A stretch of 64,000 nt of DNA from Patescibacteria group bacterium (lineage in GTDB: Bacteria; Patescibacteriota; Patescibacteriia; UBA2591; UBA4787), in assembly GCA_028715115.1 (NCBI GenBank), contig JAQUSN010000001.1, positions 385,746 through 449,745 on the forward strand, read 5' to 3'. Below the pieces are notes generated by a model. That model had not been told where the DNA came from and did not search any database. It saw nothing but the letters and a program-made list of their open reading frames with translations. How positions within the stretch are numbered: position 1 is the stretch's first letter; every line of letters begins with the position of its first letter. Positions 1 to 64,000 of the stretch are shown piece by piece. A program made the translations under genes and the position numbers.

Positions 1-723
1 AGCGATCCAGTCAATGATGTTGCTTTTTTGAAGATTAACAAAAAAGGATTAACCGAAGTCTCGCTGGGCGACTCTGATAAATTACAAATCGGCGAAAGCG
101 TCATCGCTATTGGTAACGCCTTGGGTGAATATCGCAACACCGTGACTCGCGGCATTGTTTCTGGCGTGGGTCGAAACGTAGTGGCCGGCAATGGTCTCGG
201 GCAAGCTGAATCGTTGGAAAATATTATTCAAACCGACGCGGCTATTAATCCGGGAAATTCCGGCGGACCATTAATTAATTTGAATGGGCAGGTTATTGGT
301 GTTAACGTAGCCACGAGTCAAGCTGGCCAGTTAATCGGTTTTGCTATTCCGATTAATCAGGTTAAGTCGGCTATTAGTAGCGTAAGGTTATCGGGAACAA
401 TAGTGCGGCCATATTTAGGCATAAGATATATTTTAATCAATGACGAAATTGCTAAAGAAAATAATTTAAGCGTAAATTATGGCGCCCTACTTACACGAGG
501 TCAAAGCGTTACAGAGTTAGCCGTGGTTCCTGGCGGACCGGCCGACAAAGCAGGACTAGTGGAAAACGACATTATTTTAGAAGTGAATGGACAGAAAGTT
601 GATCAAAATCATTCATTAGCGCAATTAGTCCAACAGCATAAAGTCGGCGACGTTTTGACGCTAAAGATTTTGCATGATGGCGCGCAAAGAACAATCAGAG
701 TAACATTAGAACAATTTAAATAA
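1..723 (+). CDS. HtrA/DegP-family trypsin-like serine protease with C-terminal PDZ domain; 5' end lies outside the window
   Basis: Frame-1 translation from nt 1 reads SDPVNDVAFLKIN (catalytic Asp region), followed by GNSGGPLINLNGQVIGVN (Ser motif) and a PDZ-like C-terminus. The ORF track starts at a TTG at 28, but the reading frame is open from nt 1. Confidence 0.85.
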   Translation, partial: SDPVNDVAFLKINKKGLTEVSLGDSDKLQIGESVIAIGNALGEYRNTVTRGIVSGVGRNVVAGNGLGQAESLENIIQTDAAINPGNSGGPLINLNGQVIGVNVATSQAGQLIGFAIPINQVKSAISSVRLSGTIVRPYLGIRYILINDEIAKENNLSVNYGALLTRGQSVTELAVVPGGPADKAGLVENDIILEVNGQKVDQNHSLAQLVQQHKVGDVLTLKILHDGAQRTIRVTLEQFK

Positions 724-744
724 AATAGTCACCTCTATTAATAA

Positions 745-779
745 AAGAGGGGCCGCTTAGGCGGCCCCCTTTCTTTTTC
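745..779 (+). terminator. Rho-independent terminator after the protease gene
   Basis: Hairpin GAGGGGCCGC-TTAG-GCGGCCCCCT followed by a TTTCTTTTT run. Confidence 0.6.
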
Positions 780-797
780 ACTTATTTTTGTTATTAT

Positions 798-1568
798 TTG
801 ATTATGGAAAATGTTTATCAATTTTTAAACGGCGAATACGATAAAAATAGCGTAGTGATTTCTTTTCACGCCGGCGTTGGCGGCACCGATGCGCAAGATT
901 GGACAGAGATGCTGCGGCGCATGTATTGGCGTTACGCCGAAAAGAAAAAATGGAAAGTTTATTTACTCGATGAATCGTGGGGAAGCGAAGCTGGCCTTAA
1001 AAGTTCGACACTTGAAATCGTCGGTTCTTATGCTTACGGACATTTAAAAAAAGAAGCCGGAGTGCATCGCTTAGTGCGCATTTCTCCTTTTGATGCGGAA
1101 AAAATGCGCCATACTTCTTTTGCTTTAGTTGATGTTTTGCCGGAAATTCCCAACCTCAAAATCGATATAAAAGATAAAGATCTAAAAATAGAATTTTATC
1201 GTGCTTCGGGTCATGGCGGTCAGAACGTGCAAAAAGTCGAATCGGCTGTGCGCCTTACCCACTTACCGACGAAAATTACAGTTAATTGTCAGGTGGAACG
1301 TTCACAGGCGCAGAATAAAGAACGAGCCATGAAAATTTTAGCTTCAAAATTATATCAATTTCATCAAGCCAAGCGCGAAGAAGAAAAAGAATTGCTTCGC
1401 GGCCGCGTCTTGCCGGCCTCTTGGGGCCATCAAGCGCGGTCTTATGTTTTGCATCCGTATAAAATGATTAAAGATCATCGCAGTAATTGGGAAACGAGTG
1501 ACGTTGACCGGATTTTAGACGGAAATTTAGACGATTTTGTTTTAGCCGAATTAAAACCAAAACAATGA
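798..1568 (+). CDS. prfB: Peptide chain release factor 2 homolog lacking N-terminal domain 1 (256 aa)
   Basis: Carries the SPF tripeptide (RISPFDAEK) and GGQ motif (SGHGGQNVQKVESAVRLTHLPT). The alignment starts at the RF2 domain 2 region (AGVGGTDAQDWTEMLRRMYWRY). The 74 nt upstream hold only a terminator, so there is no room for domain 1 and no CTTTGAC frameshift site. Confidence 0.8.
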   Translation: MIMENVYQFLNGEYDKNSVVISFHAGVGGTDAQDWTEMLRRMYWRYAEKKKWKVYLLDESWGSEAGLKSSTLEIVGSYAYGHLKKEAGVHRLVRISPFDAEKMRHTSFALVDVLPEIPNLKIDIKDKDLKIEFYRASGHGGQNVQKVESAVRLTHLPTKITVNCQVERSQAQNKERAMKILASKLYQFHQAKREEEKELLRGRVLPASWGHQARSYVLHPYKMIKDHRSNWETSDVDRILDGNLDDFVLAELKPKQ

Positions 1569-2140
1569 AGGATGTTAAGCCTCGCGTTACCATGTTCAAA
1601 AATTTTACCCTAACCAAAAAGTTGGTACTTTTTCTTTTTATTTGTTTGCTATTAGATTTTTTTCTAGTGCCGCAAATAAATATCATTTGCCGAGATAGGC
1701 AGGGCTTTGGTTTTAGCTATCAAACCGGCGAATCGCAGCAACGACTTAGTTTAATTAAATACGGTAGCGCGAGAATTATTTATAATTTTAGGCATTTTTT
1801 CGTTTTCTGGTCGAAAGCGCCATTTGGCAAAACATATCACAACTTAAATGAATTTTTGCATTTAGATAACAGCGCATTGTCATTTAATATTCTTCATTTT
1901 TTTGCCTTTCTTATTTTCGCTCTTGTTTTATTTTATTTTTTCCAGCTTAAAATATGGCAAGTTTTTCTTATCGGTTTGGGTTTTAATGTTTTTCACGAAT
2001 TTATTGCCGAAGGAATTTGTATAGATCCATCCTTTAATGATTTGTGGGTTAATATGATCGGATTACTGGTTGGCATAATGGCTTGGGAAATTTTCAATTT
2101 AATTCGGCAACATATTAGGTTTAAAAAATCGGCGGTTTAA
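1565..2140 (+). CDS. Hypothetical polytopic membrane protein, possibly VanZ-like
   Basis: Several hydrophobic helices; the HEFIAEG and DLWVNMIGLLVG motifs resemble the VanZ family; translationally coupled to prfB. Confidence 0.4.
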   Translation: MKDVKPRVTMFKNFTLTKKLVLFLFICLLLDFFLVPQINIICRDRQGFGFSYQTGESQQRLSLIKYGSARIIYNFRHFFVFWSKAPFGKTYHNLNEFLHLDNSALSFNILHFFAFLIFALVLFYFFQLKIWQVFLIGLGFNVFHEFIAEGICIDPSFNDLWVNMIGLLVGIMAWEIFNLIRQHIRFKKSAV

Positions 2141-2141
2141 T

Positions 2142-3638
2142 TTGCGCTTTATGGCCAAATTTTCCAAGGCCAAAGTTTTCACTTATCTTTTAATTGCTTT
2201 TATAGTCGGCGTCGGTTTGTCGTCCCTATTTCACCTATCGGTCTATTGGTTATGTTGGCCGACTCTAATCACGCTTTGGTTGATTATTTTCATTAAGTCG
2301 CGTTTAGTTAAAATTATCAGTTTGATAATTTTATTTTTTATTTTCGGGATTTGGCGCGCTCAATTGGCCTGGCCGAAAGTAAACGACCAGAACGTAGTTT
2401 TTTATAATGATCAAGAAGTTGTTTTAAAAGGCCTAATCAGCCAGGAGCCAATTCAACAAAGCAAACAAACCGTCATTATTGTTAGTGTAAAACAGGTCAA
2501 CGATCGGCCGGTTTTCGGGAAAATTTTAGTTAAGGTTCCCTTATTTGCGCCTTATCAATATGGCCAGGAATTACAAATCGATTGTAGGTTAATCACGCCG
2601 GAAAATTTTGGCCAATTTAATTATCAAAATTATTTAGCTAAAGATAATATTTGGTCGCTTTGCCAGAATCCGAAAGAAATAAAAATTTTAAGCCAAAATA
2701 GAGGTAATTGGCTATTAGTTAGAATTTACAATTTTAAACACGCGGCGCAAAAAATGATTAACGAGAATATGACTGAACCGCAGGGCGGGCTCTTTTCTTC
2801 ACTCTTGCTCGGCGCTGGCGGTTATCTGCCGCAAGATTTTCGTGACGCCTTAAGTAAAACCGGTACTTCACACATCGTGGCCGTTTCGGGCTTGCATATC
2901 GTGATCATGATCAGTTTAGTCGAGATAATTATTTTTTCGGTTTTTGGCATAAAAAGAAAACATGCCTTTTATTTAACCGCGTTTTTTATTATTATTTACG
3001 TTATTCTCACCGGCTTGGCCGCCTCAGCTGTTCGCGCCGGCATTATGGGTATACTGTTATTATTTGCCAAAAAAATTGGCCGTGACTATCAGGCCGGTAA
3101 CGCGATTTTTTTAGTCGCGGCCTTAATGTTAATTTTTAATCCTTTCCTGTTGCTCTGGGACGTGGGTTGGCAATTGTCGTTTTTATCAATTTTAGGTTTG
3201 ATTTATTTATCACCGCGCTTCCAGGTTTTATTGATTAAAATTCCTGATTTTAAAATTTGGCCGATTCGCTCGTATCTAGTGGCGACGTTTAGCGCTTATT
3301 TATTCACCCTACCTTTAATACTTTATTATTTTGGCAATTTATCTTTAAGCGCGCCCTTAGCAAATTCTTTGGTTTTGGGATTTTTCCCGTGGGTTATGAT
3401 GAGCGGTTTTATTTTCATTTTAACCGGTCTAGCTTGGCCGTTTTTGATAAAAATTTTAGTTTGGCCGATTTGGCTTATTCTGACTTATGTGATAAAGATT
3501 ATAGACTTTTTTGCGCAAGTGACATGGTTATCTTGGCATTTGGGAGGATTCTCTTTGGTTTGGATTATTTTTTATTTTATCGTTTTAATTATTATTTTAA
3601 AATCTTTCCTTAAAAAACAAAATGCCCCTACCGGTTGA
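2142..3638 (+). CDS. comEC: ComEC/Rec2 competence channel, N-terminal membrane (competence) domain
   Basis: Motif SHIVAVSGLHIVIM and multiple transmembrane helices; ends at TGA 3636-3638, followed closely by a second in-frame stop. Confidence 0.75.
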   Translation: MRFMAKFSKAKVFTYLLIAFIVGVGLSSLFHLSVYWLCWPTLITLWLIIFIKSRLVKIISLIILFFIFGIWRAQLAWPKVNDQNVVFYNDQEVVLKGLISQEPIQQSKQTVIIVSVKQVNDRPVFGKILVKVPLFAPYQYGQELQIDCRLITPENFGQFNYQNYLAKDNIWSLCQNPKEIKILSQNRGNWLLVRIYNFKHAAQKMINENMTEPQGGLFSSLLLGAGGYLPQDFRDALSKTGTSHIVAVSGLHIVIMISLVEIIIFSVFGIKRKHAFYLTAFFIIIYVILTGLAASAVRAGIMGILLLFAKKIGRDYQAGNAIFLVAALMLIFNPFLLLWDVGWQLSFLSILGLIYLSPRFQVLLIKIPDFKIWPIRSYLVATFSAYLFTLPLILYYFGNLSLSAPLANSLVLGFFPWVMMSGFIFILTGLAWPFLIKILVWPIWLILTYVIKIIDFFAQVTWLSWHLGGFSLVWIIFYFIVLIIILKSFLKKQNAPTG

Positions 3639-3743
3639 ACAAAAAATTAATAAAAAATTATTAGGCGCGATTCTGATTTTAGCCGGAGTTTTATTTGTCG
3701 ACATTTTATTAATAATTATTTTTTTTTACCCGACCATCAAGCC

Positions 3744-4526
3744 TTGCCTCAAACGGGCGATGATAAAATTATTTTTCTTGATGTCGGGCAGGGCGATTCA
3801 ATTTTAATTGAATCTGCTCAAGGCCATAATATTTTGATTGACGGTGGGCCAAGTAAAGAAATTAGTTATAAATTAGATCAATATTTGCCGCTGACTAATA
3901 GAAAAATTGATATCATGATTTTAACCCACCCCGATCCTGACCATTTAAATGGGTTAGTAGAGGTTATAAAAAGATATCAAGTTAATCAGATTTATAGTAA
4001 CGGCGTTTATGATCCGGATTTAAATTATCTAGAGTGGCAAGGGGTAATTATAGAAAAAAACATTCCGTTTAGTTATATTACGCATCCCATGCAGTTGGCG
4101 ATAGACAGTCGGGTTTTTGTTGATTTTTTATGGCCGCGGCAAAACTATATTAATCAATCTCTTAAAGATGATAACATTGCTTCCGTTGTAACCAAATTTG
4201 ACATTAACGGTCATAAATTTTTATTAACCGGCGATTTGCCCAGCGAAGAAGAGGGTGAATTACTGGCGACCAAAACTGACCCAATAGCTGAAGTTTTAAA
4301 AATTGCGCATCACGGTTCGAAATATTCGACTAGCAATAATTTTTTAGCATTAGTTAAGCCCAGTTATGCAGTAATTTCTGTCGGCAAAAATAGTTTCGGC
4401 CATCCCAGTTTTCGCGTTTTGAATTCTCTGCAAAAAATCAACACTTCTCCCTTGCGCACTGACGAGAAGGGTGATATAATCTTTTTCATTAATCAAAGTG
4501 GTCTGCGAGTACAGACCGCTAAATAA
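3744..4526 (+). CDS. comEC: ComEC C-terminal metallo-beta-lactamase domain, in the same frame as 2142..3638 but separated by stops and a +1-frame bridging ORF (3622..3807)
   Basis: FLDVGQGDSILIE and the HxHxDH motif ILTHPDPDHLNGL, followed by AHHGS. Confidence 0.75.
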   Translation: MPQTGDDKIIFLDVGQGDSILIESAQGHNILIDGGPSKEISYKLDQYLPLTNRKIDIMILTHPDPDHLNGLVEVIKRYQVNQIYSNGVYDPDLNYLEWQGVIIEKNIPFSYITHPMQLAIDSRVFVDFLWPRQNYINQSLKDDNIASVVTKFDINGHKFLLTGDLPSEEEGELLATKTDPIAEVLKIAHHGSKYSTSNNFLALVKPSYAVISVGKNSFGHPSFRVLNSLQKINTSPLRTDEKGDIIFFINQSGLRVQTAK

Positions 4527-4542
4527 TTTAATAAAATTTTTT

Positions 4543-5616
4543 ATGAAAGGAATAGAGTTTCCCTTATTTAAAACTAAGGTAGTCGGCGTAAGTGAAAAAT
4601 TTATGCTCGAAGATCCGGCTGAACGACGTAAATATTTTCAAGCTAAGGCCGGTGCGGAAATTAATAAGATTAAAGAGTATTTGGCAAACAATACTTTTGT
4701 GGCCTTTTTGTTGGGTAAAAAAAATTCTGGTAAAGGTACTTATTCAAAATTATTCATTGAAGCCGTTGGTTCTGATCGGGTGGCTCATTTATCGGTCGGA
4801 GATATTGTTCGCAGCGCCGACCAAGCCCTTCGTGATGAAAAAAGCAAACAAGAGTTGACGGAATACTTAAAGAAAAATTATCGCGGTTTTATTACCGTTG
4901 AAGAAGTGGTAGAGAGAATCTTGGGCCGTTCGACGTCTGGGCTTTTGCCAACCGAAGCGATTTTGGCACTTATTGAGCGCGAGATTGATCATTTAGGGCG
5001 CAAGGCAGTCTTTATTGATGGCTTTCCTCGTAATCTTGATCAGATTTCTTATTCAATATTTTTTAGAACATTAATGGGCTATCGAGATGATCCTGACTTT
5101 TTCGTTTTCATCGATTTGCCCGAATCGGTCATCGACGAGAGATTAAAATATCGCGTCATTTGCCCGAAGTGCAAAACGCCGCGCAACATTAAATTATTAC
5201 GTACTAAAAATATCGGTTATGATGTTGGGAATAATAGTTTTTATTTAATGTGTGATAATCCTAATTGCGGTGGTGTGCGCATGGTTCCGAAAGAAGGAGA
5301 CGAGCTTGGTATCGAAGCTATTCGTGACCGCATGGAAATCGACGATAAGGTTATGAGAATGTTGACCGACTTACAGGGCGTACCGAAGGTTTATCTTCGC
5401 AATTCCATTCCGGTCGATGAAGCAAAAAACTACGTCGACGATTATGAAATCACTCCAGCTTATCGTTTCGAGTGCGATAAGGCCAGTGGCGGCGTAAAAG
5501 TAATAGAAGAGCCATGGACAACCAAAGACGATAATGGAAAATTGTCTTATAGCTTATTGCCTGCGCCGGTAGCCGTGGCTATGATTAAACAAATAGTTCA
5601 AGTCCTGGGATTATAA
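4543..5616 (+). CDS. Extended adenylate-kinase-family paralog with zinc-LID (about 358 aa)
   Basis: P-loop GKKNSGKGT, LSVGDIVR (AMP-binding STGDhhR-like), DGFPRN, and LID CPKC...x...CDNPNC. It has about 70-aa N-terminal and about 80-aa C-terminal extensions. The track ORF starts at 4498 and overlaps comEC, so the Met at 4543 is preferred. Confidence 0.65.
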   Translation: MKGIEFPLFKTKVVGVSEKFMLEDPAERRKYFQAKAGAEINKIKEYLANNTFVAFLLGKKNSGKGTYSKLFIEAVGSDRVAHLSVGDIVRSADQALRDEKSKQELTEYLKKNYRGFITVEEVVERILGRSTSGLLPTEAILALIEREIDHLGRKAVFIDGFPRNLDQISYSIFFRTLMGYRDDPDFFVFIDLPESVIDERLKYRVICPKCKTPRNIKLLRTKNIGYDVGNNSFYLMCDNPNCGGVRMVPKEGDELGIEAIRDRMEIDDKVMRMLTDLQGVPKVYLRNSIPVDEAKNYVDDYEITPAYRFECDKASGGVKVIEEPWTTKDDNGKLSYSLLPAPVAVAMIKQIVQVLGL

Positions 5617-5703
5617 ATATTATTAGTTAACTTAATAAACTAAAATCCACTCGATATGAGTGGATTTTAGTATTGACCCACACAAAATTTTTGGTGTGGG
5701 GAG

Positions 5704-5731
5704 TTGACAAAACAACAATCTTTGTTATAAT
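5704..5731 (+). promoter_or_regulatory. Sigma-70-type promoter (TTGACA-16-TATAAT) driving the high-GC island
   Basis: TTGACA at 5704-5709 and TATAAT at 5726-5731; a GGAGGT RBS lies 5 nt before the ATG at 5816. Confidence 0.55.
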
Positions 5732-5815
5732 TATTTTGGTCAGTAGACGCTGGCCACAATAGGAGGTTAGCTGAACTGACGAATTCAGAACAAACCCAGA
5801 TTTACATCATCGGAG

Positions 5816-6343
5816 GTGCAAATGATTGTGTCGGCGGTAAACGTTTTCCGTCCCGGTGGTCCGCCCTGGACCGCGGCAGAAGCCAGGCGGCTGGCAAGAG
5901 CCTTAAATCGCGCAAGATACGTGCTTCGTGATACCGGAGCAGTGGTGATCGAAACCACCCAGAGTGGATGCGTGGTCAGTGGGGTTCTTAAGAGTCTGGA
6001 GTTACCCGGACGAGCCGAGATGATAGATCTAGCCGGCGAGGAGTACAAGGACCTTTTTGGCCCGAAGTATACCTCGACGCACATTCGGCGCGACCATGGC
6101 GATTGGTCTCTGGAAGAGCTGTCTGAACTTCGGAGACTGTTTGAGTGCCGCGCGGAGATCCACCCCACAGACCCGACGATAGCAGTCCTAAATAGGCTCG
6201 TTTGGCCGATGGCGGCCTGCAGAGCCTTAATCAAGGTGGGACTCGGCGTTGCAGATCCTATCACCGAAGCCGTAAGGCGGCTTTTTCTCCCCGAGCTTCA
6301 CACTCAGCTCTTTCCGCCCTTTCCGCTCCAACCCGAAGCCTGA
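5816..6343 (+). CDS. Hypothetical protein encoded in a roughly 62% GC island (possibly a non-coding RNA instead)
   Basis: A strong RBS and promoter are present, but GC3 is not elevated over overall GC, and an antisense ORF (5785..6264) is equally open. Coding status is uncertain. Confidence 0.35.
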   Translation: MQMIVSAVNVFRPGGPPWTAAEARRLARALNRARYVLRDTGAVVIETTQSGCVVSGVLKSLELPGRAEMIDLAGEEYKDLFGPKYTSTHIRRDHGDWSLEELSELRRLFECRAEIHPTDPTIAVLNRLVWPMAACRALIKVGLGVADPITEAVRRLFLPELHTQLFPPFPLQPEA

Positions 6344-6420
6344 TTCAGTTCGGCACACAGCCGGTCCACCTCCGTGGATCGGCTCTGCCTTTCAAAAAGA
6401 TGTTTGAATAACTTAATAAC

Positions 6421-6450
6421 AAAAGTAGGCGAGAGGCCTACTTTTAAATA
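6421..6450 (+). terminator. Rho-independent terminator ending the high-GC island
   Basis: AAAAGTAGGC-GAGAG-GCCTACTTTT hairpin plus an A/T tail. Confidence 0.55.
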
Positions 6451-6472
6451 TAAATCAAAGTAATTTTATATC

Positions 6473-6535
6473 GGGGTGCGGATCCGCCTTCGCCAGTTGG
6501 CGAATGGCGGACGACCATACCCCCGCCTGCCATCG
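6473..6535. repeat. GC-rich palindromic hairpin element (core TTCGCCAGTTGGCGAA)
   Basis: GGGGTGCGGATCCGCCTTCGCCAGTTGGCGAATGGCGGACGACCATACCCCC; the same core occurs at 17907 and related cores at 12450, 20475, 26120, 51497 and 57294. Confidence 0.5.
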
Positions 6536-6541
6536 CCTTAA

Positions 6542-6612
6542 TCGGGGTACTGGGAATTGAACCCAGGCTACACCCACCCCAAGGGTGCGGACTACCGTTA
6601 TCCGATACCCCG
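6542..6612 (-). tRNA. tRNA-Pro (anticodon GGG)
   Basis: The reverse complement folds as CGGGGTA/TACCCCG acceptor, GGAT..GTCC D-arm, anticodon stem CACCC/GGGTG with loop TTGGGGT, and T-arm CTGGG-TTCAATT-CCCAG; no CCA is encoded. Confidence 0.85.
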
Positions 6613-6699
6613 GCTCAGGCAATGGCGGGCAGGTATCTCAGGGGTACGCCTGCCTGCCGGTAGGCAGGTACTACCGTTATACTACACCCCGACAACGAT

Positions 6700-6879
6700 T
6701 TACTTTTTGTTTTTTTTCTTCAGGGTTTTAAGGCAGGAATTGCAGGCGGTAATCTTTTTGCCGTTGATTGTAGCGGTTTGTAAATTTAAAAGCTGTCGTC
6801 TTTTTGAAGCGATCATTGAATGTGAACGAGAAAAACTGGCTTTCGGCCCGCGGCCGCAGATAGGACATGTTTTAGACAT
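6700..6879 (-). CDS. rpmB: Ribosomal protein L28 (59 aa, zinc-ribbon type); absent from the ORF track
   Basis: Minus-strand translation gives MSKTCPICGRGPKASFSRSHSMIASKRRQLLNLQTATINGKKITACNSCLKTLKKKNKK*. The KRRxxPNLQ-like core and CxxC..CxxC pattern fit L28. Confidence 0.8.
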   Translation of the reverse strand: MSKTCPICGRGPKASFSRSHSMIASKRRQLLNLQTATINGKKITACNSCLKTLKKKNKK

Positions 6880-6982
6880 AAAATGATAGAATTATTAATT
6901 AGACATTAATTAAGATTGATTTAAATTATAATAGGTTTATAATAATTTGACAAGAGCTATTATTGCATTTTAAAATGAATAT

Positions 6983-7600
6983 ATGACCACAACAGGAATT
7001 TTTATTTCATTTTTTGTTATTGTTGTTCCTTCGGCAATTTTACACGAATTTTCACATGCGTGGATGGCTTATTATTTAGGAGATGACACGGCCAAGCGCG
7101 CTGGACGATTAACGCTTAATCCTTTGCCGCATATTGATTTATTCGGGACGATTCTTCTGCCGATTGTTTTTTTATTAAGCGGCATTCCGTTTATTTTTGC
7201 TTATGCCAAGCCGGTTCCTTATAATCCCTATAATCTTCGCAATCAGCGGATCGGTCCGGCTTTAGTAGGCCTAGCCGGCCCTTTGTCTAATTTGTTGGTG
7301 GCAGTTATTTTTGGTATTTTACTTAGATTTTTACCGGTCGGCAGTTTCGTCGCTCTTTATTACATAATTTATATTAATATTTTATTGGCCGTTTTCAATT
7401 TAGTGCCGATTCCGCCACTTGACGGTTCAAAGGTTTTATATGCTTTAATGCCGGATAGTTGGATGAAGGTAAAAATATTTTTGGAACGATACGGAATTAT
7501 TTTAGTTTTAATTTTTATCTTTTTTGCTTTTCAAATTATTCAGCCGATTATTTCCTTTCTATACCACTTGATTGTTGGAAGTTTTCCCCAGGGCCTTTAA
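6983..7600 (+). CDS. Peptidase M50 (site-2 protease family) zinc metalloprotease, membrane
   Basis: HExxH-type motif ILHEFSHAWMA, NPLPHIDLFG, and multiple transmembrane helices. Confidence 0.75.
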   Translation: MTTTGIFISFFVIVVPSAILHEFSHAWMAYYLGDDTAKRAGRLTLNPLPHIDLFGTILLPIVFLLSGIPFIFAYAKPVPYNPYNLRNQRIGPALVGLAGPLSNLLVAVIFGILLRFLPVGSFVALYYIIYINILLAVFNLVPIPPLDGSKVLYALMPDSWMKVKIFLERYGIILVLIFIFFAFQIIQPIISFLYHLIVGSFPQGL

Positions 7601-7618
7601 GAAATTAAGACAAAGCCC

Positions 7619-7646
7619 TTGACTTTAAAATTGGTTTAGTTATAAT
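7619..7646 (+). promoter_or_regulatory. Sigma-70-type promoter upstream of a long structured leader of the str operon
   Basis: TTGACT-16-TATAAT; followed by about 370 nt of non-coding, hairpin-rich sequence before rpsL. Confidence 0.5.
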
Positions 7647-8022
7647 AATTATCGCCTAATATTTAGTTAATAATGCTAATCTTAAAAATTATTATGCTAA
7701 CCCGCCTGCCAAAGCCACCCTTTGGAAAAATGGGTGGTTTATTAAATAAATTTGAAAATATTAGAACTTAAAATTTATTGCAGATTGGCAATTGGCGGGG
7801 CAGGTCTACAGATTGCTAATAAGCTAGATTCGTGATTCGCATTATTAGCATAAGCAAGTGGATTAGCATTTTATATTTTATGCCAGGCAGTAGAAGTTTG
7901 ATAGTACCTTGGTTTCGCACTACTCGGACTAATCTATTTTAAAATCATTTAAATTATTTATTTCTTAATTTGCGCCCTTAAAATCGCACTAATTAAGAAG
8001 CATTAAGCTTTCGCTATTCGGT

Positions 8023-8442
8023 ATGCCGACAATTCATCAACTTATTAAAAAGCAACGCAGAAGTTTACGTTCAAAGTCTAAGGCCCCGGCTTTTCAGACG
8101 ACTTTTAACGTTTTACGACGTAAGAGATTCCAGTTGGCCAGCGGTCGTCCTTTTTTGCGCGGTGTTTGTCTTAAGGTTACGACCATGACACCGAAAAAAC
8201 CGAATTCGGCTCTGCGAAAAATCGCCCGTGTCAGATTGTCAAATGGCATGGAAGTTACTGCTTATATTCCCGGTATCGGTCATAATTTACAAGAACACTC
8301 TATTGTCATGTTGCGCGGTGGCAGAGTAAAAGACTTGCCCGGCGTGCGCTATCATGTGGTTCGTGGAGTTTACGATACAAGTGGCGTCGAAGGTAGAAAG
8401 CAGGCGAGAAGTTTGTATGGCGCCAAGCGAGGCAAAAAATAA
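8023..8442 (+). CDS. rpsL: 30S ribosomal protein S12 (with N-terminal insertion)
   Basis: PTIHQL...[16 protein letters not shown]...[14 protein letters not shown]. Confidence 0.95.
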
Positions 8443-8472
8443 AACAATTTTAAAATAATTAATAATTTTTGC

Positions 8473-8952
8473 ATGCGAGGTCATCCACACATTGCCAGAA
8501 AAAAAATTCATCCCGATTCAAAATATAATAACGACAAGATCGCCAAATTTATAAATTATTTAATGGAGCGCGGCAAAAAAGTAGCAGCGCAAAAAATAGT
8601 TTATGGCGCCTTGGATATTATTAAAGAGAAGACCAAGCAAGATCCAGTTAAAATTTTTGAAAAAGCTATCACTAATATTTCGCCGATCGTCGAGGTTAAG
8701 CCCCGCCGAATCGGAGGTGCTAATTATCAGGTGCCATTTCCAGTACCCGAAAATCGCCAATTTACCTTGGCTTCCCGCTGGTTGATTAATGCGGCCGGCA
8801 ATAAAAAGGGCAGGCCAATGGCTCAGAAATTAGCCGAAGAGCTTTTGGCCGCTTTAGATAATCAAGGCGACGCTATTAAAAAGAAAGAAGATATGCATCG
8901 CATGGCTGAATCTAATCGCGCTTTTGCTCACTTTGCCCGTTTTACGCGCTAA
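8473..8952 (+). CDS. rpsG: 30S ribosomal protein S7
   Basis: Gene order rpsL-rpsG-fusA; KFINYLMERGKK...IVEVKPRRIGGANYQVP. Confidence 0.95.
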   Translation: MRGHPHIARKKIHPDSKYNNDKIAKFINYLMERGKKVAAQKIVYGALDIIKEKTKQDPVKIFEKAITNISPIVEVKPRRIGGANYQVPFPVPENRQFTLASRWLINAAGNKKGRPMAQKLAEELLAALDNQGDAIKKKEDMHRMAESNRAFAHFARFTR

Positions 8953-8980
8953 TCTTAATCTCTAAATTTATTATCCTAAA

Positions 8981-11071
8981 ATGCCCAGACAATATCCTTT
9001 AGAAAAAACTCGCAATATCGGCATTATTGCTCACATCGATGCCGGCAAAACAACCGTTAGCGAGCGCATTCTTTTTTATACCGGCAAAAAGCACAAAATA
9101 GGCGAGGTCCACTATGGCGAAGCCGAGATGGACTGGATGCCGCAAGAAAAAGAAAGAGGCATTACCATTACTGCTGCAGCCACGACTTGTTTTTGGACTA
9201 CGTCGGATGGTAATCAGTGCCGAATCAATATTATTGATACACCCGGGCACATTGACTTTACTGCTGAAGTACAGCGATCGCTACGCGTCCTTGATGGCGG
9301 CGTGGTAGTTTTTGACGGTGTGGCCGGAGTGGAACCGCAATCAGAAACAGTTTTTCATCAAGCCGAAAAATTTAGAGTGCCACTCATCGCTTTCATCAAT
9401 AAGATGGATCGTTTGGGTGCCAATTTTTATAATGACTTAAATTCTATTCACGAACGATTAACTCCCAATGCTCATCCGTTGCAGTTACCGATAGGCGCGG
9501 AAGCAGACTTTAAGGGAGTTATTGATTTATTTAAAAGAAAAGCTTATTTATATTTAGATGATTTAGGCAAAGAAATGAAAGAAGGAGACGTGCCGGCTGA
9601 TATGAAAGAAAAAGTTGAAGAGTTTCGCCACAAATTAATCGAAGCTATTGTCGAGCAAGACGATACTTTAATGCACCAATATTTAGAGGGCACTGAACCG
9701 TCGATTGCTGATTTAAAAAAAGTTTTGCGACAAGCTGTTATTACTAATAAAATCATGCCGGTTTTAGTTGGTAGCGCTTTAAAAAATAAAGGCGTCCAAT
9801 TATTATTGGACGGAGTTTGCGATTATTTACCATCTCCGGTTGACATTGCTCCAGCAGAAGGAACCGATCCGGACAGCGGCGAAAAGCTTACTCGCAAGCC
9901 CAGCGACGACGAACCGTTTTCCGCTTTAGCTTTTAAGGTTGCCACTGATCCATTCGTTGGTAAATTATGTTATTTTAGAGTTTACTCCGGTCATTTAGAA
10001 TCCGGTTCTTATGTTTTTAATACTAAGTCCGGCGAAAAAGAAAGAGTAGGCCGTATCGTGCAAATGCATGCTAATCACAGAGCTGAGATACAAGATGTTT
10101 ACGCCGGAGATATTGCCGCTATCGTTGGCTTGAAGTCAACCAGCACTGGCGATACACTTTGCGACCCCGACCATCCAATAGTTTTAGAATCTTTAACCTT
10201 TCCAGAGCCGGTTATTCATATGGCCGTTGAGCCAAAAACTAAAGTTGACCAAGAAAAGTTAGGTATGTCTTTGGCTAAATTAATGGAAGAAGACCCGACT
10301 TTTAGGGTTAGAACCGATGAAGAAACGGGCCAAACTATTATTGCCGGTATGGGCGAATTACATTTGGATATTATTATTGATCGTTTAAAAAGAGAATTTA
10401 AAGTAGAAGCCAACATTGGCAAGCCGCAAGTCGCTTATAAAGAAGCGATTACTAGGCCGATTGAGATCGAAGGAAAATATGTTCATCAATCCGGCGGTCG
10501 CGGGCAATATGGTCACTGCTGGTTAAGACTAACGCCGCGTGAAAGAGGCAAGGGATTTGAATTCTTGGATGAAATTAAAGGCGGCACTATTCCTCGCGAA
10601 TATGTTCCGGCGGTAAAGAAGGGTGTGGAAGAGGCGATGTCTAATGGCGTTATTGCTGGTTATCCTTTAGTTGATATGGAGGTCGCCGTTTACGATGGTT
10701 CATATCACGAAGTTGACTCTTCGGAAATGGCTTTCAAAATCGCCGCACAGCGCGCTATTAAAGATGGTGTGCAGCAAGCTGGTCCTGTTTTGCTCGAACC
10801 GGTCATGAAGATAGAAGTTGTCGTGCCTGATCAATTCATGGGAGAAGTTATTGGTGACTTAAATTCTCGCCGAGCGCAAATAAATGAAACTCGCACTCGT
10901 GGACAAGTAAAATTAATAGATGCTTTTGTTCCGCTGGCTGAGATGTTCGGCTACGCCACGATTTTAAGATCGGTTACCGAAGGCCGTGGCTCATATTCCA
11001 TGGAATTTTCTCATTACAATGAAGTGCCGAGAAATGTTCAGGAAAAAATCATTGGCGACAAGAAAATTTAG
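8981..11071 (+). CDS. fusA: Elongation factor G
   Basis: [17 protein letters not shown] and NKMDR GTPase motifs; 696 aa. Confidence 0.97.
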
Positions 11072-11106
11072 AGATATTAGTTATTAACAATTAAATAACA
11101 TCAGCA

Positions 11107-11134
11107 TTGACAATTAATTTTTATTGTGTATAAT
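11107..11134 (+). promoter_or_regulatory. Internal promoter for tuf (TTGACA-16-TGnTATAAT) with an AAAGAGG RBS
   Basis: TTGACA at 11107-11112 and an extended -10 TGTATAAT at 11127-11134. Confidence 0.55.
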
Positions 11135-11226
11135 TTTAGGATTATTTTACATTTAATTTACTAACAAAAATTTAATCAAGACAATCGAAATATCAAGGAT
11201 GTTTCGAAAGTAAAAAGAGGTTATTT

Positions 11227-12432
11227 ATGGCAGAAAAAGCTAAATTTAATCGTAGTAAAACCCACGTTAACGTTGGTACTATTGGCCACGTTGACCACGG
11301 TAAAACTACTTTGACAGCTGCGATTTTAAAATGTTTAGGCGCGGCCGGTAAGGTTGCCGACCAGAAAGGCGTTGACCAAATTGATAATGCCCCAGAAGAA
11401 AAGGAAAGAGGTATTACTATTAATTTGGCTCACGTTGAGTATGAATCGGAAAAACGACACTATGCTCACATTGATTGTCCCGGCCATGCTGACTATATTA
11501 AGAACATGATTACTGGTGCGGCCCAGATGGACGGCACGATTTTGGTCGTGTCTGCTCCAGACGGTCCAATGCCTCAGACCAGAGAGCACATTATTTTGGC
11601 TCGTCAGGTCGGTGTGCCAGCTATCGTCGTTTTCTTAAATAAGGTTGATATGGTTGAAGATAAAGAATTGTTGGACTTAGTTAAAGAAGAAGTCCGCGAT
11701 TTGTTAAAAAAATATGAATTCCCTGGCGACGAAATACCGATCATCGAGGGCTCAGCTCTTAAAGCTTTGGAGTGCGGTTGCGGCAAAGCTGACTGCAAGT
11801 GGTGTGGTCCGATTTTGAAATTAATCGAGGCCTTAGATAGCTATGTTCCAGAGCCAAAGAGAGATACCGATAAACCGTTTATTATGCCTATCGAAGACAT
11901 TTTCTCCATCGAAGGCAGAGGCACAGTGGTTACCGGTAAAATCGAACGAGGTATTATTAAGGTAAACGAAGAAGTTGAGATCGTCGGCTTAAAACCAACG
12001 ACCAAAACTGTCGTTACTGGCATTGAAATGTTTAGAAAGACCCTTGATGAAGGTCAAGCGGGCGACAATGCCGGTATCTTATTGCGCGGTACCAAGAAAG
12101 AAGATATTGAACGGGGTCAGGTTATTGCCAAGCCCGGTTCTATCACTCCTCACACCGATTTTGAAAGTCAAATTTACGTTCTTTCAAAAGAGGAAGGCGG
12201 CCGTCACACCCCATTCTTTAATGGTTACAAGCCGCAGTTTTATATCAGAACTACTGATGTAACCGGCGACGTGACCTTGCCGCAAGGAACTGAAATGGCT
12301 ATGCCTGGTGATACTTTAAACGTCAATATTAAATTAATTAAACCAATCGCCCTTGAAGAGAAACAGAAATTCGCTATTCGTGAAGGTGGCAAGACGGTTG
12401 GCGCAGGTGTGGTCACTAAAATTAATAAGTAG
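11227..12432 (+). CDS. tuf: Elongation factor Tu with a Cys4 insertion ([13 protein letters not shown]) in domain 1
   Basis: [17 protein letters not shown] and NKVD motifs; a CxC..CxxC insertion at the position where E. coli has GDAEWEAK. Confidence 0.97.
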
Positions 12433-12439
12433 TTTTGAT

Positions 12440-12495
12440 TGCTATCTCTGCCATTCGTCATTCGCCAACCGGCGAAGGCGAAGGTGGATTGCTAA
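12440..12495. repeat. GC-rich TTCGCC/GGCGAA hairpin element downstream of tuf (terminator-like)
   Basis: CCATTCGTCATTCGCCAACCGGCGAAGGCGAAGGTGG imperfect palindrome. Confidence 0.4.
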
Positions 12496-12533
12496 AGATT
12501 TTTATTCTTTAGCTACCTAAGCTCGCTCTTTTT

Positions 12534-12905
12534 ATGGTTAACGAAGAAAAGACCAAAAAGAAAATCCAGATAGTTCAACCCACTAAAGAGGCTAATTATA
12601 AGCCGAGGATTCGCATTAAAGTAAAATCGTATGACCACAGGGTTATTGATGAAGCCATAAAAAATATTGTGGAAACAATAAAACGATCAGGAGCGAGCGT
12701 AGTTGGACCAATACCTTTGCCAACGGAAATAAGAAAATATACAGTATTGCGTTCGACTTTCGTCCATAAAGATTCACGCGATCAATTCGAAACCAGAGTT
12801 CACAAGCGTTTAATAGATATCGTTGACTTTACTCCAAAGACAATCGAACTCATCACGAGCTTGAATTTGCCTGCTGGAGTCGACATCGAGATTAAATCTC
12901 TATAA
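12534..12905 (+). CDS. rpsJ: 30S ribosomal protein S10
   Basis: [17 protein letters not shown]...[13 protein letters not shown]; the true start may be internal to the listed ORF. Confidence 0.9.
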
Positions 12906-13073
12906 CCTTATAATATAGTTCTTAACCAATGCGCTGGTGAAGATGATAGTTATAATTTCGGTTCGCCGAAGAATGTAGCTATCGTATCACTATGCCGAGA
13001 GGTTATTTGTAGGTCAGAAAAATTTAAGATTTAGATTCGACTTGTTCGAAAGTGATTTGTTAATCTAAATAAT

Positions 13074-13106
13074 AAAAATCTGGCCTAAAAACCAGATTTT
13101 TGTTTA
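13074..13106 (+). terminator. Rho-independent terminator in the unusual 208-nt rpsJ-rplC spacer
   Basis: AAATCTGGCC-TAAAAA-CCAGATTT plus TTTGTTT. Confidence 0.5.
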
Positions 13107-13113
13107 TTATAAT

Positions 13114-13704
13114 ATGGCCTTTTTACTAGGTAAAAAAATTGGTTTAACGCAGATTTTTAGAAACGATGAAGTCGTTCCGGTTACTATACTTCAAGCCGGG
13201 CCGTGTTATGTTTTACAGATAAAGAACAAAGAAAAAGACGGTTATGAGGCGATTCAGATTGGTTATCAGAAGATTACTAAAGCCAAAAGAATCACCAAAG
13301 CAATGAAAGGCAAAGAATATCGCTTTATTAAGGAATTTAAACCGCAAGGAGTAGAATATAAGGTGGGCGATGAAATTAAAGTTGATATTTTCAAAACAGA
13401 TCAAAAAATAAATATTAGCGGAATAACCAAGGGCCATGGATTCACGGGCGTAGTTGCTCGCCATGGCTTTCATGGTCATAATACGACTCACGGTACCAAA
13501 GATCAAGAAAGAATGCCCGGTTCAATCGGTTCAACTGCAGCTCAGCGCGTCCTCAAGGGCAGACGCATGGCTGGACGCATGGGCGCCGAGAGAGCAACAA
13601 TTAAAAATTTACAAATTATCGAAATTCAGCCTGACAAAAATTTATTGCTAGTTAAAGGCGCCGTGCCGGGAGCTAATCATGGCCTTATTGAAATTAAAGC
13701 TTAA
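13114..13704 (+). CDS. rplC: 50S ribosomal protein L3
   Basis: GxTKGHGFTGVVARHGF motif. Confidence 0.95.
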   Translation: MAFLLGKKIGLTQIFRNDEVVPVTILQAGPCYVLQIKNKEKDGYEAIQIGYQKITKAKRITKAMKGKEYRFIKEFKPQGVEYKVGDEIKVDIFKTDQKINISGITKGHGFTGVVARHGFHGHNTTHGTKDQERMPGSIGSTAAQRVLKGRRMAGRMGAERATIKNLQIIEIQPDKNLLLVKGAVPGANHGLIEIKA

Positions 13705-13712
13705 AATTTTAT

Positions 13713-14348
13713 ATGTCAATCAAAGTCGCGATTTACAGCCAAACCGGAGAAAAGACAGGGGAGATGGATTTATCTTCTGAGGTTTTTGGTGTTGAACCGA
13801 AAGCAGAATTAATTCAGCGATCGGTTGTAGCCAGCCAGGCTAATATACGCCAAGCGACCGCTCACACCAAACATAGGGGCGAGGTTCGTGGCGGCGGTAA
13901 AAAACCGTGGCAGCAAAAGGGTACAGGTCGCGCTCGAGCCGGCTCTTCCCGTTCACCACTTTGGCGCGGTGGCGGCGTAGTTTTTGGCCCGCGCAATGAT
14001 AAAAATTATACGCAAAAAATCAACAAGAAAGTCCAGCGGCAGATTTTATTGATGACCTTGTCCGATAAGGTAAAAAATGATCATTTAATTATCGTTGATA
14101 ATTTAGATTTTTCAAATTTAAAAACCAAAGAATTTTCTCAATTTATAAAAAAGTTGCCGATCAAAGATAAAAAATGTTTATTCTTATATCGTTCGGCCGA
14201 AAAAAACACCCATCGCATTGCTAAAAATATTAAAAATGTGCTTTCGACGGCGGTTAACAATATTAGCTTCATGAATATTTTAAATAATAATTATTTATTA
14301 GCGAGTCAGGAGGCCATTAAAGAGGTTGAAAAAAATTTAAAAAAATAG
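13713..14348 (+). CDS. rplD: 50S ribosomal protein L4
   Basis: Operon position; RGGGKKPWQQKGTGRAR motif. Confidence 0.9.
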   Translation: MSIKVAIYSQTGEKTGEMDLSSEVFGVEPKAELIQRSVVASQANIRQATAHTKHRGEVRGGGKKPWQQKGTGRARAGSSRSPLWRGGGVVFGPRNDKNYTQKINKKVQRQILLMTLSDKVKNDHLIIVDNLDFSNLKTKEFSQFIKKLPIKDKKCLFLYRSAEKNTHRIAKNIKNVLSTAVNNISFMNILNNNYLLASQEAIKEVEKNLKK

Positions 14349-14360
14349 ACGTAGTTTTAT

Positions 14361-14753
14361 ATGTTATTTAATAAAAAGCAAAAAAAGACAGATGCGAAGC
14401 CAAAAGAGGTTAAAGAGCAACCTCAAGAAGTTGGTGTTTCTTCGAAACAGGCCGGCCAAGTAAAGACAGCCAAGAATGTTTATAGGGTATTAATGAAGCC
14501 CATTATCACCGAAAAAGCGACTACTTTGAGCGCTTTTAATAAATATATTTTCGAGGTTGCGCCACAAACGACCAAATCAGAAGTTTATAAGGCCGTTAAA
14601 GAATTATATAATTTTAAGCCGATTGACATAAATATGCTTAAAGTAAAAGGTAAAAACGTCCGTTACGGCCGCTCGACTGGTCGAACGAAAAACTGGAAAA
14701 AAGCAATCGTGACCTTAAAAAAGGGAGATAAAATTAATTTTACCACTCACTAA
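14361..14753 (+). CDS. rplW: 50S ribosomal protein L23 (Lys-rich N-terminal extension)
   Basis: Operon position; VLMKPIITEKAT core. Confidence 0.85.
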   Translation: MLFNKKQKKTDAKPKEVKEQPQEVGVSSKQAGQVKTAKNVYRVLMKPIITEKATTLSAFNKYIFEVAPQTTKSEVYKAVKELYNFKPIDINMLKVKGKNVRYGRSTGRTKNWKKAIVTLKKGDKINFTTH

Positions 14754-14758
14754 AAATT

Positions 14759-15586
14759 ATGTTAAAGTTTTATAAGCCAACTACGCCAGGACGAAGACAG
14801 ACCAGTATTGTTGACACTTCGTCTTTAACCAAAAAAAGACCAGAAAAAAGTCTAACGGTTTATCTTAAAGAAAAATCAGGTCGCAATAATCAAGGGCAGG
14901 TTACTCTTCGTCATCAGGGCGGCGGTATGAAAAAACTTTATCGCCAAATAGATTTTAAACAAAATAAGTTTGATTTAGTCGCTAAAGTTATTGCAATTGA
15001 ATATGATCCGAATCGCACCGCCTGGATTGCTTTGATTTGCTTTCCAGATGGAGAAAAACGATATGTCTTAGCTCCGCATGGGCTTAAAGTTGGAGATAAA
15101 ATCGTCTCTTCTTTAAATAAACTAGAAGCCAAGCCGGGCAATCGCATGCCGTTAAAATATATCCCGACTAGTTATTTGGTTCACAGTATCGAATTAACGC
15201 CTGGCGAAGGAGCAAAAATAGTTCGTTCAGCTGGTTCGGGTGCTTCATTAATGACCGTTGAAGGCGGCCATGCCCAGTTAAAATTACCTTCGGGTGAAGT
15301 TCGTTTGGTCTCAGAAAATTGTTGCGCCAGCGTTGGTCAATTAAGTAATGTTGATTGGCATTTAGTTCGCTGGGGCAAGGCCGGACGCATGAGACTAAGA
15401 GGTATTCGTCCTTCGGTGCGCGGTAAGGCTATGAATCCAGTCGATCATCCGCACGGTGGCGGTGAAGGCCACCAGCCAATCGGTTTAGTCCATCCCAAGA
15501 CTCCATGGGGCAAGCCAGCTTTGGGCGTAAAAACCAGAAATAGAAAGAAATGGACCAATAAATTCATTTTAAAACGACGTAAATAA
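14759..15586 (+). CDS. rplB: 50S ribosomal protein L2
   Basis: GRNNQGQVT..HQGGG and PVDHPHGGGEG motifs. Confidence 0.97.
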   Translation: MLKFYKPTTPGRRQTSIVDTSSLTKKRPEKSLTVYLKEKSGRNNQGQVTLRHQGGGMKKLYRQIDFKQNKFDLVAKVIAIEYDPNRTAWIALICFPDGEKRYVLAPHGLKVGDKIVSSLNKLEAKPGNRMPLKYIPTSYLVHSIELTPGEGAKIVRSAGSGASLMTVEGGHAQLKLPSGEVRLVSENCCASVGQLSNVDWHLVRWGKAGRMRLRGIRPSVRGKAMNPVDHPHGGGEGHQPIGLVHPKTPWGKPALGVKTRNRKKWTNKFILKRRK

Positions 15587-15695
15587 AGAGTTCTTAACTT
15601 TTTTACTCGCTTCACTTGGCAATAAAAAAATAACACAAATAAAAAATTAAATTGGTAAAATTCGTTAATAATTTGTAATAAATTTACACAATACT

Positions 15696-16037
15696 ATGAG
15701 CCGAAGTTTAAAAAAGGGCCCTTGGGTTGATCCAAAGTTGCTCAAAAAAATATCTAATAGTAAGCCGGGTACAGTCATTAACACCTGGTCGCGAGATTGT
15801 ACTATTGTTCCGGAGATGATTGGTTTTACTTTTGGCGTTCATAACGGCAAAAACCACCACCCGGTTTTAGTTGTCGAAGAAATGATCGGGCACAAATTGG
15901 GAGAGTTTGCCCCGACTCGCAAATTTGTCCGCCACGGAGGCAAGATGCAGCGCGAGATAGAGGCTGCCGCTGCGCAAGCCGGCGTGGTAAAGCCAGCAGT
16001 TACAGCCGCGGCTACTCCAGCTAAGCCAGCTAAGTAA
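15696..16037 (+). CDS. rpsS: 30S ribosomal protein S19 (Ala-rich C-terminal extension)
   Basis: [11 protein letters not shown]...[13 protein letters not shown]. Confidence 0.9.
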
Positions 16038-16054
16038 AATTTTAATTTAATAAT

Positions 16055-16582
16055 ATGGAAGTAAGAGCCATCGCCAGACATTTAAGGATTTCACCAAAAA
16101 AAATGCGCCTAGTCGTTGACGTAGTGCGTAATTTAAGCGTGACTCAAGCTGAAGATCAATTGCAATTCGTGCCGCGTCGGGGAAGCGCCTTTATTCTTAA
16201 GGTTCTTCGCTCGGCCTTAGCCAATGCCGAATATAATTTCAATTTTAAAAAAGATAATTTGTTTATTAAAAAAATAATCGTTAATGAAGGGCCGGCCCTA
16301 AAGCGCTGGATGCCCAAAGCTTTTGGTCGCGCAACTCCTCTTAAGAAAAGAAGTTCGCATTTAGAAATAATTTTAGCCGAATACAAACCAACGGCTAAAA
16401 TAGAAAAAAATAAGGCAGTCGAAGCGAATAAGATTAAAACCGACGGAGAGGCCGTGGTTGAGAACGAACTCAAAGAGCGAAGAGATTCAGGCAAAAAGCA
16501 CCTCATAGACGCCAAGGATAAGAAAATAAAACCCAAAAGAGCCGGAGTTAAGTCCAAAATTTTTAGTCGCAAAGCAATTTAA
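16055..16582 (+). CDS. rplV: 50S ribosomal protein L22 (Lys-rich C-terminal extension)
   Basis: Operon position; ISPKKMRLVVD core. Confidence 0.9.
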   Translation: MEVRAIARHLRISPKKMRLVVDVVRNLSVTQAEDQLQFVPRRGSAFILKVLRSALANAEYNFNFKKDNLFIKKIIVNEGPALKRWMPKAFGRATPLKKRSSHLEIILAEYKPTAKIEKNKAVEANKIKTDGEAVVENELKERRDSGKKHLIDAKDKKIKPKRAGVKSKIFSRKAI

Positions 16583-16596
16583 TAAAAACAAATATT

Positions 16597-17256
16597 ATGG
16601 GTCAGAAGATTAATCCAAAAATTTTACGCATTCCGACAACCAGAGATTGGGAAGAGAAGTGGTTTGCCAAAAAACAATCCTTTCGCCAATTCTTAAGAGA
16701 AGATATTCAAATTAGAAAATTATTAACTAAGAAGTTAAAGGGCGCTAGTGTTGATAAGACAATCATTGAACGTTCTGGTAATGCGATAAAGATTTTTATT
16801 TCTACGGCTAAGCCGGGCGTGATTATCGGCCGGGGTGGCGTTGATGCCGAAAAATTGAAAAAAGATATTCAACAAATATTATTACCGGGCCAGGTTGTTG
16901 ATTTAAATATTTCCGAAGTGCCGAGTCCGTTTTTGTCAGCTCAAATAGTTTTAGAGGCCATCGTAGCTGACTTGGAAAAAAGAGTTTCTTATCGTCGAGC
17001 CATGAAACGAGCTATGGATCAAGTGAAAAAAGGCGGGGCCGGGGGCGTGAAAATTAAATTAAGCGGTCGTTTAGATGGCGTAGAAATCGCCCGTCGCGAA
17101 ACTTTAACCTGGGGCAAAATGCCGCTTCATACCATTCGCGCAGATATAGATTACTCACGTGGCGCTGCCCATACAATGTATGGAGCTGTCGGAGTTAAGG
17201 TTTGGATTTATCGTGGTGAAATTTTTAATAAAATCAAAAAAGAAGTTAAAAAATAG
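16597..17256 (+). CDS. rpsC: 30S ribosomal protein S3
   Basis: [12 protein letters not shown] and the KH domain. Confidence 0.95.
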
Positions 17257-17270
17257 CAAAATCCATATTT

Positions 17271-17687
17271 ATGTTGATGCCGAAAAAAGTAAAATTTCGC
17301 AAAGTCCATAAGGGCAGAAATCGTTTTGGCGGTAAAGCGACCAGAAAGATAGAGATTGCTTTTGGCGAATATGGACTAAAGAGCTTAGAGACTAAATGGA
17401 TAACGGCACGTCAAATTGAAGCTGCCCGTCGAGCTATTGTTCGTTTATTTAAAAAAGGCGGCAAAATATGGACCAGAATTTTTCCTGATAAATCTGTGAC
17501 GACCAAAAGCGCTGAAGTTCCGATGGGTGGCGGTAAGGGCGCGGTTGATTATTATGTTGCTCCAATTAAAGCCGGCACTATTATGTTTGAGGTTTCTGGC
17601 GTAGACGAAGCGACGGCTAAAGAAGCCATGCGTTTGGCTGGACATAAATTGTCGGTTAAAACGAGGTTTGTTAAAAAAGAAAAATAA
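17271..17687 (+). CDS. rplP: 50S ribosomal protein L16
   Basis: [16 protein letters not shown] start. Confidence 0.95.
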
Positions 17688-17689
17688 AT

Positions 17690-17872
17690 ATGAAAACAAA
17701 AGAATTAAGACCAAAATCAGAAATAGAATTAAAAAGAACGTTGGCCGAAGATCGAGAAAAATTACGCCAATTAAGATTTGATATTCATTTAAAACAATCA
17801 AAAAACGTGCGTGAAATTAGAAAAATTAAAAAAGAAATCGCGCGATTAATCACGCTTTTAAAAGAAAAATAA
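17690..17872 (+). CDS. rpmC: 50S ribosomal protein L29
   Basis: Operon position; 60 aa helical K/E-rich protein with LRFDIHLKQ. Confidence 0.85.
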   Translation: MKTKELRPKSEIELKRTLAEDREKLRQLRFDIHLKQSKNVREIRKIKKEIARLITLLKEK

Positions 17873-17894
17873 AGGGTTTCACCCTTTGTTGCCG

Positions 17895-17950
17895 GTGCTT
17901 CCACCATTCGCCTTCGCCAGTTGGCGAATAGCAAGGACGAAGGCGGATCG
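17895..17950. repeat. GC-rich palindromic hairpin element (core TTCGCCAGTTGGCGAA), inverted relative to the 6473 copy
   Basis: CCACCATTCGCCTTCGCCAGTTGGCGAATAGCAAGGACGAAGGCGGATCGG; shares GATCCGCCTTCGCCAGTTGGCGAA with the 6473 element. It follows a small AAAGGGT-TTC-ACCCTTT hairpin after rpmC. Confidence 0.45.
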
Positions 17951-18006
17951 GAAAAGAAAAAAATAATTTTTTTTCTCGCTCGCTCGCTTAAAAATAAATA
18001 AATATT

Positions 18007-18249
18007 ATGAAAAGAAGATTTCAAGGAATTGTAGTTTCTGACAAGATGGCCAAAACCATCGTGGTTGTAGTTGAAGAAATCAAACAACACTCTAAATATT
18101 TACGTCGATATAAAATTCAGAAAAAATTTAAAGTTCATGACGAGAATAAACAAGCCAAGGCGGGGGACTTGGTTATTTTCGAGGAATGCCGACCCTTAAG
18201 CAAGGGTAAAAGATGGCAATTGGTTGAAGTAGTTGTTAGTAAAAAATAA
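18007..18249 (+). CDS. rpsQ: 30S ribosomal protein S17
   Basis: [16 protein letters not shown] start. Confidence 0.9.
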
Positions 18250-18359
18250 TTTTGGCCATCCCATAAAAGTTGACTGCTGTCGGCTCACGGGATGCGCAAA
18301 ATTGTAAGAAAGTTTATTTCTTTGTTAGTTGGCGAATCATAAATTTTAACAATTTTAGC

Positions 18360-18731
18360 ATGATACAACATCGATCAATACTTAATTCAGCAGACAATAC
18401 CGGAGCACAAAAGTTAATGTGTATCCGCGTTCACGGTGGCTATAAACGACGCTATGCTCGTTTGGGAGACGTGATTACGGTTGTCGTTAAAAGTGCTTTA
18501 CCGCACAATATGGTTAAGAAAAGCGAAATTCATAAAGCCGTCATTGTCCGTACCAAAAAAGAAACCCGCCGAGCAGACGGTTCTTATATTAGATTTGACG
18601 ATAACGCGGCGGTTATTATTGATCCGAAGAGCAAAGATCCTAAGGGTACGAGAATTTTTGGGCCGATCGCGCGCGAAATAAGGAATAACGGTTTTATGAA
18701 AATAATTTCTTTAGCCCCAGAAGTTCTGTAA
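18360..18731 (+). CDS. rplN: 50S ribosomal protein L14 (start corrected to MIQHRS)
   Basis: [18 protein letters not shown]...GDVITVVVK; the track ORF 18270 begins upstream in non-homologous sequence. Confidence 0.95.
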
Positions 18732-18770
18732 GTGATTTTCTTGGAATTTTCAAACCAAAGGAGCAGAAAA

Positions 18771-18905
18771 TTCTTTAGAAAATCCTTACCCCCTCACTCA
18801 TTTTGCTAATTTAGTCAGCTCTATAACTATTCATCAATATAATTAAAGTAGTTTGATAAAAATTATTAGATTTTTGAGTGAAGGGGTGCTCAAAATTCTA
18901 AGAAA
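18771..18905. repeat. Long inverted-repeat element (arms TTAGAAAATCCTTACCCCCTCACTCA / TGAGTGAAGGGGTGCTCAAAATTCTAA) with a TATAAT in its loop, in the rplN-rplX spacer
   Basis: 27-nt arms separated by about 75 nt; a third arm copy lies at 20518-20545 and a related hairpin at 24957-25023. Confidence 0.5.
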
Positions 18906-18945
18906 ATTTATTCACTACGTTCTAAAATTTTAAGAATTTTGGCAT

Positions 18946-19254
18946 ATGAAAATCAAGAAAGGCGATATGATTCAAGTTTTAAGCGGCAAAGACAAGGGCA
19001 AAAAGGGCCGCGTGCTTAGAGTTTCTGCAAAAACCAATAAGGTGGTTATTGAAGGCATTAACTTATTTTTCAAACATGTTAGACCGAAAAGAGAGGGGGA
19101 GAAGGGACAGCGTATTCAAATTCCGGTTCCCTTGTATATTTCTAAGATTGCCTTTCTGTGTCCTAAATGTTTAAAACCAGCTAGAGTTGGCTATAAAACT
19201 TTAACTGACGGCTCTAAGGTTCGCTCATGCAAAAAGTGCAAAGAAATAATTTAA
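18946..19254 (+). CDS. rplX: 50S ribosomal protein L24 with C-terminal CxxC..CxxC zinc ribbon
   Basis: KIKKGDMIQVLSGKDKGKKGRV; C-terminal CPKC...CKKC. Confidence 0.9.
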   Translation: MKIKKGDMIQVLSGKDKGKKGRVLRVSAKTNKVVIEGINLFFKHVRPKREGEKGQRIQIPVPLYISKIAFLCPKCLKPARVGYKTLTDGSKVRSCKKCKEII

Positions 19255-19266
19255 TTTTAATAATTT

Positions 19267-19815
19267 ATGATGGATTTAAGAACAAAATATCAGAAAGAAG
19301 TCATTCCTGGTTTGAAGGAAAAATTTGGCTTTAAAAATAATTTAGCCGTTCCTAAATTATTAAAAATTACTTTAAACGTTGGCTTATCAAGAGCTATCAG
19401 CGAAAAAGATGGCCGTTATGCCGAGATTGTTAAAGATACTTTAAATAAGATTAGCGGTCAGAAGCCGATCGAAATTGCGGCCCGTAAATCAATTTCTGGC
19501 TTTAAGATAAGAGAAGGCCTTTTGGTTGGTATGAAGGTCACTTTAAGAGGGGGGCGAATGTATGATTTTGTTGATAAATTGGTAAATATTGTTTTGCCTC
19601 GCACTCGTGATTTTTGTGGTATTTCTGCTAAGGGCATTGATAAGTCTGGCAATTTATCATTGGGGCTGCGAGAGCATTTGGTTTTTCCGGAAATTAAAAC
19701 AGAAGACGTGCAAAAGATTCATGGTCTTCAGATTACCATTACAAGTAATGCGAAAAACAGAGAACAGGGTTTAGAATTATTTAAATTATTAGGATTTCCA
19801 TTTAAACTAGATTAA
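19267..19815 (+). CDS. rplE: 50S ribosomal protein L5
   Basis: Operon position, conserved core. Confidence 0.95.
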
Positions 19816-19816
19816 T

Positions 19817-20002
19817 ATGGCGACTACAGGACAAGTTCAAAAATCAAAAAGAAAATCAAAATTTAAAACACGAGTCGTGCGACGCTGTTGGCGTTGCGGT
19901 CGACGACATGGTTATATGAGAGATTTTGATATTTGCCGCATATGTTTCAGAGAGCTGGCCACTCGAGGACTTATTCCTGGCGTTCGCAAATCAAGTTGGT
20001 AA
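19817..20002 (+). CDS. rpsZ: 30S ribosomal protein S14 type Z (zinc-binding, 61 aa)
   Basis: [23 protein letters not shown]. Confidence 0.9.
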
Positions 20003-20033
20003 TTTTAAAAAATAAAATAGGTTTTATTTAATT

Positions 20034-20459
20034 ATGATTGATCAAATTAGCGACATGTTGACTCGCATTAGAAATGCGAATTCCGTTGGTAAACAAGAGG
20101 TGGTGTTTCCTTATTCCAAGGTAAAGTTTTCGCTTTGTAAATTATTAGAAAGAGAGAATTGGATTGCAAGCCTTGAACTAGTAGAATTATCCAAGACCGC
20201 CAAAACCACCAAAGAAACGCGAGAAAAATTTAAACAAATTAAAATAACCCTAAAATACGATAAAAATAACCAACCGCAAATTTCTTCTATCAAAAGAATC
20301 AGCCGTCCAGGGCAGCGAATTTATGTTAAAAAAGATAATATTCCGGTGGTTTTGAACGGGTTGGGCTTGGCGGTTATTTCTACGCCACAAGGGCTTATGA
20401 CCAACAAAGAAGCGCGACAGAAAAAAGTCGGCGGCGAACTATTCTTTGAAATTTGGTAG
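20034..20459 (+). CDS. rpsH: 30S ribosomal protein S8
   Basis: DMLTRIRNA start. Confidence 0.95.
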   Translation: MIDQISDMLTRIRNANSVGKQEVVFPYSKVKFSLCKLLERENWIASLELVELSKTAKTTKETREKFKQIKITLKYDKNNQPQISSIKRISRPGQRIYVKKDNIPVVLNGLGLAVISTPQGLMTNKEARQKKVGGELFFEIW

Positions 20460-20469
20460 ATGTTTTGTT

Positions 20470-20545
20470 AAAAATTTAGATTCGCCATCCGTCCACTGAC
20501 GGAGGCGAAGAATAAATTTTTTAGAAAATGCTTACCCCTTCACTC
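20470..20545. repeat. TTCGCC..GGCGAA hairpin (20475-20503) followed by a third copy of the TTAGAAAATGCTTACCCCTTCACTCA arm
   Basis: TTCGCCATCCGTCCACTGACGGAGGCGAA; TTAGAAAATGCTTACCCCTTCACTCAAA is roughly 90% identical to 18771-18798. Confidence 0.4.
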
Positions 20546-20645
20546 AAATTTTTAAATACCCGCCTGTTTCAGTAAAATTATTAAGATTTAGATATTATTT
20601 TCTATCATTGTCACAAAATAACTCGTAAATTTCGACAATTTTTGT

Positions 20646-21197
20646 ATGTCTCGTTTAGGTAAAAAACCAATCGCCATCATTAATAACGCTCAAGTTAAAA
20701 TTGAAGGCGGAGAAATAATCGTTAAGGGTCCGAAAGGAGAATTAAAATTAAATATTCATCCGGCCGTTTTGATTAAACAAGAGGGAGAAAACTTGGACAT
20801 TAAGGTTAAAAACGAAAATGACAAAAAACAATTAGCTCTTTGGGGCACTTATGTTAGATTGATTAAAAACATGATGCAAGGAGTAACGATCGGTTTTGAT
20901 AAAAAGCTGCAATTAATCGGTGTCGGTTTTCGCGCTCAAGTTACTGGACAAAAATTGATTTTAAATATTGGCTTTTCTCATCAAGTTGAGTATGAATTTC
21001 CTAAAAATATTACAATCAGCGTGGAAAAAGACATTATCACTATTTTTGGCGCTGATAAACAATTAGTAGGAGAAATTGCCGCTCAGATTAGAAAAATTAA
21101 AAAACCAGAGCCCTATAAAGGTTCGGGTATTCGATATTTTGGCGAAGTCGTCAAAAAGAAAGCCGGCAAGAAGGCGGTGGCTAGCGGCGGCGCTTAA
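20646..21197 (+). CDS. rplF: 50S ribosomal protein L6
   Basis: MSRLGKKPI start. Confidence 0.95.
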   Translation: MSRLGKKPIAIINNAQVKIEGGEIIVKGPKGELKLNIHPAVLIKQEGENLDIKVKNENDKKQLALWGTYVRLIKNMMQGVTIGFDKKLQLIGVGFRAQVTGQKLILNIGFSHQVEYEFPKNITISVEKDIITIFGADKQLVGEIAAQIRKIKKPEPYKGSGIRYFGEVVKKKAGKKAVASGGA

Positions 21198-21217
21198 TCA
21201 ACTATAGTTAGTATTTT

Positions 21218-21577
21218 ATGAAGAGTTTATCCAAAATTAAACGAGAATCTTTAGCTCGCCGTCACAAAAGAGTTAGAGTAAAGATTAACGGAACGAAAGA
21301 GCGTCCTCGTTTATCGGTTTTTCGCAGTAATCAACATATTTACGCTCAACTTATTGATGATCAACATGGCAAAACATTAATGAGCGTGAGTGATTTGTCT
21401 TTTAAAAAAAATAAAAACAATAAATCAACCATGGCTAAACAAGTCGGCCAGTTAATTGCCGCTAAGGCGCTGGAAAGCAAGATAAGTCAAGTTGTTTTTG
21501 ATCGCGGCGGTTATCAATATCACGGCCGCATTAAGCAATTGGCTGAAGGCGCCCGTGAAGGCGGTTTAAAATTTTAA
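21218..21577 (+). CDS. rplR: 50S ribosomal protein L18
   Basis: [18 protein letters not shown]. Confidence 0.9.
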
Positions 21578-21604
21578 TTAAATTATTAGATAATTTTTAT
21601 TAAT

Positions 21605-22087
21605 ATGATTGAGAAAAAACGTCGAAGAAGAGAAGGGCCTGAAGCGGGAGGAGAAAAGGAATTTGATCAAAGATTATTAGACTTAGCCCGCGTTACGCGC
21701 GTGACAGCTGGCGGAAAACAACTTCGTTTTCGTGCCTGTGTTGCCATTGGCGACAAAAAAGGTAGAGTCGGCATAGGTACCTCTAAGGGTCCGGACGTTT
21801 CAACTGCTATTGAAAAAGCTGTTCGTCAAGCCAAAAAAAATGTTATTAATGTTTCTATTGTTAATGAAACCATTCCTCATTGGGTAAAAGAAAAATATGG
21901 CGCAGCTTCTATCTTGCTTCGACCGGCCGGTCGCGGCAAAGGCATTATTGCCGGTAGCGTAATTCGTATTATTACTGAATTAGCCGGTATTTCTAATATT
22001 ACGGCAAAAATATTAGGGTCAAATAACAAGATTGCTAATGCCAAAGCAACAATTAATGCTTTACTAAAACTTAAAAAAATGGTTTAG
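21605..22087 (+). CDS. rpsE: 30S ribosomal protein S5
   Basis: RVTRVTAGGKQLRFRA and GTSKGPDV motifs. Confidence 0.95.
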   Translation: MIEKKRRRREGPEAGGEKEFDQRLLDLARVTRVTAGGKQLRFRACVAIGDKKGRVGIGTSKGPDVSTAIEKAVRQAKKNVINVSIVNETIPHWVKEKYGAASILLRPAGRGKGIIAGSVIRIITELAGISNITAKILGSNNKIANAKATINALLKLKKMV

Positions 22088-22093
22088 TTTATT

Positions 22094-22317
22094 TATGCCC
22101 AGTAACAAAACTTCACCAGCCCGCTAGGGCGGTCTGAAAGTTCCGTTTTTGGGCTCACTCCAATAAATTAAAAAAAATTTCATCTTCAAGCATAATAGTT
22201 TAAAGATGCCAACCGTAATTAAAATTATATTAACTTGTATTTTTAATCAATTTATTTTATTTCACCTTGACGCCTAATAATTTGGCATCTTTGTGAAGTT
22301 ATTGTTACCTGGGTATG
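22094..22317. mobile_element. MITE-like element copy 1 (about 224 nt) with about 24-nt terminal inverted repeats, occupying the rpsE-rplO spacer (where rpmD/L30 normally lies) and ending in the rplO ATG
   Basis: 5' TATGCCCAGTAACAAAACTTCACCAGCCCGC and 3' GTGAAGTTATTGTTACCTGGGTATG are reverse complements. An internal inverted pair AAGATGCCAA / TTGGCATCTT is present. A second copy lies at 53977-54198. Confidence 0.5.
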
Positions 22318-22779
22318 ATTAATTTATCTAATTTGAAAAAATATTCCGGACAAAAGAAAAAAGCCAAACGATTAGGCCGAGGCACTTCTTCTGGTCAAGG
22401 CACTTATTCTGGCAAAGGACAGAAAGGGCAACGATCTCGCAGTGGCGGTCGCCGCGGATTGAAGCTCAGGGGCATTCGTTTGGTGATTAAGAGATTTCCT
22501 AAAAATGGTGGTTTTCGCAGTTTAAGAAAACGTTTAGTTGTCATCAACTTAAAAACCATTGAAAATAAATTCTCCAGCGGTGATTTGGTTAACGCAGAAA
22601 AATTATTTAAATTAGGACTGATTAATTCACCTAAGGAAAAAATAAAAGTTTTAGGTTCTGGTAAATTAACTAAAAAATTTATTATTATTGCCAATGCTTT
22701 CTCTGCCCTGGCAAAAGAATCTATTATCAAAGCCGGAGGAGAGGTAAAGCTTGTCGAGAGAGTGAACTCAAGGAAATAA
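22315..22779 (+). CDS. rplO: 50S ribosomal protein L15
   Basis: MINLSNLKKYSG...LGRGTSSGQGTYSGKGQKGQRSRSGG. Confidence 0.9.
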   Translation: MINLSNLKKYSGQKKKAKRLGRGTSSGQGTYSGKGQKGQRSRSGGRRGLKLRGIRLVIKRFPKNGGFRSLRKRLVVINLKTIENKFSSGDLVNAEKLFKLGLINSPKEKIKVLGSGKLTKKFIIIANAFSALAKESIIKAGGEVKLVERVNSRK

Positions 22780-22989
22780 AATTCAAATAAAACATCGTTG
22801 TTCTAATTGTTCAATGTTTATACTTTTATGAAGAATCCTTTTTCCAAGATGCAGTTAATGGCGCCCAAACATATCGTTTTAATAATCATAATCGTTATTT
22901 TGGTTGTTGCTACTTTATTGCTTCAAAAGATCGGTTTATTTGTACATTAAACGAGCAATAATATTTGAAAAAATTATTTAGCTATTTTT

Positions 22990-24258
22990 ATGTGGAAAAA
23001 AATCAGAGAAATTTGGCAATTTAAGGATTTACGTAACAATATTTTGTTTGTTGTGGCTATGTTGATAATTTTTCGCGTAGCCGCTCATATTCCCATACCG
23101 GGCATTAATCTTGCCGCTTTAAATGATTTATTCGCCAGAAACCAGATTTTAGGACTAGTTAACGTTCTGTCTGGTGGAGCTATGGCGAATTTTTCTGTTA
23201 TTGCCATGGGTGTCGGTCCTTACATTACTGCATCGATTATTATGCAACTTTTAACCATGATTATCCCCAAGCTCGAAGAACTTTCCAAAGAGGGCTCAAG
23301 TGGCCATCAAAAAATAAATCAATATTCGCGTATTTTAACTGTTCCTTTGGCCATGATTCAGTCATACAGTATGATTAGGCTGTTTAATAGTTCTGGCCAG
23401 ATTTTTACCAACTTTACGCCAATGAGTATTATAACTACTATTATAGTTATGACTGGTGGCACGGTTTTTTTGATGTGGCTGGGTGAATTGATTTCAGAAA
23501 AGAAAGTTGGTAACGGCATTTCGCTCATTATCTTTGCTGGTATCGTGGAAAGGATTCCGTCATCTTTGCAACATTTTATTGTTACTTTTACCACCACTCA
23601 ATTAACCAGCTTATTAGTTTTCGTAGTTTTAGGCGTAATAACCATTGCTGGCGTAGTTTTGTTGACCGAGGGTCAACGCAATATCCCAGTTTCTTTTGCT
23701 CGCCGAATTCGCGGAAATAAAATGTATGGTGGCACAGATACATATTTGCCGGTTAGAGTAAATCAGGCCGGAATGATCCCGATTATTTTCGCCATTTCTA
23801 TAGTTCTGTTGCCATCTTTGGCTGGTCAATTTATGCAGCGTTCTGCGATTGGTTGGGTGGCGAGCCTGGGCGGTCATTTTATTACTATTTTTCAAAATCA
23901 AATAGTTTACGGCATTGTTTATTTTGTTTTGGTTGTGGCTTTTACCTATTTTTATACCACTATTGTTTTCCATCCTCGTCAAATCGCAGAAAATTTGCAA
24001 AAGCAGGGTGGCTTTGTGCCCGGTATTCGTCCCGGAGAATCGACCGTAACTTTTTTGGGCCAAGTGAGTAATCGTATTATGTTAGCCGGCGCTTTGTCAT
24101 TAGGCATAATCGCCGTCTTGCCCCTAATTACGCAAGGTGCTTTAAAGGTTTCCGCTTTTACCGTTGGCGGTGCTAGTTTGTTAATCGTCGTCAGTGTTGT
24201 TCTAGAAACCATGAAACAGATTGAATCACAACTTGCTATGCGTGAATACGAAGCATAA
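22990..24258 (+). CDS. secY: Preprotein translocase subunit SecY
   Basis: 10-TM profile; operon position after rplO. Confidence 0.97.
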   Translation: MWKKIREIWQFKDLRNNILFVVAMLIIFRVAAHIPIPGINLAALNDLFARNQILGLVNVLSGGAMANFSVIAMGVGPYITASIIMQLLTMIIPKLEELSKEGSSGHQKINQYSRILTVPLAMIQSYSMIRLFNSSGQIFTNFTPMSIITTIIVMTGGTVFLMWLGELISEKKVGNGISLIIFAGIVERIPSSLQHFIVTFTTTQLTSLLVFVVLGVITIAGVVLLTEGQRNIPVSFARRIRGNKMYGGTDTYLPVRVNQAGMIPIIFAISIVLLPSLAGQFMQRSAIGWVASLGGHFITIFQNQIVYGIVYFVLVVAFTYFYTTIVFHPRQIAENLQKQGGFVPGIRPGESTVTFLGQVSNRIMLAGALSLGIIAVLPLITQGALKVSAFTVGGASLLIVVSVVLETMKQIESQLAMREYEA

Positions 24259-24268
24259 TTTTGATAAT

Positions 24269-24949
24269 ATGAATGAGCAAGAAAAGCAAAAAATCGGCAA
24301 ATTAAAAATAGCTTTTATCGGTCGCCCGGGAACAGGTAAGGGAACGCAGACCGAAATTTTACATCAAGAAACTGGTTTAGTTCTTATTCCTTCGCCAGGA
24401 GACATTTATCGCGATCCGGAATTTCGCAAAACTCCACTCGGTAAAGAAATAGGCGAAGGGGTTGATAAGGGCATTTTTGCGCCCAACGAAGTAACCAACC
24501 AAATAATGAAAGATAAAATATCCGCCTTGACCAATAATAATCAGGTGGGTTTTATTTCTGAAGGTTATCCGCGCACTTTACCGCAGGCTGAATTTGCCGA
24601 GAAAGAAATTGGCATTAATTGGATGATTAATCTTGAGGTGCCGGAGAGTCGATTAATGGAAAGGTTGTCTCGGCGCCGAGTTTGCCCAAAATGTAAAACC
24701 AACTTTAATTTTGCCACCAATCCGCCCAAAAACGGCAATTTATGCGATATTTGCCAGGTTGAATTAGTCCTAAGAGATGACGATAAGTTAGAAAATATTA
24801 AACATAGATTTGTTGTTTATCACGAGACTGCCGAACCGACCATTGAATTTTATCGCCAGAGGAATAAAATTATTGATATTAATGGCGATCGTCCAGTAGA
24901 AGATGTGGCGAAAAGCGTACTTGAATCCTTGTTGAATAAAATAAATTAA
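24269..24949 (+). CDS. adk: Adenylate kinase (canonical, zinc-LID); start corrected to MNEQEK
   Basis: GRPGTGKGTQ and CPKC..CDIC; position in the spc operon. Confidence 0.9.
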   Translation: MNEQEKQKIGKLKIAFIGRPGTGKGTQTEILHQETGLVLIPSPGDIYRDPEFRKTPLGKEIGEGVDKGIFAPNEVTNQIMKDKISALTNNNQVGFISEGYPRTLPQAEFAEKEIGINWMINLEVPESRLMERLSRRRVCPKCKTNFNFATNPPKNGNLCDICQVELVLRDDDKLENIKHRFVVYHETAEPTIEFYRQRNKIIDINGDRPVEDVAKSVLESLLNKIN

Positions 24950-24956
24950 TATTTGA

Positions 24957-25023
24957 GTATCCTATCCGGGGATGTATAATAGGTTACCCTTCCTAACGTC
25001 GGGGTACTCAAATTTGTAAGAAC
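24957..25023. repeat. Hairpin element (arms ATTTGAGTATCC / GGGGTACTCAAAT) with a TATAAT in its loop, homologous to the 18878-18945 region
   Basis: GGGGTACTCAAATTTGTAAGAACTTTAC...GTTCGTAAATTTCAACAAATTTGGTATG aligns with GGGGTGCTCAAAATTCTAAGAAAATTTAT...GTTCTAAAATTTTAAGAATTTTGGCATATG. Confidence 0.4.
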
Positions 25024-25067
25024 TTTACTTCGCTATAAGATAGTTCGTAAATTTCAACAAATTTGGT

Positions 25068-25829
25068 ATGATTTCTATCAAAACCAAAGAAGAAATAAAA
25101 ACGATGCGCCAGGCCGCTAGGCACCTGGCGCAAGTTTTAGATTTGGTGGTTAGGGCGGTTAAGCCAGACGTTTCCACTTGGGAACTCGATCAATTAGCCG
25201 AACAACTAATTTTAAATTTGGGCGCCGAGCCGGCGTTTAAAGATTATTGTCCAGATAATCGTTCCGGCTATCCGGCGACACTTTGCGTTTCTATTAATCA
25301 AGAAGTAGTTCATGGCATTCCTAAAAAGGATAGAATCATTAAGGAAGGCGACGTTGTCGGCATTGATTGCGGTGTAAAATTAAATGGTTATTATTCTGAT
25401 ATGGCCATTACGGTTGGAGTAGGTAAGATTAAATCGGAATATAAAAAGTTATTAGATGTGACTAAAAAATCTTTGGAACTCGGGATTAAAAAAGTAAAAG
25501 AAGGAGTTTACCTTGGAGACGTTTCGTCAACCATACAAAATTACATAGAAAAAAATGGTTTTAGCGTAGTTAGAAATTTATGCGGACATGGCATTGGTAG
25601 AAATCTTCATGAAGAACCGAGCATCTTTAATTTTGGCAAACCAAAAACAGGTCCGATTTTAAAAGCTGGTATGACTTTGGCGATTGAGCCGATGGTTAAT
25701 CTCGGTGATTTCAAGGTTAAAACGGCTGACGACGGTTGGACCATTGAAACGGTTGACGGTAAATATTCGGCCCACTTCGAGCACACTGTTTTAGTGACTA
25801 AAAACGGCGCAGAAATTTTGACAAAATAA
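25068..25829 (+). CDS. map: Methionine aminopeptidase type I
   Basis: Pita-bread-fold metal ligands (DCGVKLNGYYSD, HGIGRNLHE, EHT). Confidence 0.95.
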   Translation: MISIKTKEEIKTMRQAARHLAQVLDLVVRAVKPDVSTWELDQLAEQLILNLGAEPAFKDYCPDNRSGYPATLCVSINQEVVHGIPKKDRIIKEGDVVGIDCGVKLNGYYSDMAITVGVGKIKSEYKKLLDVTKKSLELGIKKVKEGVYLGDVSSTIQNYIEKNGFSVVRNLCGHGIGRNLHEEPSIFNFGKPKTGPILKAGMTLAIEPMVNLGDFKVKTADDGWTIETVDGKYSAHFEHTVLVTKNGAEILTK

Positions 25830-25857
25830 AATTTTGTGTTATAATATTTATATAGAT

Positions 25858-25934
25858 CGCGGGGTAGAGCAGCCCGGCAGCTCGCCAGGCCCATAACCTG
25901 GAGGTCGTGGGTTCAAATCCCACCCCCGCAACCA
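25858..25934 (+). tRNA. Initiator tRNA-fMet (CAT); CCA encoded
   Basis: CGCGGGG..CCCCGCA acceptor with C1:A72 mismatch; T-loop TTCAAAT and variable loop AGGTC identical to E. coli tRNA-fMet; anticodon loop CCCATAA (C33). Confidence 0.85.
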
Positions 25935-25951
25935 ATTTTAATTTAAGCTGT

Positions 25952-26023
25952 GGCAGGGTAGCTCAGTGGTAGAGCACACGCTTCATAAGCGTGTCGTCGT
26001 GGGTTCGATCCCCACCCCTGCTA
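25952..26023 (+). tRNA. tRNA with CAT anticodon (elongator Met or lysidine-modified Ile2)
   Basis: GGCAGGG acceptor, GCTC-AGTGGTA-GAGC D-arm, CACGC-TTCATAA-GCGTG anticodon arm, GTGGG-TTCGATC-CCCAC T-arm. Confidence 0.8.
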
Positions 26024-26026
26024 TAG

Positions 26027-26056
26027 AAAAAGTCGCCCTATTCGGGTGACTTTTTC
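26027..26056. terminator. Bidirectional terminator-like hairpin between the plus- and minus-strand tRNA genes
   Basis: AAAAAGTCGCCC-TATT-CGGGTGACTTTTT. Confidence 0.4.
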
Positions 26057-26082
26057 GTATACTTAAATTTTATGGTGCCGCT

Positions 26083-26158
26083 GGTGGGAGTCGAACCCAC
26101 AATTCCGTAAGGAAACACGATTTTGAGTTCCGCCAGTTGGCGGACAGGCGTGCTTTAA
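26083..26158 (-). pseudogene. 3' fragment of a second tRNA-Leu(CAA)-like gene (acceptor 3' strand CAGCGGC-A-CCA) fused to the palindrome TCCGCCAACTGGCGGA
   Basis: The reverse complement reads GCACGCCTGTCCGCCAACTGGCGGA-ACTCAAAATCGTG-TTTCCTTACGGAATT-GTGGGTTCGACTCCCAC-CAGCGGCACCA. The anticodon 3' half, long variable arm and T-arm are intact. The matching 5' half (GCCGCTG) lies at 26268-26319. Confidence 0.5.
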
Positions 26159-26245
26159 TGGTGGGCATGGAGGGAGTTGAACCCTCAAGGTCGTAAGACC
26201 ATACGATTTTGAGTCGTACGCGTATGCCAGTTCCGCCACATGCCC
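26159..26245 (-). tRNA. tRNA-Leu (anticodon CAA), long variable arm; CCA encoded
   Basis: The reverse complement reads GGGCATG-TG-GCGGAACTGGCATACGC-G-TACGA-CTCAAAA-TCGTA-TGGTCTTACGACCT-TGAGGG-TTCAACT-CCCTC-CATGCCC-A-CCA. Confidence 0.85.
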
Positions 26246-26267
26246 ACATTGATTCTTCAGTATGCCA

Positions 26268-26319
26268 GCTTGCCCCGTAAAACAGCAGCTGTTTTTATTT
26301 GGGGTTCCGCCACAGCGGC
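26268..26319 (-). pseudogene. 5' fragment of the Leu-like tRNA (acceptor GCCGCTG plus D-arm GCGGAAC) with a 35-nt hairpin insertion in the D-loop
   Basis: The reverse complement reads GCCGCTG-TG-GCGGAAC[CCCAAATAAAAACAGCTGCTGTTTTACGGGGCAAG]CTGGCATAC. The acceptor is complementary to the 3' fragment at 26083-26158, so the intact tRNA-Leu sits between the two halves. Confidence 0.4.
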
Positions 26320-26361
26320 CTATTTATGGGCAGATATTTCATTATAGATTAAAAATTTTCC

Positions 26362-26389
26362 TTGTCAAGTCGCTATTTTGTATTATAAT
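26362..26389 (+). promoter_or_regulatory. Sigma-70-type promoter for parAB (TTGTCA-16-TATAAT)
   Basis: TTGTCA at 26362-26367 and TATAAT at 26384-26389, 9 nt before the parA ATG. Confidence 0.5.
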
Positions 26390-26397
26390 TTAACCAT

Positions 26398-27150
26398 ATG
26401 ATTATCTCGGTTGTGAATCAGAAAGGAGGGGTGGGTAAGACCACCACGGTTATAAATTTAGCTGCGGCTGTTGCTGATTTTGGTAAACGAGTCTTACTGG
26501 TTGATCTTGATCCGCAAGGCAATAGCAGCTCGGGTTTAGGCGTCGAAGATCGCACCAAGGGAATTTACGAGCTTTTGAGCGAGCAAATTCCGGCTCATGA
26601 AGGTATTAAGCAGGTCAAAGAAAATCTTTTTGTCATTCCGGCTAATCAGAATCTGGCTGGAGCAAATATCGAATTAGTTAATCTGCCAGATCGGGAAAAA
26701 TTTTTAACGAAGACTTTAAATAATTTACCGGAAAAATTTGATTATATTTTTATTGACAATCCGCCCTCACTCGGGCTTTTAACGGTTAATAGTTTAGTCG
26801 CGGCCGACAAAGTTCTTATTCCGGTTCAAGCAGAATATTACGCGCTTGAGGGGTTGGGTCAACTTTTAAATACGGTTGATTTAATTAAACAAAGCCTTCG
26901 GCCCGACCTGAGAATTTTAGGGGCGATTGTCACTATGTATGACGAGAAGATTGACCTGGCGCGCGAAGTTTGGCATGAACTTTATAAAAGTTTTCCGTAT
27001 AAAATTTTTCGCACCGTTATCCCGCGCGACATAAAATTAGCCGAAGCGCCAAGCTTTGGTAAAAACATTTTACAATATGCGCCCAAATCAAAAAGCGCCA
27101 AGGCTTACCAAAGATTAGCCAAAGAATTTTTACATCATCACGAAAAATAA
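26398..27150 (+). CDS. parA: ParA/Soj chromosome-partitioning ATPase
   Basis: Deviant Walker A NQKGGVGKTTT. Confidence 0.9.
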   Translation: MIISVVNQKGGVGKTTTVINLAAAVADFGKRVLLVDLDPQGNSSSGLGVEDRTKGIYELLSEQIPAHEGIKQVKENLFVIPANQNLAGANIELVNLPDREKFLTKTLNNLPEKFDYIFIDNPPSLGLLTVNSLVAADKVLIPVQAEYYALEGLGQLLNTVDLIKQSLRPDLRILGAIVTMYDEKIDLAREVWHELYKSFPYKIFRTVIPRDIKLAEAPSFGKNILQYAPKSKSAKAYQRLAKEFLHHHEK

Positions 27151-27168
27151 AATTTATTTAATATTTTT

Positions 27169-28041
27169 ATGTCATTAGGAAGGGGGCTGGGAGCTTTGAT
27201 TCCCACTTCAACCGGACAAGTTCCGCAACAAATCGTTCAGAAAATCACCCAAGAAACATTACAACAAACCGGTGAGCAGATTTTTAATATTCCTTTAAAT
27301 CAGATTGAAGCTAATCCTAATCAGCCGCGTAAAATTTTTTCTCGTCTGGAGATGGAAGAATTAGCCAATTCCATTCGCGAATATGGCATTATTCAGCCGT
27401 TAATTTTAACAAAAACCGCTTTTGATAAATATGAGATCGTGGCCGGCGAACGCAGATGGCGGGCAGCTCAAATTTTAGAACTTAAAACCGTGCCCGCTAT
27501 TGTGCGTACTATGGGAGAAATGGAAAAGTTCGAAATTTCTCTTTTGGAGAACATTCAACGCCAGGACCTAAACCCCATGGAGCGCTCCAGGGCTTATCAG
27601 CGCCTAACTGATGAGTTTGGCTTAAATCAAGAACAAATTGCTATAAAATTAGGGAAGGCCAGGGCTACCATTGCCAACACCTTACGTCTTCTAATCTTGC
27701 CGGAATCAGTTCAGCAGGCGATAGAGCAAGGCCGGATTACCGAAGGTCATGCTAAGGTTTTGTTGTCATTGGAAGACGGGCAAAAACAGGAAATGTTTTT
27801 AAAAAGAATTTTGGGTCTAGGGTTGACGGTTCGTGAAACGGAAGATTTGTTGAAGGGCCAAAAGCCGAAAAAAATATACTCGTCAGACCCAGCCTTATTA
27901 GCCAAAGAAAAATCTTTGTCGACCGCCTTAAATTTAAAAGTGAAAATTAAAAAAAATCAAAAGGGCGGCAAGGTGATCATTAAATTCTATTCCGACGAAG
28001 ACCTGGATAATTTAATTGATAAGCTTGGTCAAAATGGTTAA
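27169..28041 (+). CDS. parB: ParB/Spo0J partition protein
   Basis: GERRWRAA ParB box and an HTH. Confidence 0.9.
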   Translation: MSLGRGLGALIPTSTGQVPQQIVQKITQETLQQTGEQIFNIPLNQIEANPNQPRKIFSRLEMEELANSIREYGIIQPLILTKTAFDKYEIVAGERRWRAAQILELKTVPAIVRTMGEMEKFEISLLENIQRQDLNPMERSRAYQRLTDEFGLNQEQIAIKLGKARATIANTLRLLILPESVQQAIEQGRITEGHAKVLLSLEDGQKQEMFLKRILGLGLTVRETEDLLKGQKPKKIYSSDPALLAKEKSLSTALNLKVKIKKNQKGGKVIIKFYSDEDLDNLIDKLGQNG

Positions 28042-28726
28042 TGATAATTTTAAAACTATTATCGTCGTTCCGGCCTATAATGAAGCGATAATTTTAGAGA
28101 AAGTATTATCGGAATTAGTTAATTATTTCAATCCGCAGCAAATTGTAGTAGTCGATGACGGCTCTTCAGATGAAACTTATTTGATTGCTCAAAAATTAGG
28201 CGCGCACGCCTTGCAGCACTCGATTAATCGCGGAGCAGGAGCGGCTACAAAAACCGGCATTGTTTACGCCTTTAATTACTTACAGGCCGATGCCATAGTT
28301 ACTTTTGATGCTGATGGTCAGCATGACCATCGCGATGTGCAAAATTTAATTCAACCGATAGCGGAGAGGAGGGCTGATGTAGTTATCGGTTCTCGTTTTT
28401 TAATAAAACAAGATATACCATTATTAAGAATCGTTGCCAACTGGTTGGCCAACCTTTTTACCTTTTTATTATTCGGCCTGTGGGTTTCTGATTCGCAGAC
28501 CGGCTTTAAGGCTATTTCTCGTTTGGCCTGGGATAAAATAGAGATACATGGCGATCGCTTTGAATTTTGCTCTGAAATAGTGGCGGAAATTAAAAAAAAT
28601 AAATTAAAATACGTAGAAATCCCTGTTAAAGTTTATTATTCCAAATATTCGCAATCAAAGGGGCAAAATTTTTTTGTCGGCTTTAAAACTTTAATTAGAA
28701 TAATCGTTAATTCTTTATCAAAGTAA
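28016..28726 (+). CDS. Family 2 glycosyltransferase (DPM/DPG-synthase-like)
   Basis: IIVVPAYNE, VVVDDGSSD and DAD motifs. Confidence 0.8.
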   Translation: MISLVKMVNDNFKTIIVVPAYNEAIILEKVLSELVNYFNPQQIVVVDDGSSDETYLIAQKLGAHALQHSINRGAGAATKTGIVYAFNYLQADAIVTFDADGQHDHRDVQNLIQPIAERRADVVIGSRFLIKQDIPLLRIVANWLANLFTFLLFGLWVSDSQTGFKAISRLAWDKIEIHGDRFEFCSEIVAEIKKNKLKYVEIPVKVYYSKYSQSKGQNFFVGFKTLIRIIVNSLSK

Positions 28727-28728
28727 TT

Positions 28729-29628
28729 ATGAAGGTGGTTATCACCGGCGGCGCCGGATTTGTCGGAAAAAATTTAATCAGAGTTATGCTTAACAGCGGT
28801 TTTAGTCCGTCTGATTTATTTGTTATTGATAAAAATAAAACTAATTTAAATTTTGTTAAAAATTTGGGGGTTAAAACCATTTTGGCGGACTTGGCCGATC
28901 AAGGTGAATGGAGCAAGGGTTTTCACGGTCAAGATTTGGTGATAAGCTTACACGCCCAGATTTCCGGCCCTAATTATGAGGATTTTAAAAGAAACAACAT
29001 CGATGCTACGCAAAACGTTATTGAAGCAGCCAAATCGGCCGGTATTGATAAAATTGTTCATTTTAGTTCGGCGGCTGTATTGTCAATTCGCCAAGATTTT
29101 TACGCCACTTCCAAAAAAGCCGGCGAAGAGCTGGTGAAAAACAGCGGCTTAAAATACGTAGCTATTCAGCCGTCCCTAATGTATGGACCGCTAGATAATA
29201 AAAATATTGGTTGGTTAATCAAATTTGCCCGTTCTTGTCCCGTTTTTCCTATTCCCGGTAATGGTCGCTATCCGCGCCAGCCGATTTATATCGATGACAT
29301 GGCTCATTTAGTAATTGGATTTATAAAGAATTTTCCAATCGAAAATAAAGTTTACAGTATTAATGGTCAACAAATTATTAATTTTAAAGAAATGATCGCT
29401 ACGGTTTTGAAAGAAATGGGTGGTTGGCGAGCAGCGGTTTATATACCCTTACCTATCTTTTTATTTCTGGTGAAAATTTATGATATTTTATTTAAATCTC
29501 CGTTTACGCCCGATCAAATAAAATCTTTGACCTCTGGCGATGTTTTTCCAGATTATCCTTGGTGGCAGGAATTTAACATCAAAATGACATCATTTCGAGA
29601 TGGTGTTAAAACAATGTTGAGTAAATAA
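28729..29628 (+). CDS. NAD-dependent epimerase/dehydratase (SDR family)
   Basis: N-terminal VITGGAGFVGKNL Rossmann motif; YATSK catalytic motif. Confidence 0.8.
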   Translation: MKVVITGGAGFVGKNLIRVMLNSGFSPSDLFVIDKNKTNLNFVKNLGVKTILADLADQGEWSKGFHGQDLVISLHAQISGPNYEDFKRNNIDATQNVIEAAKSAGIDKIVHFSSAAVLSIRQDFYATSKKAGEELVKNSGLKYVAIQPSLMYGPLDNKNIGWLIKFARSCPVFPIPGNGRYPRQPIYIDDMAHLVIGFIKNFPIENKVYSINGQQIINFKEMIATVLKEMGGWRAAVYIPLPIFLFLVKIYDILFKSPFTPDQIKSLTSGDVFPDYPWWQEFNIKMTSFRDGVKTMLSK

Positions 29629-29700
29629 ACAGAGGGATTGACTTTTGGCTATTTTTTGCTATAATATTAAATATAATTAAATAAATTAAATTTTATTAAT

Positions 29701-31137
29701 ATGGGACCAGAAAAATTACAAGAAATTAAAAAACCCGATCTTTCAATTAGTCGGGGATTCAGGACTGTTGACGAAGAGGTCGCTGCCCTAAATGAATTCT
29801 TCAGCGGTAAGGCGGTTGATTTTTATGCTCGTTATGGAAATGCCGGCCTTAAAGCAAAAGAAGAAGAAATGGCCGAGCGCTTGGGAACGGATAATGTTTT
29901 GTTATATAATAGCGGAATGTCGGCTATTACTTCGGTTATTGAAAATTTAAAGCTAGCCAGTGGTGACGTTATTTTATATAGCCCTTACGTTTATGGCCAA
30001 ACAAAAACCTATATCGAAAGTTTACGTGACTTGGGTATTCGTTGTATCTCTATTGATCCCGGTAATCGCGAAGAACTCGATGAGTTAATTAAAGAGCATC
30101 GTCCACGGGCGGTTTTCGCCGAAACTATGGCTAATGATCCTGAGATGCAAGCCCTCGACACTCAGGCGCTGATTGCTACGGCCGAGGAAATGAATAATAA
30201 ATTTAAGCCCCAGACATTTGACGAGGCTTTGGCTGATCGCTTAGCTAAGACGGCCTGGATAGATGGCTGGTTAGATATGGTAGCACCCGACCATGATAAA
30301 AGAGAATCACTTTTAAAGGCTTTGGTTGGGTTCTTCAAAGAAGCACAGGAAAAAATTGCACAGAATAAATCAGTAATGGGTATCAAAGGCTTAGTCGATA
30401 ATTTAAAAAAGGCCGGAATAGGCGTTGATAAATATGACTTATCTCAATTAGTAATGATTATCCAGCGCTCCTGGGATTCTTCAAGACAAAAACCGTTAAC
30501 TTTAATTCTCGATAATACCATTCCCACCGAGAGCGTTAAGGACATGGGAGCCGAGATAAAAAAGGCGCCTAAAAACGTACCAATTATCGTTGTTGACTCT
30601 GGAACGAAATTTATGGCGCAGGATCAGGCAACCTTAGGTATTGTTTATTCTAATGATTCCAAAATAATGCAAGAATTAGAAACCTGGAGAGCCGTAGACG
30701 GGGGATATATACCTCCATCTGCCGTTGAACAAATACCTAATTTAAGTAAAGAAGAGTTTGATAAACGCAATCGCCGTATTATTGCCAATGCCAAGAGGTT
30801 GGCTGAGGCGTTTGCTTCGGTGGTTGGTCATGGTGATATAGCTGTCGTTAGCCACCCGAATCTGCCCGGTCATCGCAGTTATGATTATGTTAATCAACAT
30901 ATGCCAGATGGTTCTGTGGCGGTTTTTTATATTGAATGCGCCAAACCGGCCATTGAAGTGTGCCGTAAATTAGAGAAAATGGGCATGGTTGATAAGATAG
31001 AATACGGCGGTAGCTTTGCTTTCGAGAAAACTCGCTTTGGAATTTTTAATCCCGACGGCACTAGTTTAAGAATTGCAGCTGGTGATGAATCGCCGGATAA
31101 AATAGAAGAAATTTGCAAAATCATCGAATCGTTATAA
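29701..31137 (+). CDS. PLP-dependent enzyme of the Cys/Met-metabolism (cystathionine gamma-synthase / methionine gamma-lyase) fold with a roughly 110-aa insertion
   Basis: LYNSGMSAITSV, ILDNTIPT, and DSGTKF (putative PLP-lysine). Confidence 0.65.
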   Translation: MGPEKLQEIKKPDLSISRGFRTVDEEVAALNEFFSGKAVDFYARYGNAGLKAKEEEMAERLGTDNVLLYNSGMSAITSVIENLKLASGDVILYSPYVYGQTKTYIESLRDLGIRCISIDPGNREELDELIKEHRPRAVFAETMANDPEMQALDTQALIATAEEMNNKFKPQTFDEALADRLAKTAWIDGWLDMVAPDHDKRESLLKALVGFFKEAQEKIAQNKSVMGIKGLVDNLKKAGIGVDKYDLSQLVMIIQRSWDSSRQKPLTLILDNTIPTESVKDMGAEIKKAPKNVPIIVVDSGTKFMAQDQATLGIVYSNDSKIMQELETWRAVDGGYIPPSAVEQIPNLSKEEFDKRNRRIIANAKRLAEAFASVVGHGDIAVVSHPNLPGHRSYDYVNQHMPDGSVAVFYIECAKPAIEVCRKLEKMGMVDKIEYGGSFAFEKTRFGIFNPDGTSLRIAAGDESPDKIEEICKIIESL

Positions 31138-31160
31138 TAATCATCATATGAATTTAATAT

Positions 31161-31196
31161 AAAGCAGGTGAATTTTGCACCTGCTTTATATATTTT
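31161..31196 (+). terminator. Rho-independent terminator separating the PLP-enzyme gene from the methyltransferase array
   Basis: AAAGCAGGTG-AATTTTG-CACCTGCTTT plus a T-rich tail. Confidence 0.55.
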
Positions 31197-31215
31197 AAAA
31201 AATAAATTTGATTTT

Positions 31216-32130
31216 ATGTCGAAGAAAACATTTATCACGCAAAAACAATATTGGACTAAAGTGGCAGCTGATTGGCAATTAAAGGGTGATCCATCTAGAC
31301 CGAGCCGTGATACGGTAAGGTTATATAACAAATTTATGGCAGAGGCCCTGGGAACGTCGCTAGGGAAAAAAGTGGTGGTAATGGGAGCAACGCCTGAAAT
31401 TAGGGATATGCTTTATAAATATTATTTTTTAAATAGAATTAAAGTGGTTTGTGCAGAGTGGCTCCCAGAAATGTATTATGGTATGACCGAACTTGTTAAT
31501 CATAAAATTCCCGGGGAAAAATTCGTTAAAACAAATTGGCTTAAAATGGGATTTCCCAATAAAAGTATTGATGTATTTATTGCCGATTTGATTTTTGGCA
31601 ATATTATTGACTTACCGAGTAAGGATTTATTGTTAAGTAAAATGAATCAAAAACTTAAAAAGGGCGGTTATTTCATCCTTCGCCATTGTTATGTCGTTCC
31701 AAAAAACAAAGTAGTTAATGTCAAAAAACATCTTTTTAATATATCAAAAGACGTTTTGACAGAAAAAAGAACCATAAAACAGGTGGCAACTAGCTTTTGG
31801 ACCGACCTAGTAATCGGTTCATGGTTTGAAAATAAAGAGAATAAGCTTTCTCTTTATTATTATAAAAAAGATATTCAAGATCTAAAAAAATATTTTTCTC
31901 GCAAAGGGTTATCCTATCAAGCCAGAGCGGCAAAATTAGTCTTCGATTATTTTCTGTTTTTGGCAAAAGATCATATTGCTAGAAAATTTTGGGTTCATTA
32001 TCCCAGGCCAATAGAAGAAAAATTAATTAAAAAATATTTTGTCATAAAAAAAACATCATTTCCCCAAGATTATGAGGCTAAAATAAGCGAACCGATTTAT
32101 TTATTACAAAAAAGAGAATTAAAAAAATAG
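31216..32130 (+). CDS. Tandem-array paralog P1: class-I SAM-methyltransferase-fold protein with non-canonical motif I
   Basis: W..W...RPSRDT...VVVMGATPEIRDM ... FIADLIFGN ... LKKGGYFILR ... C-terminal PIYLLQKR; start taken at MSKKTF. Confidence 0.75.
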   Translation: MSKKTFITQKQYWTKVAADWQLKGDPSRPSRDTVRLYNKFMAEALGTSLGKKVVVMGATPEIRDMLYKYYFLNRIKVVCAEWLPEMYYGMTELVNHKIPGEKFVKTNWLKMGFPNKSIDVFIADLIFGNIIDLPSKDLLLSKMNQKLKKGGYFILRHCYVVPKNKVVNVKKHLFNISKDVLTEKRTIKQVATSFWTDLVIGSWFENKENKLSLYYYKKDIQDLKKYFSRKGLSYQARAAKLVFDYFLFLAKDHIARKFWVHYPRPIEEKLIKKYFVIKKTSFPQDYEAKISEPIYLLQKRELKK

Positions 32131-32134
32131 GTAT

Positions 32135-33031
32135 ATGTCGAAAAAGCAATATAATCCTATTTGGGAAAGGCAGCGAGCCGATTGGTGGGCTTATTTTTGG
32201 GGCGGTGCGAAAGCTCCCTGGCGGCCGACCAAAAAAGAGGTTTTATTTTTTAAGAATTTTATAAAAAGATTATTAAAGGAAAGAGAGCGTCTTGAAATTT
32301 TAATTTTAGGCTCGACCCCAGAGTTTAGGGATATGCTTTTTGGGATGCGTGGGGTAAAGGTAACCCTGATTGATTTAAATTTAACTGCCAAAAAGGGTAT
32401 GGATAAATTATGCCGGGCTAGCAATAAAAGAGAGAAGTTGGTAATGGGCGATTGGCTCAAAATGAATCATTTATTTCCGTTTCATTATTTCGATGTCATC
32501 GTAAACGATGAGGGGTTTGAAAATATTGACGTTAAAAAACATACCTTATTATTTAAAAATATTCATGATATTTTAAAAAGAGATGGATATTTTCTTTCCG
32601 GCCGAGCTTGTCTAGAGCCGCTTCGTAAAACACGCATAACCTTTAAACAATTTTTTGCTAAATATAAAAAAGATCCGCATTTTTTCCATAATTTTTATAA
32701 CCGTCTGTGGTACTTATATCGACTTATTTTTTCTCCTGAAATACGAGTTTATGATTACAAAAAACAAGGCGGAAAACTGGGTCGTTTAGCCACAGAAGTG
32801 GTTAAAAAAGCCGCTCAGGAAAAAATTTATGATATTAAATATTTAAATTGGGATCATCGGATAGATTATCGCGACCCCTCTATTCGGAATTATATGGAAG
32901 TTGATATTTGCAGTTGGAAGAGATTAAAAAAAATGATTACCAAATATTTCATAATTCAAGAAACTTATCAAGATTTATTTCATCCGGTTATGAAGCAAAA
33001 GTATAATTTTATTTTGAGCCCCAAAAATTAA
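32135..33031 (+). CDS. Paralog P2 of the MTase-fold family
   Basis: APWRPTKKE...ILILGSTPEFRDM...IDLNLTA...GDWLKM...FDVIVNDEG...LKRDGYFLSG. Confidence 0.75.
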   Translation: MSKKQYNPIWERQRADWWAYFWGGAKAPWRPTKKEVLFFKNFIKRLLKERERLEILILGSTPEFRDMLFGMRGVKVTLIDLNLTAKKGMDKLCRASNKREKLVMGDWLKMNHLFPFHYFDVIVNDEGFENIDVKKHTLLFKNIHDILKRDGYFLSGRACLEPLRKTRITFKQFFAKYKKDPHFFHNFYNRLWYLYRLIFSPEIRVYDYKKQGGKLGRLATEVVKKAAQEKIYDIKYLNWDHRIDYRDPSIRNYMEVDICSWKRLKKMITKYFIIQETYQDLFHPVMKQKYNFILSPKN

Positions 33032-33036
33032 TCTTT

Positions 33037-33909
33037 ATGAAGAAAAGGATTATTAAACCAGAGCCAAAAGGATGGCAAAAAATTCAGCAAGCTTGGCAAA
33101 AAATGACCTCTCCCTCCAGGCCATCATTAGGCGATATGAAGATTTATAATGATTTCATGGCCGCGGTTCTTAATAAATGCGCCCATGGTAGGGTTTTGAT
33201 ATTAGGCGCTACTCCGGAATTGAGGAATTTGGTTATGAAACGAGCCTTATCTCGGAGAATAGACCTTTATTTATTAGATTTAAATCAGGACATGATCCGC
33301 GCGATGGACCAATTTATAGAGATAAAAAATGTAGTCCAGAAAAAAATAATAGGGGGTTGGCTAAGCATGCCGTTTAAAAATGAATATTTTGACGTGGTGT
33401 TGGGCGATGAGGTTCTAATTAACGTTGACCAAGAAGATAGAGAAAAATTATTATTAGAAATATCTCGCGTTTTAAAGAAGCGAGGAGCCTTTATTACTAG
33501 GGCTTCTCACGTAAATCCGCAAGCCCGAACATTTACGGTCCGTAAATCGTTTGACAAATATACTAATCTTTATTTACAAAACAAATTAACCTTTAATCAG
33601 GTTTTGAATTACCTATTTGAAGAAATGTTTGAGCTAAGTTATTTTAAAAATAAAAAAAAGTTTTTGTTAATTAAAACATTATTGCCAGAATGCCTGAAAG
33701 AGGCGAGATCGTCCAAACCATTGAAAAAATTTATTATTAATTCGTTCATCCGAGAATATAAGGCCTTATTTAATCAATGCTGGTCGTGGGAGTTAAAATC
33801 AGCGCAAATCAAAAGATTTAAAAAGTATTTTTTGATTAAAAAAATTAAATCGGCAAATGATTATTGGTATGCCCATATTTTGCCGATTTATTTATTAATT
33901 AAAAATTAA
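33037..33909 (+). CDS. Paralog P3
   Basis: SPSRPSLGD...VLILGATPELRNL...LDLNQDM...GGWLSMPF...FDVVLGDEV...LKKRGAFITR...PIYLLIKN. Confidence 0.75.
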   Translation: MKKRIIKPEPKGWQKIQQAWQKMTSPSRPSLGDMKIYNDFMAAVLNKCAHGRVLILGATPELRNLVMKRALSRRIDLYLLDLNQDMIRAMDQFIEIKNVVQKKIIGGWLSMPFKNEYFDVVLGDEVLINVDQEDREKLLLEISRVLKKRGAFITRASHVNPQARTFTVRKSFDKYTNLYLQNKLTFNQVLNYLFEEMFELSYFKNKKKFLLIKTLLPECLKEARSSKPLKKFIINSFIREYKALFNQCWSWELKSAQIKRFKKYFLIKKIKSANDYWYAHILPIYLLIKN

Positions 33910-33913
33910 CTTT

Positions 33914-34759
33914 ATGGAAAATAAAAGAATAGAAATGAAAAGCAGCTGGAAGACAATGGCCCATTTATGGGCTAGCTATGCGCCGCCGGCTAAACCTTCG
34001 CCAATAGAGATTAATTTTTTCGAACAATATCTTAAAAAGATGCTTAAAAAAAACAAAAGCCTTAAGGCGCTGGTCTTAGGCTCTACGCCGGAATTTCGCG
34101 ATTTGTTAGCTAAATACAAAGTAGACACGACTGTAGTCGACAATAATCCGATTTATATTAAGGCCATGGCGCAATTGACAAAACGACACAATCCCAAAGA
34201 AAGGACCATTATTTCTGATTGGTTGACGATGTCATTTAAGCCCAATACCTTTGATCTTGTTTTAAGTGATTCAGCCCAAGATAACATTAAATTCAGCGAA
34301 TTTTTTAAATTATTAAATTTATTGTATAAAATTTTAAAACCAACTGGTTGTTGGTTTTTTGGGGCGATTTGCGGTCGCAAAGACGCTCAGATAAGTTTTA
34401 CTAAATACGTCGATCTTTATCGGGAAACCCCCGGTCATTTTAGAGATTTTAGAAATAAAACTTATCGTTATTTTCAGCTTTGTTTTAATCGAGAATTTTA
34501 TAATACTAAAACTAAGAAATTCAATTTTAAGATTGTTGACACAAAGGTGACAAACTTAGTGGCCAAGAAAAAATTGTCTCCGTCAGCTTTAAAATATTTG
34601 TGTTTTAATTTGGGGGATTACCGACAGACAACGCTGACGCAAAATGTGTTTGAAAAGATATTGACTAAGAATTTTAAAATTTTAGCGACCAAGAGAGATA
34701 ATAGTCATATTGTAATGAAAAATAAATGGGCGGCAATTTTAGGGTCTAAGAAATCATAA
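33914..34759 (+). CDS. Paralog P4
   Basis: PPAKPSPIE...ALVLGSTPEFRDL...VVDNNP...SDWLTMSF...FDLVLSD...LKPTGCWFFG. Confidence 0.75.
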   Translation: MENKRIEMKSSWKTMAHLWASYAPPAKPSPIEINFFEQYLKKMLKKNKSLKALVLGSTPEFRDLLAKYKVDTTVVDNNPIYIKAMAQLTKRHNPKERTIISDWLTMSFKPNTFDLVLSDSAQDNIKFSEFFKLLNLLYKILKPTGCWFFGAICGRKDAQISFTKYVDLYRETPGHFRDFRNKTYRYFQLCFNREFYNTKTKKFNFKIVDTKVTNLVAKKKLSPSALKYLCFNLGDYRQTTLTQNVFEKILTKNFKILATKRDNSHIVMKNKWAAILGSKKS

Positions 34760-34763
34760 TTAT

Positions 34764-35588
34764 ATGGCAAAAATAAAAGAATTACCTTGGAACGAGCAAT
34801 TTGCGATTGCTTGGGCAAAAATGGCACCACCTGCTCGTCCCAGTCAAACCGAACAGAGATTTTACGAAAAGATAATCAAACAAGTCATAAAGGATAATAA
34901 AAATCCCAGAATTTTGATTTTAGGTTCAACTCCAGAATTCAGAGATATTCTACTTAGAAATAAAGTTAAACCAATCTGCTGCGATATTAATCGGGACGTT
35001 TTTAAATCGCTGACTAGAATTATGCGTCGGCGAGGCGTTGAAACCTTTATCTTGTCCGATTGGATTAAGCTTAAAACAAAAGCTAGGTTTGATTTAGTTT
35101 TGGGCCATCAGGTTATTAATATGCTTTCGCCGGTTAAGCAGGCTGTCTTTTTCAAACAGATTTATCGGCACCTTAAACCAGGCGGACTATTCATTACTTC
35201 TGTGGTAATTAGAGCGAACGACCGAGCTATTTCTCTATTAAGTGGCTTTAAGCGTTATCGTAAGTTTAAAACAATTAATATTCGTGACGCTTTTTCGACT
35301 ATTCATCCCGACCTGCTTCTGGCGATTAGCGGGCATACTGGCACTTATTCGCCCACGCAATGCTTGAAAATTGTAGATCAACTTTATCGAGGGAGCGAAA
35401 TTAGTAAAAAAGAGCGGGATATCTATTTTAAAATTATGCCGTCAAATGATTTGAAGGTTTATATACCAAATCAAAAATCTATTGAGGCATTAATAAAAAA
35501 ATATCTTAAAATTTTGCTGATTTACCACTATCCGACTAAATATTATAATTCAAAACATTGGCCGGTCTATTTATTAAGAAAAAGATAA
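34764..35588 (+). CDS. Paralog P5
   Basis: PPARPSQTE...ILILGSTPEFRDI...CDINRDV...SDWIKL...FDLVLGH...LKPGGLFITS...PVYLLRKR. Confidence 0.75.
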   Translation: MAKIKELPWNEQFAIAWAKMAPPARPSQTEQRFYEKIIKQVIKDNKNPRILILGSTPEFRDILLRNKVKPICCDINRDVFKSLTRIMRRRGVETFILSDWIKLKTKARFDLVLGHQVINMLSPVKQAVFFKQIYRHLKPGGLFITSVVIRANDRAISLLSGFKRYRKFKTINIRDAFSTIHPDLLLAISGHTGTYSPTQCLKIVDQLYRGSEISKKERDIYFKIMPSNDLKVYIPNQKSIEALIKKYLKILLIYHYPTKYYNSKHWPVYLLRKR

Positions 35589-35591
35589 TTT

Positions 35592-36434
35592 ATGAGAATT
35601 TTAACTCACTTACAAGGGTTTTTAAGGCTACAATGGGCAAAACAACGTCCGCCGCTTATTCCTTCTGTTGATGAATGTAAAATTATTAAAAATTTCATCA
35701 AAAAGGAAGTATATAATTCCAATAAAATATTAAAGATTCTTATCTTGGGTTCAACTCCGCGATTTAGAGATTTAGCCCACTCTTTTAAGAGCGAAGTAAC
35801 TTGCGCTGATATGAATATAGACATGTTGCCAGCCATGGCTGCCTTAATGACCAATCCCCGGGCGGCCGAGAAAGAGGTTTGGGTTCGTGCCAATTGGCTA
35901 CAAATGCCGCTTCGGAATAACTATTATGATATAGTCTTGGGCGATTGGGTTATTAGTAATTTACCATTAAAATTGCAATCAGTATTTTTTAAGAAAATTT
36001 CTTTGCTTATAAGGTCGGGCGGCCATTTTATCACTCGAGCATCATTATATTCGGGCGATTTAGTGCCATTCGAAAAAGCTTTGAAATTATGGTTATCTGG
36101 CAAATGGGACAATTCGCATTTAATGATGTCAGCAGCTCATCTGGACTTTAATCCACACACCTATCAGTCGCACAGTGCAAGGTTTAGAGTTAAGGGAGCT
36201 CAGGCGATTAGTAAGTTAATGTGGCAGGAAAAGAATAAACAAAATAAATCCAAATTAAAGCAAGCTATTAAAGTCCTGAAAGAATGGTTGCCAACTGGAA
36301 TGACCTGGATTTATACTCCTAAAAATGTTTTAGAATTAATAATTGAAAAATATTTTCAAATTAAAAAAATTGATTATGCCCGAGATCATTATTTAGCCCA
36401 AGCTTGCCCGATCTATTTTTTAAGAAAAAGATAA
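35592..36434 (+). CDS. Paralog P6
   Basis: PPLIPSVDE...ILILGSTPRFRDL...CADMNID...ANWLQMPL...YDIVLGDWV...IRSGGHFITR...CPIYFLRKR; roughly 60% identical to P9 over its core. Confidence 0.75.
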   Translation: MRILTHLQGFLRLQWAKQRPPLIPSVDECKIIKNFIKKEVYNSNKILKILILGSTPRFRDLAHSFKSEVTCADMNIDMLPAMAALMTNPRAAEKEVWVRANWLQMPLRNNYYDIVLGDWVISNLPLKLQSVFFKKISLLIRSGGHFITRASLYSGDLVPFEKALKLWLSGKWDNSHLMMSAAHLDFNPHTYQSHSARFRVKGAQAISKLMWQEKNKQNKSKLKQAIKVLKEWLPTGMTWIYTPKNVLELIIEKYFQIKKIDYARDHYLAQACPIYFLRKR

Positions 36435-36444
36435 TTAAAATACT

Positions 36445-37269
36445 ATGGCAAAAACCAAAAAGGTGATTAACAAAAAACCATTTCAAGCCTTTGCGGCGCG
36501 TTGGGCGAAAACTTTGCCGCCGGCTCGGCCAGCCAAGGAAGATATAATGGCTTATCGGAAATTATTTAATCAATATAAGAGTAAAACCGGCAAAACCAAA
36601 TTATTAATTTTGGGAGCCACTCCAGAATTACGAGATTTAGCGGCCAGTCTTAAATTTGACGTAACTGTTGCTGATTTTAACATTGAAATGATTAAGGCTT
36701 TAACGCCATTGCGTAAAACGAAAAGCAAAGAAAAATTTGTTATTAGTTGGTGGCAGAAGATTCCAGTTAAAGATCATTATGATATTATTACGGGCGATGT
36801 AGCGGTAAACATGCTCGATAAAAAAGATATCCCCGTGCTATTAAAAAGAATCAAGGATCTGTTGGTGCCTGGCGGATATTTTATTCATCGCGATGCAGTT
36901 TATAATCCCGAGAAGAAATTAAAGGCTAGATGGATTATCAATGCTTGGCGAAATAAAAAGATAGACATCGGAGACTTTCGTTGGTTAATTGAAATGCATT
37001 CAGAATTTAAGTCTTATGATGTTAAAACCGGCGTGGATAGCAAAACGGTGCTTTATAATAATATTCATAAGATGTGCGAACAAGGGTTATTAACCAAAAA
37101 AGAGCTAGATAAATTCGGCGTGTTTAATGATAATGTTAGAATTACGATTTTAACCAAATCAGGTTGGCATAAATTATATTCCAAATTTTTTAGGCCAATT
37201 AAATGCGCCTGCCCTGGAGGTCATATGTTTTGCGCTGATTTGCCAATTTGCGTTTATAAAAATAAATAA
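36445..37269 (+). CDS. Paralog P7
   Basis: PPARPAKED...LLILGATPELRDL...VADFNIE...SWWQKIPV...YDIITGD...LVPGGYFIHR. Confidence 0.75.
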   Translation: MAKTKKVINKKPFQAFAARWAKTLPPARPAKEDIMAYRKLFNQYKSKTGKTKLLILGATPELRDLAASLKFDVTVADFNIEMIKALTPLRKTKSKEKFVISWWQKIPVKDHYDIITGDVAVNMLDKKDIPVLLKRIKDLLVPGGYFIHRDAVYNPEKKLKARWIINAWRNKKIDIGDFRWLIEMHSEFKSYDVKTGVDSKTVLYNNIHKMCEQGLLTKKELDKFGVFNDNVRITILTKSGWHKLYSKFFRPIKCACPGGHMFCADLPICVYKNK

Positions 37270-37270
37270 T

Positions 37271-38176
37271 ATGAAAAAAAATTATATTCGTCAAAAACCA
37301 AAAAACATTAAAGTCTGGAGTAAAATAGCCTGCGGCTATTCTAAGTTAGTCGTTCCCAACCGTCCCAGCGACCATGATTGCGCTAATTATGCTCATTATA
37401 TCTATAAAATTTTGAAGGATGTAAATAATCCTAAAATTATGCTGATGGGCTCAACGCCAGAACTGCGTAGCATTTTATATACTTATACTTTTAAGAAAAA
37501 GGCACAAATTTTTACGGTTGATTTATCGGCGGATATGCATCAAGCGATGAGAGAATTCGTTGTGCCGGCCACTAAGCCCGAATTAAAAGAAGAGTTTTTT
37601 TGCGGTTCTTGGTTAAAAACAAATTTTCCTGATAACTTTTTTGATCTAGTTGTAGGCGATGAAGTGATTTGCAATGTTTGCGCCGATCAACATCAAAATT
37701 TATTTGCCGAAATCAACCGCATTTTAAAAAATGGCGGCCATTGGGTAACGCGACATAATTTTTATCTGGCAGAAAATGTCAAACAATCTCCCAAAAGCAT
37801 AATTTTAAATATCGTGGATAATATTAATGACGGAAAATACACTTTTCAATACAGTATAAACATTCTTTATTTACTTTTATTTTATCGTTTAGTTATCGAT
37901 CAAGCTCAACATTGTGTCAATGTAAGTGATGAAATTAAAGTAATCAAAAAAATATTACCAAACATTTCAAATATTAAGCAGCGTCAAACACTGAAGGAAT
38001 TATTAAGAGTATTTGAAAAATACTTCGGAAGCTATAAAAATTATTATTGGTATGTTTTGTCGAAACAGGAAAGCTTAAAAGAATTGAAGGATTATTTTCA
38101 ATTTAAAGGAGAGTTATATGCGAAAGATTATCTGACGGTTCGTCATTCACCAATTTGGTTATTAAAGAAAAAATAA
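37271..38176 (+). CDS. Paralog P8
   Basis: VPNRPSDHD...IMLMGSTPELRSI...TVDLSAD...GSWLKTNFP...FDLVVGDEV...LKNGGHWVTR...SPIWLLKKK. Confidence 0.75.
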   Translation: MKKNYIRQKPKNIKVWSKIACGYSKLVVPNRPSDHDCANYAHYIYKILKDVNNPKIMLMGSTPELRSILYTYTFKKKAQIFTVDLSADMHQAMREFVVPATKPELKEEFFCGSWLKTNFPDNFFDLVVGDEVICNVCADQHQNLFAEINRILKNGGHWVTRHNFYLAENVKQSPKSIILNIVDNINDGKYTFQYSINILYLLLFYRLVIDQAQHCVNVSDEIKVIKKILPNISNIKQRQTLKELLRVFEKYFGSYKNYYWYVLSKQESLKELKDYFQFKGELYAKDYLTVRHSPIWLLKKK

Positions 38177-38177
38177 T

Positions 38178-39026
38178 TTGTTAAATATTATTATGAAAAA
38201 AACAAATTCAATTTCTTGGCATACTAGTGTTGCTGAACGTTGGAAAATTTATGATTCACCGGCACGGCCATCGAAAGGCGAGTGTCAGATAATTCAGGAA
38301 TTTATCAATAGTCATAAAAAAAATCCAAAAATCTTAATCTTAGGTTCTACGCCTGAATTTAGAGATTTGGCGCACAATCTTCGAGCTGAAATAACTTGCG
38401 TAGATGCTAGTTTAGAAATGTTAATAGGCATGTCGGAATTAATGAAACATAAGAATCTAGTTAATCAAGAAATTTGGTTCAGATCCAATTGGTTAACCAT
38501 GCCCGTAACAGAAAATTATTACGATTTTGTCCTGGGCGATCTGGTGGTGACCAATTTACCCTTGCAGCTTCAGCCGGTTTTTTTGAAAAAGATTAAGAGT
38601 ATTTTGAAACCCGGCGGATATTTTATTACCCGCGACTGGTGGCCACCTATCGTAAAGTCGTCTCTTGAATCTGCCATTGACAGATTAAGTAAGCGAGGTA
38701 TTAACAAAAAAAGTATTAATATTTTGACCTGGGATTTATTAAATTTGTCCTACAATTATCAGAAAAAAATTGCTACGACCGACGAAATGTATCGCCTAGT
38801 TAAGGATTTAAGGCAGAAGGGAAAAGATCAAAAAAAGAAAAAATGGCTATCGACATTAATGAAACATGTCGTTTATAACTATCCATTGGGCAAAACCTGG
38901 TTTGTTAAGATGAGACCGGAAGCCGAAAAAACTTTTAGTAAATATTTTCAAATTAAATCGGTTCAGTGTACTAAAGATCATTGTCGAGCCGATCAATGCC
39001 CGATATATTTTCTTAAAAAATCATGA
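38178..39026 (+). CDS. Paralog P9
   Basis: SPARPSKGE...ILILGSTPEFRDL...CVDASLE...SNWLTMPV...YDFVLGD...LKPGGYFITR...CPIYFLKKS. Confidence 0.75.
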   Translation: MLNIIMKKTNSISWHTSVAERWKIYDSPARPSKGECQIIQEFINSHKKNPKILILGSTPEFRDLAHNLRAEITCVDASLEMLIGMSELMKHKNLVNQEIWFRSNWLTMPVTENYYDFVLGDLVVTNLPLQLQPVFLKKIKSILKPGGYFITRDWWPPIVKSSLESAIDRLSKRGINKKSINILTWDLLNLSYNYQKKIATTDEMYRLVKDLRQKGKDQKKKKWLSTLMKHVVYNYPLGKTWFVKMRPEAEKTFSKYFQIKSVQCTKDHCRADQCPIYFLKKS

Positions 39027-39535
39027 TAAATAAAGCAATATCACAGCACCAGTCTTGGGCTTATTTATCTAATACGTGGAGCAAGTATATTGCCCCGCCG
39101 GCAAAGCCTTGCCCAGGACAATTAAAAATTTTTTCTAAACTTATTACTCGCGGAAAATTTTCTTTCCCAAGAAAGGCCCTTATTCTTGGCGCTACGCCAG
39201 AGTTACGTAATTTAGTCTTAAAGCATGGATTTCAAGTAACGGTTTGTGACATAAGTATCGATATGATAAAGGCAATGACGCAATCAGTTATTAAAAATTT
39301 ACGGTACAAAGAAAAAACTATAGTAGGGGATTGGCTATCAATTAATTTACCTAGTCATAGTTTTGATTTAATTATGGGTGACGGTTCCTTAAACCAATTA
39401 CTAGAATCGACTCGGGTTAAAAAACTACTAATAAAAATTAAAAATTTATTATCTCCTCATGGAATTTTGCTTTTTCGAGAGGTGATAAGATCATCAAAAA
39501 AAACCATTAATAAGTTCAGAAAAAGACTGGATTAA
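39023..39535 (+). pseudogene. Paralog P10, N-terminal part (frameshifted/split gene)
   Basis: PPAKPCPGQ...ALILGATPELRNL...VCDISID...GDWLSINLP...FDLIMGD..., but it terminates after 170 aa. The remainder continues in another frame at 39540. Confidence 0.6.
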
Positions 39536-39539
39536 GCTA

Positions 39540-39869
39540 TTGTCTAATAATAAATTATCAAAAATAGATATAGTTAGTTTTTTAAAATATCAAAGCGATG
39601 CTAATCATTATAGTCATTCACCGTCTATAATTGACAGCCTGCCTGTTGCTGATAGAATTAAAAAATTATATCAAGCCGGTAGTTGTTCAAAATCTTTTTA
39701 TACGTGGGCTAATATCGCTTTAGGCAATAAATCAAAACCGGCATTGGTCTTTTTACAAAAAGACCTGGAAGGATTATTAAGAAAATATTTTAAATTAGCT
39801 AGAATTACCCAATGTCATGATTATCACCATTGTAGATATATGCCCTTATATCTCGCTAGGCCAAAATAA
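39540..39869 (+). pseudogene. Paralog P10, C-terminal part
   Basis: Ends in the family C-terminal motif (CRYMPLYLARPK); frame +1 relative to 39023..39535. Confidence 0.55.
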
Positions 39870-39874
39870 ATTTT

Positions 39875-40729
39875 ATGAAAAAACACACTAAAAATATACA
39901 GGCCTGGAAATCTGTCTCCGATGTTTGGGGGTCGCTTAGACCGCCCCTGAGACCGTCGGTAGGGGAGATAAGAATCTATGAAAAATTCTTAAAAAGAATT
40001 TTACCCAAAATTTCATCTCGTCGTGCTTTATTGTTCGGCGCCACGCCGGAATTACGTGATTTATTGGCAAAATATAATTTTCAAGTTACGCTGATTGATA
40101 TTAATCCGGCCATGGTAAATGCAACGACAAAATTGCTTAAACGCAAAAATCACCAAGAAAAAATAATCATTGGTGACTGGCTAAAAACTCCATTAGCACT
40201 ATACAAGTATGATGTAATAATGGGTGATCATATCATGGGCAATGTTAAGTTTAGAAGGTGGGATCAGTTTCTCCGTCGAATTATTGGTTTATTGTCATCT
40301 AATGGTTATTATATCACTAATGTTCAGTTAAAATTTCCGGTGAAGAAAATTATTTCATTCGAAAAATTAATTGATTCATATTTAAAATATCCTAAAAAAT
40401 TCGATAACATAGAATATCAATGGCAAATGTTGTATCAGATGATGTATGGCGATAAAAGATTTTGCGGCTATCCTGATTATTTGATTCTTTGGCCGGCTAT
40501 ACCGCAGATACAAAAGTTTTTAGAAAAGAGTAAAATATTTATGGACAACCACGGGATTGCCAAGTTGGCCAGCAATATCTATGTAAAAGAATTTAAATAT
40601 TCGTCGCCGCCGCGTCAGGTTTTTGAAAAAATATTTAAAAAAAGATTTAAAATTATAGACTCTGATATCAGTAGGAAACATCTTGTTTATCAAAGTTATC
40701 GCATTTATTTGGCAAAGCCATTGAGATAG
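39875..40729 (+). CDS. Paralog P11, the last member of the array
   Basis: PPLRPSVGE...ALLFGATPELRDL...LIDINPA...GDWLKTPL...YDVIMGD...SYRIYLAKPLR. Confidence 0.75.
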   Translation: MKKHTKNIQAWKSVSDVWGSLRPPLRPSVGEIRIYEKFLKRILPKISSRRALLFGATPELRDLLAKYNFQVTLIDINPAMVNATTKLLKRKNHQEKIIIGDWLKTPLALYKYDVIMGDHIMGNVKFRRWDQFLRRIIGLLSSNGYYITNVQLKFPVKKIISFEKLIDSYLKYPKKFDNIEYQWQMLYQMMYGDKRFCGYPDYLILWPAIPQIQKFLEKSKIFMDNHGIAKLASNIYVKEFKYSSPPRQVFEKIFKKRFKIIDSDISRKHLVYQSYRIYLAKPLR

Positions 40730-40756
40730 AGGGGCATCATAGTTATCCACAGATAA

Positions 40757-40783
40757 TTAGCACTCGGACTTGACGAGTGCTAA
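40757..40783 (+). promoter_or_regulatory. CIRCE operator (HrcA binding site), perfect match TTAGCACTC-N9-GAGTGCTAA
   Basis: TTAGCACTCGGACTTGACGAGTGCTAA sits directly upstream of hrcA-grpE-dnaK, overlapping a TTGACG/TATACT promoter-like pair. Confidence 0.85.
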
Positions 40784-40806
40784 TTATTTATTTATACTAT
40801 CTATAT

Positions 40807-41508
40807 ATGATTACTGAACGGCAGGAAAATCTTCTCAAAATAATTTTAAAACATTATATCAAGACCGCTCAGCCGGTTGGTTCTGAGGTTTTAGCCAATA
40901 ATACTGATTTTAAAATTAGTCCGGCTACCATTCGCAACGAGATGGCTAATTTAACCAAAAATGGTTATCTGGAGCAGCCTCATACTTCAGCCGGCAGAAT
41001 TCCCACCGAAAAAGCCTATCATCATTATTTAAATAAATTTTTAAAAGCGGCCGAACCGGTAGTTAACGAAAAAAATAATTTTAAAAAAATTAAATCAGAT
41101 CATCAGGCCCCGGATTTATTGATTAAAAAGATGGCCCAGCAATTGGCTAAATCTTCGGGGGAGTTGGTGGTCGTGGCCACCGATAAGGATAATTTTTATT
41201 ATACAGGACTCTCATTTTTATTTAGCCAGCCCGAGTTTAGTCAAACTGAAAATATTTTTAATATTTCCGAAATGATTGATCATTTAGACTCAATTATGTC
41301 AGAGGTTTTTGATACGGTTTCCGACGATCCGCAAATATTATTGGGTCAAAAAAATCCGTTTAGCCGCCACTGCAGCACAATTTTAACCCGGCTAGAGATT
41401 CCTGAGCAAAAAGAAGACGTTATCTTTGGCTTGCTCGGTCCGGTGCGCATGGATTATGACCAGAATTTAGGCCTGATTAATTACGTTAAAAAGATATTAA
41501 ATAACTAA
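40807..41508 (+). CDS. hrcA: Heat-inducible transcriptional repressor HrcA (short form)
   Basis: N-terminal wHTH ITERQENLLKIIL..YIKTAQPVGSEVL...ATIRNEMANLTKNGYLEQPHTSAGRIPT. Confidence 0.85.
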   Translation: MITERQENLLKIILKHYIKTAQPVGSEVLANNTDFKISPATIRNEMANLTKNGYLEQPHTSAGRIPTEKAYHHYLNKFLKAAEPVVNEKNNFKKIKSDHQAPDLLIKKMAQQLAKSSGELVVVATDKDNFYYTGLSFLFSQPEFSQTENIFNISEMIDHLDSIMSEVFDTVSDDPQILLGQKNPFSRHCSTILTRLEIPEQKEDVIFGLLGPVRMDYDQNLGLINYVKKILNN

Positions 41509-41517
41509 AAATTTATT

Positions 41518-41988
41518 ATGGCCGAAAAAGACAGCAAGAATATAGACGAATTACAAGTTCAAATCGAGGAACTACAGAAAAAAGCCGATGAATATCTTAA
41601 TGGCTGGAAGCACGTCAAAGCTGATTATATTAATCGTGAAAAAGAAATAGAGCGCGAGAAAATTGAATGGGTAAAATTCGCCAACCTAGAAATGATTTTG
41701 CATCTTTTAACCATCCTTGACGCCCTGGATAATTCTATTAAGCATTTACCCAAAGAATTAGCCAATAATGAATGGGCTAAGGGAGTGACGCAGATAAAAC
41801 AGCAGATAGAAGATGTTTTAAAAATACACGGCGTAGAAAGAATAAAAACTTTAGGTGAAAAATTTGATCCGGAATTTCATGAAGCCATTGATAAAAAGGG
41901 CGATGACGGAAAAATAGCCGAGGAAATTCAATCTGGATATTTAATGCACGGTCGGACTATTAGACCGGCCAAAGTAATTATTAAGTAG
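41518..41988 (+). CDS. grpE: Nucleotide exchange factor GrpE
   Basis: Operon position; coiled-coil N-terminus and GrpE C-terminal fold. Confidence 0.9.
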   Translation: MAEKDSKNIDELQVQIEELQKKADEYLNGWKHVKADYINREKEIEREKIEWVKFANLEMILHLLTILDALDNSIKHLPKELANNEWAKGVTQIKQQIEDVLKIHGVERIKTLGEKFDPEFHEAIDKKGDDGKIAEEIQSGYLMHGRTIRPAKVIIK

Positions 41989-42024
41989 ATAAAAAATAAA
42001 ATTTAATTTATTAAGACAAAAATT

Positions 42025-43890
42025 ATGGCAAAGATTATTGGTATCGATTTAGGAACCTCTAACAGCGCTGCTTCTTATATGGAAGCAGGTAAACCCAAAA
42101 TGATTCCTTCGGCCGAAGGAACGACTATGGTTGGCGGGAAAGCCTTTCCGTCATACGTTGCTTTCACTAAGGAAGGCGAACTTTTGGTTGGCGAACCGGC
42201 CCGACGTCAAGCCGTGGCCAATCCGGAAGGAACGGTTTTTGCCGCCAAGCGTAAAATGGGTAGTGATTTTAAATATAAAATTTACGGCAAAGAATATACG
42301 CCGCAACAAATTTGCGCTTTTATTTTGCAAAAAATAAAAAAAGACTCGGAGCTATATTTGGGCGAGAAAGTAGAAAAGGCCGTTATTACCGTCCCGGCTT
42401 ATTTTAACGATGCGCAGCGGCAAGCCACCAAAGATGCCGGCGCCATTGCCGGACTCGAGGTTGTGCGTTTAGTTAATGAACCGACTGCGGCTAGTTTGGC
42501 TTATGGTCTGGATAAAACCCAAGAAAAAGACCAACAGGTTTTAGTTTTTGATTTTGGCGCCGGTACACTCGATGTCACTATTATGAATTTTGGCCAAGGA
42601 GTTTTCGAGGTTCTGTCTACTTCTGGAGATACGCAATTGGGCGGCACGGATATGGATGAAATAATCATTAATTATATTATTAGCGAATTTAAAAAGGATT
42701 CAGGCGTTGATTTAAGCGCCGATAAAATGGCTATGCAGCGGGTTAAAGAAGCGGCCGAAAAGTCAAAAATAGAGCTTTCTTCGGCCTTAGAAACGGAGAT
42801 TAATTTACCCTTCGTGACGGCTACCAAAGACGGCCCAAAACATTTGCTTATGAAAATTACTCGGGCTAAATTAGAAGAATTGGTTAAACCGGTGGTTGAT
42901 CGCTGTCGCGAATCCATTGATCAGGCTATAAATGATGTGAAATTAAAACCGCAAGATATTGAAAAAGTAATTTTAGTCGGTGGTCCGACCAGAATGCCGA
43001 TGGTTCAAAAGTTTATTGAAAATATTTTCGGTTCAAAAATCGCTCGCGGCGTTGATCCGATGGAATGCGTGGCCATGGGCGCGGCCGTTCAGGGAGCTAT
43101 TTTAGCCGGAGAGACGGAAGTCAAAGACGTTTTATTATTAGACGTAACGCCATTAACCCTGGGTATTGAAACTTTAGGCGGGGTAATGACGCCATTAATT
43201 GAACGCAACACCACTATCCCAACTTCTAAATCACAAGTTTTTTCTACCGCAGCCGATAATCAAACTTCGGTTGAGATCCACGCGTTGCAAGGCGAACGGC
43301 CAATGGCTATTGACAATCGAACTCTAGGACGATTTTTGCTCGACGGTATTCCGCCATCACCGCGCGGCATTCCGCAGGTCGAGGTTTCTTTCGATCTCGA
43401 TGCCAATGGCATTCTGACCGTGACGGCTAAAGATAAGGCCACAAATCGTTCTCAACATATTACCATTAAAGACGGCAGCTCGTTGTCAAAAGAAGAAATC
43501 GAAAGGATGAAAAAAGAAGCAGAGAAATTTGCCGCCGAAGATCGCAACAAACGAGAGCTGATTGATTTACGTAATCAGGCCGATACTTTAATTTATACTT
43601 CGGAAAAAGCACTGAAAGATGCGGGTGGTAAAGTTAAACCGGAAGATAAAAAAACAATCGAAGATAAAATAGCTGAAATAAAAAAAACCAAAGACGGCAA
43701 TGATATAGAAGTGATTAAAAAGGCCATTCAAGAATTGGGAGAAGCGATTCAAAAGATCGGCGCGGCCATGTATAGTAATCAGCCAGGCGGCGGACAAGCT
43801 GGTCAGCAATCACCGCAAGAAGGAAAAGAAAATCCGCCCACTGGCGGAGATCAGGGGCCGATAGAAGGTGAATACGAAGAGAAAAAGTAA
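42025..43890 (+). CDS. dnaK: Chaperone DnaK (Hsp70)
   Basis: [18 protein letters not shown]-like and [19 protein letters not shown] motifs. Confidence 0.97.
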
Positions 43891-43925
43891 TATAGAGAAA
43901 AAATATTATAATTGATAGAGCAGAG

Positions 43926-43972
43926 AAAACCAGGCTAAGCTTAAAGGTTTGGCCTGGTTTTTATGTCGTAAT
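43926..43972 (+). terminator. Terminator-like hairpin after dnaK
   Basis: AAAACCAGGC...GCCTGGTTTTT. Confidence 0.5.
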
Positions 43973-44099
43973 TTGCTGCAATTTCCTGTTGCGAAGCGAA
44001 CAGGTCAGGGTCTTGCTTCTGGGGATTAATACCCTTTATTTTTCTCAAAAATCTGTTAAAATATTGCCTATATAATCTGCGCCCTTTTCTTTTAATAAT

Positions 44100-45395
44100 A
44101 TGGACCTACAGACCCTGGACATAGACTTTTCCCCAGTTTTATCTATTCTGCAACAGCCGCCAGAATTAATCTTATGGAATATTTTCATTTATGGTGGCTG
44201 GGTTATACTTTTGATTTTAATTTTTATAGGAGCCTGGGATTACTGGGTTTTTTATATTAGAAGAAAATATCGGGAATCACTGCAATATATTTTATTAACT
44301 ATTGATGTGCCAAAAAATAACGAACAAGGACCCGAAACGGTTGAGAGGTTGTTTGCCGAATTAGTAGGGGCTCGTTCAGGCGGATCAAAATTGGATATTT
44401 ATTTTAAAGGCTACATTCAATCTTCTTTTTCTTTTGAGCTTGTTAGTTTGGGCGGACACGTCCGTTATTTTATTCGTTTACCAGCTCAATTCCGTGATAT
44501 GGTTGAAGCGGCAATTTATAGCGCCTATCCCGAGGCGCAAATTAGCGAAGTTGACGATTATACCGCGGAAATGCCTGATCATTTTCCTGACGAAGAATAT
44601 GATTGTTGGGCGAGTGATTTAATTTTATACAATAAAGAATTTTACCCCATTAGAACCTATCCGTCCTTCGAGCATTCTTTAAGTAAAGAGTTGAAAGATC
44701 CTCTCGGGGTTTTGTTGGAGCTGATGAGTAAATTACAATCAGGAGAACAGCTATGGATGCAATTGATTTTGACGCCAATTAGCAATGACTGGAAAAAACA
44801 GGCGGATAATTTTGTTAAAAAAATGTTGGGCATAAAAGTTCCGGTTAGCAAAAGCAGTGCTGAAAAAATATTAGAGATCCCGATAAAATTATTAAGTGCG
44901 ATTGGTGGCATTTTTTTTACTGCGCCCGAAGCTACCAAAAAAGAAGAGAAAAAAGAAATTAACCTTTCTCCGGGCGAGCGCAAATCTTTAGATGGAGTTC
45001 AAAACAAAGCATCAAAAACCGGTTTTAAGGTAAAATTTAGAACAGTCTATGTTGCCAAGAAAGAAGTTTTCTCCAAGAATCGGGGCGTGGTCGGGTTTTT
45101 GGGAGCCATTAACCAGTTTAATACTTTGGACATGAATGGTTTTAAGCCGGACGACAAGGCTAAAACCAGTAAACCAATGTTTTTTGGCGCTAGTGCTTTA
45201 GCTAAGAAGCAAACCAGCTTGATGCGCGCTTATAAACAAAGAGACCGTTTTTTTGGCGCTAAAAATTTCATTTTAAACGTAGAAGAATTGGCGACGCTTT
45301 ATCATTTCCCGGTTACTATTTCCTCTAAAGTACCGTTAATTAAAAAGACCGGCAGTAAGCGAGCTGAACCGCCGCTAGAATTGCCAACCGGTTAA
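44100..45395 (+). CDS. Hypothetical membrane-anchored protein (431 aa)
   Basis: N-terminal TM helix; no recognisable catalytic motif. Confidence 0.5.
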   Translation: MDLQTLDIDFSPVLSILQQPPELILWNIFIYGGWVILLILIFIGAWDYWVFYIRRKYRESLQYILLTIDVPKNNEQGPETVERLFAELVGARSGGSKLDIYFKGYIQSSFSFELVSLGGHVRYFIRLPAQFRDMVEAAIYSAYPEAQISEVDDYTAEMPDHFPDEEYDCWASDLILYNKEFYPIRTYPSFEHSLSKELKDPLGVLLELMSKLQSGEQLWMQLILTPISNDWKKQADNFVKKMLGIKVPVSKSSAEKILEIPIKLLSAIGGIFFTAPEATKKEEKKEINLSPGERKSLDGVQNKASKTGFKVKFRTVYVAKKEVFSKNRGVVGFLGAINQFNTLDMNGFKPDDKAKTSKPMFFGASALAKKQTSLMRAYKQRDRFFGAKNFILNVEELATLYHFPVTISSKVPLIKKTGSKRAEPPLELPTG

Positions 45396-45398
45396 CAT

Positions 45399-46676
45399 AT
45401 GTATCATAAAGAAAAATTAGTTAATGGCCTAAATTTAATCACCGTGCCGATTAAAAATACTCGTGCGGTGAGTATTTTAGTATTGGTGCCGGTTGGCTCC
45501 CGTTACGAAACAAAAAAAATAAATGGCTCGACCCATTTTATCGAACATATGATGTTTAAGGGAACTAAAAAAAGGCCAAACAATTTTTTACTTAGCCGGG
45601 AGTTAGATGCATTGGGCGCTGAATATAATGCTTTTACTAGTAAAGACATGACGGCGTATTGGATTAAATTAGACAAAGATTATTTAGATAAGGGCGTGGA
45701 AATAATTTCTGATATGTTATTTCATTCTTTATTTAACGAAAAAGAGTTCGAGAGGGAAAGAGGAGTGATTATAGAAGAAATAAAAATGTATGAAGATAAT
45801 CCGATGATGTATATTGATACGCTTTTTGAAGAAACAGTTTTCGGTAATTCTCCTTTGGGCTGGCCTATTAGTGGTCGTATAGACGATATTAAAAATTTAG
45901 CCCTTCAGCAACTTTTATCTTTCAAATCAAAATTTTATTTTTTAGAAAATATGTTAATGGTCGTTTCTGGAGATTTCAGAAAAGACAGTCTAGTTAAATT
46001 ACTCAAAGGCCACTTCTTGCCGCCGGCGAAAAAATCGCTCAAGAAAGGTTTTAAAAAGCATTCTTTTTTATCTCAACATGCTCCGAAGCTTGAAATATTA
46101 AATAAAAAAAGCCAACAGGTACAGTTGGCGATAGGTTTTCCGGCTTATTCATGCCATCACAAAAATATTAATGCCCTAACCTTGCTTTCGATTATTTTGG
46201 GCGGAAATATGAGTTCAAGATTATTCAGTGAGATTAGGGTCAAGAGGGGATTGGCTTATGCTATTAGAGCTGACTTAAGCGTTTATCAGGACACTGGCCT
46301 TTTTTCTGTGCAAGCAGGAGTAGACAAAAATAAGCTTGATGAGGCGATTAAGGTCATTTTAGAAGAATTGGTTAAGGTTAAAAGGGCGGGCGTGAGTCGA
46401 GAAGAATTATCGCGGGTTAAAACATTTTTCGCCGGAAAATTAAGTTTAGACTTAGAGGACTCTGCTTCAATGGCGAGTTGGTATGGCCGACAAGAATTAC
46501 TAATCGGAAAAACATTAACACCGGAACAAAAAATAAAAATGATCAATAAAATTAATGGTAATGTGATAAATCAGGTCGCGAAAGACGTTTTTAGGGCCGA
46601 TAAATTATGCGCGGCGGTAATTGGCGAATCCGTAGACCGCCCGAAGCTCTTGTCTATTTTAAGGGCGGGTTTATAA
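45399..46676 (+). CDS. Peptidase M16 (insulinase/pitrilysin family)
   Basis: Inverted zinc motif HFIEHMMFKGT (HxxEH). Confidence 0.8.
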   Translation: MYHKEKLVNGLNLITVPIKNTRAVSILVLVPVGSRYETKKINGSTHFIEHMMFKGTKKRPNNFLLSRELDALGAEYNAFTSKDMTAYWIKLDKDYLDKGVEIISDMLFHSLFNEKEFERERGVIIEEIKMYEDNPMMYIDTLFEETVFGNSPLGWPISGRIDDIKNLALQQLLSFKSKFYFLENMLMVVSGDFRKDSLVKLLKGHFLPPAKKSLKKGFKKHSFLSQHAPKLEILNKKSQQVQLAIGFPAYSCHHKNINALTLLSIILGGNMSSRLFSEIRVKRGLAYAIRADLSVYQDTGLFSVQAGVDKNKLDEAIKVILEELVKVKRAGVSREELSRVKTFFAGKLSLDLEDSASMASWYGRQELLIGKTLTPEQKIKMINKINGNVINQVAKDVFRADKLCAAVIGESVDRPKLLSILRAGL

Positions 46677-46753
46677 TGTTTATAAGGATTAATTTTGTTA
46701 TTAATACTTGCTTGGTAAAAAGTTTAGTTTAATACCCTTTATTTTTAATTTTT

Positions 46754-47812
46754 ATGACTGAACCTACGTCAAATATCGATGATTTAAATAAACCACAAAT
46801 CAAGAATGTTTTAGTAAAAATTGACTTTTGGTCTGCATTAAAATTGTTGATTTTCTTGGCAATTTTATTTTTATTTTATGTTTTAAGGGATATTTTGATT
46901 TTATTTTTAGCGGCCATGGTTTTGTCTTTTATTCTTTCGCCTATAGTTGATTTTTTGGAAAAAAGAAAATGGCCGAGGATTTTGGCGACCATTTCGATTT
47001 ATTTATTTGTTGTGCTTTTTATAATTAGTATTGTTTTGCCGTTAATTCCCGTGTTGACACAAGAAATCAATCTTTTGATTCAAAAATTACCCAATTACTA
47101 TGATAGTGTTAATAATTACTTTAAAATCTCCAATAAGAGCTTGACGCAGATTACCGGGGATTTGATCAATTCCTGGTTTAGTAGTCTTAATACGACCACC
47201 ACGGGTGTTTTTAATATTTTAGGTACGGTGGTGGGCTGGTTGTTTGTGATGATAATGATTTTCGTTATGGCTTTTTACATGACCTTGCACAAGATTTTTT
47301 TAAAAGAATTATTTAAGAAGCTTATTCCGGCTAAATATGCCACCAATGCCGGCAGGATGATAGAATTAATTCAAAAAGATTTAAGCAACTGGGCCAGAGG
47401 TGTGCTTATATCGGCCCTGTTTGTTGGCGTGATTAGCTTTATTGGTTTGTCGGTTATCGGTATTAAATTCGCTTTGTTTCTTGGTTTCTTCGCCGCAGTT
47501 TGTGAGTTGATTCCATGGATAGGCTCTTGGATATCGGCTATTTTAGCAATTTTAGTTGGATTTACTCAAGCGCCAATGTATGCTTTGTTCGTGGCTATAT
47601 TTTATATAGTGATTCAACAAGTGCAAGGAAATTTAATTACGCCAAAAATAATGCAGCGAGCCATAGGCATTGATCCATTATTTGTCATTATGGCAATTTT
47701 AATCGGTGGTAAATTAGCCGGTCCCCTGGGTATAGTTTTGGCTGTGCCGACCTTTACGATTATTATGATTATTTTTAAAGAATATTGGCATTTTAAAAAA
47801 TCAGTTAATTAA
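46754..47812 (+). CDS. AI-2E family transporter (UPF0118/PerM-like)
   Basis: Eight TM helices and a family-typical topology. Confidence 0.7.
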   Translation: MTEPTSNIDDLNKPQIKNVLVKIDFWSALKLLIFLAILFLFYVLRDILILFLAAMVLSFILSPIVDFLEKRKWPRILATISIYLFVVLFIISIVLPLIPVLTQEINLLIQKLPNYYDSVNNYFKISNKSLTQITGDLINSWFSSLNTTTTGVFNILGTVVGWLFVMIMIFVMAFYMTLHKIFLKELFKKLIPAKYATNAGRMIELIQKDLSNWARGVLISALFVGVISFIGLSVIGIKFALFLGFFAAVCELIPWIGSWISAILAILVGFTQAPMYALFVAIFYIVIQQVQGNLITPKIMQRAIGIDPLFVIMAILIGGKLAGPLGIVLAVPTFTIIMIIFKEYWHFKKSVN

Positions 47813-47821
47813 AACAAAGAT

Positions 47822-48865
47822 ATGGGTTACATTTTTGGCAAGAAAAACATATTAATTACTGGCGGAGCCGGTTTTTTAGGCTCTCATCTTTGCGAAGAAT
47901 TAGTAAAAGACAATAATGTGATTTGTCTTGATAATTTGATGGGTGGTGGGGGAGACATAAAAAATATAGAGTATTTACTGCAAAAGCAGAATTTTAAATT
48001 TATAAAACAGGATATTAATCAAGCGTTTGATTTAGAAAATTTTCCCGAAGCCCAAGATTTTAAAATATCAATTCAAGGAATTCAAGAAATTTATCATTTG
48101 GCCTGCCCGACTACGGCAAAAAATTTCATGCAAACGAGAATGGAAACCCTTTGGGCTAATTCGGTCGGCATGATTAATATTTTAGAAATTGCTAAAAAAT
48201 ATAAAGCCAAAATTCTTACAGGATCTTCTTCAGTAATTTATGGTCCTAGAAAAAACGACAGTCTTTATTTTAAAGAATCTGACCCTGGTTCGGTTAATTC
48301 GGTCGACCCGAGAGCTTGTTACGATGAAGGCAAGCGTTTTGCCGAAACGTGCTCCGTTACTTATCGCGAAGTAGACGGGGTTGATACCAAGATTGCTCGA
48401 ATTTTCAGAACCTATGGCCCCCGATTGGCCTTATTTGACGGTCAAATGATTTCTGATTTTATTTTACAGGCTCTTAACAACAAACCCTTAATAGTTTATG
48501 GCGATCAAAATTTTTCCACTTCGCTTTGCTATATTGACGACATTGTCCAGGGGCTGATCATGATGATGAACTCAAAAGAAGCCGGTCCGATTAATTTTGG
48601 CCAGAGAGAGGAATATAAATTAGCTGATGTAGCCAAAAAAATCATTGAACTAACAGGCTCGCAATCAAAAATAATTTTTAAAGACCCTTTGCCTTTTATG
48701 CGGCCATTGGGATTGCCAGACATTAGTTTGGCCAAAGAAAAATTAAACTGGTTCCCGGTGGTGGGCCTTGATGATGGTTTGGCTAAAACTATTGAATACG
48801 TTAAAGCTAATCGGATGCTTTTACAACCATTGGTTGAGCGTTATGATCAAGATTTAAATAATTAA
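47822..48865 (+). CDS. UDP-glucuronate decarboxylase / UDP-xylose synthase-like SDR
   Basis: ITGGAGFLGSHL and CYDEGKRFAETC (YxxxK). Confidence 0.8.
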   Translation: MGYIFGKKNILITGGAGFLGSHLCEELVKDNNVICLDNLMGGGGDIKNIEYLLQKQNFKFIKQDINQAFDLENFPEAQDFKISIQGIQEIYHLACPTTAKNFMQTRMETLWANSVGMINILEIAKKYKAKILTGSSSVIYGPRKNDSLYFKESDPGSVNSVDPRACYDEGKRFAETCSVTYREVDGVDTKIARIFRTYGPRLALFDGQMISDFILQALNNKPLIVYGDQNFSTSLCYIDDIVQGLIMMMNSKEAGPINFGQREEYKLADVAKKIIELTGSQSKIIFKDPLPFMRPLGLPDISLAKEKLNWFPVVGLDDGLAKTIEYVKANRMLLQPLVERYDQDLNN

Positions 48866-48874
48866 TTTTTTAAA

Positions 48875-49210
48875 ATGCTTTTTGTTCAATTCCTCATTGA
48901 TTTAGTCATTATATTTTTTGTTGTCAATTTATTCTTAAAATTAAGGCAAAATAAAATAAATTTTGGCTCTTTTATTTTTTGGCTAATTTTATGGGTTGCG
49001 GCCGCTATTCTTGTTAATTGGCCGGAGTCTTCTAGTTTTGTGGCCAGAATTTTGGGCGTTGGTCGCGGAGTAGATGTGGTTATTTATTTTTCGATTATTT
49101 TGCTTTTCTATTTTATTTTTTATTTAACCATTAAATTACGTCGGACCGAAAAAGAAATCACTGATTTGGTGCGAAAAATTTCTTTTTTAGAAGACAAGGC
49201 GACAAAATAA
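48875..49210 (+). CDS. Small hypothetical membrane protein
   Basis: Three hydrophobic helices; no motif. Confidence 0.4.
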   Translation: MLFVQFLIDLVIIFFVVNLFLKLRQNKINFGSFIFWLILWVAAAILVNWPESSSFVARILGVGRGVDVVIYFSIILLFYFIFYLTIKLRRTEKEITDLVRKISFLEDKATK

Positions 49211-49215
49211 AAATT

Positions 49216-49785
49216 ATGCAAAAATTTCGTTTTCCGGGCTGGGTGTCTTTTTTGTGGGATGTGGTCAAGCTAGTAATCATCGCCTTTATTATTGTTTGGC
49301 CGATTCATAAATTCGTTTTTCAGCCCTTTTTAGTTCAAGGACCGTCGATGGAGCCTAATTTTTACGATCGAGAATATTTAATCGTGGAAGAGGTAAGTCA
49401 TCATTTTGTTGATCCTCAGCGCGGCGAAGTAGTGGTTTTGAGGTCGCCATACAATAGCAGGGAATATTTAATTAAAAGAATCATTGCTTTGCCTGGCGAA
49501 CGGATAGTAATCAAAGAAGGAAATATTTGGATTTATAATGGAAAAAATCCGCAAGGAGTTAAAGTGGAAGAAAATTATCTGCCGGCAGGGCTAAATACGG
49601 GCGGCGAGGTTGACCAGATGTTGGCCGTGGATCAGTATTATGTTTTGGGCGATAATAGATCGGTTAGTTTAGACTCTAGATCGTTTGGGCCGGTTCAGAG
49701 AGGAATGGTTATCGGTCGGGTTTGGTTAAGGGGTTGGCCGTTAAATCGTTTAGCTAACTTCCGTTTACCCACTTATCAATTTTAA
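49216..49785 (+). CDS. lepB: Signal peptidase I
   Basis: GPSMEPN (catalytic Ser), IKRIIALPGE (Lys), GDNRSVSLDSR. Confidence 0.9.
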   Translation: MQKFRFPGWVSFLWDVVKLVIIAFIIVWPIHKFVFQPFLVQGPSMEPNFYDREYLIVEEVSHHFVDPQRGEVVVLRSPYNSREYLIKRIIALPGERIVIKEGNIWIYNGKNPQGVKVEENYLPAGLNTGGEVDQMLAVDQYYVLGDNRSVSLDSRSFGPVQRGMVIGRVWLRGWPLNRLANFRLPTYQF

Positions 49786-49805
49786 TATAATTAAACTCAA
49801 TCGTT

Positions 49806-51206
49806 ATGGCTAAAAAAAATAAAAAAAGAGGCAGACCGACTGGATCGCGCCATAGAGCAAAAAAATATATCCCTCATTTATTAAAAGGAGTTAAAGATAT
49901 TTTGCCGCAAGAACAACGTTATTATGATTTTATCATCGGCAAGACCGAAGAGTTGGCTCGGGCCTATGGTTTTGACAAAATAACGATCCCAATTTTAGAA
50001 GAGTCTGATTTATTTAAGCGTCGCGTTGGTTTAACTAAAGATATTTTTCAAAAAGAAATTTTTTCTTTCGAAGATTTAGGTGGGCATAAAATTAGCTTAA
50101 GGCCGGAAGGGACCGCTGGCGTAGCCAGAGCCTATATCCAGCACGGTTTATCAGCGTCGCTTCAGCCGGTTAAGCTATTTTATCACGGGCCAATGTTTCG
50201 TTATGAGCGCTTAGAAATGGGCAAACAAAAAGAATTTTATCAATTTGGCCTGGAGATCATTGGTTCTAATAAGCCCGTTACCGATGCTCAATTGATTTTA
50301 TTCGTTAACGCGCTATTGCAGGGCTTGGGCATTAAATTTACTATTCAAATAAATAATCTTGGTTGCCGCGAATGCCGTAAAATTTATTTTAAAAAACTAA
50401 CGGACTTTATCCGACAAAAAGGCAGAATATTTTGCCGCGAATGCCGCGTTAAAATAAAAAGGAATCCACTTAAAATTTTTGAATGCCACGGCAAAGAATG
50501 CCATGATACCTTAATGCAAGCCCCGCACATAGTCGATTATTTGTGCGAAGAATGCCGTTCTCAATTTGTCAGGACCTTAGAATTTCTAGATGAAGCCAGG
50601 GTGGTTTATAATTTAAATCCATTCGTAGTAAAAGGAGCCGGGTTTAATGATCGCACGGTTTTCGAATTTTGGCCGATTAAAACAGAACAACCTAAGCCGG
50701 TCGTGGCTAACAGTACGATTAGTCCTGAAATAACACAAAAAATACAACCGCAACCGGAAGAGGTGATTGATAGTCGTTTAGCCATAGCAGCTGGTGGTCG
50801 CTATGATCAATTACTTCACGATTTGGGGGGTGCGATTGCGCCCGCCTGTGGGTTGTCGATAGGTATTGATCGTTTGGTCGATGAAGCCAAAAAACAGCAA
50901 ATAAAAACAGCTAGAGTTAAGCCGATTCAAGTTTTTGTCGCCCAGGTCAGCGATTTGGCTCGGCAAAATGCTTTAAGAATTTTCGAATTAATCAGAAAAG
51001 AAGGATATAGAGTAGGGGAGAATTTAGCCCAAGATAGCCTACGAACTCAATTAGATATAGCCAATAAATTAGGAGCTAAGTATACGTTAGTCTTTGGCCA
51101 GCAAGAGGTTATTCACAAAACGGTTATTATTCGCGATATGGTTAGTGGCTCTCAAGAAACCATAGATCAAGAAAAAATTGTTAGGGAATTGAGGAAAAGA
51201 CTATAG
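49806..51206 (+). CDS. hisS: Histidyl-tRNA synthetase with a Cys-rich (CxxC x4) insertion
   Basis: Class-II motifs: LRPEGTAGVARAY, GPMFRYER and AAGGRYDQL; insertion CRECRK...CRECR...CHGKECH...CEECR. Confidence 0.85.
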   Translation: MAKKNKKRGRPTGSRHRAKKYIPHLLKGVKDILPQEQRYYDFIIGKTEELARAYGFDKITIPILEESDLFKRRVGLTKDIFQKEIFSFEDLGGHKISLRPEGTAGVARAYIQHGLSASLQPVKLFYHGPMFRYERLEMGKQKEFYQFGLEIIGSNKPVTDAQLILFVNALLQGLGIKFTIQINNLGCRECRKIYFKKLTDFIRQKGRIFCRECRVKIKRNPLKIFECHGKECHDTLMQAPHIVDYLCEECRSQFVRTLEFLDEARVVYNLNPFVVKGAGFNDRTVFEFWPIKTEQPKPVVANSTISPEITQKIQPQPEEVIDSRLAIAAGGRYDQLLHDLGGAIAPACGLSIGIDRLVDEAKKQQIKTARVKPIQVFVAQVSDLARQNALRIFELIRKEGYRVGENLAQDSLRTQLDIANKLGAKYTLVFGQQEVIHKTVIIRDMVSGSQETIDQEKIVRELRKRL

Positions 51207-51229
51207 ATTAATGCTCATTTTAATTAATT

Positions 51230-51267
51230 AAACAGAGAGACTTATTTTTCTCTCTGTTTAATTTTTG
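51230..51267 (+). terminator. Rho-independent terminator after hisS
   Basis: AAACAGAGAGA-CTTATTTTT-CTCTCTGTTT plus AATTTTTG. Confidence 0.5.
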
Positions 51268-51371
51268 CCCTTGTTTTTTAAACAAAAACTGCTAAAATAT
51301 TTGCTATCATTCCTCTTAAAATAGAGAGGTTTACTTGTCGCTGATTAGTCTAATGGGGCTGTAGGCAGAAC

Positions 51372-51456
51372 GGAAGGGTCGCATAGTGGTCGAGTGCGTT
51401 CGCTTGGAAAGCGAATATACCGCAAGGTATCGCGGGTTCGAATCCCGCCCCTTCCG
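51372..51456 (+). tRNA. tRNA-Ser (anticodon GGA), class II with 16-nt variable arm
   Basis: GGAAGGG-TC-GCA-TAGTGGTCGAG-TGC-G-TTCGC-TTGGAAA-GCGAA-TATACCGCAAGGTATC-GCGGG-TTCGAAT-CCCGC-CCCTTCC-G. It is flanked by perfect 11-nt inverted repeats GTAGGCAGAAC / GTTCTGCCTAC. Confidence 0.85.
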
Positions 51457-51596
51457 TTCTGCCTACAAAATATATACCGCAAGGTATCGTGGGGGTGGTT
51501 TTCGCCTACTGGCGGAAATTCCTGCTTGCCCTGCCTACCGTCAGACAGACGGCGAGCCACTTTCTATATTTTTGGGACAGATAAATCAAGAATAAT

Positions 51597-52085
51597 ATGG
51601 GCAAACTACGCGACGTTACTTTGGTTTTTTTAGTCAAGAAATCGGGAGATAAAATTACTGAGATTTGTTTGGCGATGAAAAAGCGCGGTTTTGGCGTTAA
51701 TCGTTGGAATGGGGTAGGAGGAAAATTATTAGCCGATGAAAGCATTGAAATGGCTGCCAAAAGAGAAGCCCAGGAAGAAATAGGCGTTGATTTGAAAAAA
51801 ATAAATAAAATCGCAGAAATAGATTTTTATTTTCCCCATCAAACCGACTGGAATCAAACGGTTAATGCTTTTTTTTGCGAAGAGTGGGAGGGAGAGCCAA
51901 TTGAAACAGAAGAAATGAGGCCAAGGTGGTTTAATCCAAGTGAGTTGCCCTACGAATCAATGTGGTCAGATGATAAATTCTGGGTGCCTCATATTTTAGA
52001 GGGTAAATTGCTAAAAGCCAGTTTCGTTTTTAAAGAACACGATTTAGTCGATAGTCATAATTTGGAATTTGTTAATAAATTTTAA
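51597..52085 (+). CDS. Nudix hydrolase (MutT-like)
   Basis: Nudix box GGKLLADESIEMAAKREAQEEIGV. Confidence 0.8.
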   Translation: MGKLRDVTLVFLVKKSGDKITEICLAMKKRGFGVNRWNGVGGKLLADESIEMAAKREAQEEIGVDLKKINKIAEIDFYFPHQTDWNQTVNAFFCEEWEGEPIETEEMRPRWFNPSELPYESMWSDDKFWVPHILEGKLLKASFVFKEHDLVDSHNLEFVNKF

Positions 52086-52096
52086 AATAAAATTTT

Positions 52097-52621
52097 ATGG
52101 CCAAGGCAACGAAATCATTTAAACGCAAAAATTATATTTCTTGGGATGAATACTTTATGGGTATCGCTATTTTGTCGGCAATGAGGAGCAAGGATCCCAA
52201 TACGCAAACCGGTGCCTGTATTGTTGATAAACAAAATAAAATTATCGGCATTGGTTACAATGGTTTTCCAACCGGATGTTCGGACAATGATTTTCCTTGG
52301 ACAAACAAGGGCAATGATCCCGTGAAGACTAAATATTTTTATGTATGTCATGCTGAGCTAAATGCGATCTTAAATAGTCATGGTCGCGACTTAAATGATT
52401 GTCGGATTTATACTTTTTTAATTCCCTGTAATGAATGCGCTAAAGCCATTATCCAGTCTGGAATTAGAGAAATAATTTATCTATCAGATTCAGCTGCTAT
52501 GTATGGAAGAAATAAAAACACGCCAACGATTGTAGCCGCCTTAAAAATGTTTAAAAGCGCTGGAGTAAAAATGAGATTAATGAAATCGAGCCAAAGTTTA
52601 ATTATAAATTTTAAAAAATAG
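52097..52621 (+). CDS. dCMP deaminase (ComEB-type cytidine/deoxycytidylate deaminase)
   Basis: HAELNAI and PCNECAKAI zinc motifs. Confidence 0.85.
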   Translation: MAKATKSFKRKNYISWDEYFMGIAILSAMRSKDPNTQTGACIVDKQNKIIGIGYNGFPTGCSDNDFPWTNKGNDPVKTKYFYVCHAELNAILNSHGRDLNDCRIYTFLIPCNECAKAIIQSGIREIIYLSDSAAMYGRNKNTPTIVAALKMFKSAGVKMRLMKSSQSLIINFKK

Positions 52622-52642
52622 ATCTGTGTTAATATAGTTTCT

Positions 52643-53602
52643 ATGATTTTGAATGTTGTTCTGCTGGTTTTTAGTTTTATCTTATTAGTAAAAGGAGCAG
52701 ATTTTTTGGTTAGCGGTGCATCTTCTTTGGCAAAAAAACTTGGCGTCTCTACTTTGGTTATCGGTTTAACTATCGTGGCCCTTGGCACTTCAGCTCCAGA
52801 ATTATTGGTTAATATTTTCGCCAGTATCAGAGGCGTCAACGACATTGCTTTTGGCAATATTATCGGCAGCAATATTTTAAATCTATTTCTTATTTTAGGA
52901 CTTTCGGCTGCTATTTTTCCGCTCGCAGTCAATCGGGGCACGACTTGGAAAGAGGTACCGTTGGCATTATTGGCTACTTTGGTTTTGGGATTATTAGTCA
53001 ACGATCAACTGATTGATAAAAATCAAATTTCAATTTTAAGTAGAATTGATAGTTTAATTCTGCTTTGTTTTTTTATAATTTTCATTTATTACACCTTAGC
53101 TATCTCTAAAAATAAAAGCGTCAATGAAGCCAAAGAAGTTAAAACTTATAATTCCTGGCCTTCGGTCTTGATGGTTTTGGGCGGATTAGTAATGCTGGTT
53201 GTTGGCGGTAATTTAGCGGTTCATAGCGGCACAGCTATCGCCAGGGCGCTCGGGGCAAGCGAGGCCCTGATCGGTTTAACTATTTTAGCCGTAGGCACAT
53301 CGCTGCCCGAATTGTGCACCTCGGTCGTGGCTGCTTATAAAAAAAATTCTGATATAGCAGTAGGGAATATTATTGGTTCTAATGTTCTCAATATTTTATT
53401 TATTTTAGGTTTGAGTGGGCTAATTCATCCGATTGGTTTTTCTCCAATCCTTAATACTGATTTATTAATTTTAATTACAGGCACCATTTTATTATTAATC
53501 TTCTTACTGTTGGGCAAAAGGCATATTTTAGAGCGATGGCAGGGAATGGTCTTTGTGGCGTTTTACGTTGTTTACGCATTTTTTATAATTCATCGCGGTT
53601 AA
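52643..53602 (+). CDS. CaCA-family Na+/Ca2+ exchanger (YrbG-like)
   Basis: Duplicated alpha-repeats GTSAPELLVN and GTSLPELCTSV. Confidence 0.85.
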   Translation: MILNVVLLVFSFILLVKGADFLVSGASSLAKKLGVSTLVIGLTIVALGTSAPELLVNIFASIRGVNDIAFGNIIGSNILNLFLILGLSAAIFPLAVNRGTTWKEVPLALLATLVLGLLVNDQLIDKNQISILSRIDSLILLCFFIIFIYYTLAISKNKSVNEAKEVKTYNSWPSVLMVLGGLVMLVVGGNLAVHSGTAIARALGASEALIGLTILAVGTSLPELCTSVVAAYKKNSDIAVGNIIGSNVLNILFILGLSGLIHPIGFSPILNTDLLILITGTILLLIFLLLGKRHILERWQGMVFVAFYVVYAFFIIHRG

Positions 53603-53609
53603 GTTAAAC

Positions 53610-53972
53610 ATGAATTCTTTGATTTTTAAAATTTTTATCATTTGGCTGATTTTTATGGGCGAGGCCTTTTCGATTTATGCGGAAATTATTGGCGCGAAAA
53701 ATTTTTCGCAGCCGGGAGCCAGATTATTTACGCCAGTTTTTTGGCGATTATTAATTTTGATTATCGTCGCCGGTTCATGCTTAATGATCGGCTATATGTT
53801 TGGTTTCCGCACTTTTAAAAATATCTGGATAGTCAGCGTCATATCTTTAACGGCGATTTTAATTGTTGAACCATTTTTGGATTATACGGTTTTTAGACAA
53901 TTGCCCGGTCGCGGGCAAATTATCGGTTTTGTTTGCGGCCTGGCTGGTTTTATCGCCGTGCTAATTTTTTAA
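53610..53972 (+). CDS. Small hypothetical membrane protein
   Basis: Four hydrophobic segments; no motif. Confidence 0.4.
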   Translation: MNSLIFKIFIIWLIFMGEAFSIYAEIIGAKNFSQPGARLFTPVFWRLLILIIVAGSCLMIGYMFGFRTFKNIWIVSVISLTAILIVEPFLDYTVFRQLPGRGQIIGFVCGLAGFIAVLIF

Positions 53973-53976
53973 TGCT

Positions 53977-54198
53977 ATGCCCAGTAACAAAACTTCACCA
54001 GCCCGCCAGGGCGGTCTGAGAGTTGCTTTGTTCTTGGGTTTATCTCAAAAAATAAAATAGGTGCATTTTAAAAGAACTATTAGTCTTAAAGATGCCAACT
54101 AATTAATTAGAATCTCGTTTCTTTTCAACTAATTTACTTTTATTCATTTTGATGCTTATTAATTTGGCATCTTTATGAAGTTATTGTTACTGGGTATG
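53977..54198. mobile_element. MITE-like element copy 2 (about 222 nt), ending in the dnaG ATG
   Basis: Same TIRs as copy 1 (TATGCCCAGTAACAAAACTTCACCAGCCCGCCAGGGCGGTCTGAGAGTT ... TTGGCATCTTTATGAAGTTATTGTTACTGGGTATG); the central part has diverged from copy 1. Confidence 0.5.
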
Positions 54199-56016
54199 CA
54201 AAACCAAATAGAAGAAATTAAAAGTCGGCTGGACATCATTGATGTTATTTCTGAATATGTCCAATTACGGCAATCAGGAGTAAATTACCGAGCGCTTTGC
54301 CCGTTTCATACCGAAAAGGCGCCGTCATTTTTTGTATCGCCGGAACGACAGATTTGGCATTGTTTCGGTTCGTGTAATGAGGGCGGCGACATTTTTGAAT
54401 TTATCATGAAAATAGAAAACGTTGATTTTCCCGAGGCGCTTCGGATTTTGGCGAAGAAAGCCGGTGTGCAATTAACCAAAGAAGATTACCGCGTCACTAG
54501 CCAGAAGACCAAATTAATGGATATTATGCGCGTGGCAGCTCAGTTTTATCATTTAGTTTTGCAAAAATCATCTTTGGCGGAAAAGGTAAGAGAATATCTC
54601 GATGGTCGCGGTGTTAAACAAGAAACCATCAAAGACTTTCAGCTCGGTTTTGCGCCAGACCGTTGGGATGAGTTAGTTGGTTTTTTAAACAAAAAGGGCG
54701 TCAAAATGATTGAAGCGGAAGCGGCCGGGTTAGTTATGCGTTCTAACAAGCCGCTTAATAATAAACAAAATTATTATGATCGTTTTCGCAACCGCATTAT
54801 GTTTCCGATAAACGATCTATACGGAAATCCGGTCGGCTTTACTTCTCGTATCGTACCCTGGGCCGAGACCACGGAAACGGCAAAATACGTTAATACTCCG
54901 GAAACACCGATTTATAATAAGAGTCGCGTCATTTATGCTTTTGATAAGGCCAAGGCGGCAATAAAAAAAGAAGATGCGGTGATTATGGTCGAGGGGAATA
55001 TGGATGTCATCGCTTGCCATCAGGCTGGTTCGAAAAATGTCGTAGCTTCTTCTGGCACGGCCTTAACTGCCGACCAAGTGAAATTATTAAAACGCTATAC
55101 TAATAATTTGCTTTTGTCTTTCGATGTCGATCTGGCCGGCGAGAACGCTACGCAGCGGGGGATAGATGTGGCTATGAAAGCCGAGATGAACATCAAGGTT
55201 ATCCGCGTGCCCGAAGGTAAAGATCCCGATGAGTGCCTAAAAGAAAATCCGGACAAATGGTTTGAGGCCATTAAAAACGCCAAATCAATCATGGATTATT
55301 ATTTAGATTTGGCCTTAAAAGGCAGAGATATAAATAAAGTAGAAGACAAAAAAACAATAACTAGAATTTTATTACCGGTAGTGGCCAAGTTCGGCGATCC
55401 AGTGGAGCAGAGCTATTGGCTTAAATTTATCGCCAATAAAATTGACGTGCCGGAATATTCGCTACGTGATAAAATAAAAAACATAAAACCGACGAAAGAC
55501 TATCAACCCAAGGAAGAAAAAATCGTTAATAGGGTTTCAAAAGAGCAGATGACCGCGGAAATATTCATGGGTTTGCTTTTAAAATATCCGGATTTACTTA
55601 TGGATTATTTTCTTCTGCTTAAGCTCGAGGCCTTTGCCGGCAATCGCTTAAAAGGCCTTGCTGAACTCGTTAAAAAGTGCTATAATCTATCTACAAAAAA
55701 TGATTTTCCGGCCTGTTTACGTCAGAAGACCAGTGATCCGGATTTATTGAATTTCATTGATTATCTGGAGCTTTTAGCGGAAAAAGAATACCCACACATT
55801 GTTTTTGATAAAAAAGGATTGACCGAAAAAAACAGAAAAGAGATAAATAGCGAAGCGCAAAAATTATTGCAAATTATTCGCGAAGAATATCTAAGGAAAG
55901 AAAGTGCACGATTGACTACCCAGTTAAAACAAGCCGAAAAAGACAAAGACAACCAAAAAATCAAAGATTTATCTGGCCAGATTTCAAAAATTAATCGGGA
56001 AATACATCAATTATAA
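54196..56016 (+). CDS. dnaG: DNA primase (start corrected to MQNQIEE, which is the terminal ATG of the MITE-like element)
   Basis: Zinc-ribbon [27 protein letters not shown] and DVDLAG. Confidence 0.9.
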
Positions 56017-56018
56017 TT

Positions 56019-57218
56019 ATGTCTAAACGTCGATTTAAAAAAGCAAAAAAACAGATTAGGCCAAAACACAAAAAAAGACTTAAAATGGCCAATCATATAA
56101 TAATACATAAGCCTTCGGTAGTTGCGAAGCGTCAGCCTTTAGTTTGGCCGGAGAAAGAAGCCGACCGGCTTATTGCTAAAGGCAGGCAGCTTGGTTTTGT
56201 GACTGAAAACGAAATTTTATATAATTTGCCGAATATTGAAAAATATCTGGAGAAATACGAAGAATTTTTAAATAGACTGGATAAAGCCGGTGTGACCATT
56301 AAGGAATCGCAGGTCGGGCTCCTGGAGCTCAAGCCGAAAGAAAAAAAAGAATCTAAGATGGACGAGATTATGTTTGATTTATCTCACCTGTCAGAAGATT
56401 CGATTCAGATGTATCTTAAAGAAATAGGCAAGGTGCCGCTTCTAACTCCGGAAGAAGAAGTGGAATTATCCAAAAAAAAAGACATGGGCGATAAAGAGTC
56501 GATGCAAAAATTGATTGAAGCGAACCTACGTTTAGTCGTCAGCATTGCCAAAAAATTCATCGGTTACGGATTGTCGTTCTTGGATTTAATTCAGGAGGGC
56601 AATATGGGTTTATTTAGGGCCGTGGAAAAATTTGACTGGAAAAAAGGATATAAATTTTCAACTTATGCCACTTGGTGGATTAAGCAAGCCGTGACCCGTG
56701 CTTTAGCCGATCAGTCGCGTACTATCCGCATTCCGGTGCATATGGTCGAATCAATCAATAAGTTCCAGCAAGCGCGACGTTGGCTGACCCAGCAATTAGG
56801 TCGGGAAGTGACGGCCGAAGAAGTGGCTGCGGAAACCGGCGAGGTAGCGGAAAATATTCGTCATATTATGGAAATTTCGCAGGACATTGTTTCGCTTGAA
56901 ACTACGGTCGGTGGCGACGAAGACAGAGACACGGAGCTGGGCGATTTAATCGAAGATTTAAAGACTATCAGTCCGGAAAGAGTGGCGGCGGTCAAGATTT
57001 TGCGCGACTATATGAAAGAAATTGTCAAAGATTTGCCGAATCGGGAAAAGAGAATTCTTGAGGTCCGTTTTGGTTTGGCCGATGGCGTAACGCATACGCT
57101 CGAAGAAGTGGGCCGCGAATATAATGTCACTCGCGAACGCATTCGCCAAATCGAAGCCAAGGCCATCGAACGCTTACGTGAGATGAAGGGCATTGAAAAA
57201 ATCAAAGATTATTTCTAA
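56019..57218 (+). CDS. rpoD: RNA polymerase sigma factor RpoD
   Basis: Region 2.4 [13 protein letters not shown], region 4.2 [21 protein letters not shown]. Confidence 0.95.
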
Positions 57219-57280
57219 GACCTGGTAAAAATTTTAAAATAGTATATAATAATTCATCGGTAAACTTGCAGCGCTCCGGG

Positions 57281-57322
57281 GTAGCTCTCCGCCAGCTGGC
57301 GGAGGTGGAGCGACTATTTTTT
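57281..57322 (+). pseudogene. Partial duplicate of the tRNA-Asn 5' region (acceptor plus D-stem) with the D-loop replaced by the palindrome TCCGCCAGCTGGCGGA
   Basis: TCCGGGGTAGCTC-TCCGCCAGCTGGCGGA-GGTGGAGCGACT versus the genuine TCCGGGGTAGCTC-AAT-GGTGGAGCGACT at 57584. Confidence 0.5.
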
Positions 57323-57338
57323 AGGTAAGCGTGATCAT

Positions 57339-57593
57339 ATGAGCTATTTTGTTTACGCTATCTATAACAAAGACCACAAAAAGATTTATATCGGTCAAAC
57401 AGATGATATAAAGAATAGATTATTATTACATAACGATCATCTATTTAAGAAAAGTTATACATCTAGATTTGATGGTGATTGGTCCCTTATATATAAGGAG
57501 AAAATAGAAAATAGGCAGGAAGCCTTAATAAGGGAAAAGGAACTAAAAAGTTATCGTGGCAGACAATTTATAAAACAATATATTCCGGGGTAG
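57339..57593 (+). CDS. Stand-alone GIY-YIG nuclease-domain protein (84 aa); its stop codon lies inside the tRNA-Asn acceptor stem
   Basis: YFVYAIYNKDHKKIYIGQTDDIKNRLLLHN (GIY...YIG), R and E of the catalytic core (RQEALIREKE). Confidence 0.75.
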   Translation: MSYFVYAIYNKDHKKIYIGQTDDIKNRLLLHNDHLFKKSYTSRFDGDWSLIYKEKIENRQEALIREKELKSYRGRQFIKQYIPG

Positions 57594-57658
57594 CTCAATG
57601 GTGGAGCGACTGACTGTTAATCAGTAGGTTGTGGGTTCGAGTCCCACCCCCGGAGCCA
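57584..57658 (+). tRNA. tRNA-Asn (anticodon GTT); CCA encoded
   Basis: TCCGGGG-TA-GCTC-AATGGTG-GAGC-G-ACTGA-CTGTTAA-TCAGT-AGGTT-GTGGG-TTCGAGT-CCCAC-CCCCGGA-G-CCA. Confidence 0.9.
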
Positions 57659-59236
57659 CATGGGATTTGCCGAGTTAAAAGCTCGGCTTTTCTCTTTATT
57701 AGAGCCCGTTTCGGCAGGTTCTAACCGTCCGTTTTTTCGATTCGACCCGGATGAGACAAGAATCAGCGGCAGAAGCGCGGAATCCGTGTCAATTCTTATG
57801 TTTTTGTCTTTTAGGAGGAGGTTCGAACCTAAGGCGGAGAGAATCACTTTTCTGGCGTGTTGACCCCTTTCGGTGAACGCTTCATTGGCATCACCGGCGA
57901 AGGTTAAAACGTTGTCGGCCGTCTGAAGCCAGCTGTCTACGCGGCTGTCGGTGTCATTCAATAATTCGTGCAGTCTGATTTTTTCCTGGCCGATTTCCGA
58001 TTTCTTTTTCTTGAATTCTTCCTCGCTTATTTCTCCCGACGCTCTCATGTCGATCAAAGCGTCCAGTTTTTTGACGCAGGCTTCGTAATTTTTTTGTTGG
58101 TTGGAAAGTATCGCGTTGCGATCGCCGGCCTCGCGCTCGTTTTCGTTTAGGAGCCATTTCATGGCCCAGCCGTGGAATTCTTCCGGCGGTTGAACTTTGG
58201 CCAATGTTTTCTTAATCTGTTTTTCCAATTCGTTCACTTCGATGCACTTTTGGCTGCACGGGCCTTTGCGTTTGGTGCAGTGATAATACGTGTAGTGATG
58301 AACGTTGCCGTTTTTGTTTCTCTTTATTTTATTCTCGGCCGTAACCATGCAACCGCACTCGCCGCAACGGATCATGCCGGTATACGCGAAGGTATGCGTT
58401 TCCGGTTTGGGCTTGCTCCCATGTCCGAGCATTTTCTGAACCCTGTCATATTCGTCGCGCGTGATCATGGGTTCGTGTTTGCCTTTGTGCCAGTTGCCAC
58501 TGCCTTTTGGCCACTCAAACCAGCCGTAATAAAAGGGATTATAAAGCAGGCGGTAGTAGCCGCTACGCGCCAGGTTTTTCAGTCCCCATTTTTCAACCGC
58601 GATTTCGTGCACCCTGGGAGCGGTGAAGTCGCCGCTTAAAAGCATATCAAACATTTTCCGGATAATCGGAAACATTCGCGGGTCTTTGCGGATCGTGCGA
58701 AAGCCTTTTAATTTGTCCGGCGTGTTTTTGTAACCGACGGGCGCCGGCCCGGGATGCCAGCCCATTTCTACTTTGCGTCTTAGTCCGCGTTTGACGTCAA
58801 TGCCTTTATTGTCGTTTTCCAGCTTAGCCTGACTGCAAAGCAGATTAAGCAGGAATTTGTCGTTGGGAGTGTTTTTGAACGTCTGGCCGGGTGTATGGAT
58901 TTCCAACAGCCGGTTCTGGTCCATGAGATAAACCAGATAGCCGGTGTCCACGGAATTTCGGGAAAGGCGGTTGGGATGCCAGGCGATAATGCCCTCGGCT
59001 TCGCCTTTCTCAATCCGTTTGATCATCTGATTGAAGATTTCGCGTCCCGGCGCTTTGGCCGAATATGATTCTTCCAGGCGCTCCACGATGTGGAGCCGTT
59101 CTCTTTTTGCAAGCGCTTCCAGCTCGCTCTTTTGCGAATCGATTGAAAGGACCTGTCTGTCTTCTTGTTCCGAAGATTTACGAGCGTAGAGGAAGTACTT
59201 GAGTTTTGGTTGTACTTCCTGGTTCATATTAGTCAA
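57617..59236 (-). CDS. Large serine recombinase (integrase) whose 3' end overlaps the tRNA-Asn 3' half
   Basis: N-terminal resolvase catalytic domain YARKSSEQEDRQVLSIDSQ, recombinase domain, zinc ribbon CGECGC...HHYTYYHCTKRKGPCSQKC; GC-rich coding sequence. Confidence 0.85.
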   Translation of the reverse strand: MTNMNQEVQPKLKYFLYARKSSEQEDRQVLSIDSQKSELEALAKRERLHIVERLEESYSAKAPGREIFNQMIKRIEKGEAEGIIAWHPNRLSRNSVDTGYLVYLMDQNRLLEIHTPGQTFKNTPNDKFLLNLLCSQAKLENDNKGIDVKRGLRRKVEMGWHPGPAPVGYKNTPDKLKGFRTIRKDPRMFPIIRKMFDMLLSGDFTAPRVHEIAVEKWGLKNLARSGYYRLLYNPFYYGWFEWPKGSGNWHKGKHEPMITRDEYDRVQKMLGHGSKPKPETHTFAYTGMIRCGECGCMVTAENKIKRNKNGNVHHYTYYHCTKRKGPCSQKCIEVNELEKQIKKTLAKVQPPEEFHGWAMKWLLNENEREAGDRNAILSNQQKNYEACVKKLDALIDMRASGEISEEEFKKKKSEIGQEKIRLHELLNDTDSRVDSWLQTADNVLTFAGDANEAFTERGQHARKVILSALGSNLLLKDKNIRIDTDSALLPLILVSSGSNRKNGRLEPAETGSNKEKSRAFNSANPMWLRGWDSNPQPTD

Positions 59237-60101
59237 AGAGTTCGGTGGTGTTCAGGTAGTAAACCAATTTGCCACCGGCCGACATTATTATTCTCATGGT
59301 CGGATAAGGGAATGGATCAGCCACAAGTCCTTCCGGAAGTTTGTAGCTTGTATCCTCCCAGCGCCACTCATTGGCCGCCGGATTTTCCGCGCCGGGTTTG
59401 CTCGGAAGGTATTGCGGCTGGATGTCGGATCGCATCATGAATTTGGTGCGTTCCGGATCACGGCCGAGATAAGCGAACGCAGCCTGCTCGATTTCGTCTT
59501 TACTCATCAAAGGCCAGTCCAGCGATCCGTTGCCGGAGCAATTGCCCGGGATGGTGGCGTTGCGTTCGATCGGATAGACAATTCCGATTTCCACAACTTG
59601 GTTCGTCTTTTGCGTTACCTGATATTGATATACTTCACAGCGGTCGTTGATGTAATTTGTCTGCTGGAAGATATACACTGGCCGGTCCCATTCCTCGGGA
59701 TTGTCGGCCGTGAACCCGCCGTCATTTTTTTTGACGTTGCTTAGGATCGCGAAATTGGCCGGATGCTCGTTTTGCGTGATGTATTTGAGCTCCAAATTCT
59801 GATCTCCCATGAACGTCTGGATGGCTCGTTCGGCTTTATCCGGTTCGCTTTGAGCCGGCGGTTTTTCATTGACGAAAGTCCGGCCGTCGGAGGTTCTGCA
59901 TTGTTCCGGATAAGATTCCATTACGGCGAATCCAGCTTCGACACACTGGTCGAAGTTCGTAATGGAGGCCAGGTCTTTAGTTTCGGCCCCACGCGGTGCA
60001 TTGCTGCCTAAAAGGTGATAAACTCCGTAACCGGCCCCAAGAACCGCTACAATGGCGATTACAGCGTAAATTTTGGCGTTTTTAGTCATAGTTTTGTTCA
60101 T
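59229..60101 (-). CDS. Hypothetical secreted/membrane-anchored protein of the integrated island
   Basis: N-terminal signal/TM MTKNAKIYAVIAIVAVLGAGYGVYHLL; higher GC than the host genome. Confidence 0.5.
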   Translation of the reverse strand: MNKTMTKNAKIYAVIAIVAVLGAGYGVYHLLGSNAPRGAETKDLASITNFDQCVEAGFAVMESYPEQCRTSDGRTFVNEKPPAQSEPDKAERAIQTFMGDQNLELKYITQNEHPANFAILSNVKKNDGGFTADNPEEWDRPVYIFQQTNYINDRCEVYQYQVTQKTNQVVEIGIVYPIERNATIPGNCSGNGSLDWPLMSKDEIEQAAFAYLGRDPERTKFMMRSDIQPQYLPSKPGAENPAANEWRWEDTSYKLPEGLVADPFPYPTMRIIMSAGGKLVYYLNTTELFD

Positions 60102-60224
60102 TAATTATTTTAATTTTGTTTTCGGCCTTTCTACACACAACATGGTCCTAAGGCCGAAGGAAGTCAAACGTATACTTCTATTTTACCGCTTTATCGGTTT
60201 TTTAATAAGAGGTAGGGTTGAAAT

Positions 60225-60440
60225 TCTATACCGATTTTGTACCGATTTTATCCGGTTATAACCCCGAAAGCTGCCCCAGTTTTGCCCCAGTTTTGCCCCA
60301 GTCTGTTTTTCTCGAAAATCATCCAAGTTTTGTCCAAGTTTTATCCAACCTAATACCTGTTTTTTGGTCGCCTTTGGTCGCCATCGTTATCTCTCAAATC
60401 TGCCCACATTTCACCCACGTTTTGCCCAACCCTTATTTTT
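60225..60440. repeat. Iteron-like array: at least 8 direct copies of an 11-nt unit (AGTTTTGCCCC / AGTTTTGTCCA / AGTTTTATCCA / GATTTTGTACC / CGTTTTGCCCA) plus tandem TTGGTCGCC
   Basis: Units have 11-nt periodicity and lie in the island's intergenic region, upstream of the minus-strand gene that starts at 60101. Confidence 0.5.
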
Positions 60441-60521
60441 TAATTTTCAGCAAGCTTGCTTGCTTTATTTAAGCTATTTTATTAATTATTTTTTCTTACT
60501 CATTCTTTATTACTAAGTGCT

Positions 60522-60965
60522 TCATGGTGGACCAGGGCCGGGGTTCTCTATGGTGCCTGACCGTGCTTCATAGTGAACCCTGGTCGTTTTTAGCAATCGT
60601 GGATTGAGACGATACATCGTGCCGGCCCAGCGGCCGCGATCAAGTACTCCCGGTTTTGTTTCTATAAGTCCGAGCTCGGCCAGTTTTTTCCTGACGCGCC
60701 GGCAGGTAGACCGGCTGAAACCGAATGAAGCGAAACCCTTCTCTTTGTCGTCCCGGCCGAAGAAGATATTATCGGTATGCCAGAACCAGCCGTCCTTATC
60801 GCCGTAGCGGTTTGAGAGATGACTCAGCACCATTAAAAAATCACGCTCGGCATGACTTAAAGCATGGCGCAATTTTTCATCGTCAAAGGGAGCGTGAGGG
60901 GCCGGAAAGAAATTAAAGCTTTTACCACGCGGTTTGAGTTGGTTCGTCTGATTCATAATTTTCAC
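60522..60965 (-). CDS. Hypothetical winged-HTH protein (replication-initiator/regulator-like)
   Basis: FGFSRSTCRRVRKKLAELGLIE HTH-like segment; adjacent to the iteron array. Confidence 0.45.
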   Translation of the reverse strand: MKIMNQTNQLKPRGKSFNFFPAPHAPFDDEKLRHALSHAERDFLMVLSHLSNRYGDKDGWFWHTDNIFFGRDDKEKGFASFGFSRSTCRRVRKKLAELGLIETKPGVLDRGRWAGTMYRLNPRLLKTTRVHYEARSGTIENPGPGPP

Positions 60966-61233
60966 TAAGTAATTCGGCTACTTTTTCACTGACGGCCGTT
61001 TCGACCTCCTGGCCGGCTTTTTGGGTTATGGGATGAAAGATGTTGATGTTCTGTCCTCCCACTTTGCGCGTGGGGTAAACCAGGCGGTATCGGCCATCCG
61101 GCCGGCTAAACACGGCCACCGATCCCATCCAAAACTTATCGTCCAGGACAAACGAAACGAACCCGAGGAGGCCGTCCTTGGGTTTGACCGGATAGAATTG
61201 AATTTCACTGATTGTGGTTTGGTTGTAAGTCAT
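60922..61233 (-). CDS. SpoVG-family nucleic-acid-binding protein
   Basis: ISEIQFYPVKPKDGLLGFVSFVLDDKFWMGSVAVFSRPDGRYRLVYPTRK...IFHPITQKAGQEVETAV parallels the SpoVG core ([23 protein letters not shown]...LFVAMPSKR...IAHPI). Confidence 0.6.
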   Translation of the reverse strand: MTYNQTTISEIQFYPVKPKDGLLGFVSFVLDDKFWMGSVAVFSRPDGRYRLVYPTRKVGGQNINIFHPITQKAGQEVETAVSEKVAELLSENYESDEPTQTAW

Positions 61234-61408
61234 GGCTGGTCACTACTTTATCTTTGAAGTCGTCGATGGACGGCTCACCCATGTAGGTGATTTTGTAGAG
61301 TTTGAAAAGATTGTTGGCGCGCAAAGACGCCTCCTCGTCGGAAAGCTTCACGCCGTAGCGTTTTTCGTATAATTCTTTGAATTCTTGTATGGCTTCTTGG
61401 GGCAACAT
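61205..61408 (-). CDS. Small hypothetical protein (67 aa), first gene of the leftward island operon
   Basis: ORF only; overlaps the next gene by 29 nt. Confidence 0.35.
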   Translation of the reverse strand: MLPQEAIQEFKELYEKRYGVKLSDEEASLRANNLFKLYKITYMGEPSIDDFKDKVVTSHDLQPNHNQ

Positions 61409-61519
61409 AAAAGGCTGGCCCCGCCGGGGACTAGCCTTTATCTATCAATTCAAATACTTTTTCGGATCACATCGAGGCGCCTTAGCCTCAGAGGGAAATA
61501 AATTTTGCTTAAAAAATAA

Positions 61520-61760
61520 AAAGGGCTACCACTTCTAGTCATCAAGCGAAAATAGCAATCGCTGCTTGATAACAGAAGTCGTAGCCCCGTCTCGTTTAGT
61601 TCCGATTGATCGGAACGCCGTCAGGCGAACTCCTATCTGACATCTTTATAATACCGGTCCGGAACGCGGACCGTCAACAGGTCCGTCTGTGGAAAACTTT
61701 TCTGACAAAAGCTGACAAGAAGTTTAAAAACACTTCTCCACAGGCCAGGGTATTTACTGC
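61520..61760. other. GC-rich, hairpin-dense non-coding region (candidate structured RNA or att/regulatory region)
   Basis: Nested perfect helices: GGGCTAC..TTCT..ATCAAGC...GCTTGAT..AGAA..GTAGCCC, GTTCCGAT-TGA-TCGGAAC, CGCC-GTCA-GGCG, GGTCCG-GAACG-CGGACC, and CTGTGGAG...CTCCACAG. Confidence 0.35.
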
Positions 61761-61787
61761 ACATTTTTAATACGCTATAATAAAATT

Positions 61788-62900
61788 GTGCAAAACAATA
61801 TGAACTCAAAAAAAGACTTAATTTTTGAGCTGGCCGAACTCGGACTGAAGGGAAACAAAGCGGCAATCGTTAAACTTCTAGAAACTATTGCCGTAAAAGA
61901 AATAGGAGCTAATCGACACTCTGCCTATAATAAATTTTTAAATCTCATCGAGAAATATTCTGATGAGACATTTTCGATTTCTCCAAGCTCTATTATTCCA
62001 CAAAAAGACGCTGAACTTTTCATCGATACAAAAAATATTTGGCTGGCTCCCAGTATTGAATCTAAAATAAATAAATTTATTAAATTACATCAAGAAATAG
62101 CAGTACCACAGATTGCGAATCAATTTAATAAATTACTTCTTTACGGTCCCCCTGGCAGCGGTAAAACTACTATAGGTTTTTATGTTGCAAACAAACTCAA
62201 AAAACCTTTAAGTTATGTAAAAATAACGGATGTAATTTCTTCAAGACTTGGTGAGACGATGCATAATATCGCAGATGTTTTTAATCGTACGGATAATGCT
62301 GTGATTTTTATTGATGAATTTGATGCTTTTGCTAAAAATCGTAATGACAAAAATGATGTCGGGGAGTTAAAGAGGATCGTGAACTCCATTATTCAAACTC
62401 TTGATTTTAATTCCAGAAATAAAATTATCATAGTTGCTACCAATTTATTAGAATCTATTGATCCGGCAATTTTAAGAAGGTTTAAATTTAAAATTCTTGT
62501 AGATGAGTTAATTGATGGGGAGAAGGAAAGATTTTTTGATTACTTAATTGAAAAAAATAAAACAAAAAATAGCAAAGTTAATATTGCTGATAATGATAAA
62601 AAATTTTTAATCGATTCTTTAGATGCACTAAAAATAAATACTATTGATGAAATAAATGACTTTTTTGACAAGACATTGGTAAATAACTTAATTGAAAACA
62701 AAAAAGAATTTGAATTGACTGATTTTGTAAAAACGCTATTCATCGAAGATTATCTTAAACAACCAAAGAAACTCAGGAAACAGGACCAAAAAATCCTTTC
62801 GAAACTTTGTAAAATAATGGAAGATGAAGGATACCCAAAAATAAAATTAGCCGAGATAATGGGCATCCATAGGAATTCATATAAGAATTATGCCGAATAA
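61788..62900 (+). CDS. Classic-clade AAA+ ATPase with a roughly 110-aa N-terminal domain
   Basis: Walker A LLLYGPPGSGKTT, Walker B VIFIDEFDAF, second region of homology VATNLLESIDPAILRRF. Confidence 0.85.
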   Translation: MQNNMNSKKDLIFELAELGLKGNKAAIVKLLETIAVKEIGANRHSAYNKFLNLIEKYSDETFSISPSSIIPQKDAELFIDTKNIWLAPSIESKINKFIKLHQEIAVPQIANQFNKLLLYGPPGSGKTTIGFYVANKLKKPLSYVKITDVISSRLGETMHNIADVFNRTDNAVIFIDEFDAFAKNRNDKNDVGELKRIVNSIIQTLDFNSRNKIIIVATNLLESIDPAILRRFKFKILVDELIDGEKERFFDYLIEKNKTKNSKVNIADNDKKFLIDSLDALKINTIDEINDFFDKTLVNNLIENKKEFELTDFVKTLFIEDYLKQPKKLRKQDQKILSKLCKIMEDEGYPKIKLAEIMGIHRNSYKNYAE

Positions 62901-64000
62901 AAAATATAAACACATAAAGATACCGAACTCCCTTTTTTCAAGGGAGGGTGTTTATACTCCACCACCGCGTAGAAATTACAAAGAGCTTGGAAATTTTGAT
63001 AGAGAAAGACAGAAGAGGAAGGTTTTGAGCGGAGTCAGTAGGATAAATAATTTTTTTTCCGAAAAGGATGCTTCTTTAAAGATTGATGCAGATAAACAGA
63101 TAAATGAGATAAAAATCAAATTTCATGGGCCCGCTAACCAGGATTTCATTTCACGATATAGGATTCAGGTTTATCGACAAGAAGAAAATAAAGAAAAAGA
63201 TTCAACAATTTTTGGGAGAATCAATAATAAGCCCATCGGTAGTCAAAAATCAGATTTTGAGCGTTTGAAGGATGAAGTAAACGCTTACGTAGAGAGAACG
63301 GAGAGAAAATCATATTTTGAAAAAATTAAAGAATTAAAGCCTCTTACTCTTGAAGAAATTTTGGAGAAAGATTTAAAAGATAAATATAAAACTGACCCCA
63401 GTCAGGAGATTTTTATTGATGTTTCTTTTGCTGATAAACAAAACATCGCAACAACAAAACTAAACTCTATCCAGGAACAATTTTCGAATAAATTTATTTC
63501 TAAAGTTAATACTGAACTTTTACACTTCTGTAGATTAAAAGCAAAATACGAAGACGTAGAAAATTTACATAAAAGTTACGAAGGCATTATTGATATTGAA
63601 CAAGCCCCGGATTATGAACTTTTTGGATCATCATTAGAAAAAAATATCGATAATCTAAATATCGTACCTCCTACAGATGACGGGGACCCTGCTTTTGTTC
63701 TTGACGGGGCCGTTAACTCAAATCACCTCACACTTAATGGAGCAGTAGTCCAATCTGTGGGACCTCATGGTGGTGACAAAAAACACGGGACCGCAGTGGC
63801 CAGTTTAGTGGTTTGCGGTTATCGCTTGGATATACAAGGCAATATTCAGCAGGATAATAAAATTATTGTCGTTGATGTTTCCGATGGCCAAAATAATTTT
63901 TTAAAACTTGAAGAAAAAATCATAGAAACAGTTGAGCAGAATGCGCCAAATTATAGACTTTTATTGTTAAATCTATCGATAAATAATTACTATTTCTATA
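62887..64000 (+). CDS. Protein with an unknown 270-aa N-terminal region followed by a subtilase (peptidase S8) domain; 3' end lies outside the window
   Basis: Manual translation of frame 1 from the ATG at 62887 (overlapping the AAA gene stop) stays open to the window end. It contains VLDGAVNSNH (Asp motif) and GPHGGDKKHGTAVASLV (His motif HGTxVA). Confidence 0.6.
   Translation, partial: MMPNKKYKHIKIPNSLFSREGVYTPPPRRNYKELGNFDRERQKRKVLSGVSRINNFFSEKDASLKIDADKQINEIKIKFHGPANQDFISRYRIQVYRQEENKEKDSTIFGRINNKPIGSQKSDFERLKDEVNAYVERTERKSYFEKIKELKPLTLEEILEKDLKDKYKTDPSQEIFIDVSFADKQNIATTKLNSIQEQFSNKFISKVNTELLHFCRLKAKYEDVENLHKSYEGIIDIEQAPDYELFGSSLEKNIDNLNIVPPTDDGDPAFVLDGAVNSNHLTLNGAVVQSVGPHGGDKKHGTAVASLVVCGYRLDIQGNIQQDNKIIVVDVSDGQNNFLKLEEKIIETVEQNAPNYRLLLLNLSINNYYFY

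Follow-up and report, generated by a model that had tools for sequence, protein, structure and literature searches.

Two short elements without a spanning open reading frame precede rplO and dnaG in the window, the 64,000-nt stretch of a Patescibacteria group genome analysed here, and each ends on the start codon of the gene that follows it. With a probability of roughly 0.8, we take both to be non-autonomous, ORF-less, MITE-like derivatives of very small selfish elements of the Patescibacteria (CPR). The argument runs through two observations: intact members of the same family have the same ends and carry a GIY-YIG nuclease gene, and the family appears to be mobile; it is from these together that the derivative status of the window copies follows. 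Of the two readings offered by the first-pass annotation, one was a small non-autonomous transposon with start codons as its insertion sites, and that reading now has behind it copies elsewhere, ends that coincide with start codons, an autonomous partner, and differences in occupancy between relatives.

Both copies are present as first described, with inverted-repeat ends and a length of about 223 nt (Table 1). The limits given for copy A, 22094-22317, were right; the start of copy B had been put at 53977, which is wrong by one base, and belongs at 53976. One copy of a related subfamily is also found in the window, and dozens more elements lie in other genomes. The centres of copies A and B differ, as had been claimed, and their ends are nearly identical: 43 of the first 44 nt match, as do nearly all of the last 40 or so, and the interiors are only about 70% alike (mean column identity 84%, global identity 82%). 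Within the 64 kb there are exactly two occurrences of the 20-nt 5' arm (0.01 expected) and two of the GC hairpin motif (0 expected). The ATG-frame ORFs of copies A and B stop after 10 and 27 codons, and no ORF spans either copy. A tblastn search with the nuclease described below as query found no nuclease homology inside them, and a promoter and terminator scan of both found no site common to the two and no outward promoter.

Table 1. Positions of the elements and their parts in the window.
Feature	Position	Strand	Remarks
Copy A, ORF-less fam1 element, 224 nt	22094..22317	+	Between rpsE stop (TAG 22085-22087) and rplO
Copy A, 5' junction TATG	22094..22097	+	Opens a 10-codon ORF only
Copy A, 5' terminal inverted-repeat arm, CCCAGTAACAAAACTTCAC	22098..22116	+	
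Copy A, GC-rich hairpin module, CAGCCCGCTAGGGCGGTCTGA	22117..22137	+	
Copy A, inner-stem 5' strand, AAAGATGCCAA	22202..22212	+	
Copy A, inner-stem 3' strand, TTGGCATCTTT	22282..22292	+	
Copy A, 3' terminal inverted-repeat arm, GTGAAGTTATTGTTACCTGGG	22293..22313	+	
Copy A, 3' junction TATG	22314..22317	+	Start codon of rplO at 22315-22317
Copy B, ORF-less fam1 element, 223 nt	53976..54198	+	Between stop of a 120-aa ORF (TAA 53970-53972) and dnaG
Copy B, 5' terminal inverted-repeat arm	53980..53998	+	
Copy B, GC-rich hairpin module	53999..54019	+	
Copy B, inner-stem 5' strand, AAAGATGCCAA	54088..54098	+	
Copy B, inner-stem 3' strand, TTGGCATCTTT	54164..54174	+	
Copy B, 3' terminal inverted-repeat arm, ATGAAGTTATTGTTACTGGG	54175..54194	+	First ATG in frame with dnaG
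Copy B, 3' junction TATG	54195..54198	+	ATG 54196-54198 is the dnaG start codon
Third, related element, subfamily fam4 (TATGCCAGGCAGTAGAAGTTTGATAG...CGCTATTCGGTATG)	7879..8025	+	Final ATG, 8023-8025, starts rpsL

The autonomous partner of these copies encodes a GIY-YIG nuclease and no classical transposase. In members of 317-324 nt the interior is filled by an ORF for a single-domain protein of about 98 aa, and across 142 sequences (the window and 141 fetched loci) this gene is the only ORF between the ends. At least a dozen diverged copies have it, and the repeats themselves supply its start and stop codons: of 12 intact copies, 11 use the terminal ATG as the start of the ORF and all 12 have the stop 15-24 nt before the host ATG, and the N-terminus of many homologs, MPSN(N/K/T)TS, is the translation of ATG CCC AGT AAC. 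Proteins of the autonomous elements (84-101 aa) have Pfam GIY-YIG as their sole domain (E 1e-16 for the nuclease ORF), and 35 homologs all retain the catalytic Y, Y-x-G, R and E. An AF2 model of the nuclease (pLDDT 88.7) comes closest to UPF0213 BH0048 and Slx1, the structure matches being 1zg2 (E 3e-5) followed by the Slx1 structures 6sei and 7cq2, and the best plasmid match is yazA at 41.5% identity. By these matches, the nuclease probably belongs to the YazA/YhbQ/Slx1-like branch of GIY-YIG.

One intact copy (L041, 3000-3317) lies between dnaA and a T2SSE (pilB-like) gene in assembly GCA_028713815.1, given as the window's own genome. Its 5' end matches the window copies at 24 of 26 nt, with the differences just inside the arm, and its 3' arm equals the window 3' arms except for one base in each copy. 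Deletion intermediates link the intact element to the window class: at three loci (L053, L056, L083) residues 40-98 of the ORF are kept and a GC hairpin, also present in the window class, replaces the N-terminal half. Copy A can be read against the gene part by part. The ATG of its 5' junction is the nuclease start codon in its autonomous relatives, the GC-rich hairpin module occupies, in its subfamily, the place of the ORF's N-terminal half, the 5' strand of the inner stem (AAAGATGCCAA) is the counterpart of the D-A-K codons (GATGCCAA), and the 3' strand (TTGGCATCTTT) is that of the C-terminal codons, with nucleotide-level conservation in two reading frames. Besides the bulge conserved throughout the family, the 3' arm has an additional C that is private to copy A.

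A more conventional account would make the copies classical MITEs of a DDE transposon (IS630/Tc1-like, for example, with a TA target) and the GIY-YIG ORF an occasionally captured passenger between the ends, CCCAGTAAC...GTTACTGGG. Terminal inverted repeats, small size, many copies and TA-containing flanks would all suit such a transposon, but a passenger would hardly be the sole ORF in every case, nor have its start and stop codons built into the repeats. No longer element is enclosed by any pair of these ends in the window and the 141 fetched loci, and the flanks are YATG and TATG instead of a simple TA duplication, with insertion orientation-specific, all of which makes a DDE origin very unlikely.

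Further copies, a point on which the transposon reading depended, proved to be numerous in other genomes. The same 23-nt ends delimit units of 137-420 nt in several Patescibacteria genomes and in metagenomes, where dozens of unrelated loci have them, the units standing singly or in tandem arrays with one TATG in common between neighbours. Matches to the TIR pattern came from three Patescibacteria MAGs, a Saccharibacteria MAG and one further MAG of the genome collection, as well as from 98 metagenome stretches; a scan of IMG/VR with the element's 3' end gave no match. Distinct fam1 units number 56, with lengths of 110-473 nt, and a second family with related ends alternates with fam1 in the arrays. 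The ORF-less architecture of the window class, namely the GC hairpin, a decayed C-terminal half and the inner stem, recurs at unrelated loci of other genomes (L084, L062, L096, L113, L116, L117, L121).

Every copy terminates on a start codon, in the sense orientation. At all 65 distinct loci a long ORF or a further unit begins at the last ATG, and the first ATG is preceded by T in 56 cases, by C in 9 and never by A or G; the stop codon of the upstream gene is usually 1-10 nt from the element. The terminal ATGs in the window are the starts of the genes proposed: copy A, with S5 upstream, is followed by L15 (Pfam Ribosomal_L27A), and copy B by DnaG, whose zinc-ribbon domain starts at residue 2 when the protein is numbered from 54196 (a second in-frame dnaG ATG, at 54175, falls within the 3' arm). 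That copy A fills the position of rpmD is true by conserved operon order, yet incidental, since the element occupies the rplO start codon as it does those of many other genes elsewhere. The genes downstream of elements are functionally unrelated and include map, serS, pilB, an ABC permease, rplX, rplQ and rplM.

The left junction of an element reads YATG and the right one TATG. Nine of the 65 loci pair a left CATG with a right TATG, which means that at most ATG is duplicated, or nothing, and the flanking TATG...TATG is therefore probably no true 4-bp target-site duplication. YATG alone cannot explain the absence of insertions at non-start YATG sites; such insertions were never seen among the loci examined, and selection or mechanism would both fit.

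The imperfect inverted repeats noted at the ends of the copies pair as a 23-bp stem, in which the two TATGs pair through U.G, A-U, U-A and G.U and the 3' arm has a 1-nt bulge that is conserved. Across 54 fam1 units the terminal arms, which measure 19/20 nt and contain one bulge, hardly vary, and the inner inverted pair is likewise present in both copies. Folding gives minimum free energies of -59.8 and -66.6 kcal/mol (z = -5.9 and -6.8). Base pairs also covary: 29 pairs of fam2 are 96.8% paired and 8 of them have compensatory changes, a level reached by 0 of 500 shuffles, and the inner stem of L121 contains one compensatory change. Covariation in the arms is equally expected for protein-bound TIRs in duplex DNA, and the asymmetry of G.U over A.C on the sense strand (about 11 to 5) is weak and does not decide between RNA and DNA folding.

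Structure of this kind invites the idea of an RNA that serves the host, a leader or inter-cistronic stem-loop for the rplO and dnaG mRNAs (RNase III site, attenuator, ribosomal-protein leader). Such an RNA would account for the strong sense-strand folding (z about -6 to -7), for conserved and covarying stems that sequester the start codon, and for a partial enrichment of short units with an open ATG frame ending near the next ATG (20 of 55 against 7.4 expected, about 2.5-fold, absent in the window class). The antisense strand folds nearly as well, however, and no promoter is common to both copies; unrelated downstream genes, tandem arrays, variation between relatives and a nuclease gene in the full form all speak for something other than a host leader. 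No Rfam family matches the element or the autonomous copy even at E<=1, and at the gathering threshold Rfam 15 reports only tRNAs in the whole window. The regulatory leader common to both genes, the other reading of the first-pass annotation, is left unsupported, and we consider any host-serving RNA highly improbable; an RNA role could be a secondary property that makes insertions tolerable.

Were the element intron-like and cut out of the RNA, whether through self-cleavage with ligation or through an endonuclease acting with a ligase, the mature mRNA would again read stop-NN-UAUG. The TATG...TATG direct repeats formally allow scarless excision, the element follows U and ends in G, and the rRNA genes of CPR bacteria accommodate numerous insertions, some encoding GIY-YIG proteins (PMC11270868). 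Against this, no ribozyme or intron model matches, and units of 137-150 nt with variable interiors have no conserved catalytic core, so that excision from RNA strikes us as extremely unlikely. Group I intron, BHB intron and IS630-type MITE were dropped on sequence features, and an integron attC site because CAGTAAC ... GTTACTG misfits RYYYAAC/GTTRRRY; no integrase was seen in the ORF list of the window, which is not exhaustively annotated.

Occupancy of orthologous loci differs among related CPR genomes. At one locus a fam2 unit is present or absent between relatives, and in one relative (L121) a window-class element separates rpmC from rpsQ, a position filled by unrelated sequence in the window. 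An element 95% identical between L037 and L105 is flanked by sequences only 76% and 72.5% identical, and its nuclease codons differ by 10 synonymous and 4 non-synonymous changes. Judged by these alignments, the element has spread horizontally and its occupancy is polymorphic, and comparison of relatives supports mobility for the family. The nearest other L15 to that of the window is 64% identical. Assemblies break at GTTACTGG, and the contigs with the exact window L15 protein all break inside the element.

Mobility of the family leaves room for the window copies themselves to be relics formed in place, each the remnant of an independent full-length insertion whose ORF degenerated there, leaving an immobile and neutral 5' leader that was never mobilised in ORF-less form. 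Deletion and decay intermediates do exist, the interiors of copies A and B have drifted well apart, and the extra C of copy A is private to it. What makes decay in place unlikely is the recurrence of one ORF-less architecture at unrelated loci of other genomes, together with ends that stay nearly identical while interiors diverge; ORF-less families other than the window class, moreover, have copies 94-97% identical at different loci of one genome. Mobilised, non-autonomous derivatives remain the preferred reading of copies A and B.

The way of life of such an element can be sketched as follows. The autonomous form, of 317-324 bp, consists of two imperfect 19/20-nt TIRs around one nuclease gene of about 98 codons. 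It sits precisely on a (T/C)ATG start codon, always facing the same way, and most often where two genes are closely spaced. Its 5'-terminal ATG takes the initiation site of the host gene and starts the nuclease ORF, which stops in the 3' repeat, and its 3'-terminal ATG serves as the new start of the displaced host gene. The nuclease may mobilise full-length and ORF-less units alike, recognising an ssDNA hairpin formed by the ends and cutting at its base beside YATG; we infer this recognition and cutting by analogy with the Ssn/NTS ssDNA nucleases, IS200/IS605 and REP elements. GIY-YIG enzymes are hydrolytic, and strand transfer is not known for them. Host genes behind full-length elements would presumably be translated by termination-reinitiation after the nuclease ORF. 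The window copies have no spanning ORF, so a reinitiation relay cannot explain expression of rplO and dnaG, and a translational relay was rejected for these two genes, the open-frame enrichment being absent in the window class. ORF-less copies may keep the host ATG usable through a closed stem, unwinding of the 5' arm by the ribosome, or RNA processing.

These features may amount to a new class of element, a 'start-codon parasite', whose sole protein of about 98 aa is a GIY-YIG nuclease that recognises its own ssDNA hairpin, which integrates at Y^ATG without a classical transposase, takes over initiation and regenerates the ATG, and which forms ORF-less tandem arrays before essential genes throughout the CPR. 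The whole of this proposal is tentative, and our confidence in it falls somewhat short of even. Residence at start codons in essential operons looks like a previously undescribed way of life for mobile DNA; searches of the literature on GIY-YIG nucleases, CPR bacteria and MITE/hairpin elements yielded no description of this element, the closest being the Ssn study discussed below. If the reading is true, the element would be among the smallest autonomous bacterial mobile elements (about 320 bp and one 98-aa protein), and the GIY-YIG nuclease family, outside the recognised transposase classes, would furnish its mobile-element protein. Selfish DNA would then sit in the ribosomal-protein and replication operons of streamlined genomes without inactivating their genes; the element takes the place of the start codon and brings another with it. 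The many spacers of about 200 nt in the ribosomal-protein operon of the window genome would be explained, as would the assembly breaks at those spacers. There would also be a tie to the recently characterised Ssn ssDNA nucleases, which are hairpin-specific and whose mobile origin has so far only been a hypothesis, and ssDNA tools could draw on new nuclease/hairpin pairs whose cut context (YATG) is defined.

Several known systems resemble the element in part. Bacterial MITEs such as Correia (NEMIS) of Neisseria are 100-300 bp long, with TIRs, no ORF and many copies, and Correia elements are also intergenic, co-transcribed with their neighbours and derived from a longer element with the same ends. 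The window copies have the marks of a MITE: a size below about 500 bp, no transposase ORF, TIRs, dispersed copies and a same-ended autonomous element. They differ in that the autonomous partner has a GIY-YIG nuclease instead of a DDE transposase, that insertion is orientation-specific and exactly at start codons, and that the flanking repeat is fixed (YATG/TATG), with no variable target duplication.

The free-standing GIY-YIG homing endonucleases of T4-like phages (Seg, Mob; compare I-TevI) have in common with the element the catalytic domain, insertion between conserved genes, horizontal spread into the same junction (here with the element 95% and the flanks 72-76% identical), and translation embedded in host signals. 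The CNNNG at the termini of the CPR element (CCCAG/CTGGG) is what we take to be the motif of the I-TevI nuclease domain, which offers a lead. The CPR protein of about 98 aa, however, is a catalytic domain only, without a DNA-binding domain, and its many unrelated targets have only YATG in common, as against one long homing site; TIRs, ORF-less derivatives and tandem arrays also set the CPR element apart. The best sequence and fold matches of its protein are to Slx1/YhbQ/YazA (UPF0213), and Slx1 cuts branched DNA (PMC7017083). Those proteins are encoded by single-copy cellular repair genes without flanking repeats, and Slx1 has an extra zinc-finger domain and a partner protein, Slx4.

IS200/IS605 and the REP/REPIN-RAYT systems, whose HUH (Y1) transposases act on ssDNA hairpins, combine hairpin ends containing conserved helix defects, a fixed tetranucleotide without obvious duplication, strand and orientation specificity, and short non-autonomous hairpin derivatives that spread. 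The CPR element shows comparable traits, and its YATG on the left, own TATG on the right and single orientation are compatible with insertion of the IS200/IS605 type, though a 3-bp duplication fits equally. The fold of the nuclease is GIY-YIG, not that of an HUH (Y1) TnpA, and the GIY-YIG gene is the only ORF; the two ends of the CPR element pair together, whereas those of IS200/IS605 each form their own hairpin. A comparison with IS200/IS605 and REP systems is drawn in PMC11893778.

It is the Ssn/NTS family itself (SsnA of Neisseria meningitidis; cd10448) that comes closest. According to the Ssn report, single-domain GIY-YIG proteins of about 94-100 aa are found there as here, the nuclease gene is bracketed by hairpin-forming repeats in an architecture that the authors call 'identical to' that of an insertion sequence, and ORF-less repeats occur in many dispersed copies beside genes (PMC11893778). 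The SRM motif, HGTCWYN(0-2)YYVSBRHN(0-5)WNVSBRGN(0-2)RNCYNB, has no match in the 64-kb window (shuffles average 0.2) or in six autonomous-copy loci. The two repeats of the CPR element differ from those of Ssn/NTS in forming the two arms of a single long hairpin around the gene, its units have exact YATG...TATG boundaries, occur at start codons only and in sense orientation, and form tandem arrays, and the detectable relatives of its nuclease are UPF0213/YazA and Slx1. The sections consulted say nothing of mobility, of targeting to start codons or of translational embedding for Ssn (PMC11893778). SsnA is reported to be a strand-specific ssDNA endonuclease that binds a hairpin and cuts a few nucleotides upstream of it (Chenal et al., Nat Commun 2025, PMC11893778), and this is, by analogy, the activity that the nuclease of the CPR element would have.

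The two inverted-repeat units that precede rplO and dnaG (copies A and B) belong to a dispersed family of small elements and are not a leader shared by two genes. The first-pass annotation had described two copies of about 223 nt with inverted-repeat ends, an inner inverted pair and a final ATG that doubles as an initiation codon, all of which held up. Overall identity is 82-84%: 43 of the first 44 nt match, the last ~40 nt are near-identical, and the centre has diverged. Both copies begin with TATG-CCCAGTAACAAAACTTCAC and end with (G/A)TGAAGTTATTGTTAC(C)TGGG-TATG. The arm occurs exactly twice in the 64-kb window, against 0.01 occurrences expected by chance, as does the GC-hairpin motif that follows it (0 expected). 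Folding, proposed earlier as a check, predicts a closed hairpin for each copy (z-scores of -5.9 and -6.8), with a 23-bp terminal stem, wobble pairs between the two TATGs, a GC-rich hairpin and the inner stem AAAGATGCCAA/TTGGCATCTTT; antisense-strand folding is nearly as strong. Inspection of copies A and B found no GGAGG-like motif before either terminal ATG.

Elements and other small features in the window
Feature	Position (nt)	Remarks
Copy A	22094-22317	S5 gene upstream; final ATG is the L15 (rplO) start codon
Copy B	53976-54198	final ATG is the DnaG start codon
Third related unit, other subfamily (TATGCCAGGCAGTAGAAGTTTGATAG...CGCTATTCGGTATG)	7879-8025	147 nt; hairpin; ends on the rpsL start codon
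Second, distant GIY-YIG ORF	57339-57593	84 aa; Pfam E 1.5e-14; 34% identical to the element nuclease
Partial duplicate of tRNA 5' half	57274-57316	interrupted by a GC palindrome
Intact tRNA	57584-57655	overlapped by the second GIY-YIG ORF by 10 nt
Long ribosomal-protein operon spacers	12906-13113, 17873-18006, 18732-18945, 20460-20645, 24950-25067	120-215 nt
GC-rich palindromes	about 6500-6545, 12450-12490, 17905-17950, 20480-20510, 57285-57305	18-40 nt
Tandem gene array	31168-40729	~ten paralogous genes of ~275-320 aa; conserved LGSTPE(F/L)RD-like motif; period ~850-900 nt

Further copies are plentiful. Queried with the arm pattern, a collection of one genome per species returned 28 loci, with true matches in five MAGs (two Kerfeldbacteria, another Patescibacteria, one Saccharibacteria and one labelled Gammaproteobacteria), and a metagenome scan using the 3' end returned 98 stretches. 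The units have nearly invariant ends and a variable interior and length (137-420 nt). They stand singly or in head-to-tail arrays with one common TATG per junction, where members of the family of copies A and B (family 1) often alternate with those of a second family with related ends, TATG-CCCAGTAATACAACTTGGC ... GCCAAGTTGATATACTGGG-TATG (family 2).

The placement of these units follows a simple rule. At 65 distinct array loci the first ATG is always preceded by T (56) or C (9), never by a purine; the rest of the flanks shows no conservation, and the last ATG opens a long ORF or the next unit in every case, so the proximity to start codons noticed in the window extends to the whole set. The genes that follow are mutually unrelated, among them rplO, dnaG, rpsL, rplX, rplQ, rplM, map and serS as well as genes for PilB/PilT-like ATPases, a VirD4-like ATPase, an M50 peptidase, a sugar transferase and an ABC permease, a variety that argues against the shared leader entertained in the first-pass annotation. 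The stop codon of the upstream gene usually lies 1-10 nt before the first ATG, so that insertion sites look like tightly coupled gene junctions. Of the target-site duplication that had been considered, at most ATG survives: flanks read (T/C)ATG on the left and TATG on the right, and the 9 loci with CATG on the left and TATG on the right assign the right-hand T to the element. Judged from these junctions, insertion at Y^ATG (Y, T or C) with no duplication would fit equally well.

Comparisons between genomes bear on mobility. At an orthologous ABC-ATPase/ABC-permease junction in two genomes, the element is 95% identical and its flanks 76% and 72.5%, with identity falling sharply at both ATGs; codon differences between the two elements comprise 10 synonymous and 4 non-synonymous changes. 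A family 2 unit at the ABC-ATPase/ABC-permease locus is present in some samples and absent from one. In the sample that lacks it, the first six permease codons differ (MPRPVIY vs MQLSVIY; L037 1066-1090 vs L029 1964-1990), starting with ATG CCC AGG, which resembles the element 5' end, in surroundings that are 94-100% identical; these codons may be a footprint or a conversion tract. The proposed look into related CPR genomes was rewarded in a relative of the window organism (operon 74-82% identical), which carries an ORF-less unit of the copy A/B type between rpmC and rpsQ, where the window sequence is unrelated. Within one genome, copies from different loci are as much as 94-97% identical. Independent short-read assemblies show N runs or contig ends exactly at GTTACTGG or inside the element (L029-L038, L039), and the family thus fragments CPR assemblies at essential operons.

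All families are built on one three-part plan: terminal stem, 5'-side insert, and an inner stem forming the continuation of the 3' strand. Every family also retains a defect in the helix, 7-11 bp up from the base: a 1-nt bulge in the 3' arm for family 1, a 3x3 internal loop for family 2. Among units of the copy A/B type the terminal stem is invariant, and the inner stem has one compensatory change and one U.G pair. The covariation looked for since the first-pass annotation is clear in family 2, where 29 pairs are 96.8% paired and 8 show compensatory changes (in one of them G-C occurs in 5 sequences, with U-A and C-G in 4 each); none of 500 shuffles attained as much, and slid controls were 28-40% paired. 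Covariation of the arms would also arise from terminal inverted repeats bound by a protein; the asymmetric inner stem, by contrast, speaks for single-strand folding. One-sided changes on the sense strand favour G.U over A.C by about 11 to 5, which is not decisive. 

Units of 317-324 nt have an interior filled by a single ORF with a Pfam GIY-YIG match (E 1e-16). Of 12 intact copies, 11 use the terminal ATG as the start of this ORF, and all 12 have its stop 15-24 nt ahead of the final ATG, within the 3' repeat. Homologs form 108 clusters, almost all from Patescibacteria or groundwater metagenomes, and 1,021 clusters at E<=1e-10 in a representative library. Across 35 homologs the catalytic Y, Y-x-G, R and E do not vary, and, among homologs generally, the N-terminus MPSN(N/K/T)TS seen in many is the translation of the element 5' end, ATG CCC AGT AAC. 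Two C-termini, ...VWH... and ...LAS..., arise from reading one conserved nucleotide stretch, TTGGCATC, in different frames; this stretch pairs with GATGCCAA, which encodes D-A-K within the conserved EDAKQREKYLKT motif. The inner stem of copies A and B therefore derives, as a cis feature, from the coding element. An AlphaFold model (pLDDT 88.7) is closest to UPF0213 BH0048, with Slx1 structures next and I-TevI and UvrC behind them, and yazA is the best annotated plasmid match. Slx1, YhbQ and YazA constitute one family of structure-selective nucleases (PMC7017083).

Judged by sequence, the genome of the window organism carries an intact autonomous copy. The window L15 is identical to a protein of MAG GCA_028713815.1, which on another contig has such an element between dnaA and a T2SSE (PilB-like) ATPase gene, in the order dnaA-TAA-tttg-TATG, 98-aa ORF (P0066), GGTGAAGTTATTGTTACTGGG-TATG. 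Its first 24 nt are identical to those of copies A and B, and its 3' arm is off by one base in each. Bridging forms in metagenomes (L053, L056, L083) retain ORF codons 40-98, the N-terminal half being replaced by a GC hairpin, and the architecture of the window copies (GC hairpin, decayed ORF remnant, inner stem) recurs in L084, L062, L096, L113, L116, L117 and L121. The rpsL unit is ~70% identical to an element at metagenome locus L130 (4499-4642). Elements are also nested: a CCCCG...CGGGG family with TGAA...TGAA flanks sits inside family 1 elements (L020 5950-6060; L060 about 2105-2245; L083, unit u41), in all three at one identical position in the 3' repeat (GTGAA^G), which in autonomous copies is the site of the nuclease stop TGA. 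Its flanks suggest family-specific 4-nt junctions. Related insertions follow CCCAGTAA of the 5' repeat in L052, L114, L126 and L140.

The nuclease ORF of the element occupies the initiation site of the host gene, and a regenerated ATG follows 15-24 nt past the nuclease stop. In full-length copies, ribosomes coupled from the upstream gene would first make the nuclease, then terminate within the 3' repeat and restart at the host ATG. A frame spanning the unit is partly kept in short ORF-less units (20 of 55 units and 13 of 42 clusters, vs 7.4 and 5.2 expected). Copies A and B have none, with stops after 10 and 27 codons, so termination and reinitiation do not account for the start of rplO and dnaG. 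Initiation there, behind a stem that sequesters the ATG, might depend on ribosomes that terminate just upstream and unwind the 5' arm, or on cleavage of the stem. As for DNA movement, GIY-YIG enzymes hydrolyse DNA and are not known to join strands. By analogy with the published Ssn/SRM (NTS) system of hairpin repeat and GIY-YIG nuclease, the best parallel for such movement, the CPR nuclease would recognise the hairpin of its own ends and cut at the base, next to (T/C)ATG.

Several other small features lie in the window. The second GIY-YIG ORF and its flanking tRNA sequences appear to record another kind of insertion, in which a small nuclease gene targeted a tRNA and restored it. The ribosomal-protein spacers in the table, of a length unusual for this operon, probably represent additional element families: strong structure is predicted for some (S10-L3, z -6.2; L14-L24, z -5.5), they end in ...ATATG, ...GCATATG, ...TGTATG or ...GGTATG, a 26-nt motif, TTAGAAAATCCTTACCCCYTCACTCA, is common to the L14-L24 and S8-L6 spacers, and CGTAAATTTCRACAAWTTTKGTATG to S8-L6 and adk-map. 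GC-rich palindromes of the types TTCGCCAGTTGGCGAA, CCGCCAGCTGGCGG and CTGCCTACCGGTAGGCAGG recur in AT-rich spacers and inside elements of L053, L062, L083 and L006, as clean indels in otherwise alignable elements, including the L083 ORF remnant; they behave like yet another tiny insertion. Elsewhere, several insertions precede type IV pilus/T2SSE ATPase genes and a VirD4-like ATPase gene (L012, L019, L020, L041, L013). Since Ssn nucleases act on transforming ssDNA in Neisseria, these insertions might be linked to DNA uptake, and may equally be coincidence.

Among known systems, IS200/IS605 elements are ruled out by the lack of an HUH protein, and classical homing endonuclease genes by the lack of a DNA-binding domain and by the many target loci; the window copies are neither attC sites nor members of known RNA families. 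The literature searched yielded no description of GIY-YIG micro-elements bounded by terminal inverted repeats and targeting start codons. A study of CPR rRNA-gene insertions reports GIY-YIG ORFs in insertions that are not introns (PMC11270868), and these may be related to the start-codon elements. Ssn (PMC11893778) is a 94-aa single-domain GIY-YIG protein that binds a hairpin repeat as single-stranded DNA only, on one strand only, and cuts a few nucleotides upstream; its genes are flanked by such repeats, which are dispersed in hundreds of copies, and its authors note a likeness to insertion sequences and IS200/IS605-REP systems. The window copies probably do not belong to Ssn/SRM as published: the SRM motif is absent from the window and from six loci with autonomous copies, and the detectable protein relatives are YazA and Slx1. 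They match the operational definition of a MITE except on two counts: their partner is no recognised transposase, and any target duplication comprises ATG at most, perhaps nothing. The nearest known kinds are MITEs and the pairing of hairpin repeats with a small GIY-YIG nuclease; the full-length element itself has a substantial chance of being a mobile element of a new class.

Follow-up and report, generated by a model that had tools for sequence, protein, structure and literature searches.

The segment between about 29.6 and 40.7 kb of the window (the whole 64,000-nt stretch of DNA analysed) can be read, with a probability of about one half, as a single module, in which one PLP-enzyme gene is associated with eleven paralogous SAM-dependent transferases having distinct acceptors, probably methylating them. 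The same combination of PLP gene and array recurs in other CPR bacteria and in DPANN archaea. The main features of the region are:

28016-28726, + strand, GT2 glycosyltransferase, PpgS-like (157 bits, below its cutoff)
28729-29628, + strand, SDR epimerase, just upstream of the PLP gene
29638..29665, + strand, promoter-like site (TTGACT, 16 nt, TG-TATAAT) ahead of the PLP gene
29701..31137, + strand, single-copy PLP enzyme of the gamma-family (Cys/Met metabolism), 478 aa, pI 5.2
31157..31196, + strand, hairpin separating the PLP gene from P1; its 14-bp stem has the core AAAGCAGGTG / CACCTGCTTT and is followed by ATTTT
31216..32130, + strand, P1, 304 aa, intact; motif I GATPEIR; nearest outside relative L007:3019-3936, 53%
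32135..33031, + strand, P2, 298 aa, intact; motif I GSTPEFR; relatives in L033 and L011 at 51-54%
33037..33909, + strand, P3, 290 aa, intact; motif I GATPELR; Methyltransf_11 39.7 bits; relative in L006 at 59%
33914..34759, + strand, P4, 281 aa, intact; motif I GSTPEFR; relative in L011 at 49%
34764..35588, + strand, P5, 274 aa, intact; motif I GSTPEFR; relatives in L042 and L047 at 42-43%
35592..36434, + strand, P6, 280 aa, intact; motif I GSTPRFR (E to R)
36445..37269, + strand, P7, 274 aa, intact; motif I GATPELR
37271..38176, + strand, P8, 301 aa, intact; motif I GSTPELR; Methyltransf_11 45.4 bits; relatives in L011, L033 and L003 at 47-49%
38178..39026, + strand, P9, 282 aa from TTG 38178, more likely 277 aa from ATG 38193
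39023..39869, + strand, P10, with a +1 frameshift in the A5 run 39521-39525 that divides it into two ORFs, 39023-39535 and 39540-39869
39875..40729, + strand, P11, 284 aa, intact; motif I GATPELR; last member of the array

The same-strand ORFs within 31216-40729 are 11, all of which (11/11) are matched by one family profile with 145-335 bits, confirming the tandem paralog array proposed in the initial annotation. Of the 11-12 copies counted there, eleven were found and not twelve; moreover, ten rather than eleven are intact, the remaining one being the split gene P10. The intergenic gaps from P1 to P11 are 4, 5, 4, 4, 3, 10, 1, 1, -4 and 5 nt, thus within the previously indicated 1-10 nt except for one pair at -4 nt; with ATG 38193 as the start codon of P9, the choice made in the database protein P0001, P8 and P9 would be 16 nt apart. 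The start of P1 is placed at ATG 31216, since GTG 31168 lies inside the hairpin. The array is chromosomal and non-viral; the host is a Patescibacteria (CPR) bacterium with a tiny genome.

The copies carry the motifs initially described: W..W....P.RPS, an acidic beta-2 end, DW(L), FD.V.GD, LKPGG.F and a C-terminal PIYLL+K, while the site of GxGxG is occupied by L(I/V)LG[SA]TPE.RD and the acidic residue of motif I, normally two positions ahead of the Gly, is missing (LILG, not LDLG). This non-canonical motif I defines the whole family: among 244 relatives the glycine loop is a near-invariant G-[SA]-T-P-E-x-R-D, and conservation reaches 100% for G57, T59, R63 and W104, 99% for P60, 98% for D77 and E97, 97% for G146, 93% for D115 and 89% for E61 and D64. 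The methyltransferase fold is borne out by Pfam, with Methyltransf_11 above its gathering score in 8/10 intact copies, and by an AF2 model of P9 (pLDDT 87, pTM 0.87), the structure prediction suggested as a check, which displays seven strands in canonical order and a lid placed between beta-5 and beta-6. The array proteins are therefore of the class I Rossmann methyltransferase fold. All paralogs keep the positions of the cofactor pocket, i.e. the beta-2-end acid, the beta-3 Trp, the beta-4 Asp and GD, and the beta-5 PGG, and they probably bind SAM. The Gly-rich loop normally contacts the methionine part of SAM; since it is replaced here by charged residues, SAM may be bound in a different pose, or the ligand may not be SAM.

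No dedicated model for the family is present in Pfam or NCBIfam, where generic Pfam matches were obtained and nothing scored above an NCBIfam cutoff, and no published description was found in a literature search, in agreement with the earlier opinion that this is not a described family. The top PDB sequence matches are 1ve3, 3dtn and phosphoethanolamine N-methyltransferases. PH0226 (1ve3), MM_2633 (3dtn) and PH1305 (1wzn) are generic Methyltransf_11/25 enzymes, themselves uncharacterised; the array family differs from them by the G[SA]TPE.RD loop and the lost pre-Gly acid, by extra N-terminal helices with an invariant W and the P.RPS motif, and by the invariance of E97 and W104. Phosphoethanolamine N-methyltransferases (PfPMT 3uj6, AtPMT 5wp4, HcPMT 4krh) are the top-scoring characterised matches (E 2e-6 to 9e-6), with some alignments crossing the post-beta-5 helical region (4mwz, query 68-247), and their substrate, a small anionic phospho-amine, would suit basic enzymes adjoining kinases in related loci; however, identity is about 14-16%, and these enzymes have a canonical Gly loop, no arrays and no PLP partner. 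As to gene organisation, mmaA1-mmaA4 of Mycobacterium tuberculosis are same-strand tandem class I methyltransferase paralogs for mycolic acids, each specific for a position or reaction of its own; nevertheless, they are four genes and not eleven, are more alike than the array copies, and belong to the CMAS family, with a canonical motif I and a known substrate. The array copies match the CMAS family with E 0.004-0.07 only.

Pairwise identity among the array copies is 22-42% (median 30%), and the closest in-window pair, P6 and P9, reaches 42% and not the approximately 60% previously reported. For each copy, the nearest outside relative is 41-59% identical (80% for P9) and the best in-window paralog 28-40%. 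As every copy is closer to a relative in another genome than to its own array, the expansion is old, as originally supposed, and not a recent duplication, and the array members are ancient orthologous subfamilies with subfamily-specific lids. Indeed, each paralog has its own helical lid of about 95 residues, inserted between beta-5 and beta-6. Among in-window paralogs lid identity is 14% versus 34% for the core, whereas in 6/11 cross-genome ortholog pairs it is near that of the core (e.g. 49 vs 54%, 54 vs 61%, 79 vs 80%); in other pairs the lid lags behind the core (e.g. P11, 21 vs 53%). Being divergent between paralogs and near core-level between many orthologs, the lid looks like a specificity domain, as judged from these alignments.

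It is very improbable that the paralogs are decaying or non-catalytic, i.e. pseudoenzymes or scaffolds devoid of an enzymatic role. Some signs of decay do exist: the P10 frameshift is real, since it is the same in an independent Logan assembly (L077), one array member is truncated in a strain variant of a relative, the G+C content of the array (33-35%) is below that of its flanks, and some domains of a natural sixfold fusion have degenerate loops (LGFNSEIRD, LGVDPVLRD). However, the ten intact copies carry every family-invariant residue, lid conservation is nearly that of the core in about half of the ortholog pairs, and streamlined genomes of both bacteria and archaea have retained the family. 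Furthermore, the ortholog of P9, the most conserved and most "central" paralog, is 80% identical, versus 57-60% for the neighbouring HrcA, GrpE and M16 proteins, a difference suggestive of purifying selection. In silico deletion of one A from the A5 run makes P10 full-length (281 aa) with its motif set intact.

The family comprises 569 clusters (E<=1e-30). As for the lineage-specificity raised by the initial annotation, its distribution has its centre in Patescibacteria and DPANN archaea. Large arrays also occur in other genomes, with about 15-16, 10, 8, 7 and 6 copies; those of DPANN have 4-5, and copy number per locus ranges from 1 to about 16. Natural fusions of two and six units are also found. 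Neighbourhoods were compared in 76 loci including the window (75 other).

This comparison identified the PLP enzyme as the one conserved partner of the family. It is found in 25 loci, co-oriented with the nearest copy in 21 and within 160 nt in 20, usually directly upstream in both bacteria and archaea, and it accompanies 18/27 arrays of at least 3 copies versus 5/43 single-copy loci; the partnership is not obligatory, since the sixfold fusion has no adjoining PLP gene. The enzyme keeps its catalytic residues and scores about 73 bits against cystathionine gamma-synthase, gamma-lyase and O-acylhomoserine sulfhydrylase, whose NCBIfam equivalog cutoffs are 440-700, and it differs from that family by a helical bundle of about 95 residues (~168-262) inserted within the PLP domain. 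The homologues closest to it (18 at E<=1e-10) are encoded on contigs that also carry the methyltransferase family, and those with a named source are Patescibacteria MAG proteins.

In the module proposed, the array would be a battery of enzymes using one common cofactor, SAM, and the lid of each paralog would select an acceptor of its own, probably anionic, to be alkylated, most probably methylated. The acidic PLP enzyme, present in one copy, would serve a half-reaction common to all paralogs, on the sulfur-amino-acid side, i.e. on homocysteine/methionine or on the aminobutyryl moiety of SAM. Direct binding of this enzyme to the basic paralogs may also occur. We infer methyl rather than other alkyl transfer, the diversity of acceptors and the role of the PLP enzyme. 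As regards charge, the array paralogs have pI 9.4-10.2 and the other soluble enzymes of the window 5.2-9.5; the family has a median pI of 9.8 and a median net charge of +23, the lid being the most basic segment, while the PLP partner has a pI of about 5.5 at the family level. DPANN copies are far less basic (median pI 8.8), so that the charge argument is not universal.

The methyl-transfer chemistry is open to a rival, since MTA-salvage genes lie in or beside arrays at three loci. Methyl transfer does not yield MTA. Thus, although unlikely, a non-methyl use of SAM deserves serious attention: the paralogs or their PLP partner would use the 3-amino-3-carboxypropyl part of SAM and release MTA, the paralogs being either carboxy-aminopropyl transferases or SAM lyases, or else specificity subunits that present SAM and acceptor to one shared gamma-replacement PLP enzyme. 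An MTA phosphorylase gene (294-306 bits, versus an NCBIfam equivalog cutoff of 274.85) has array members on either side of it in L006 and L061 and directly follows the array in L016, and an adenine phosphoribosyltransferase gene flanks the array in L006 and L016, in arrangements that differ among the three loci; in flanks of about 10 kb, the recurrent neighbours included neither a SAH hydrolase nor a nucleosidase. The T-P-E-x-R-D loop and the lost motif-I acid would reposition the amino-acid end of SAM, and the natural substrates of the gamma-family of PLP enzymes are gamma-substituted 2-aminobutyrates. Charge complementarity, with many variable basic parts and one shared acidic part, goes in the same direction and has a parallel in related loci, where one acidic stand-alone PPDK_N ATP-grasp protein occurs with 2-5 basic paralogs of about 500 aa, each made of an N-domain and a His swivel domain. 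The same logic of one shared part and many specificity parts relates them to swivel kinases of the rifampicin phosphotransferase/PEP synthase type, here split into separate, uncharacterised genes; such split kinases are absent from the 64-kb window. A precedent is AzeJ, an enzyme of class I fold with GxxxG that cyclises SAM and releases MTA (PMC11794875), but the FY, PFNxxGN and RxxYYxxC signatures of the AzeJ/VioH AZE synthases (PMC11794875) are missing from the array copies. Sequence and fold neighbours are all methyltransferases, the carboxy-aminopropyl transferase MccD (5fcd) matching no better than ordinary ones; Pfam/NCBIfam profile searches gave no match to known carboxy-aminopropyl transferase families, and neither the AzeJ/VioH nor the MccD family forms arrays. 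The great majority of class I Rossmann-fold proteins are methyltransferases, which also counts against this chemistry. Finally, MTA phosphorylase and adenine phosphoribosyltransferase genes are present in 3/76 loci, are 66-68% identical, possibly representing a single clade, and are ordinary nucleoside-salvage genes of CPR as well.

The strong basicity of the family and of its lids would also suit site-specific methyltransferases for one polyanionic macromolecule, most plausibly rRNA or tRNA, with one site per lid; close packing and fusions suggest joint action on one substrate, and a beta-CASP RNase adjoins the sixfold fusion. This possibility is doubtful, as a domain search revealed no recognisable RNA-binding domain in the array copies, tRNA-enzyme matches score no better than small-molecule enzymes and DPANN members are not very basic. 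Moreover, the range of copy numbers and the different array content of close relatives are unexpected for ribosome or tRNA maturation, and the PLP partner and the kinase paralogs would be left unexplained.

The upstream GT2, SDR and insertion-bearing PLP genes are present as claimed, and the first two had suggested a stepwise methylation of the glycan or lipid they produce. Both lie directly upstream on the same strand, and WecG, GT4, Wzy_C and LytR are found near some related loci; however, GT2 recurs in 0/75 other loci and SDR in 1/75, flanks elsewhere are unrelated housekeeping genes (e.g. dnaN, gltX, fpg, holA, tyrS), and both the variable copy number and the differing array content of a close relative fit a fixed multi-step pathway poorly. 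This origin of the substrate is hardly credible, and the alternative of a diversified set of modification enzymes, also advanced initially, agrees better with the data.

The promoter-like site has 11/12 consensus matches and an extended -10 TG and, on this consensus match only, is a candidate for the point where joint transcription of the PLP gene and the array begins. The hairpin (-25.4 kcal/mol, z = -4.5; 0/200 shuffles fold as well) matched no Rfam family and looks like a terminator or attenuator, which could uncouple expression of the PLP gene and P1 in this genome. The terminator proposed between the upstream genes and the array is thus consistent with this hairpin and its short T tail; the view of the PLP gene as cut off from the array is misleading, given that it is the family's conserved partner. 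At the opposite end, the syntenic array of a relative is devoid of P10 and P11, and the hrcA ORF as listed (GTG 40777) begins 47 nt after P11.

Eleven methyltransferase-fold paralogs (P1-P11), ten of which are intact, lie head to tail on the plus strand at 31216-40729, in a housekeeping region of a low-GC bacterial chromosome (ribosomal protein operon, secY, adk, map, tRNAs, parAB, hrcA-grpE-dnaK, hisS, dnaG, rpoD). The intergenic gaps measure 4, 5, 4, 4, 3, 10, 1, 1, -4 and 5 nt, and no Shine-Dalgarno motif is evident upstream of the array gene starts. Copies of the window's proteins in databases belong to Patescibacteria-group MAGs. The family profile matches all the window copies with 145-335 bits; the tandem array described in the initial annotation, which counted 11-12 copies, thus stands, with eleven members and not twelve, and every sequence motif named there is found in it. 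Pairwise identity among P1-P11 is 22-42% (median 30%); for P6 and P9 the computed value is 42%, and the earlier estimate of about 60% must be corrected. The G+C content of the array (0.33-0.35 in 32000-42000) is lower than that of its flanks, which is ~0.42 for parAB just upstream (26-28 kb), 0.38-0.42 for the ribosomal-protein operon further upstream and 0.43 for dnaK. The non-intact copy is the following:

P10, 39023-39535 and 39540-39869, plus strand: gene split by a frameshift

If the A5 run at 39521-39525 is shortened by one A, a 281-aa paralog carrying all the family motifs is recovered. The frameshift is the same, base for base, in an independent assembly from another sequencing run, indicating a genuine lesion or a site that is decoded otherwise; possible explanations are a pseudogene that has become fixed, a slippery site or phase variation. 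Within the lesion region (39490-39530), the A5 run is located 20 nt downstream of an A9 run.

The fold and the superfamily of these proteins are already known. The AF2 model of P9 displays the seven-stranded alpha/beta fold of class I SAM methyltransferases, with strand order 1-7 and an antiparallel beta-7. The glycine-rich motif I after beta-1 (E/D-x-G-x-G-x-G) is absent, GxGxG being found in none of the eleven copies; the family loop at this site reads L-[IV]-L-G-[SA]-T-P-E-x-R-D, and the acid normally present two positions before the first Gly is replaced by a hydrophobic residue. When 244 relatives were aligned to the family profile, G57, T59 and R63 of the loop were conserved in 100% and P60 in 99%; the acid at the end of beta-2, in the position of the ribose hydroxyl ligand, is D77 in 98% and Glu in the remainder, and the PGG on beta-5 is also present, with L142 at 92% and G146 at 97%. 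The most conserved positions are L54, L56, G57, T59, P60, E61, R63 and D64 after beta-1, D77, E97 and W104 around beta-3, D115, G119 and D120 on beta-4, L142 and G146, together with W20, P26, R28, P29 and S30 nearer the N terminus. In the class I fold the most conserved positions surround the cofactor, thus a cofactor pocket is clearly under selection; that the array consists of decaying copies or pseudoenzymes is considered highly improbable. The motif I region normally holds the methionine end of SAM, and the sequences indicate that this part of the pocket is rebuilt with charged residues.

Pfam recognizes only generic methyltransferase domains, in alignments that start at profile positions 11-29, past motif I: eight of the ten intact copies reach the gathering cutoff of Methyltransf_11 (PF08241; 21.2 bits, whole-protein score) with 22.8-45.4 bits, P1 (20.5 bits) and P7 (19.8 bits) being slightly under it. 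P7 alone reaches the TehB cutoff (21.0 against 20.4 bits), through generic core residues 67-147, with no match in the other nine copies; MetW and NNMT are not among the Pfam matches at E<=1, and a mycolic acid cyclopropane synthase (CMAS, PF02353) was rejected, since P2 and P5 score 16.8 and 12.9 bits versus a gathering cutoff of 27. The NCBIfam search of the copies gave nothing near any cutoff, including the top match, CpaM (NF043040), whose best score is 30.4 bits (P9) against a cutoff of 180. Run against PDB sequences, the profile ranked two uncharacterised proteins of archaea, 1ve3 and 3dtn, first; phosphoethanolamine N-methyltransferases came next, with overall similarity only (E about 2e-6 to 9e-6). 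AZE synthases (AzeJ/VioH) have the signature motifs FY, PFNxxGN and RxxYYxxC (PMC11794875); the last two, to which the regular-expression search was limited, occur in none of the eleven copies, and this identity was discarded. The match to the MADS defence protein mad2 in PADLOC is restricted to positions ~309-417 of 492, corresponding to the methyltransferase core (E 1e-9 to 4e-4), and the mad2 partner genes are absent; no other sign of a known defence system was given by PADLOC. An assignment to the DNA/RNA amino-methyltransferases (N6-A/N4-C) also fails, as motif IV, (D/N/S)-P-P-(Y/F/W), is found in 0 of 11 copies and the corresponding position after beta-4 reads G-D-x-V-x-x-N. Multi-site RNA methylation as the task of the array is regarded as improbable.

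When the profile was run against 1.84 billion cluster representatives, 569 proteins reached E<=1e-30, and the number rose to 1431 with E<=1e-10 as the limit; their sources are Patescibacteria and DPANN archaea, and any names given are generic. The scan of one genome per GTDB species led to 75 loci: the bacterial ones are from Moranbacteria, Falkowbacteria, Buchananbacteria, Kaiserbacteria and Dojkabacteria, the archaeal ones from Woesearchaeota, Nanoarchaeia, Iainarchaeum, Aenigmarchaeota and Micrarchaeota, and a few loci with a single copy bear the label Clostridia or Acidimicrobiales. Several contigs from TPA assemblies that resemble CPR in gene content and best matches (loci L001, L003, L004, L007, L008, L011, L023 and others) are titled 'uncultured Gammaproteobacteria', probably a taxonomic mislabel. 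Tandem arrays are characteristic of the family, with ~15-16 copies on one contig (L033 plus L001) and further arrays of 10, 8, 7, 7, 6, 6 and 6 copies; in DPANN loci, 4-5 copies are distributed over both strands. Natural fusions are also found, both as two-domain proteins and as one 1704-aa six-domain protein read through in the standard code. This last protein (P0121, L078:1125-6239) has degenerate loops in some of its domains (LGFNSEIRD, LGVDPVLRD) and adjoins a beta-CASP RNase and AMP-salvage genes (IF-2B-type isomerase, RuBisCO, AMP phosphorylase); the PLP gene discussed below is absent beside it. A phage or mobile origin was rejected, as no relatives occur on 2.9 million viral contigs and the flanks in the window are core genes. 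The profile search proposed in the initial annotation thus places the family mainly in CPR bacteria and DPANN archaea, with recurring multi-copy arrays; its view that the family was not a described one is borne out in the databases and literature searched, where no description of family or module was found. As far as these sources show, the subfamily with the invariant G[SA]TPE.RD loop, mainly from CPR and DPANN, is undescribed, as are the arrays of up to ~16 ancient paralogs, the fusions and the insertion-bearing PLP partner.

For every window paralog the nearest relative outside the array is 41-59% identical (80% for P9), versus 28-40% within it; since closer relatives are found in other genomes, the duplications predate these lineages, in agreement with the old expansion proposed initially. 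The same closer orthologs, together with the 22-42% identity among the copies, exclude recent duplication or recombination-driven variation. One relative has the array at the same chromosomal site, ahead of hrcA-grpE-dnaK: identity is 80% for the P9 ortholog, versus 57-60% for HrcA, GrpE and the M16 peptidase, no other member of its array exceeds 31-41% with any copy in the window, and counterparts of P10 and P11 are missing. The family thus has a strongly constrained core member accompanied by a changing repertoire; in a strain variant of this relative one array member is truncated.

Divergence is not uniform along the proteins. Among the window paralogs, identity is 34% in the Rossmann core versus 14% in the lid, the helical segment of ~95 residues between beta-5 and beta-6. 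In cross-genome orthologs the lid stays near core identity in 6 of the 11 pairs (lid/core values are 49/54% for P1, 52/58% for P2, 54/61% for P3 and 79/80% for P9), and falls behind the core in the others, for instance in P11 (21 vs 53%). On these comparisons the lid behaves overall as a module proper to each subfamily and is conserved within many of them, as expected for an acceptor-recognition domain.

When all the ORFs within 6 kb of family members were clustered across loci, the dominant neighbour was a Cys/Met-family PLP enzyme bearing a helical insertion of ~95 residues, encoded in the window at 29701-31137 and found in 25 loci, archaeal ones among them. In 21 of them its gene and the closest family member share a strand, and in 20 the two are at most 160 nt apart, the PLP gene being mostly directly upstream; it accompanies 18 of the 27 arrays of at least three copies versus 5 of 43 single-copy loci, and several of the exceptions run into contig or fetched-sequence ends. 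No fixed paralog is found beside it, the adjoining subfamily varying by locus. The protein has the features of the gamma family, namely fold type I, the YxR phosphate clamp, DNT, the PLP lysine in S-x-T-K (here S-G-T-K) and a carboxylate-binding, C-terminal Arg; named equivalogs (CGS, CGL, CBL, MGL, OAH/OSH sulfhydrylase) were rejected, the best score being 73 bits versus NCBIfam cutoffs of 440-765. In the window a promoter-like site precedes the PLP gene, and the spacer between this gene and P1 is a plain, strong hairpin with a short T tail. The terminator previously placed there exists as a hairpin, but the proposed separation of the array from the PLP gene is misleading: their adjacency is conserved across loci, which argues for functional coupling, with attenuation at most. 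In the window as in ten related loci, tRNAs are the only Rfam matches that pass the gathering threshold, which excludes a known riboswitch or leader RNA. Upstream of the PLP gene, a GT2 glycosyltransferase (28016-28726) and an SDR protein (28729-29628) had suggested a glycan or lipid pathway; neither is conserved near the family, the flanks at other loci being unrelated housekeeping genes, and a glycan pathway has very little probability. Three unnamed clusters among the other recurrent neighbours, considered as candidate SAM-cycle genes, proved to be a GT4, an acetyltransferase-like protein and an ABC ATPase. A conserved basic ORF of ~105 aa without Pfam or NCBIfam match is found in or beside arrays (L002:1117-1449, L001, L003, L005, L007, L008, L011), and NIF3-like and PflX-like radical SAM genes recur at arrays in five loci each.

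The best-supported reading, with a probability of about 0.5, is a battery of SAM-dependent transferases that work with a shared gamma-family PLP enzyme. The paralogs would share the remodelled cofactor site, and each, having its own lid, would have its own, probably anionic, acceptor; the PLP enzyme would take part in a half-reaction common to all of them, most economically on the sulfur-amino-acid side of SAM. On prior grounds, the transferred group would be methyl.

Other SAM chemistries leave a different by-product: MTA, instead of SAH, is what a lyase leaves behind on cleaving SAM, and what remains once the aminobutyryl or aminopropyl group of SAM has been donated. An MTA phosphorylase (MTAP) above the TIGR01694 cutoff is encoded in three loci, between array members in L006 and L061 and just after the array in L016, and L006 and L016 also have an adenine phosphoribosyltransferase (APRT) beside the array; no two of the three loci are arranged alike.

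L006, 3862-6135: MTAP and APRT
L016, 10823-12145: MTAP and APRT
L061, 12654-13463: MTAP

In flanks of ~10 kb, the recurrent neighbours include neither an SAH hydrolase nor a nucleosidase. The MTAP and APRT genes hint that MTA is a by-product of the module and, together with the charged loop and the nature of the PLP partner, they suggest the main rival reading, a non-methyl SAM chemistry that releases MTA, for which class I fold enzymes with altered loops offer a precedent (PMC11794875). However, MTAP and APRT genes are present in three loci only, possibly of one clade, and known carboxy-aminopropyl transferases show no similarity to the family, thus this chemistry is judged clearly less likely than the battery of transferases.

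Charge distinguishes the repeated from the shared components. The methyltransferase-fold family has a median pI of 9.8 and a net charge of +23, with all eleven window copies at pI 9.4-10.2 and less basic DPANN copies, while the shared parts, encoded once per locus, are acidic (PLP enzyme, pI ~5.5; PPDK_N protein, pI 5.1). The latter belongs to a second set of genes: 21 loci encode one to five paralogs of ~500 aa, with a net charge of +22, formed by an unknown N-domain and a PEP-utiliser His swivel domain, and nine loci also encode a PPDK_N ATP-grasp domain, stand-alone or inside a full-length PEP synthase; this split architecture resembles rifampicin phosphotransferase. Split swivel-kinase loci, absent from the window (L047:8911-19000, L056:3589-20000, L042, L005, L008, L052, L020), contain one acidic stand-alone PPDK_N protein (~317 aa) and 2-5 basic paralogs of ~500 aa, interleaved with a HAD phosphatase and several ORFs without Pfam match, beside the PLP/methyltransferase module. 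Downstream of the largest array, a 1235-aa PEP synthase (L001:15478-19182) has an apparent intein-like insertion on sequence inspection. As a tentative and rather unlikely extension, the module may be a combinatorial SAM-processing system of ultrasmall episymbionts (CPR, DPANN), in which the acidic PLP enzyme would serve many basic methyltransferase-fold specificity subunits, each presenting SAM and a different acceptor, with transfer of the aminobutyryl (3-amino-3-carboxypropyl) group instead of or besides methyl and release of MTA; one ATP-grasp protein with many swivel-kinase paralogs would follow a parallel logic in related loci. If so, symbionts with reduced genomes would possess a hitherto unrecognised means of modifying a range of metabolites from their hosts.

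Among the free-standing genomes known, those of CPR bacteria and DPANN archaea rank with the smallest, and the majority of the genes specific to these lineages are without assigned function. Here ~11 kb, roughly 2% of the 479-kb contig, encode the PLP enzyme and its eleven companions from one enzyme family, and a module kept in relatives with up to ~16 copies is unlikely to be dispensable. SAH as product would identify what the symbionts modify, while MTA would add a new non-methyl SAM chemistry; in addition, a dedicated Pfam or NCBIfam model would be warranted for the family, to replace the generic name 'class I SAM-dependent methyltransferase'.

Other features were observed in the window:

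40751-40789: perfect CIRCE element (TTAGCACTC-N9-GAGTGCTAA), directly after P11, overlapping the GTG at 40777 listed as hrcA start
57617-59236, minus strand: large serine recombinase (Resolvase, Recombinase, Zn ribbon), abutting tRNA-Asn 57584-57658

The palindrome at 40751-40789 belongs to the hrcA-grpE-dnaK operon as its HrcA operator and is no terminator of the array, and the real hrcA start is probably a downstream ATG. Besides the canonical adk (24221-24949), a 372-aa ORF at 4498-5616 has a weak, interrupted adenylate-kinase match. The region 57584-61000, which includes the recombinase gene and two ORFs without Pfam match, is an island of 44-50% G+C in a ~37% genome and looks like an integrated mobile element.

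Follow-up and report, generated by a model that had tools for sequence, protein, structure and literature searches.

A divergent IetAS-family AAA+ ATPase and subtilase gene pair beside a serine recombinase in a Patescibacteria bacterium

Results

An overlapping ATPase and subtilase gene pair

The window (the whole 64,000-nucleotide stretch of DNA analysed here) ends in two overlapping genes, the first encoding an AAA+ ATPase and the second a protein with the Asp and His motifs of a subtilase, as an earlier sequence-only reading of the same DNA had reported. We refer to them as ietA and ietS (Table 1). The ATPase frame runs from GTG 61788 to 62900 (370 aa) or, from ATG 61800, gives a protein of 366 aa. 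ATG 61800 is almost certainly the true start, because a 366-aa database protein (P0052) is 100% identical to the window IetA, Met1 is invariant in the family alignment and GTG 61788 falls within a conserved operator arm (see below). An exact-protein look-up with the 370-aa GTG-start form gave no match, and it is the ATG 61800 form that is on record. The AAA motifs described earlier are present, and the length given with them is corrected from 370 to 366 aa. The ietS start also moves, from the ATG 62887 and 14-nt overlap first proposed to ATG 62890, with the ietA stop at 62898-62900 and an overlap of 11 nt (ATGCCGAATAA). The ietS frame stays open to 64000 and continues past the window to about window-equivalent position 65125.

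The two genes form a single operon behind a σ70-like promoter. Their GC content (ietA 0.30, ietS part 0.34) is low compared with 0.48 for positions 57660-61750 and 0.38 for the remaining window, in agreement with the earlier description of an AT-rich pair next to a GC-rich island. The two genes occurred together in every related locus examined, so that the co-occurrence check proposed in the sequence-only reading does not refute it; in all 12 loci (the window and 11 others) ietA precedes ietS, overlapping it or at most 3 nt apart. A further sign of linkage is that 28 of 40 IetS clusters and an IetA cluster have longest contigs of equal size.

Table 1. Features of the ietAS locus in the window.
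Feature	Position	Strand	Description
tRNA-Asn(GUU)	57584..57658	+	ARAGORN and Rfam; probable island integration site
Large serine recombinase	57617..59236	-	Pfam Resolvase, Recombinase, Zn_ribbon_recom; 3' end overlaps tRNA-Asn
Hairpin-dense non-coding region	61409..61750		Between the GC-rich recombinase module and ietAS; outside the cassette
σ70-like ietAS promoter	61753..61781	+	TTTACT, 17-nt spacer, TATAAT; 10/12 consensus matches
Candidate operator	61758..61792		TGCACA-N23-TGTGCA, extended arms TGCACATTTT / AAAATTGTGCA, bracketing the -10 box
ietA	61800..62900	+	366-aa classic-clade AAA+ ATPase, IetAS-family antitoxin (by homology)
ietS 5' half	62890..64000	+	Residues 1-370 of ~744; IetAS-family subtilase (S8) toxin (by homology)

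The pair belongs to the IetAS family

The pair had at first been matched to no named system. Two independent HMM libraries assign it to IetAS (also written IteAS), and on profile similarity it is a divergent copy of this already named system. The PADLOC IetA model PDLC02196 matches the window IetA with E 5.5e-57 (protein residues 12-367, model positions 7-366 of 374), and three other IetA models match at E 1e-48 to 2e-23. The IetS fragment in the window gives E 8.7e-11 with the PADLOC IetS model. Completed from contig L001, which differs from the window at 2 of 3949 bp, IetS gives E 2e-58 over model positions 104-634 of 749 and matches Pfam Peptidase_S8 at E 9.6e-17. The relatives at loci L004 and L007 score 9e-55 and 1.5e-56 with the PADLOC model, and both reach model position about 725.

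The best NCBIfam matches are likewise IteA_antiphage for IetA and IteS_antiphage for IetS. Neither reaches its equivalog cut-off: the IteA model (NF042959) gives 164 bits against 510, and the IteS model (NF042956) gives 173 bits for L001 and 160 bits for L004 against 900. It is because of these scores that at NCBI IetA is labelled only ‘AAA family ATPase’ and IetS only ‘S8 family peptidase’. Because the scores lie so far under the cut-offs, the pair is a distant subfamily outside the curated equivalog clade, to which function is transferred by homology only. Word-based searching for homologues with the window-truncated IetS returned one protein only, and the 744-aa IetS of L007 recovered the family. 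An IMG/VR scan found no viral relative of IetA, and a BFVD fold search returned generic subtilases only.

IetA has the elements of a protein translocase

No catalytic element of a classic-clade AAA+ protein translocase is missing from IetA. Its motifs are Walker A GPPGSGKTT (116-124), Walker B IDEFDAF (171-177), sensor-1 VATN (212-215) and the arginine fingers ILRRF (224-228), and it matches Pfam AAA (PF00004) at E 3.8e-27 over model positions 1-130 of 131. Among 41 IetA homologues K122, T123, D172, E173, N215, R226 and R227 are invariant or nearly so. The pore loop, RLGET at 149-153 (family consensus FGET), follows the pattern hydrophobic-Gly-Glu-Thr. A PDB sequence search puts the D2 domain of VCP/Cdc48 first (E about 1e-33), and with an AF2 model of IetA (pLDDT 82.6) Foldseek gives FtsH(i), Rpt, Msp1, Cdc48 and Vps4 as best matches.

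The predicted layout is an N-terminal three-helix bundle, the AAA module and a C-terminal HTH-like tri-helix (residues 330-365) with the conserved motif LGIHRNSYxNY. HTH_3/19/23/8 profiles match 9 of 10 IetA C-terminal fragments below threshold, none at the Pfam gathering score.

IetS is predicted to resemble an unprocessed pro-subtilase

Two of the IetS catalytic residues are encoded inside the window, Asp272 (VLDGAVN, codon 63703-63705) and His299 (HGTAVAS, codon 63784-63786). The other two, N399 and S512 (GTSFATP), were read from the near-identical contigs L001 and L012; thus the catalytic Ser, which the sequence-only reading had expected beyond the window end, is present in contigs with 1-2 mismatches to the window over about 3.9 kb. 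D272, H299, N399 and S512 are each at least 90% conserved among 45 IetS homologues. No signal peptide or transmembrane segment was found in IetS (maximum Kyte-Doolittle value over 19 residues 0.88). The sequence makes IetS a cytoplasmic subtilase whose Asp272/His299/Asn399/Ser512 set is complete.

The AF2 model of IetS (pLDDT 90, pTM 0.91) has pro-forms as its top PDB matches, namely ProN-Tk-SP (3afg; E 7e-23, 602 columns), pro-subtilisin E, PCSK9, furin and kexin, and it suggests an unprocessed pro-subtilase. The predicted order is two tandem β-α-β-β-α-β propeptide-like domains, the S8 domain and a P-domain-like β-sandwich. The N-terminal 265 aa match no Pfam family, Inhibitor_I9 included; hence the propeptide-like reading is a structural one, drawn from the predicted topology and the whole-model Foldseek matches. 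A PDB sequence search with IetS gave nothing at E ≤ 0.01, and no IetAS structure was found by PDB sequence search, by Foldseek PDB search or in the literature searched.

A conserved palindrome brackets the -10 box of the ietAS promoter

The promoter hexamers are equally placed in a five-locus alignment (the window, L007, L008, L004 and L010), and at more distant loci a -10-like hexamer lies between the arms of the palindrome TGCACA-N23-TGTGCA. This palindrome occurs once in the 64-kb window and in 0 of 100 shuffles. It was found exactly once, directly upstream of ietA, in 14 fetched loci representing ten distinct CPR loci, which include the window's own lineage and extend to IetA identities as low as 38%. 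In all ten it encloses the -10 box with the same 29-nt spacing, and IetA has a helix of the HRN(S/T) type; position 7 of the two arms co-varies. The palindrome is absent from L019 and L006, whose IetA C-terminal helix differs. Since the palindrome tracks the type of the IetA HTH-like helix, the two together suggest autorepression of ietAS, the link between operator and repressor being correlative.

Upstream of the promoter, positions 61409-61750 are strongly structured, with RNA-fold z-scores of -6.9 (+ strand) and -5.4 (- strand), so that the hairpin-dense non-coding region noted before the pair is borne out. It is conserved in L007 and L008 and absent from L004 and L010, where homology starts only at window position 61751. 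A search of 57000-64000 against Rfam gave the tRNA only, and for 61409-61750 a chance-level snoRNA match (E 0.69).

A probable +1 frameshift near the 3' end of ietS

Two MAG contigs from separate assemblies, GCA_028713815.1 (2 mismatches to the window in about 3.9 kb) and GCA_028686935.1 (1 mismatch in about 3.9 kb), read TTACCCCCTG, with five Cs at window-equivalent 64902-64906 where L007 has four. The resulting +1 frameshift at codon 672 gives a 678-aa product without the last 72 residues, followed by a 78-aa ORF. Missing with that segment are three strands of the C-terminal β-sandwich, its terminal helix and the conserved W686 and Q705. All other relatives have an intact IetS of 741-782 aa. 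The window itself stops at IetS residue 370, and the toxin gene of the window strain probably carries the same change near its 3' end.

Since the frameshift is present in both assemblies that extend past the window, IetS is possibly non-functional here, and the ietAS module may be partly disabled in the window strain. One explanation, which we regard as possible though somewhat doubtful, is that the pair is a decaying remnant in which a +1 insertion inactivated the toxin and ietA persists only transiently. The shared five-C run, its cost in conserved C-terminal residues and the intact genes of the remaining relatives speak for it. Against it, the window ends at 64000, before the frameshift site, conservation of the displaced 78-aa ORF equals that of the remaining IetS (74% versus 73% identity to L004) and the catalytic domain is complete. 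There is no other damage, and the change is therefore either of very recent date, harmless, bypassed or an assembly error common to both contigs. Decay would in any case bear on the activity of the module and not on its identity. A bypass by recoding, in which a P-site tRNA-Pro slips +1 at the CCC_C made by the extra C and so regains the reading frame, beside an HTH-autorepressor IetA working through the operator, seems to us most improbable; were it true, full-length toxin would be made only at a low, stress-sensitive rate, as a translational fuse on IetAS.

The cassette is mobile and lies among defence genes

The tRNA-Asn gene is probably the integration site of the island. The order dnaG, rpoD, tRNA-Asn, recombinase, ietAS recurs in L004, a Paceibacterota MAG, and in seven of the loci with enough flank (the window, L007, L004, where it is truncated, L010, L014, L016 and L018) a large serine recombinase is found no more than about 5 kb from ietAS. 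No att-type direct repeats of the tRNA-Asn 3' end were found in 57400-64000, as is expected for serine recombinases. Cross-host identity is 75% for IetA and 73% for IetS versus 39% for DnaG and 53% for RpoD, and the homology of the cassette spans 61751 to the ietS stop. The ietAS cassette is thus horizontally mobile, and it is patchily distributed.

The pair had been placed at the edge of the island. Near-identical contigs and one 85%-identical contig show that the island goes on past ietAS with a type II restriction-modification (R-M) pair and further defence-type genes, and the pair is therefore not at the edge. The neighbours across loci are overwhelmingly defence genes: type II methyltransferase/endonuclease pairs, KAP NTPase, Mrr, an AriA/OLD-like ATPase, a TIR protein, MmeI and Vsr/Dcm/HNH.

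This context bears on whether the pair could be a pure addiction system, retaining the serine-recombinase island by post-segregational killing, in the way IetAS retains the plasmid pTiC58, without acting against phages in these hosts. IetAS entered the literature as a toxin-antitoxin (TA) system for plasmid stability (PMC13069673; PMC8562856 ref. 44), the seven recombinase-linked loci would suit such a role, and at L018 ietAS sits beside the recombinase, an excisionase-like HTH_17 protein and a Prim-Pol/AAA_25 replication gene, as in a typical integrative element. The R-M systems and other defence genes around the pair speak against it, as does the experimental protection against phages given by other members of the family; furthermore, addiction and anti-phage roles are not mutually exclusive. 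We think a purely addictive role unlikely.

A housekeeping unfoldase-protease, in the form of a split AAA+ protease or of a dedicated chaperone that matures a secreted subtilase, would suit the pore loop and substrate-threading AAA+ fold of IetA and the resemblance of IetS to pro-subtilases needing a folding or activation step, but has almost no probability for a patchy, horizontally transferred cassette that is AT-skewed against its surroundings, lies within defence islands, encodes an IetS with no signal peptide or transmembrane segment and is assigned by PADLOC and NCBIfam to IetAS and to no housekeeping family. We rejected the housekeeping and secreted-protease readings on mobility, genomic context and the lack of a signal peptide. 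Of the two roles first suggested for the pair, the conflict or phage-defence module on a mobile island holds up, while the dedicated processing pair is not favoured, because the cassette is mobile, patchy and embedded among restriction and defence genes.

Discussion

Collectively, our data make it very probable that the pair is a divergent, CPR-specific IetAS TA/abortive-infection module carried as cargo of a serine-recombinase island at tRNA-Asn. Published work on other family members established IetS as the toxin and ATPase-active IetA as the antitoxin, with protease activity needed for defence. The system has a TA origin and its mechanism was described as unknown in 2026 (PMC13069673). It acts by abortive infection, with a single phage protein, SPβ yosG, as the trigger in Bacillus (bioRxiv 10.1101/2022.08.27.505566). 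E. coli ietAS is also reported to co-localise non-randomly with type III R-M.

The anti-phage IetAS of Gao et al. 2020 (B. cereus m1293, E. coli ECOR52) is the best HMM match for both proteins, near full-length, and shares with the window pair intact catalytic sets, the same gene order and adjoining R-M genes. It differs in that the window proteins score three- to five-fold under the NCBIfam equivalog thresholds, and the Bacillus trigger yosG has no known counterpart here. The IetAS of Agrobacterium pTiC58 (Yamamoto et al. 2009, as cited in PMC8562856 ref. 44 and PMC13069673) similarly has an AAA+ antitoxin upstream of a ~750-aa subtilisin-like toxin on a mobile element; in the window the host is a member of the Patescibacteria and the carrier a chromosomal serine-recombinase island rather than a plasmid. 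Over the AAA module, the window IetA and the ATPase of a plasmid-borne Agrobacterium AAA/S8 pair are 39% identical (E 5e-38), and the match takes in the motif NDVGELKR(I/V)VN, whereas by BLASTP IetS can hardly be aligned with the S8 protein of such a pair (E 0.006).

A chromosomal AAA/subtilase TA pair has also been described in the minimal-genome bacterium Mycoplasma mycoides (MMCAP2_0132/0133, JCVISYN2_132/133; AAA protein 353 aa, subtilase 757 aa; PMC8562856). We liken it to the window pair by its description: there is no intergenic gap, the antitoxin is upstream and there are signs of horizontal transfer. What was validated in mycoplasma was a TA system, not a phage defence (PMC8562856). 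The variant ietHAS (Liu-DS4, PMC13069673) has the IetA and IetS core in common with the window pair and adds a SNF2 helicase; a helicase gene beside the pair is absent in the window and in all 11 related loci inspected.

Beyond the IetAS family, the IetS model aligns over 489-690 columns with Tk-SP (3afg), KP-43 (1wmd) and furin/PCSK9, which share its arrangement of prodomain, S8 domain and β-sandwich, at a sequence identity of only 12-16% to pro-subtilases and kexins. Those enzymes are secreted and self-processing, whereas IetS is predicted to be cytoplasmic with a separate AAA+ partner in control, and it has two propeptide-like repeats and an N-terminal helix that they lack.

We propose a model in which IetA would repress its own promoter, its C-terminal HTH-like motif binding TGCACA-N23-TGTGCA as type II antitoxins bind their operators. 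The pro-subtilase-like IetS would stay latent until the ATP-dependent hold of IetA is lost during infection, and the released IetS would then cleave cellular or phage proteins, leading to a stop in growth. The same addiction property of IetAS would also stabilise the island.

As a find this is an ordinary one, extending a named defence/TA system to Patescibacteria, where standard annotation stays generic. The operator palindrome with its IetA HTH-like motif, the pro-subtilase-like IetS model and the ietS +1 frameshift may be new. With its roughly 40-85 clusters of diverged sequences and an IetS model of high confidence, the CPR subfamily offers a lead on the IetAS mechanism: the two propeptide-like domains of the model suggest latency, and the pairing of operator and HTH predicts autorepression by an AAA+ antitoxin. 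The locus itself also shows, in a concrete case, how ultra-small symbiotic bacteria can carry a defence island with a serine recombinase at a tRNA gene.

Family assignment of the gene pair

The ATPase encoded near the 3′ end of the window matches the PADLOC IetA profile (PDLC02196) over essentially its full length (E 5.5e-57), and its partner, truncated by the window, matches PADLOC IetS (E 8.7e-11). Independently, the best NCBIfam matches of the two proteins are IteA_antiphage and IteS_antiphage. The sequence-only reading had rightly suspected a phage-defence or conflict module; its statement that the pair matches no named system has to be withdrawn, as both databases name IetAS.

The rest of ietS was taken from L001, a 5.2-kb MAG contig (GCA_028713815.1) with 2 mismatches in 3949 bp relative to the window. 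The completed protein gave matches to PADLOC IetS (E 2e-58), Pfam Peptidase_S8 (E 9.6e-17) and NCBIfam IteS (173 bits), and the catalytic Ser anticipated for the completed S8 gene is present in L001 (GTSFATP, Ser512) together with the oxyanion Asn399. The pair scores well below both NCBIfam equivalog cut-offs (510 and 900 bits), which makes it a distant subfamily and accounts for the public records saying only "AAA family ATPase" and "S8 family peptidase". On these profile matches, the window pair is very probably a divergent new member of IetAS.

Gene structure and protein models

A + strand ORF at 61788–62900 and a second frame from 62890, open past the window end, appear in the ORF list as in the raw sequence. 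All the ATPase motifs previously described (GPPGSGKTT, residues 116–124; IDEFDAF, 171–177; VATN, 212–215; ILRRF, 224–228) and the subtilase motifs inside the window (VLDGAVN, Asp272; HGTAVAS, His299) were found. The gene starts needed revision. An exact-sequence look-up recovered a 366-aa IetA (the identical database protein P0052) and no match for the 370-aa form first proposed, and Met1 is invariant in 41 homologues; by these comparisons ietA almost certainly starts at ATG 61800 and not at GTG 61788. Likewise, ietS starts at ATG 62890 rather than 62887, shortening the overlap from 14 to 11 nt (ATGCCGAATAA). The GC content of ietA (0.30) and of the ietS part (0.34), compared with 0.48 for 57660–61750, bears out the contrast drawn between an AT-rich pair and its GC-rich neighbouring island. 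A terminator-like hairpin within ietS could keep toxin expression below that of the antitoxin; terminator-like sites in the region, 3 observed against 1.4 expected, are not above chance.

The AF2 model of IetA (pLDDT 82.6) has a fold that matches substrate-threading AAA+ machines, namely FtsH(i), proteasomal Rpt subunits, Msp1, Cdc48/p97 and Vps4, and the pore-loop motif (hydrophobic-Gly-Glu-Thr) is kept. The IetS model (pLDDT 90, pTM 0.91) is that of the 744-aa homologue P0002, which is 95% identical to the IetS of the metagenome contig L007, itself 93% identical to that of the window lineage. Among its best PDB matches are ProN-Tk-SP (E 7e-23 over 602 columns), KP-43, unprocessed pro-subtilisin E, PCSK9, furin and Kex2, all of them pro-forms or kexin-like enzymes bearing a C-terminal β-domain. 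From the topology and these whole-model matches, we infer that IetS would be pro-subtilase-like. Its N-terminal 265 residues match no Pfam family, and no signal peptide or membrane segment was found in the protein.

Distribution and linkage

The identical IetA record is annotated "Patescibacteria group bacterium", and homologues with a named source belong to Ca. Paceibacterota, Yanofskybacteria and Saccharimonadales. Searches recovered about 85 IetA clusters (36–90% identity) and 40 IetS clusters (34–95% identity, 741–760 aa); for 28 of the latter the longest contig has the same size as that of an IetA cluster. In all 12 loci inspected (window, L007, L008, L004, L010, L014–L019 and the Agrobacterium plasmid locus L006) ietA lies directly 5′ of ietS with an overlap or a gap of ≤3 nt, and thus the expected co-occurrence of the two genes in other genomes holds.

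A candidate operator upstream of ietA

An inverted repeat, TGCACA-N23-TGTGCA, brackets the −10 box of the promoter-like site 5′ of ietA. It occurs once in the 64-kb window, and none of 100 shuffles contains the pattern. Among the fetched loci, 14 carry it exactly once, directly 5′ of ietA; these represent ten distinct CPR loci including the window lineage, with IetA identity down to 38%. The arms are extended, with position 7 co-varying (TGCACAATT/AATTGTGCA, TGCACATTTT/AAAATGTGCA and TGCACAAA/TTTGTGCA). All ten palindrome loci encode a nearly invariant IetA C-terminal motif, LG(I/V)HRN(S/T)…Y, and C-terminal fragments of nine of the ten members gave recurrent, though always sub-threshold, matches to HTH_3/19/23/8. 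In L019 and L006 the terminal helix of IetA is different and the palindrome is absent. These sequence patterns slightly favour a model where IetA autorepresses the operon, its putative C-terminal HTH acting on the palindrome in the manner of type II antitoxins.

In L019, whose ietAS pair is a more distant one, the C-terminal helix reads ISMRQVRN, and a palindrome TTATGTA-N27-TACATAA surrounds a TATAAT box 5′ of ietA (L019 ~4920-5000). This locus hints at a joint change of operator and recognition helix, but 7-nt arms in AT-rich DNA could be chance.

Genomic context and mobility

The gene order dnaG, rpoD, tRNA-Asn, serine recombinase, ietAS is common to the window and L004, a locus from a Paceibacterota MAG. 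Identity between the two is 39% for DnaG and 53% for RpoD, against 75% for IetA and 73% for IetS, and the only homologous DNA is the tRNA, part of a recombinase and a block running from 61751 to the ietS stop. The extent of this block points to a mobile unit of promoter, ietA and ietS.

At its 3′ end the serine recombinase ORF (57617-59236) enters tRNA-Asn (57584-57658), the C-terminal '...WDSNPQPTD' being read through the tRNA. The junction in L004 is as in the window, and the recombinase there (282 aa) is without its catalytic N-terminal half.

Contig L007 is collinear with window positions 57623–64000 (85% identity) and has an intact ietS of 744 aa; L012, from a second assembly (GCA_028686935.1), matches the window with a single mismatch in 3934 bp. 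In both, restriction-modification and other defence genes lie 3′ of ietS (the DUF262/HNH protein of L007 is PADLOC REase_II, E 2.5e-141), and the part of the island beyond ietS is a variable tail that differs between them. Because defence genes continue past ietS, the pair is cargo in the interior of a recombinase-borne defence island; the edge position given by the sequence-only reading is not supported. Elsewhere, ietAS neighbours include a TIR protein (L014), an MmeI enzyme (L016) and a Vsr/Dcm/HNH set (L017); in E. coli, co-localisation of ietAS with type III R-M is non-random. A large serine recombinase lies within ~5 kb of ietAS in 7 loci; L018 also carries, alongside it, a replication gene of the Prim-Pol type and an excisionase-like HTH. 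The search for att direct repeats was negative, in keeping with a serine recombinase.

Features of the ietAS region, related contigs and protein models
Feature	Sequence	Position	Strand	Description
GIY-YIG nuclease-domain ORF	window	57330-57575	+	82 aa, Pfam E 6.5e-15; between rpoD and tRNA-Asn
GC-rich cargo	window	59229-61408	-	four genes: 290-aa, 147-aa, 103-aa, 67-aa proteins
Promoter-like site	window	61753–61781		TTTACT-17-TATAAT, 5′ of ietA
Inverted repeat	window	61758–61792		TGCACA-N23-TGTGCA, brackets −10 box
Terminator-like hairpin	window	62928-62948	+	CTCCCTTTTTTCAAGGGAG, then T-rich run; ~40 nt into ietS
Genes 3′ of ietS	L007	7791-13439		EcoRI-like methyltransferase, DUF262/HNH, 425-aa unknown protein, Mrr-type nuclease with Zn-ribbon, AriA/OLD-like ATPase
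Genes 3′ of ietS	L012	633-6098		EcoRI-like methyltransferase, DUF262/HNH endonuclease, then 1090-aa KAP NTPase
Three-helix bundle	IetA model	3–53
Disordered linker	IetA model	56–73
AAA module	IetA model	84–315
C-terminal helices	IetA model	330–365		three, short
Tandem N-terminal units	IetS model	~71–151, ~174–238		two tandem β-α-β-β-α-β units after a long N-terminal helix
S8 domain	IetS model	~265–575
β-sandwich	IetS model	580–715		then terminal helix

None of the four GC-rich cargo proteins has a PADLOC match; the 290-aa protein has an N-terminal hydrophobic segment and the 103-aa protein is SpoVG-like (Pfam E 1.8e-7). The 342-nt non-coding spacer at 61409–61750, earlier described as hairpin-dense, does fold far better than shuffled controls (z −6.9 and −5.4), with a long imperfect hairpin at ~61523-61589 and, immediately 5′ of the 67-aa ORF, a stem-loop. 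Its conservation is ~85-90% in L007 and L008; L004 and L010 lack it, and it matches no Rfam family. The spacer is part of the GC-rich recombinase module and may act as an origin or a recombination site, or encode an ncRNA.

Contigs L001 and L012 break at window-equivalent 60052 and 60067, within the 5′ end of the gene for the 290-aa protein. Some 200 nt past the breaks (60267-60310 / 60396-60439) the 11-nt GCCCCAGTTTT is present three times, and a degenerate second copy lies at a distance of 129 nt; breaks and repeats may reflect population heterogeneity or an iteron-like site.

A probable frameshift in ietS of the window lineage

Both contigs that reach past the window, L001 and L012, read TTACCCCCTG where L007 has TTACCCCTG. 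The extra C (five instead of four) at window-equivalent 64902–64906 (L001 4851-4855) is a +1 insertion: IetS stops after 678 aa, and an overlapping ORF of 78 aa follows that is still 74% identical to L004 residues 672–743. The catalytic domain is untouched; the lost segment comprises three β-strands, the terminal helix and the conserved W686 and Q705. Either this is a very recent inactivating mutation, or it is an assembly error common to L001 and L012. Least likely is a CCC_C +1 recoding site. UAC-CCC-CUG at the insertion is a classic +1 slippery context. The chances that the toxin is functional in the window strain are about even.

Implications for IetAS

IetAS came to light as a toxin–antitoxin that stabilises plasmids, the toxin being a serine protease and the antitoxin an ATPase, and its anti-phage role was found later; protease activity is required and the mechanism "remains unknown" (PMC13069673). 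It was not possible to build constructs in which ietA is mutated, in line with an active ATPase as antitoxin (PMC13069673). A Bacillus cereus homologue behaves like an abortive-infection system and becomes toxic upon expression of SPβ yosG (bioRxiv 10.1101/2022.08.27.505566), and a homologous AAA/subtilase toxin–antitoxin pair occurs in Mycoplasma mycoides and JCVI-syn2.0 (PMC8562856). By analogy with these characterised members, the same toxin–antitoxin and abortive-infection logic probably holds here. How IetA would neutralise IetS is a more tentative matter; ATP-driven engagement or unfolding of the propeptide-like region, or of a terminus, is one possible but rather doubtful route.

The system itself is already named, and the window pair adds a divergent member to it; its modest interest lies in a few testable mechanistic leads.
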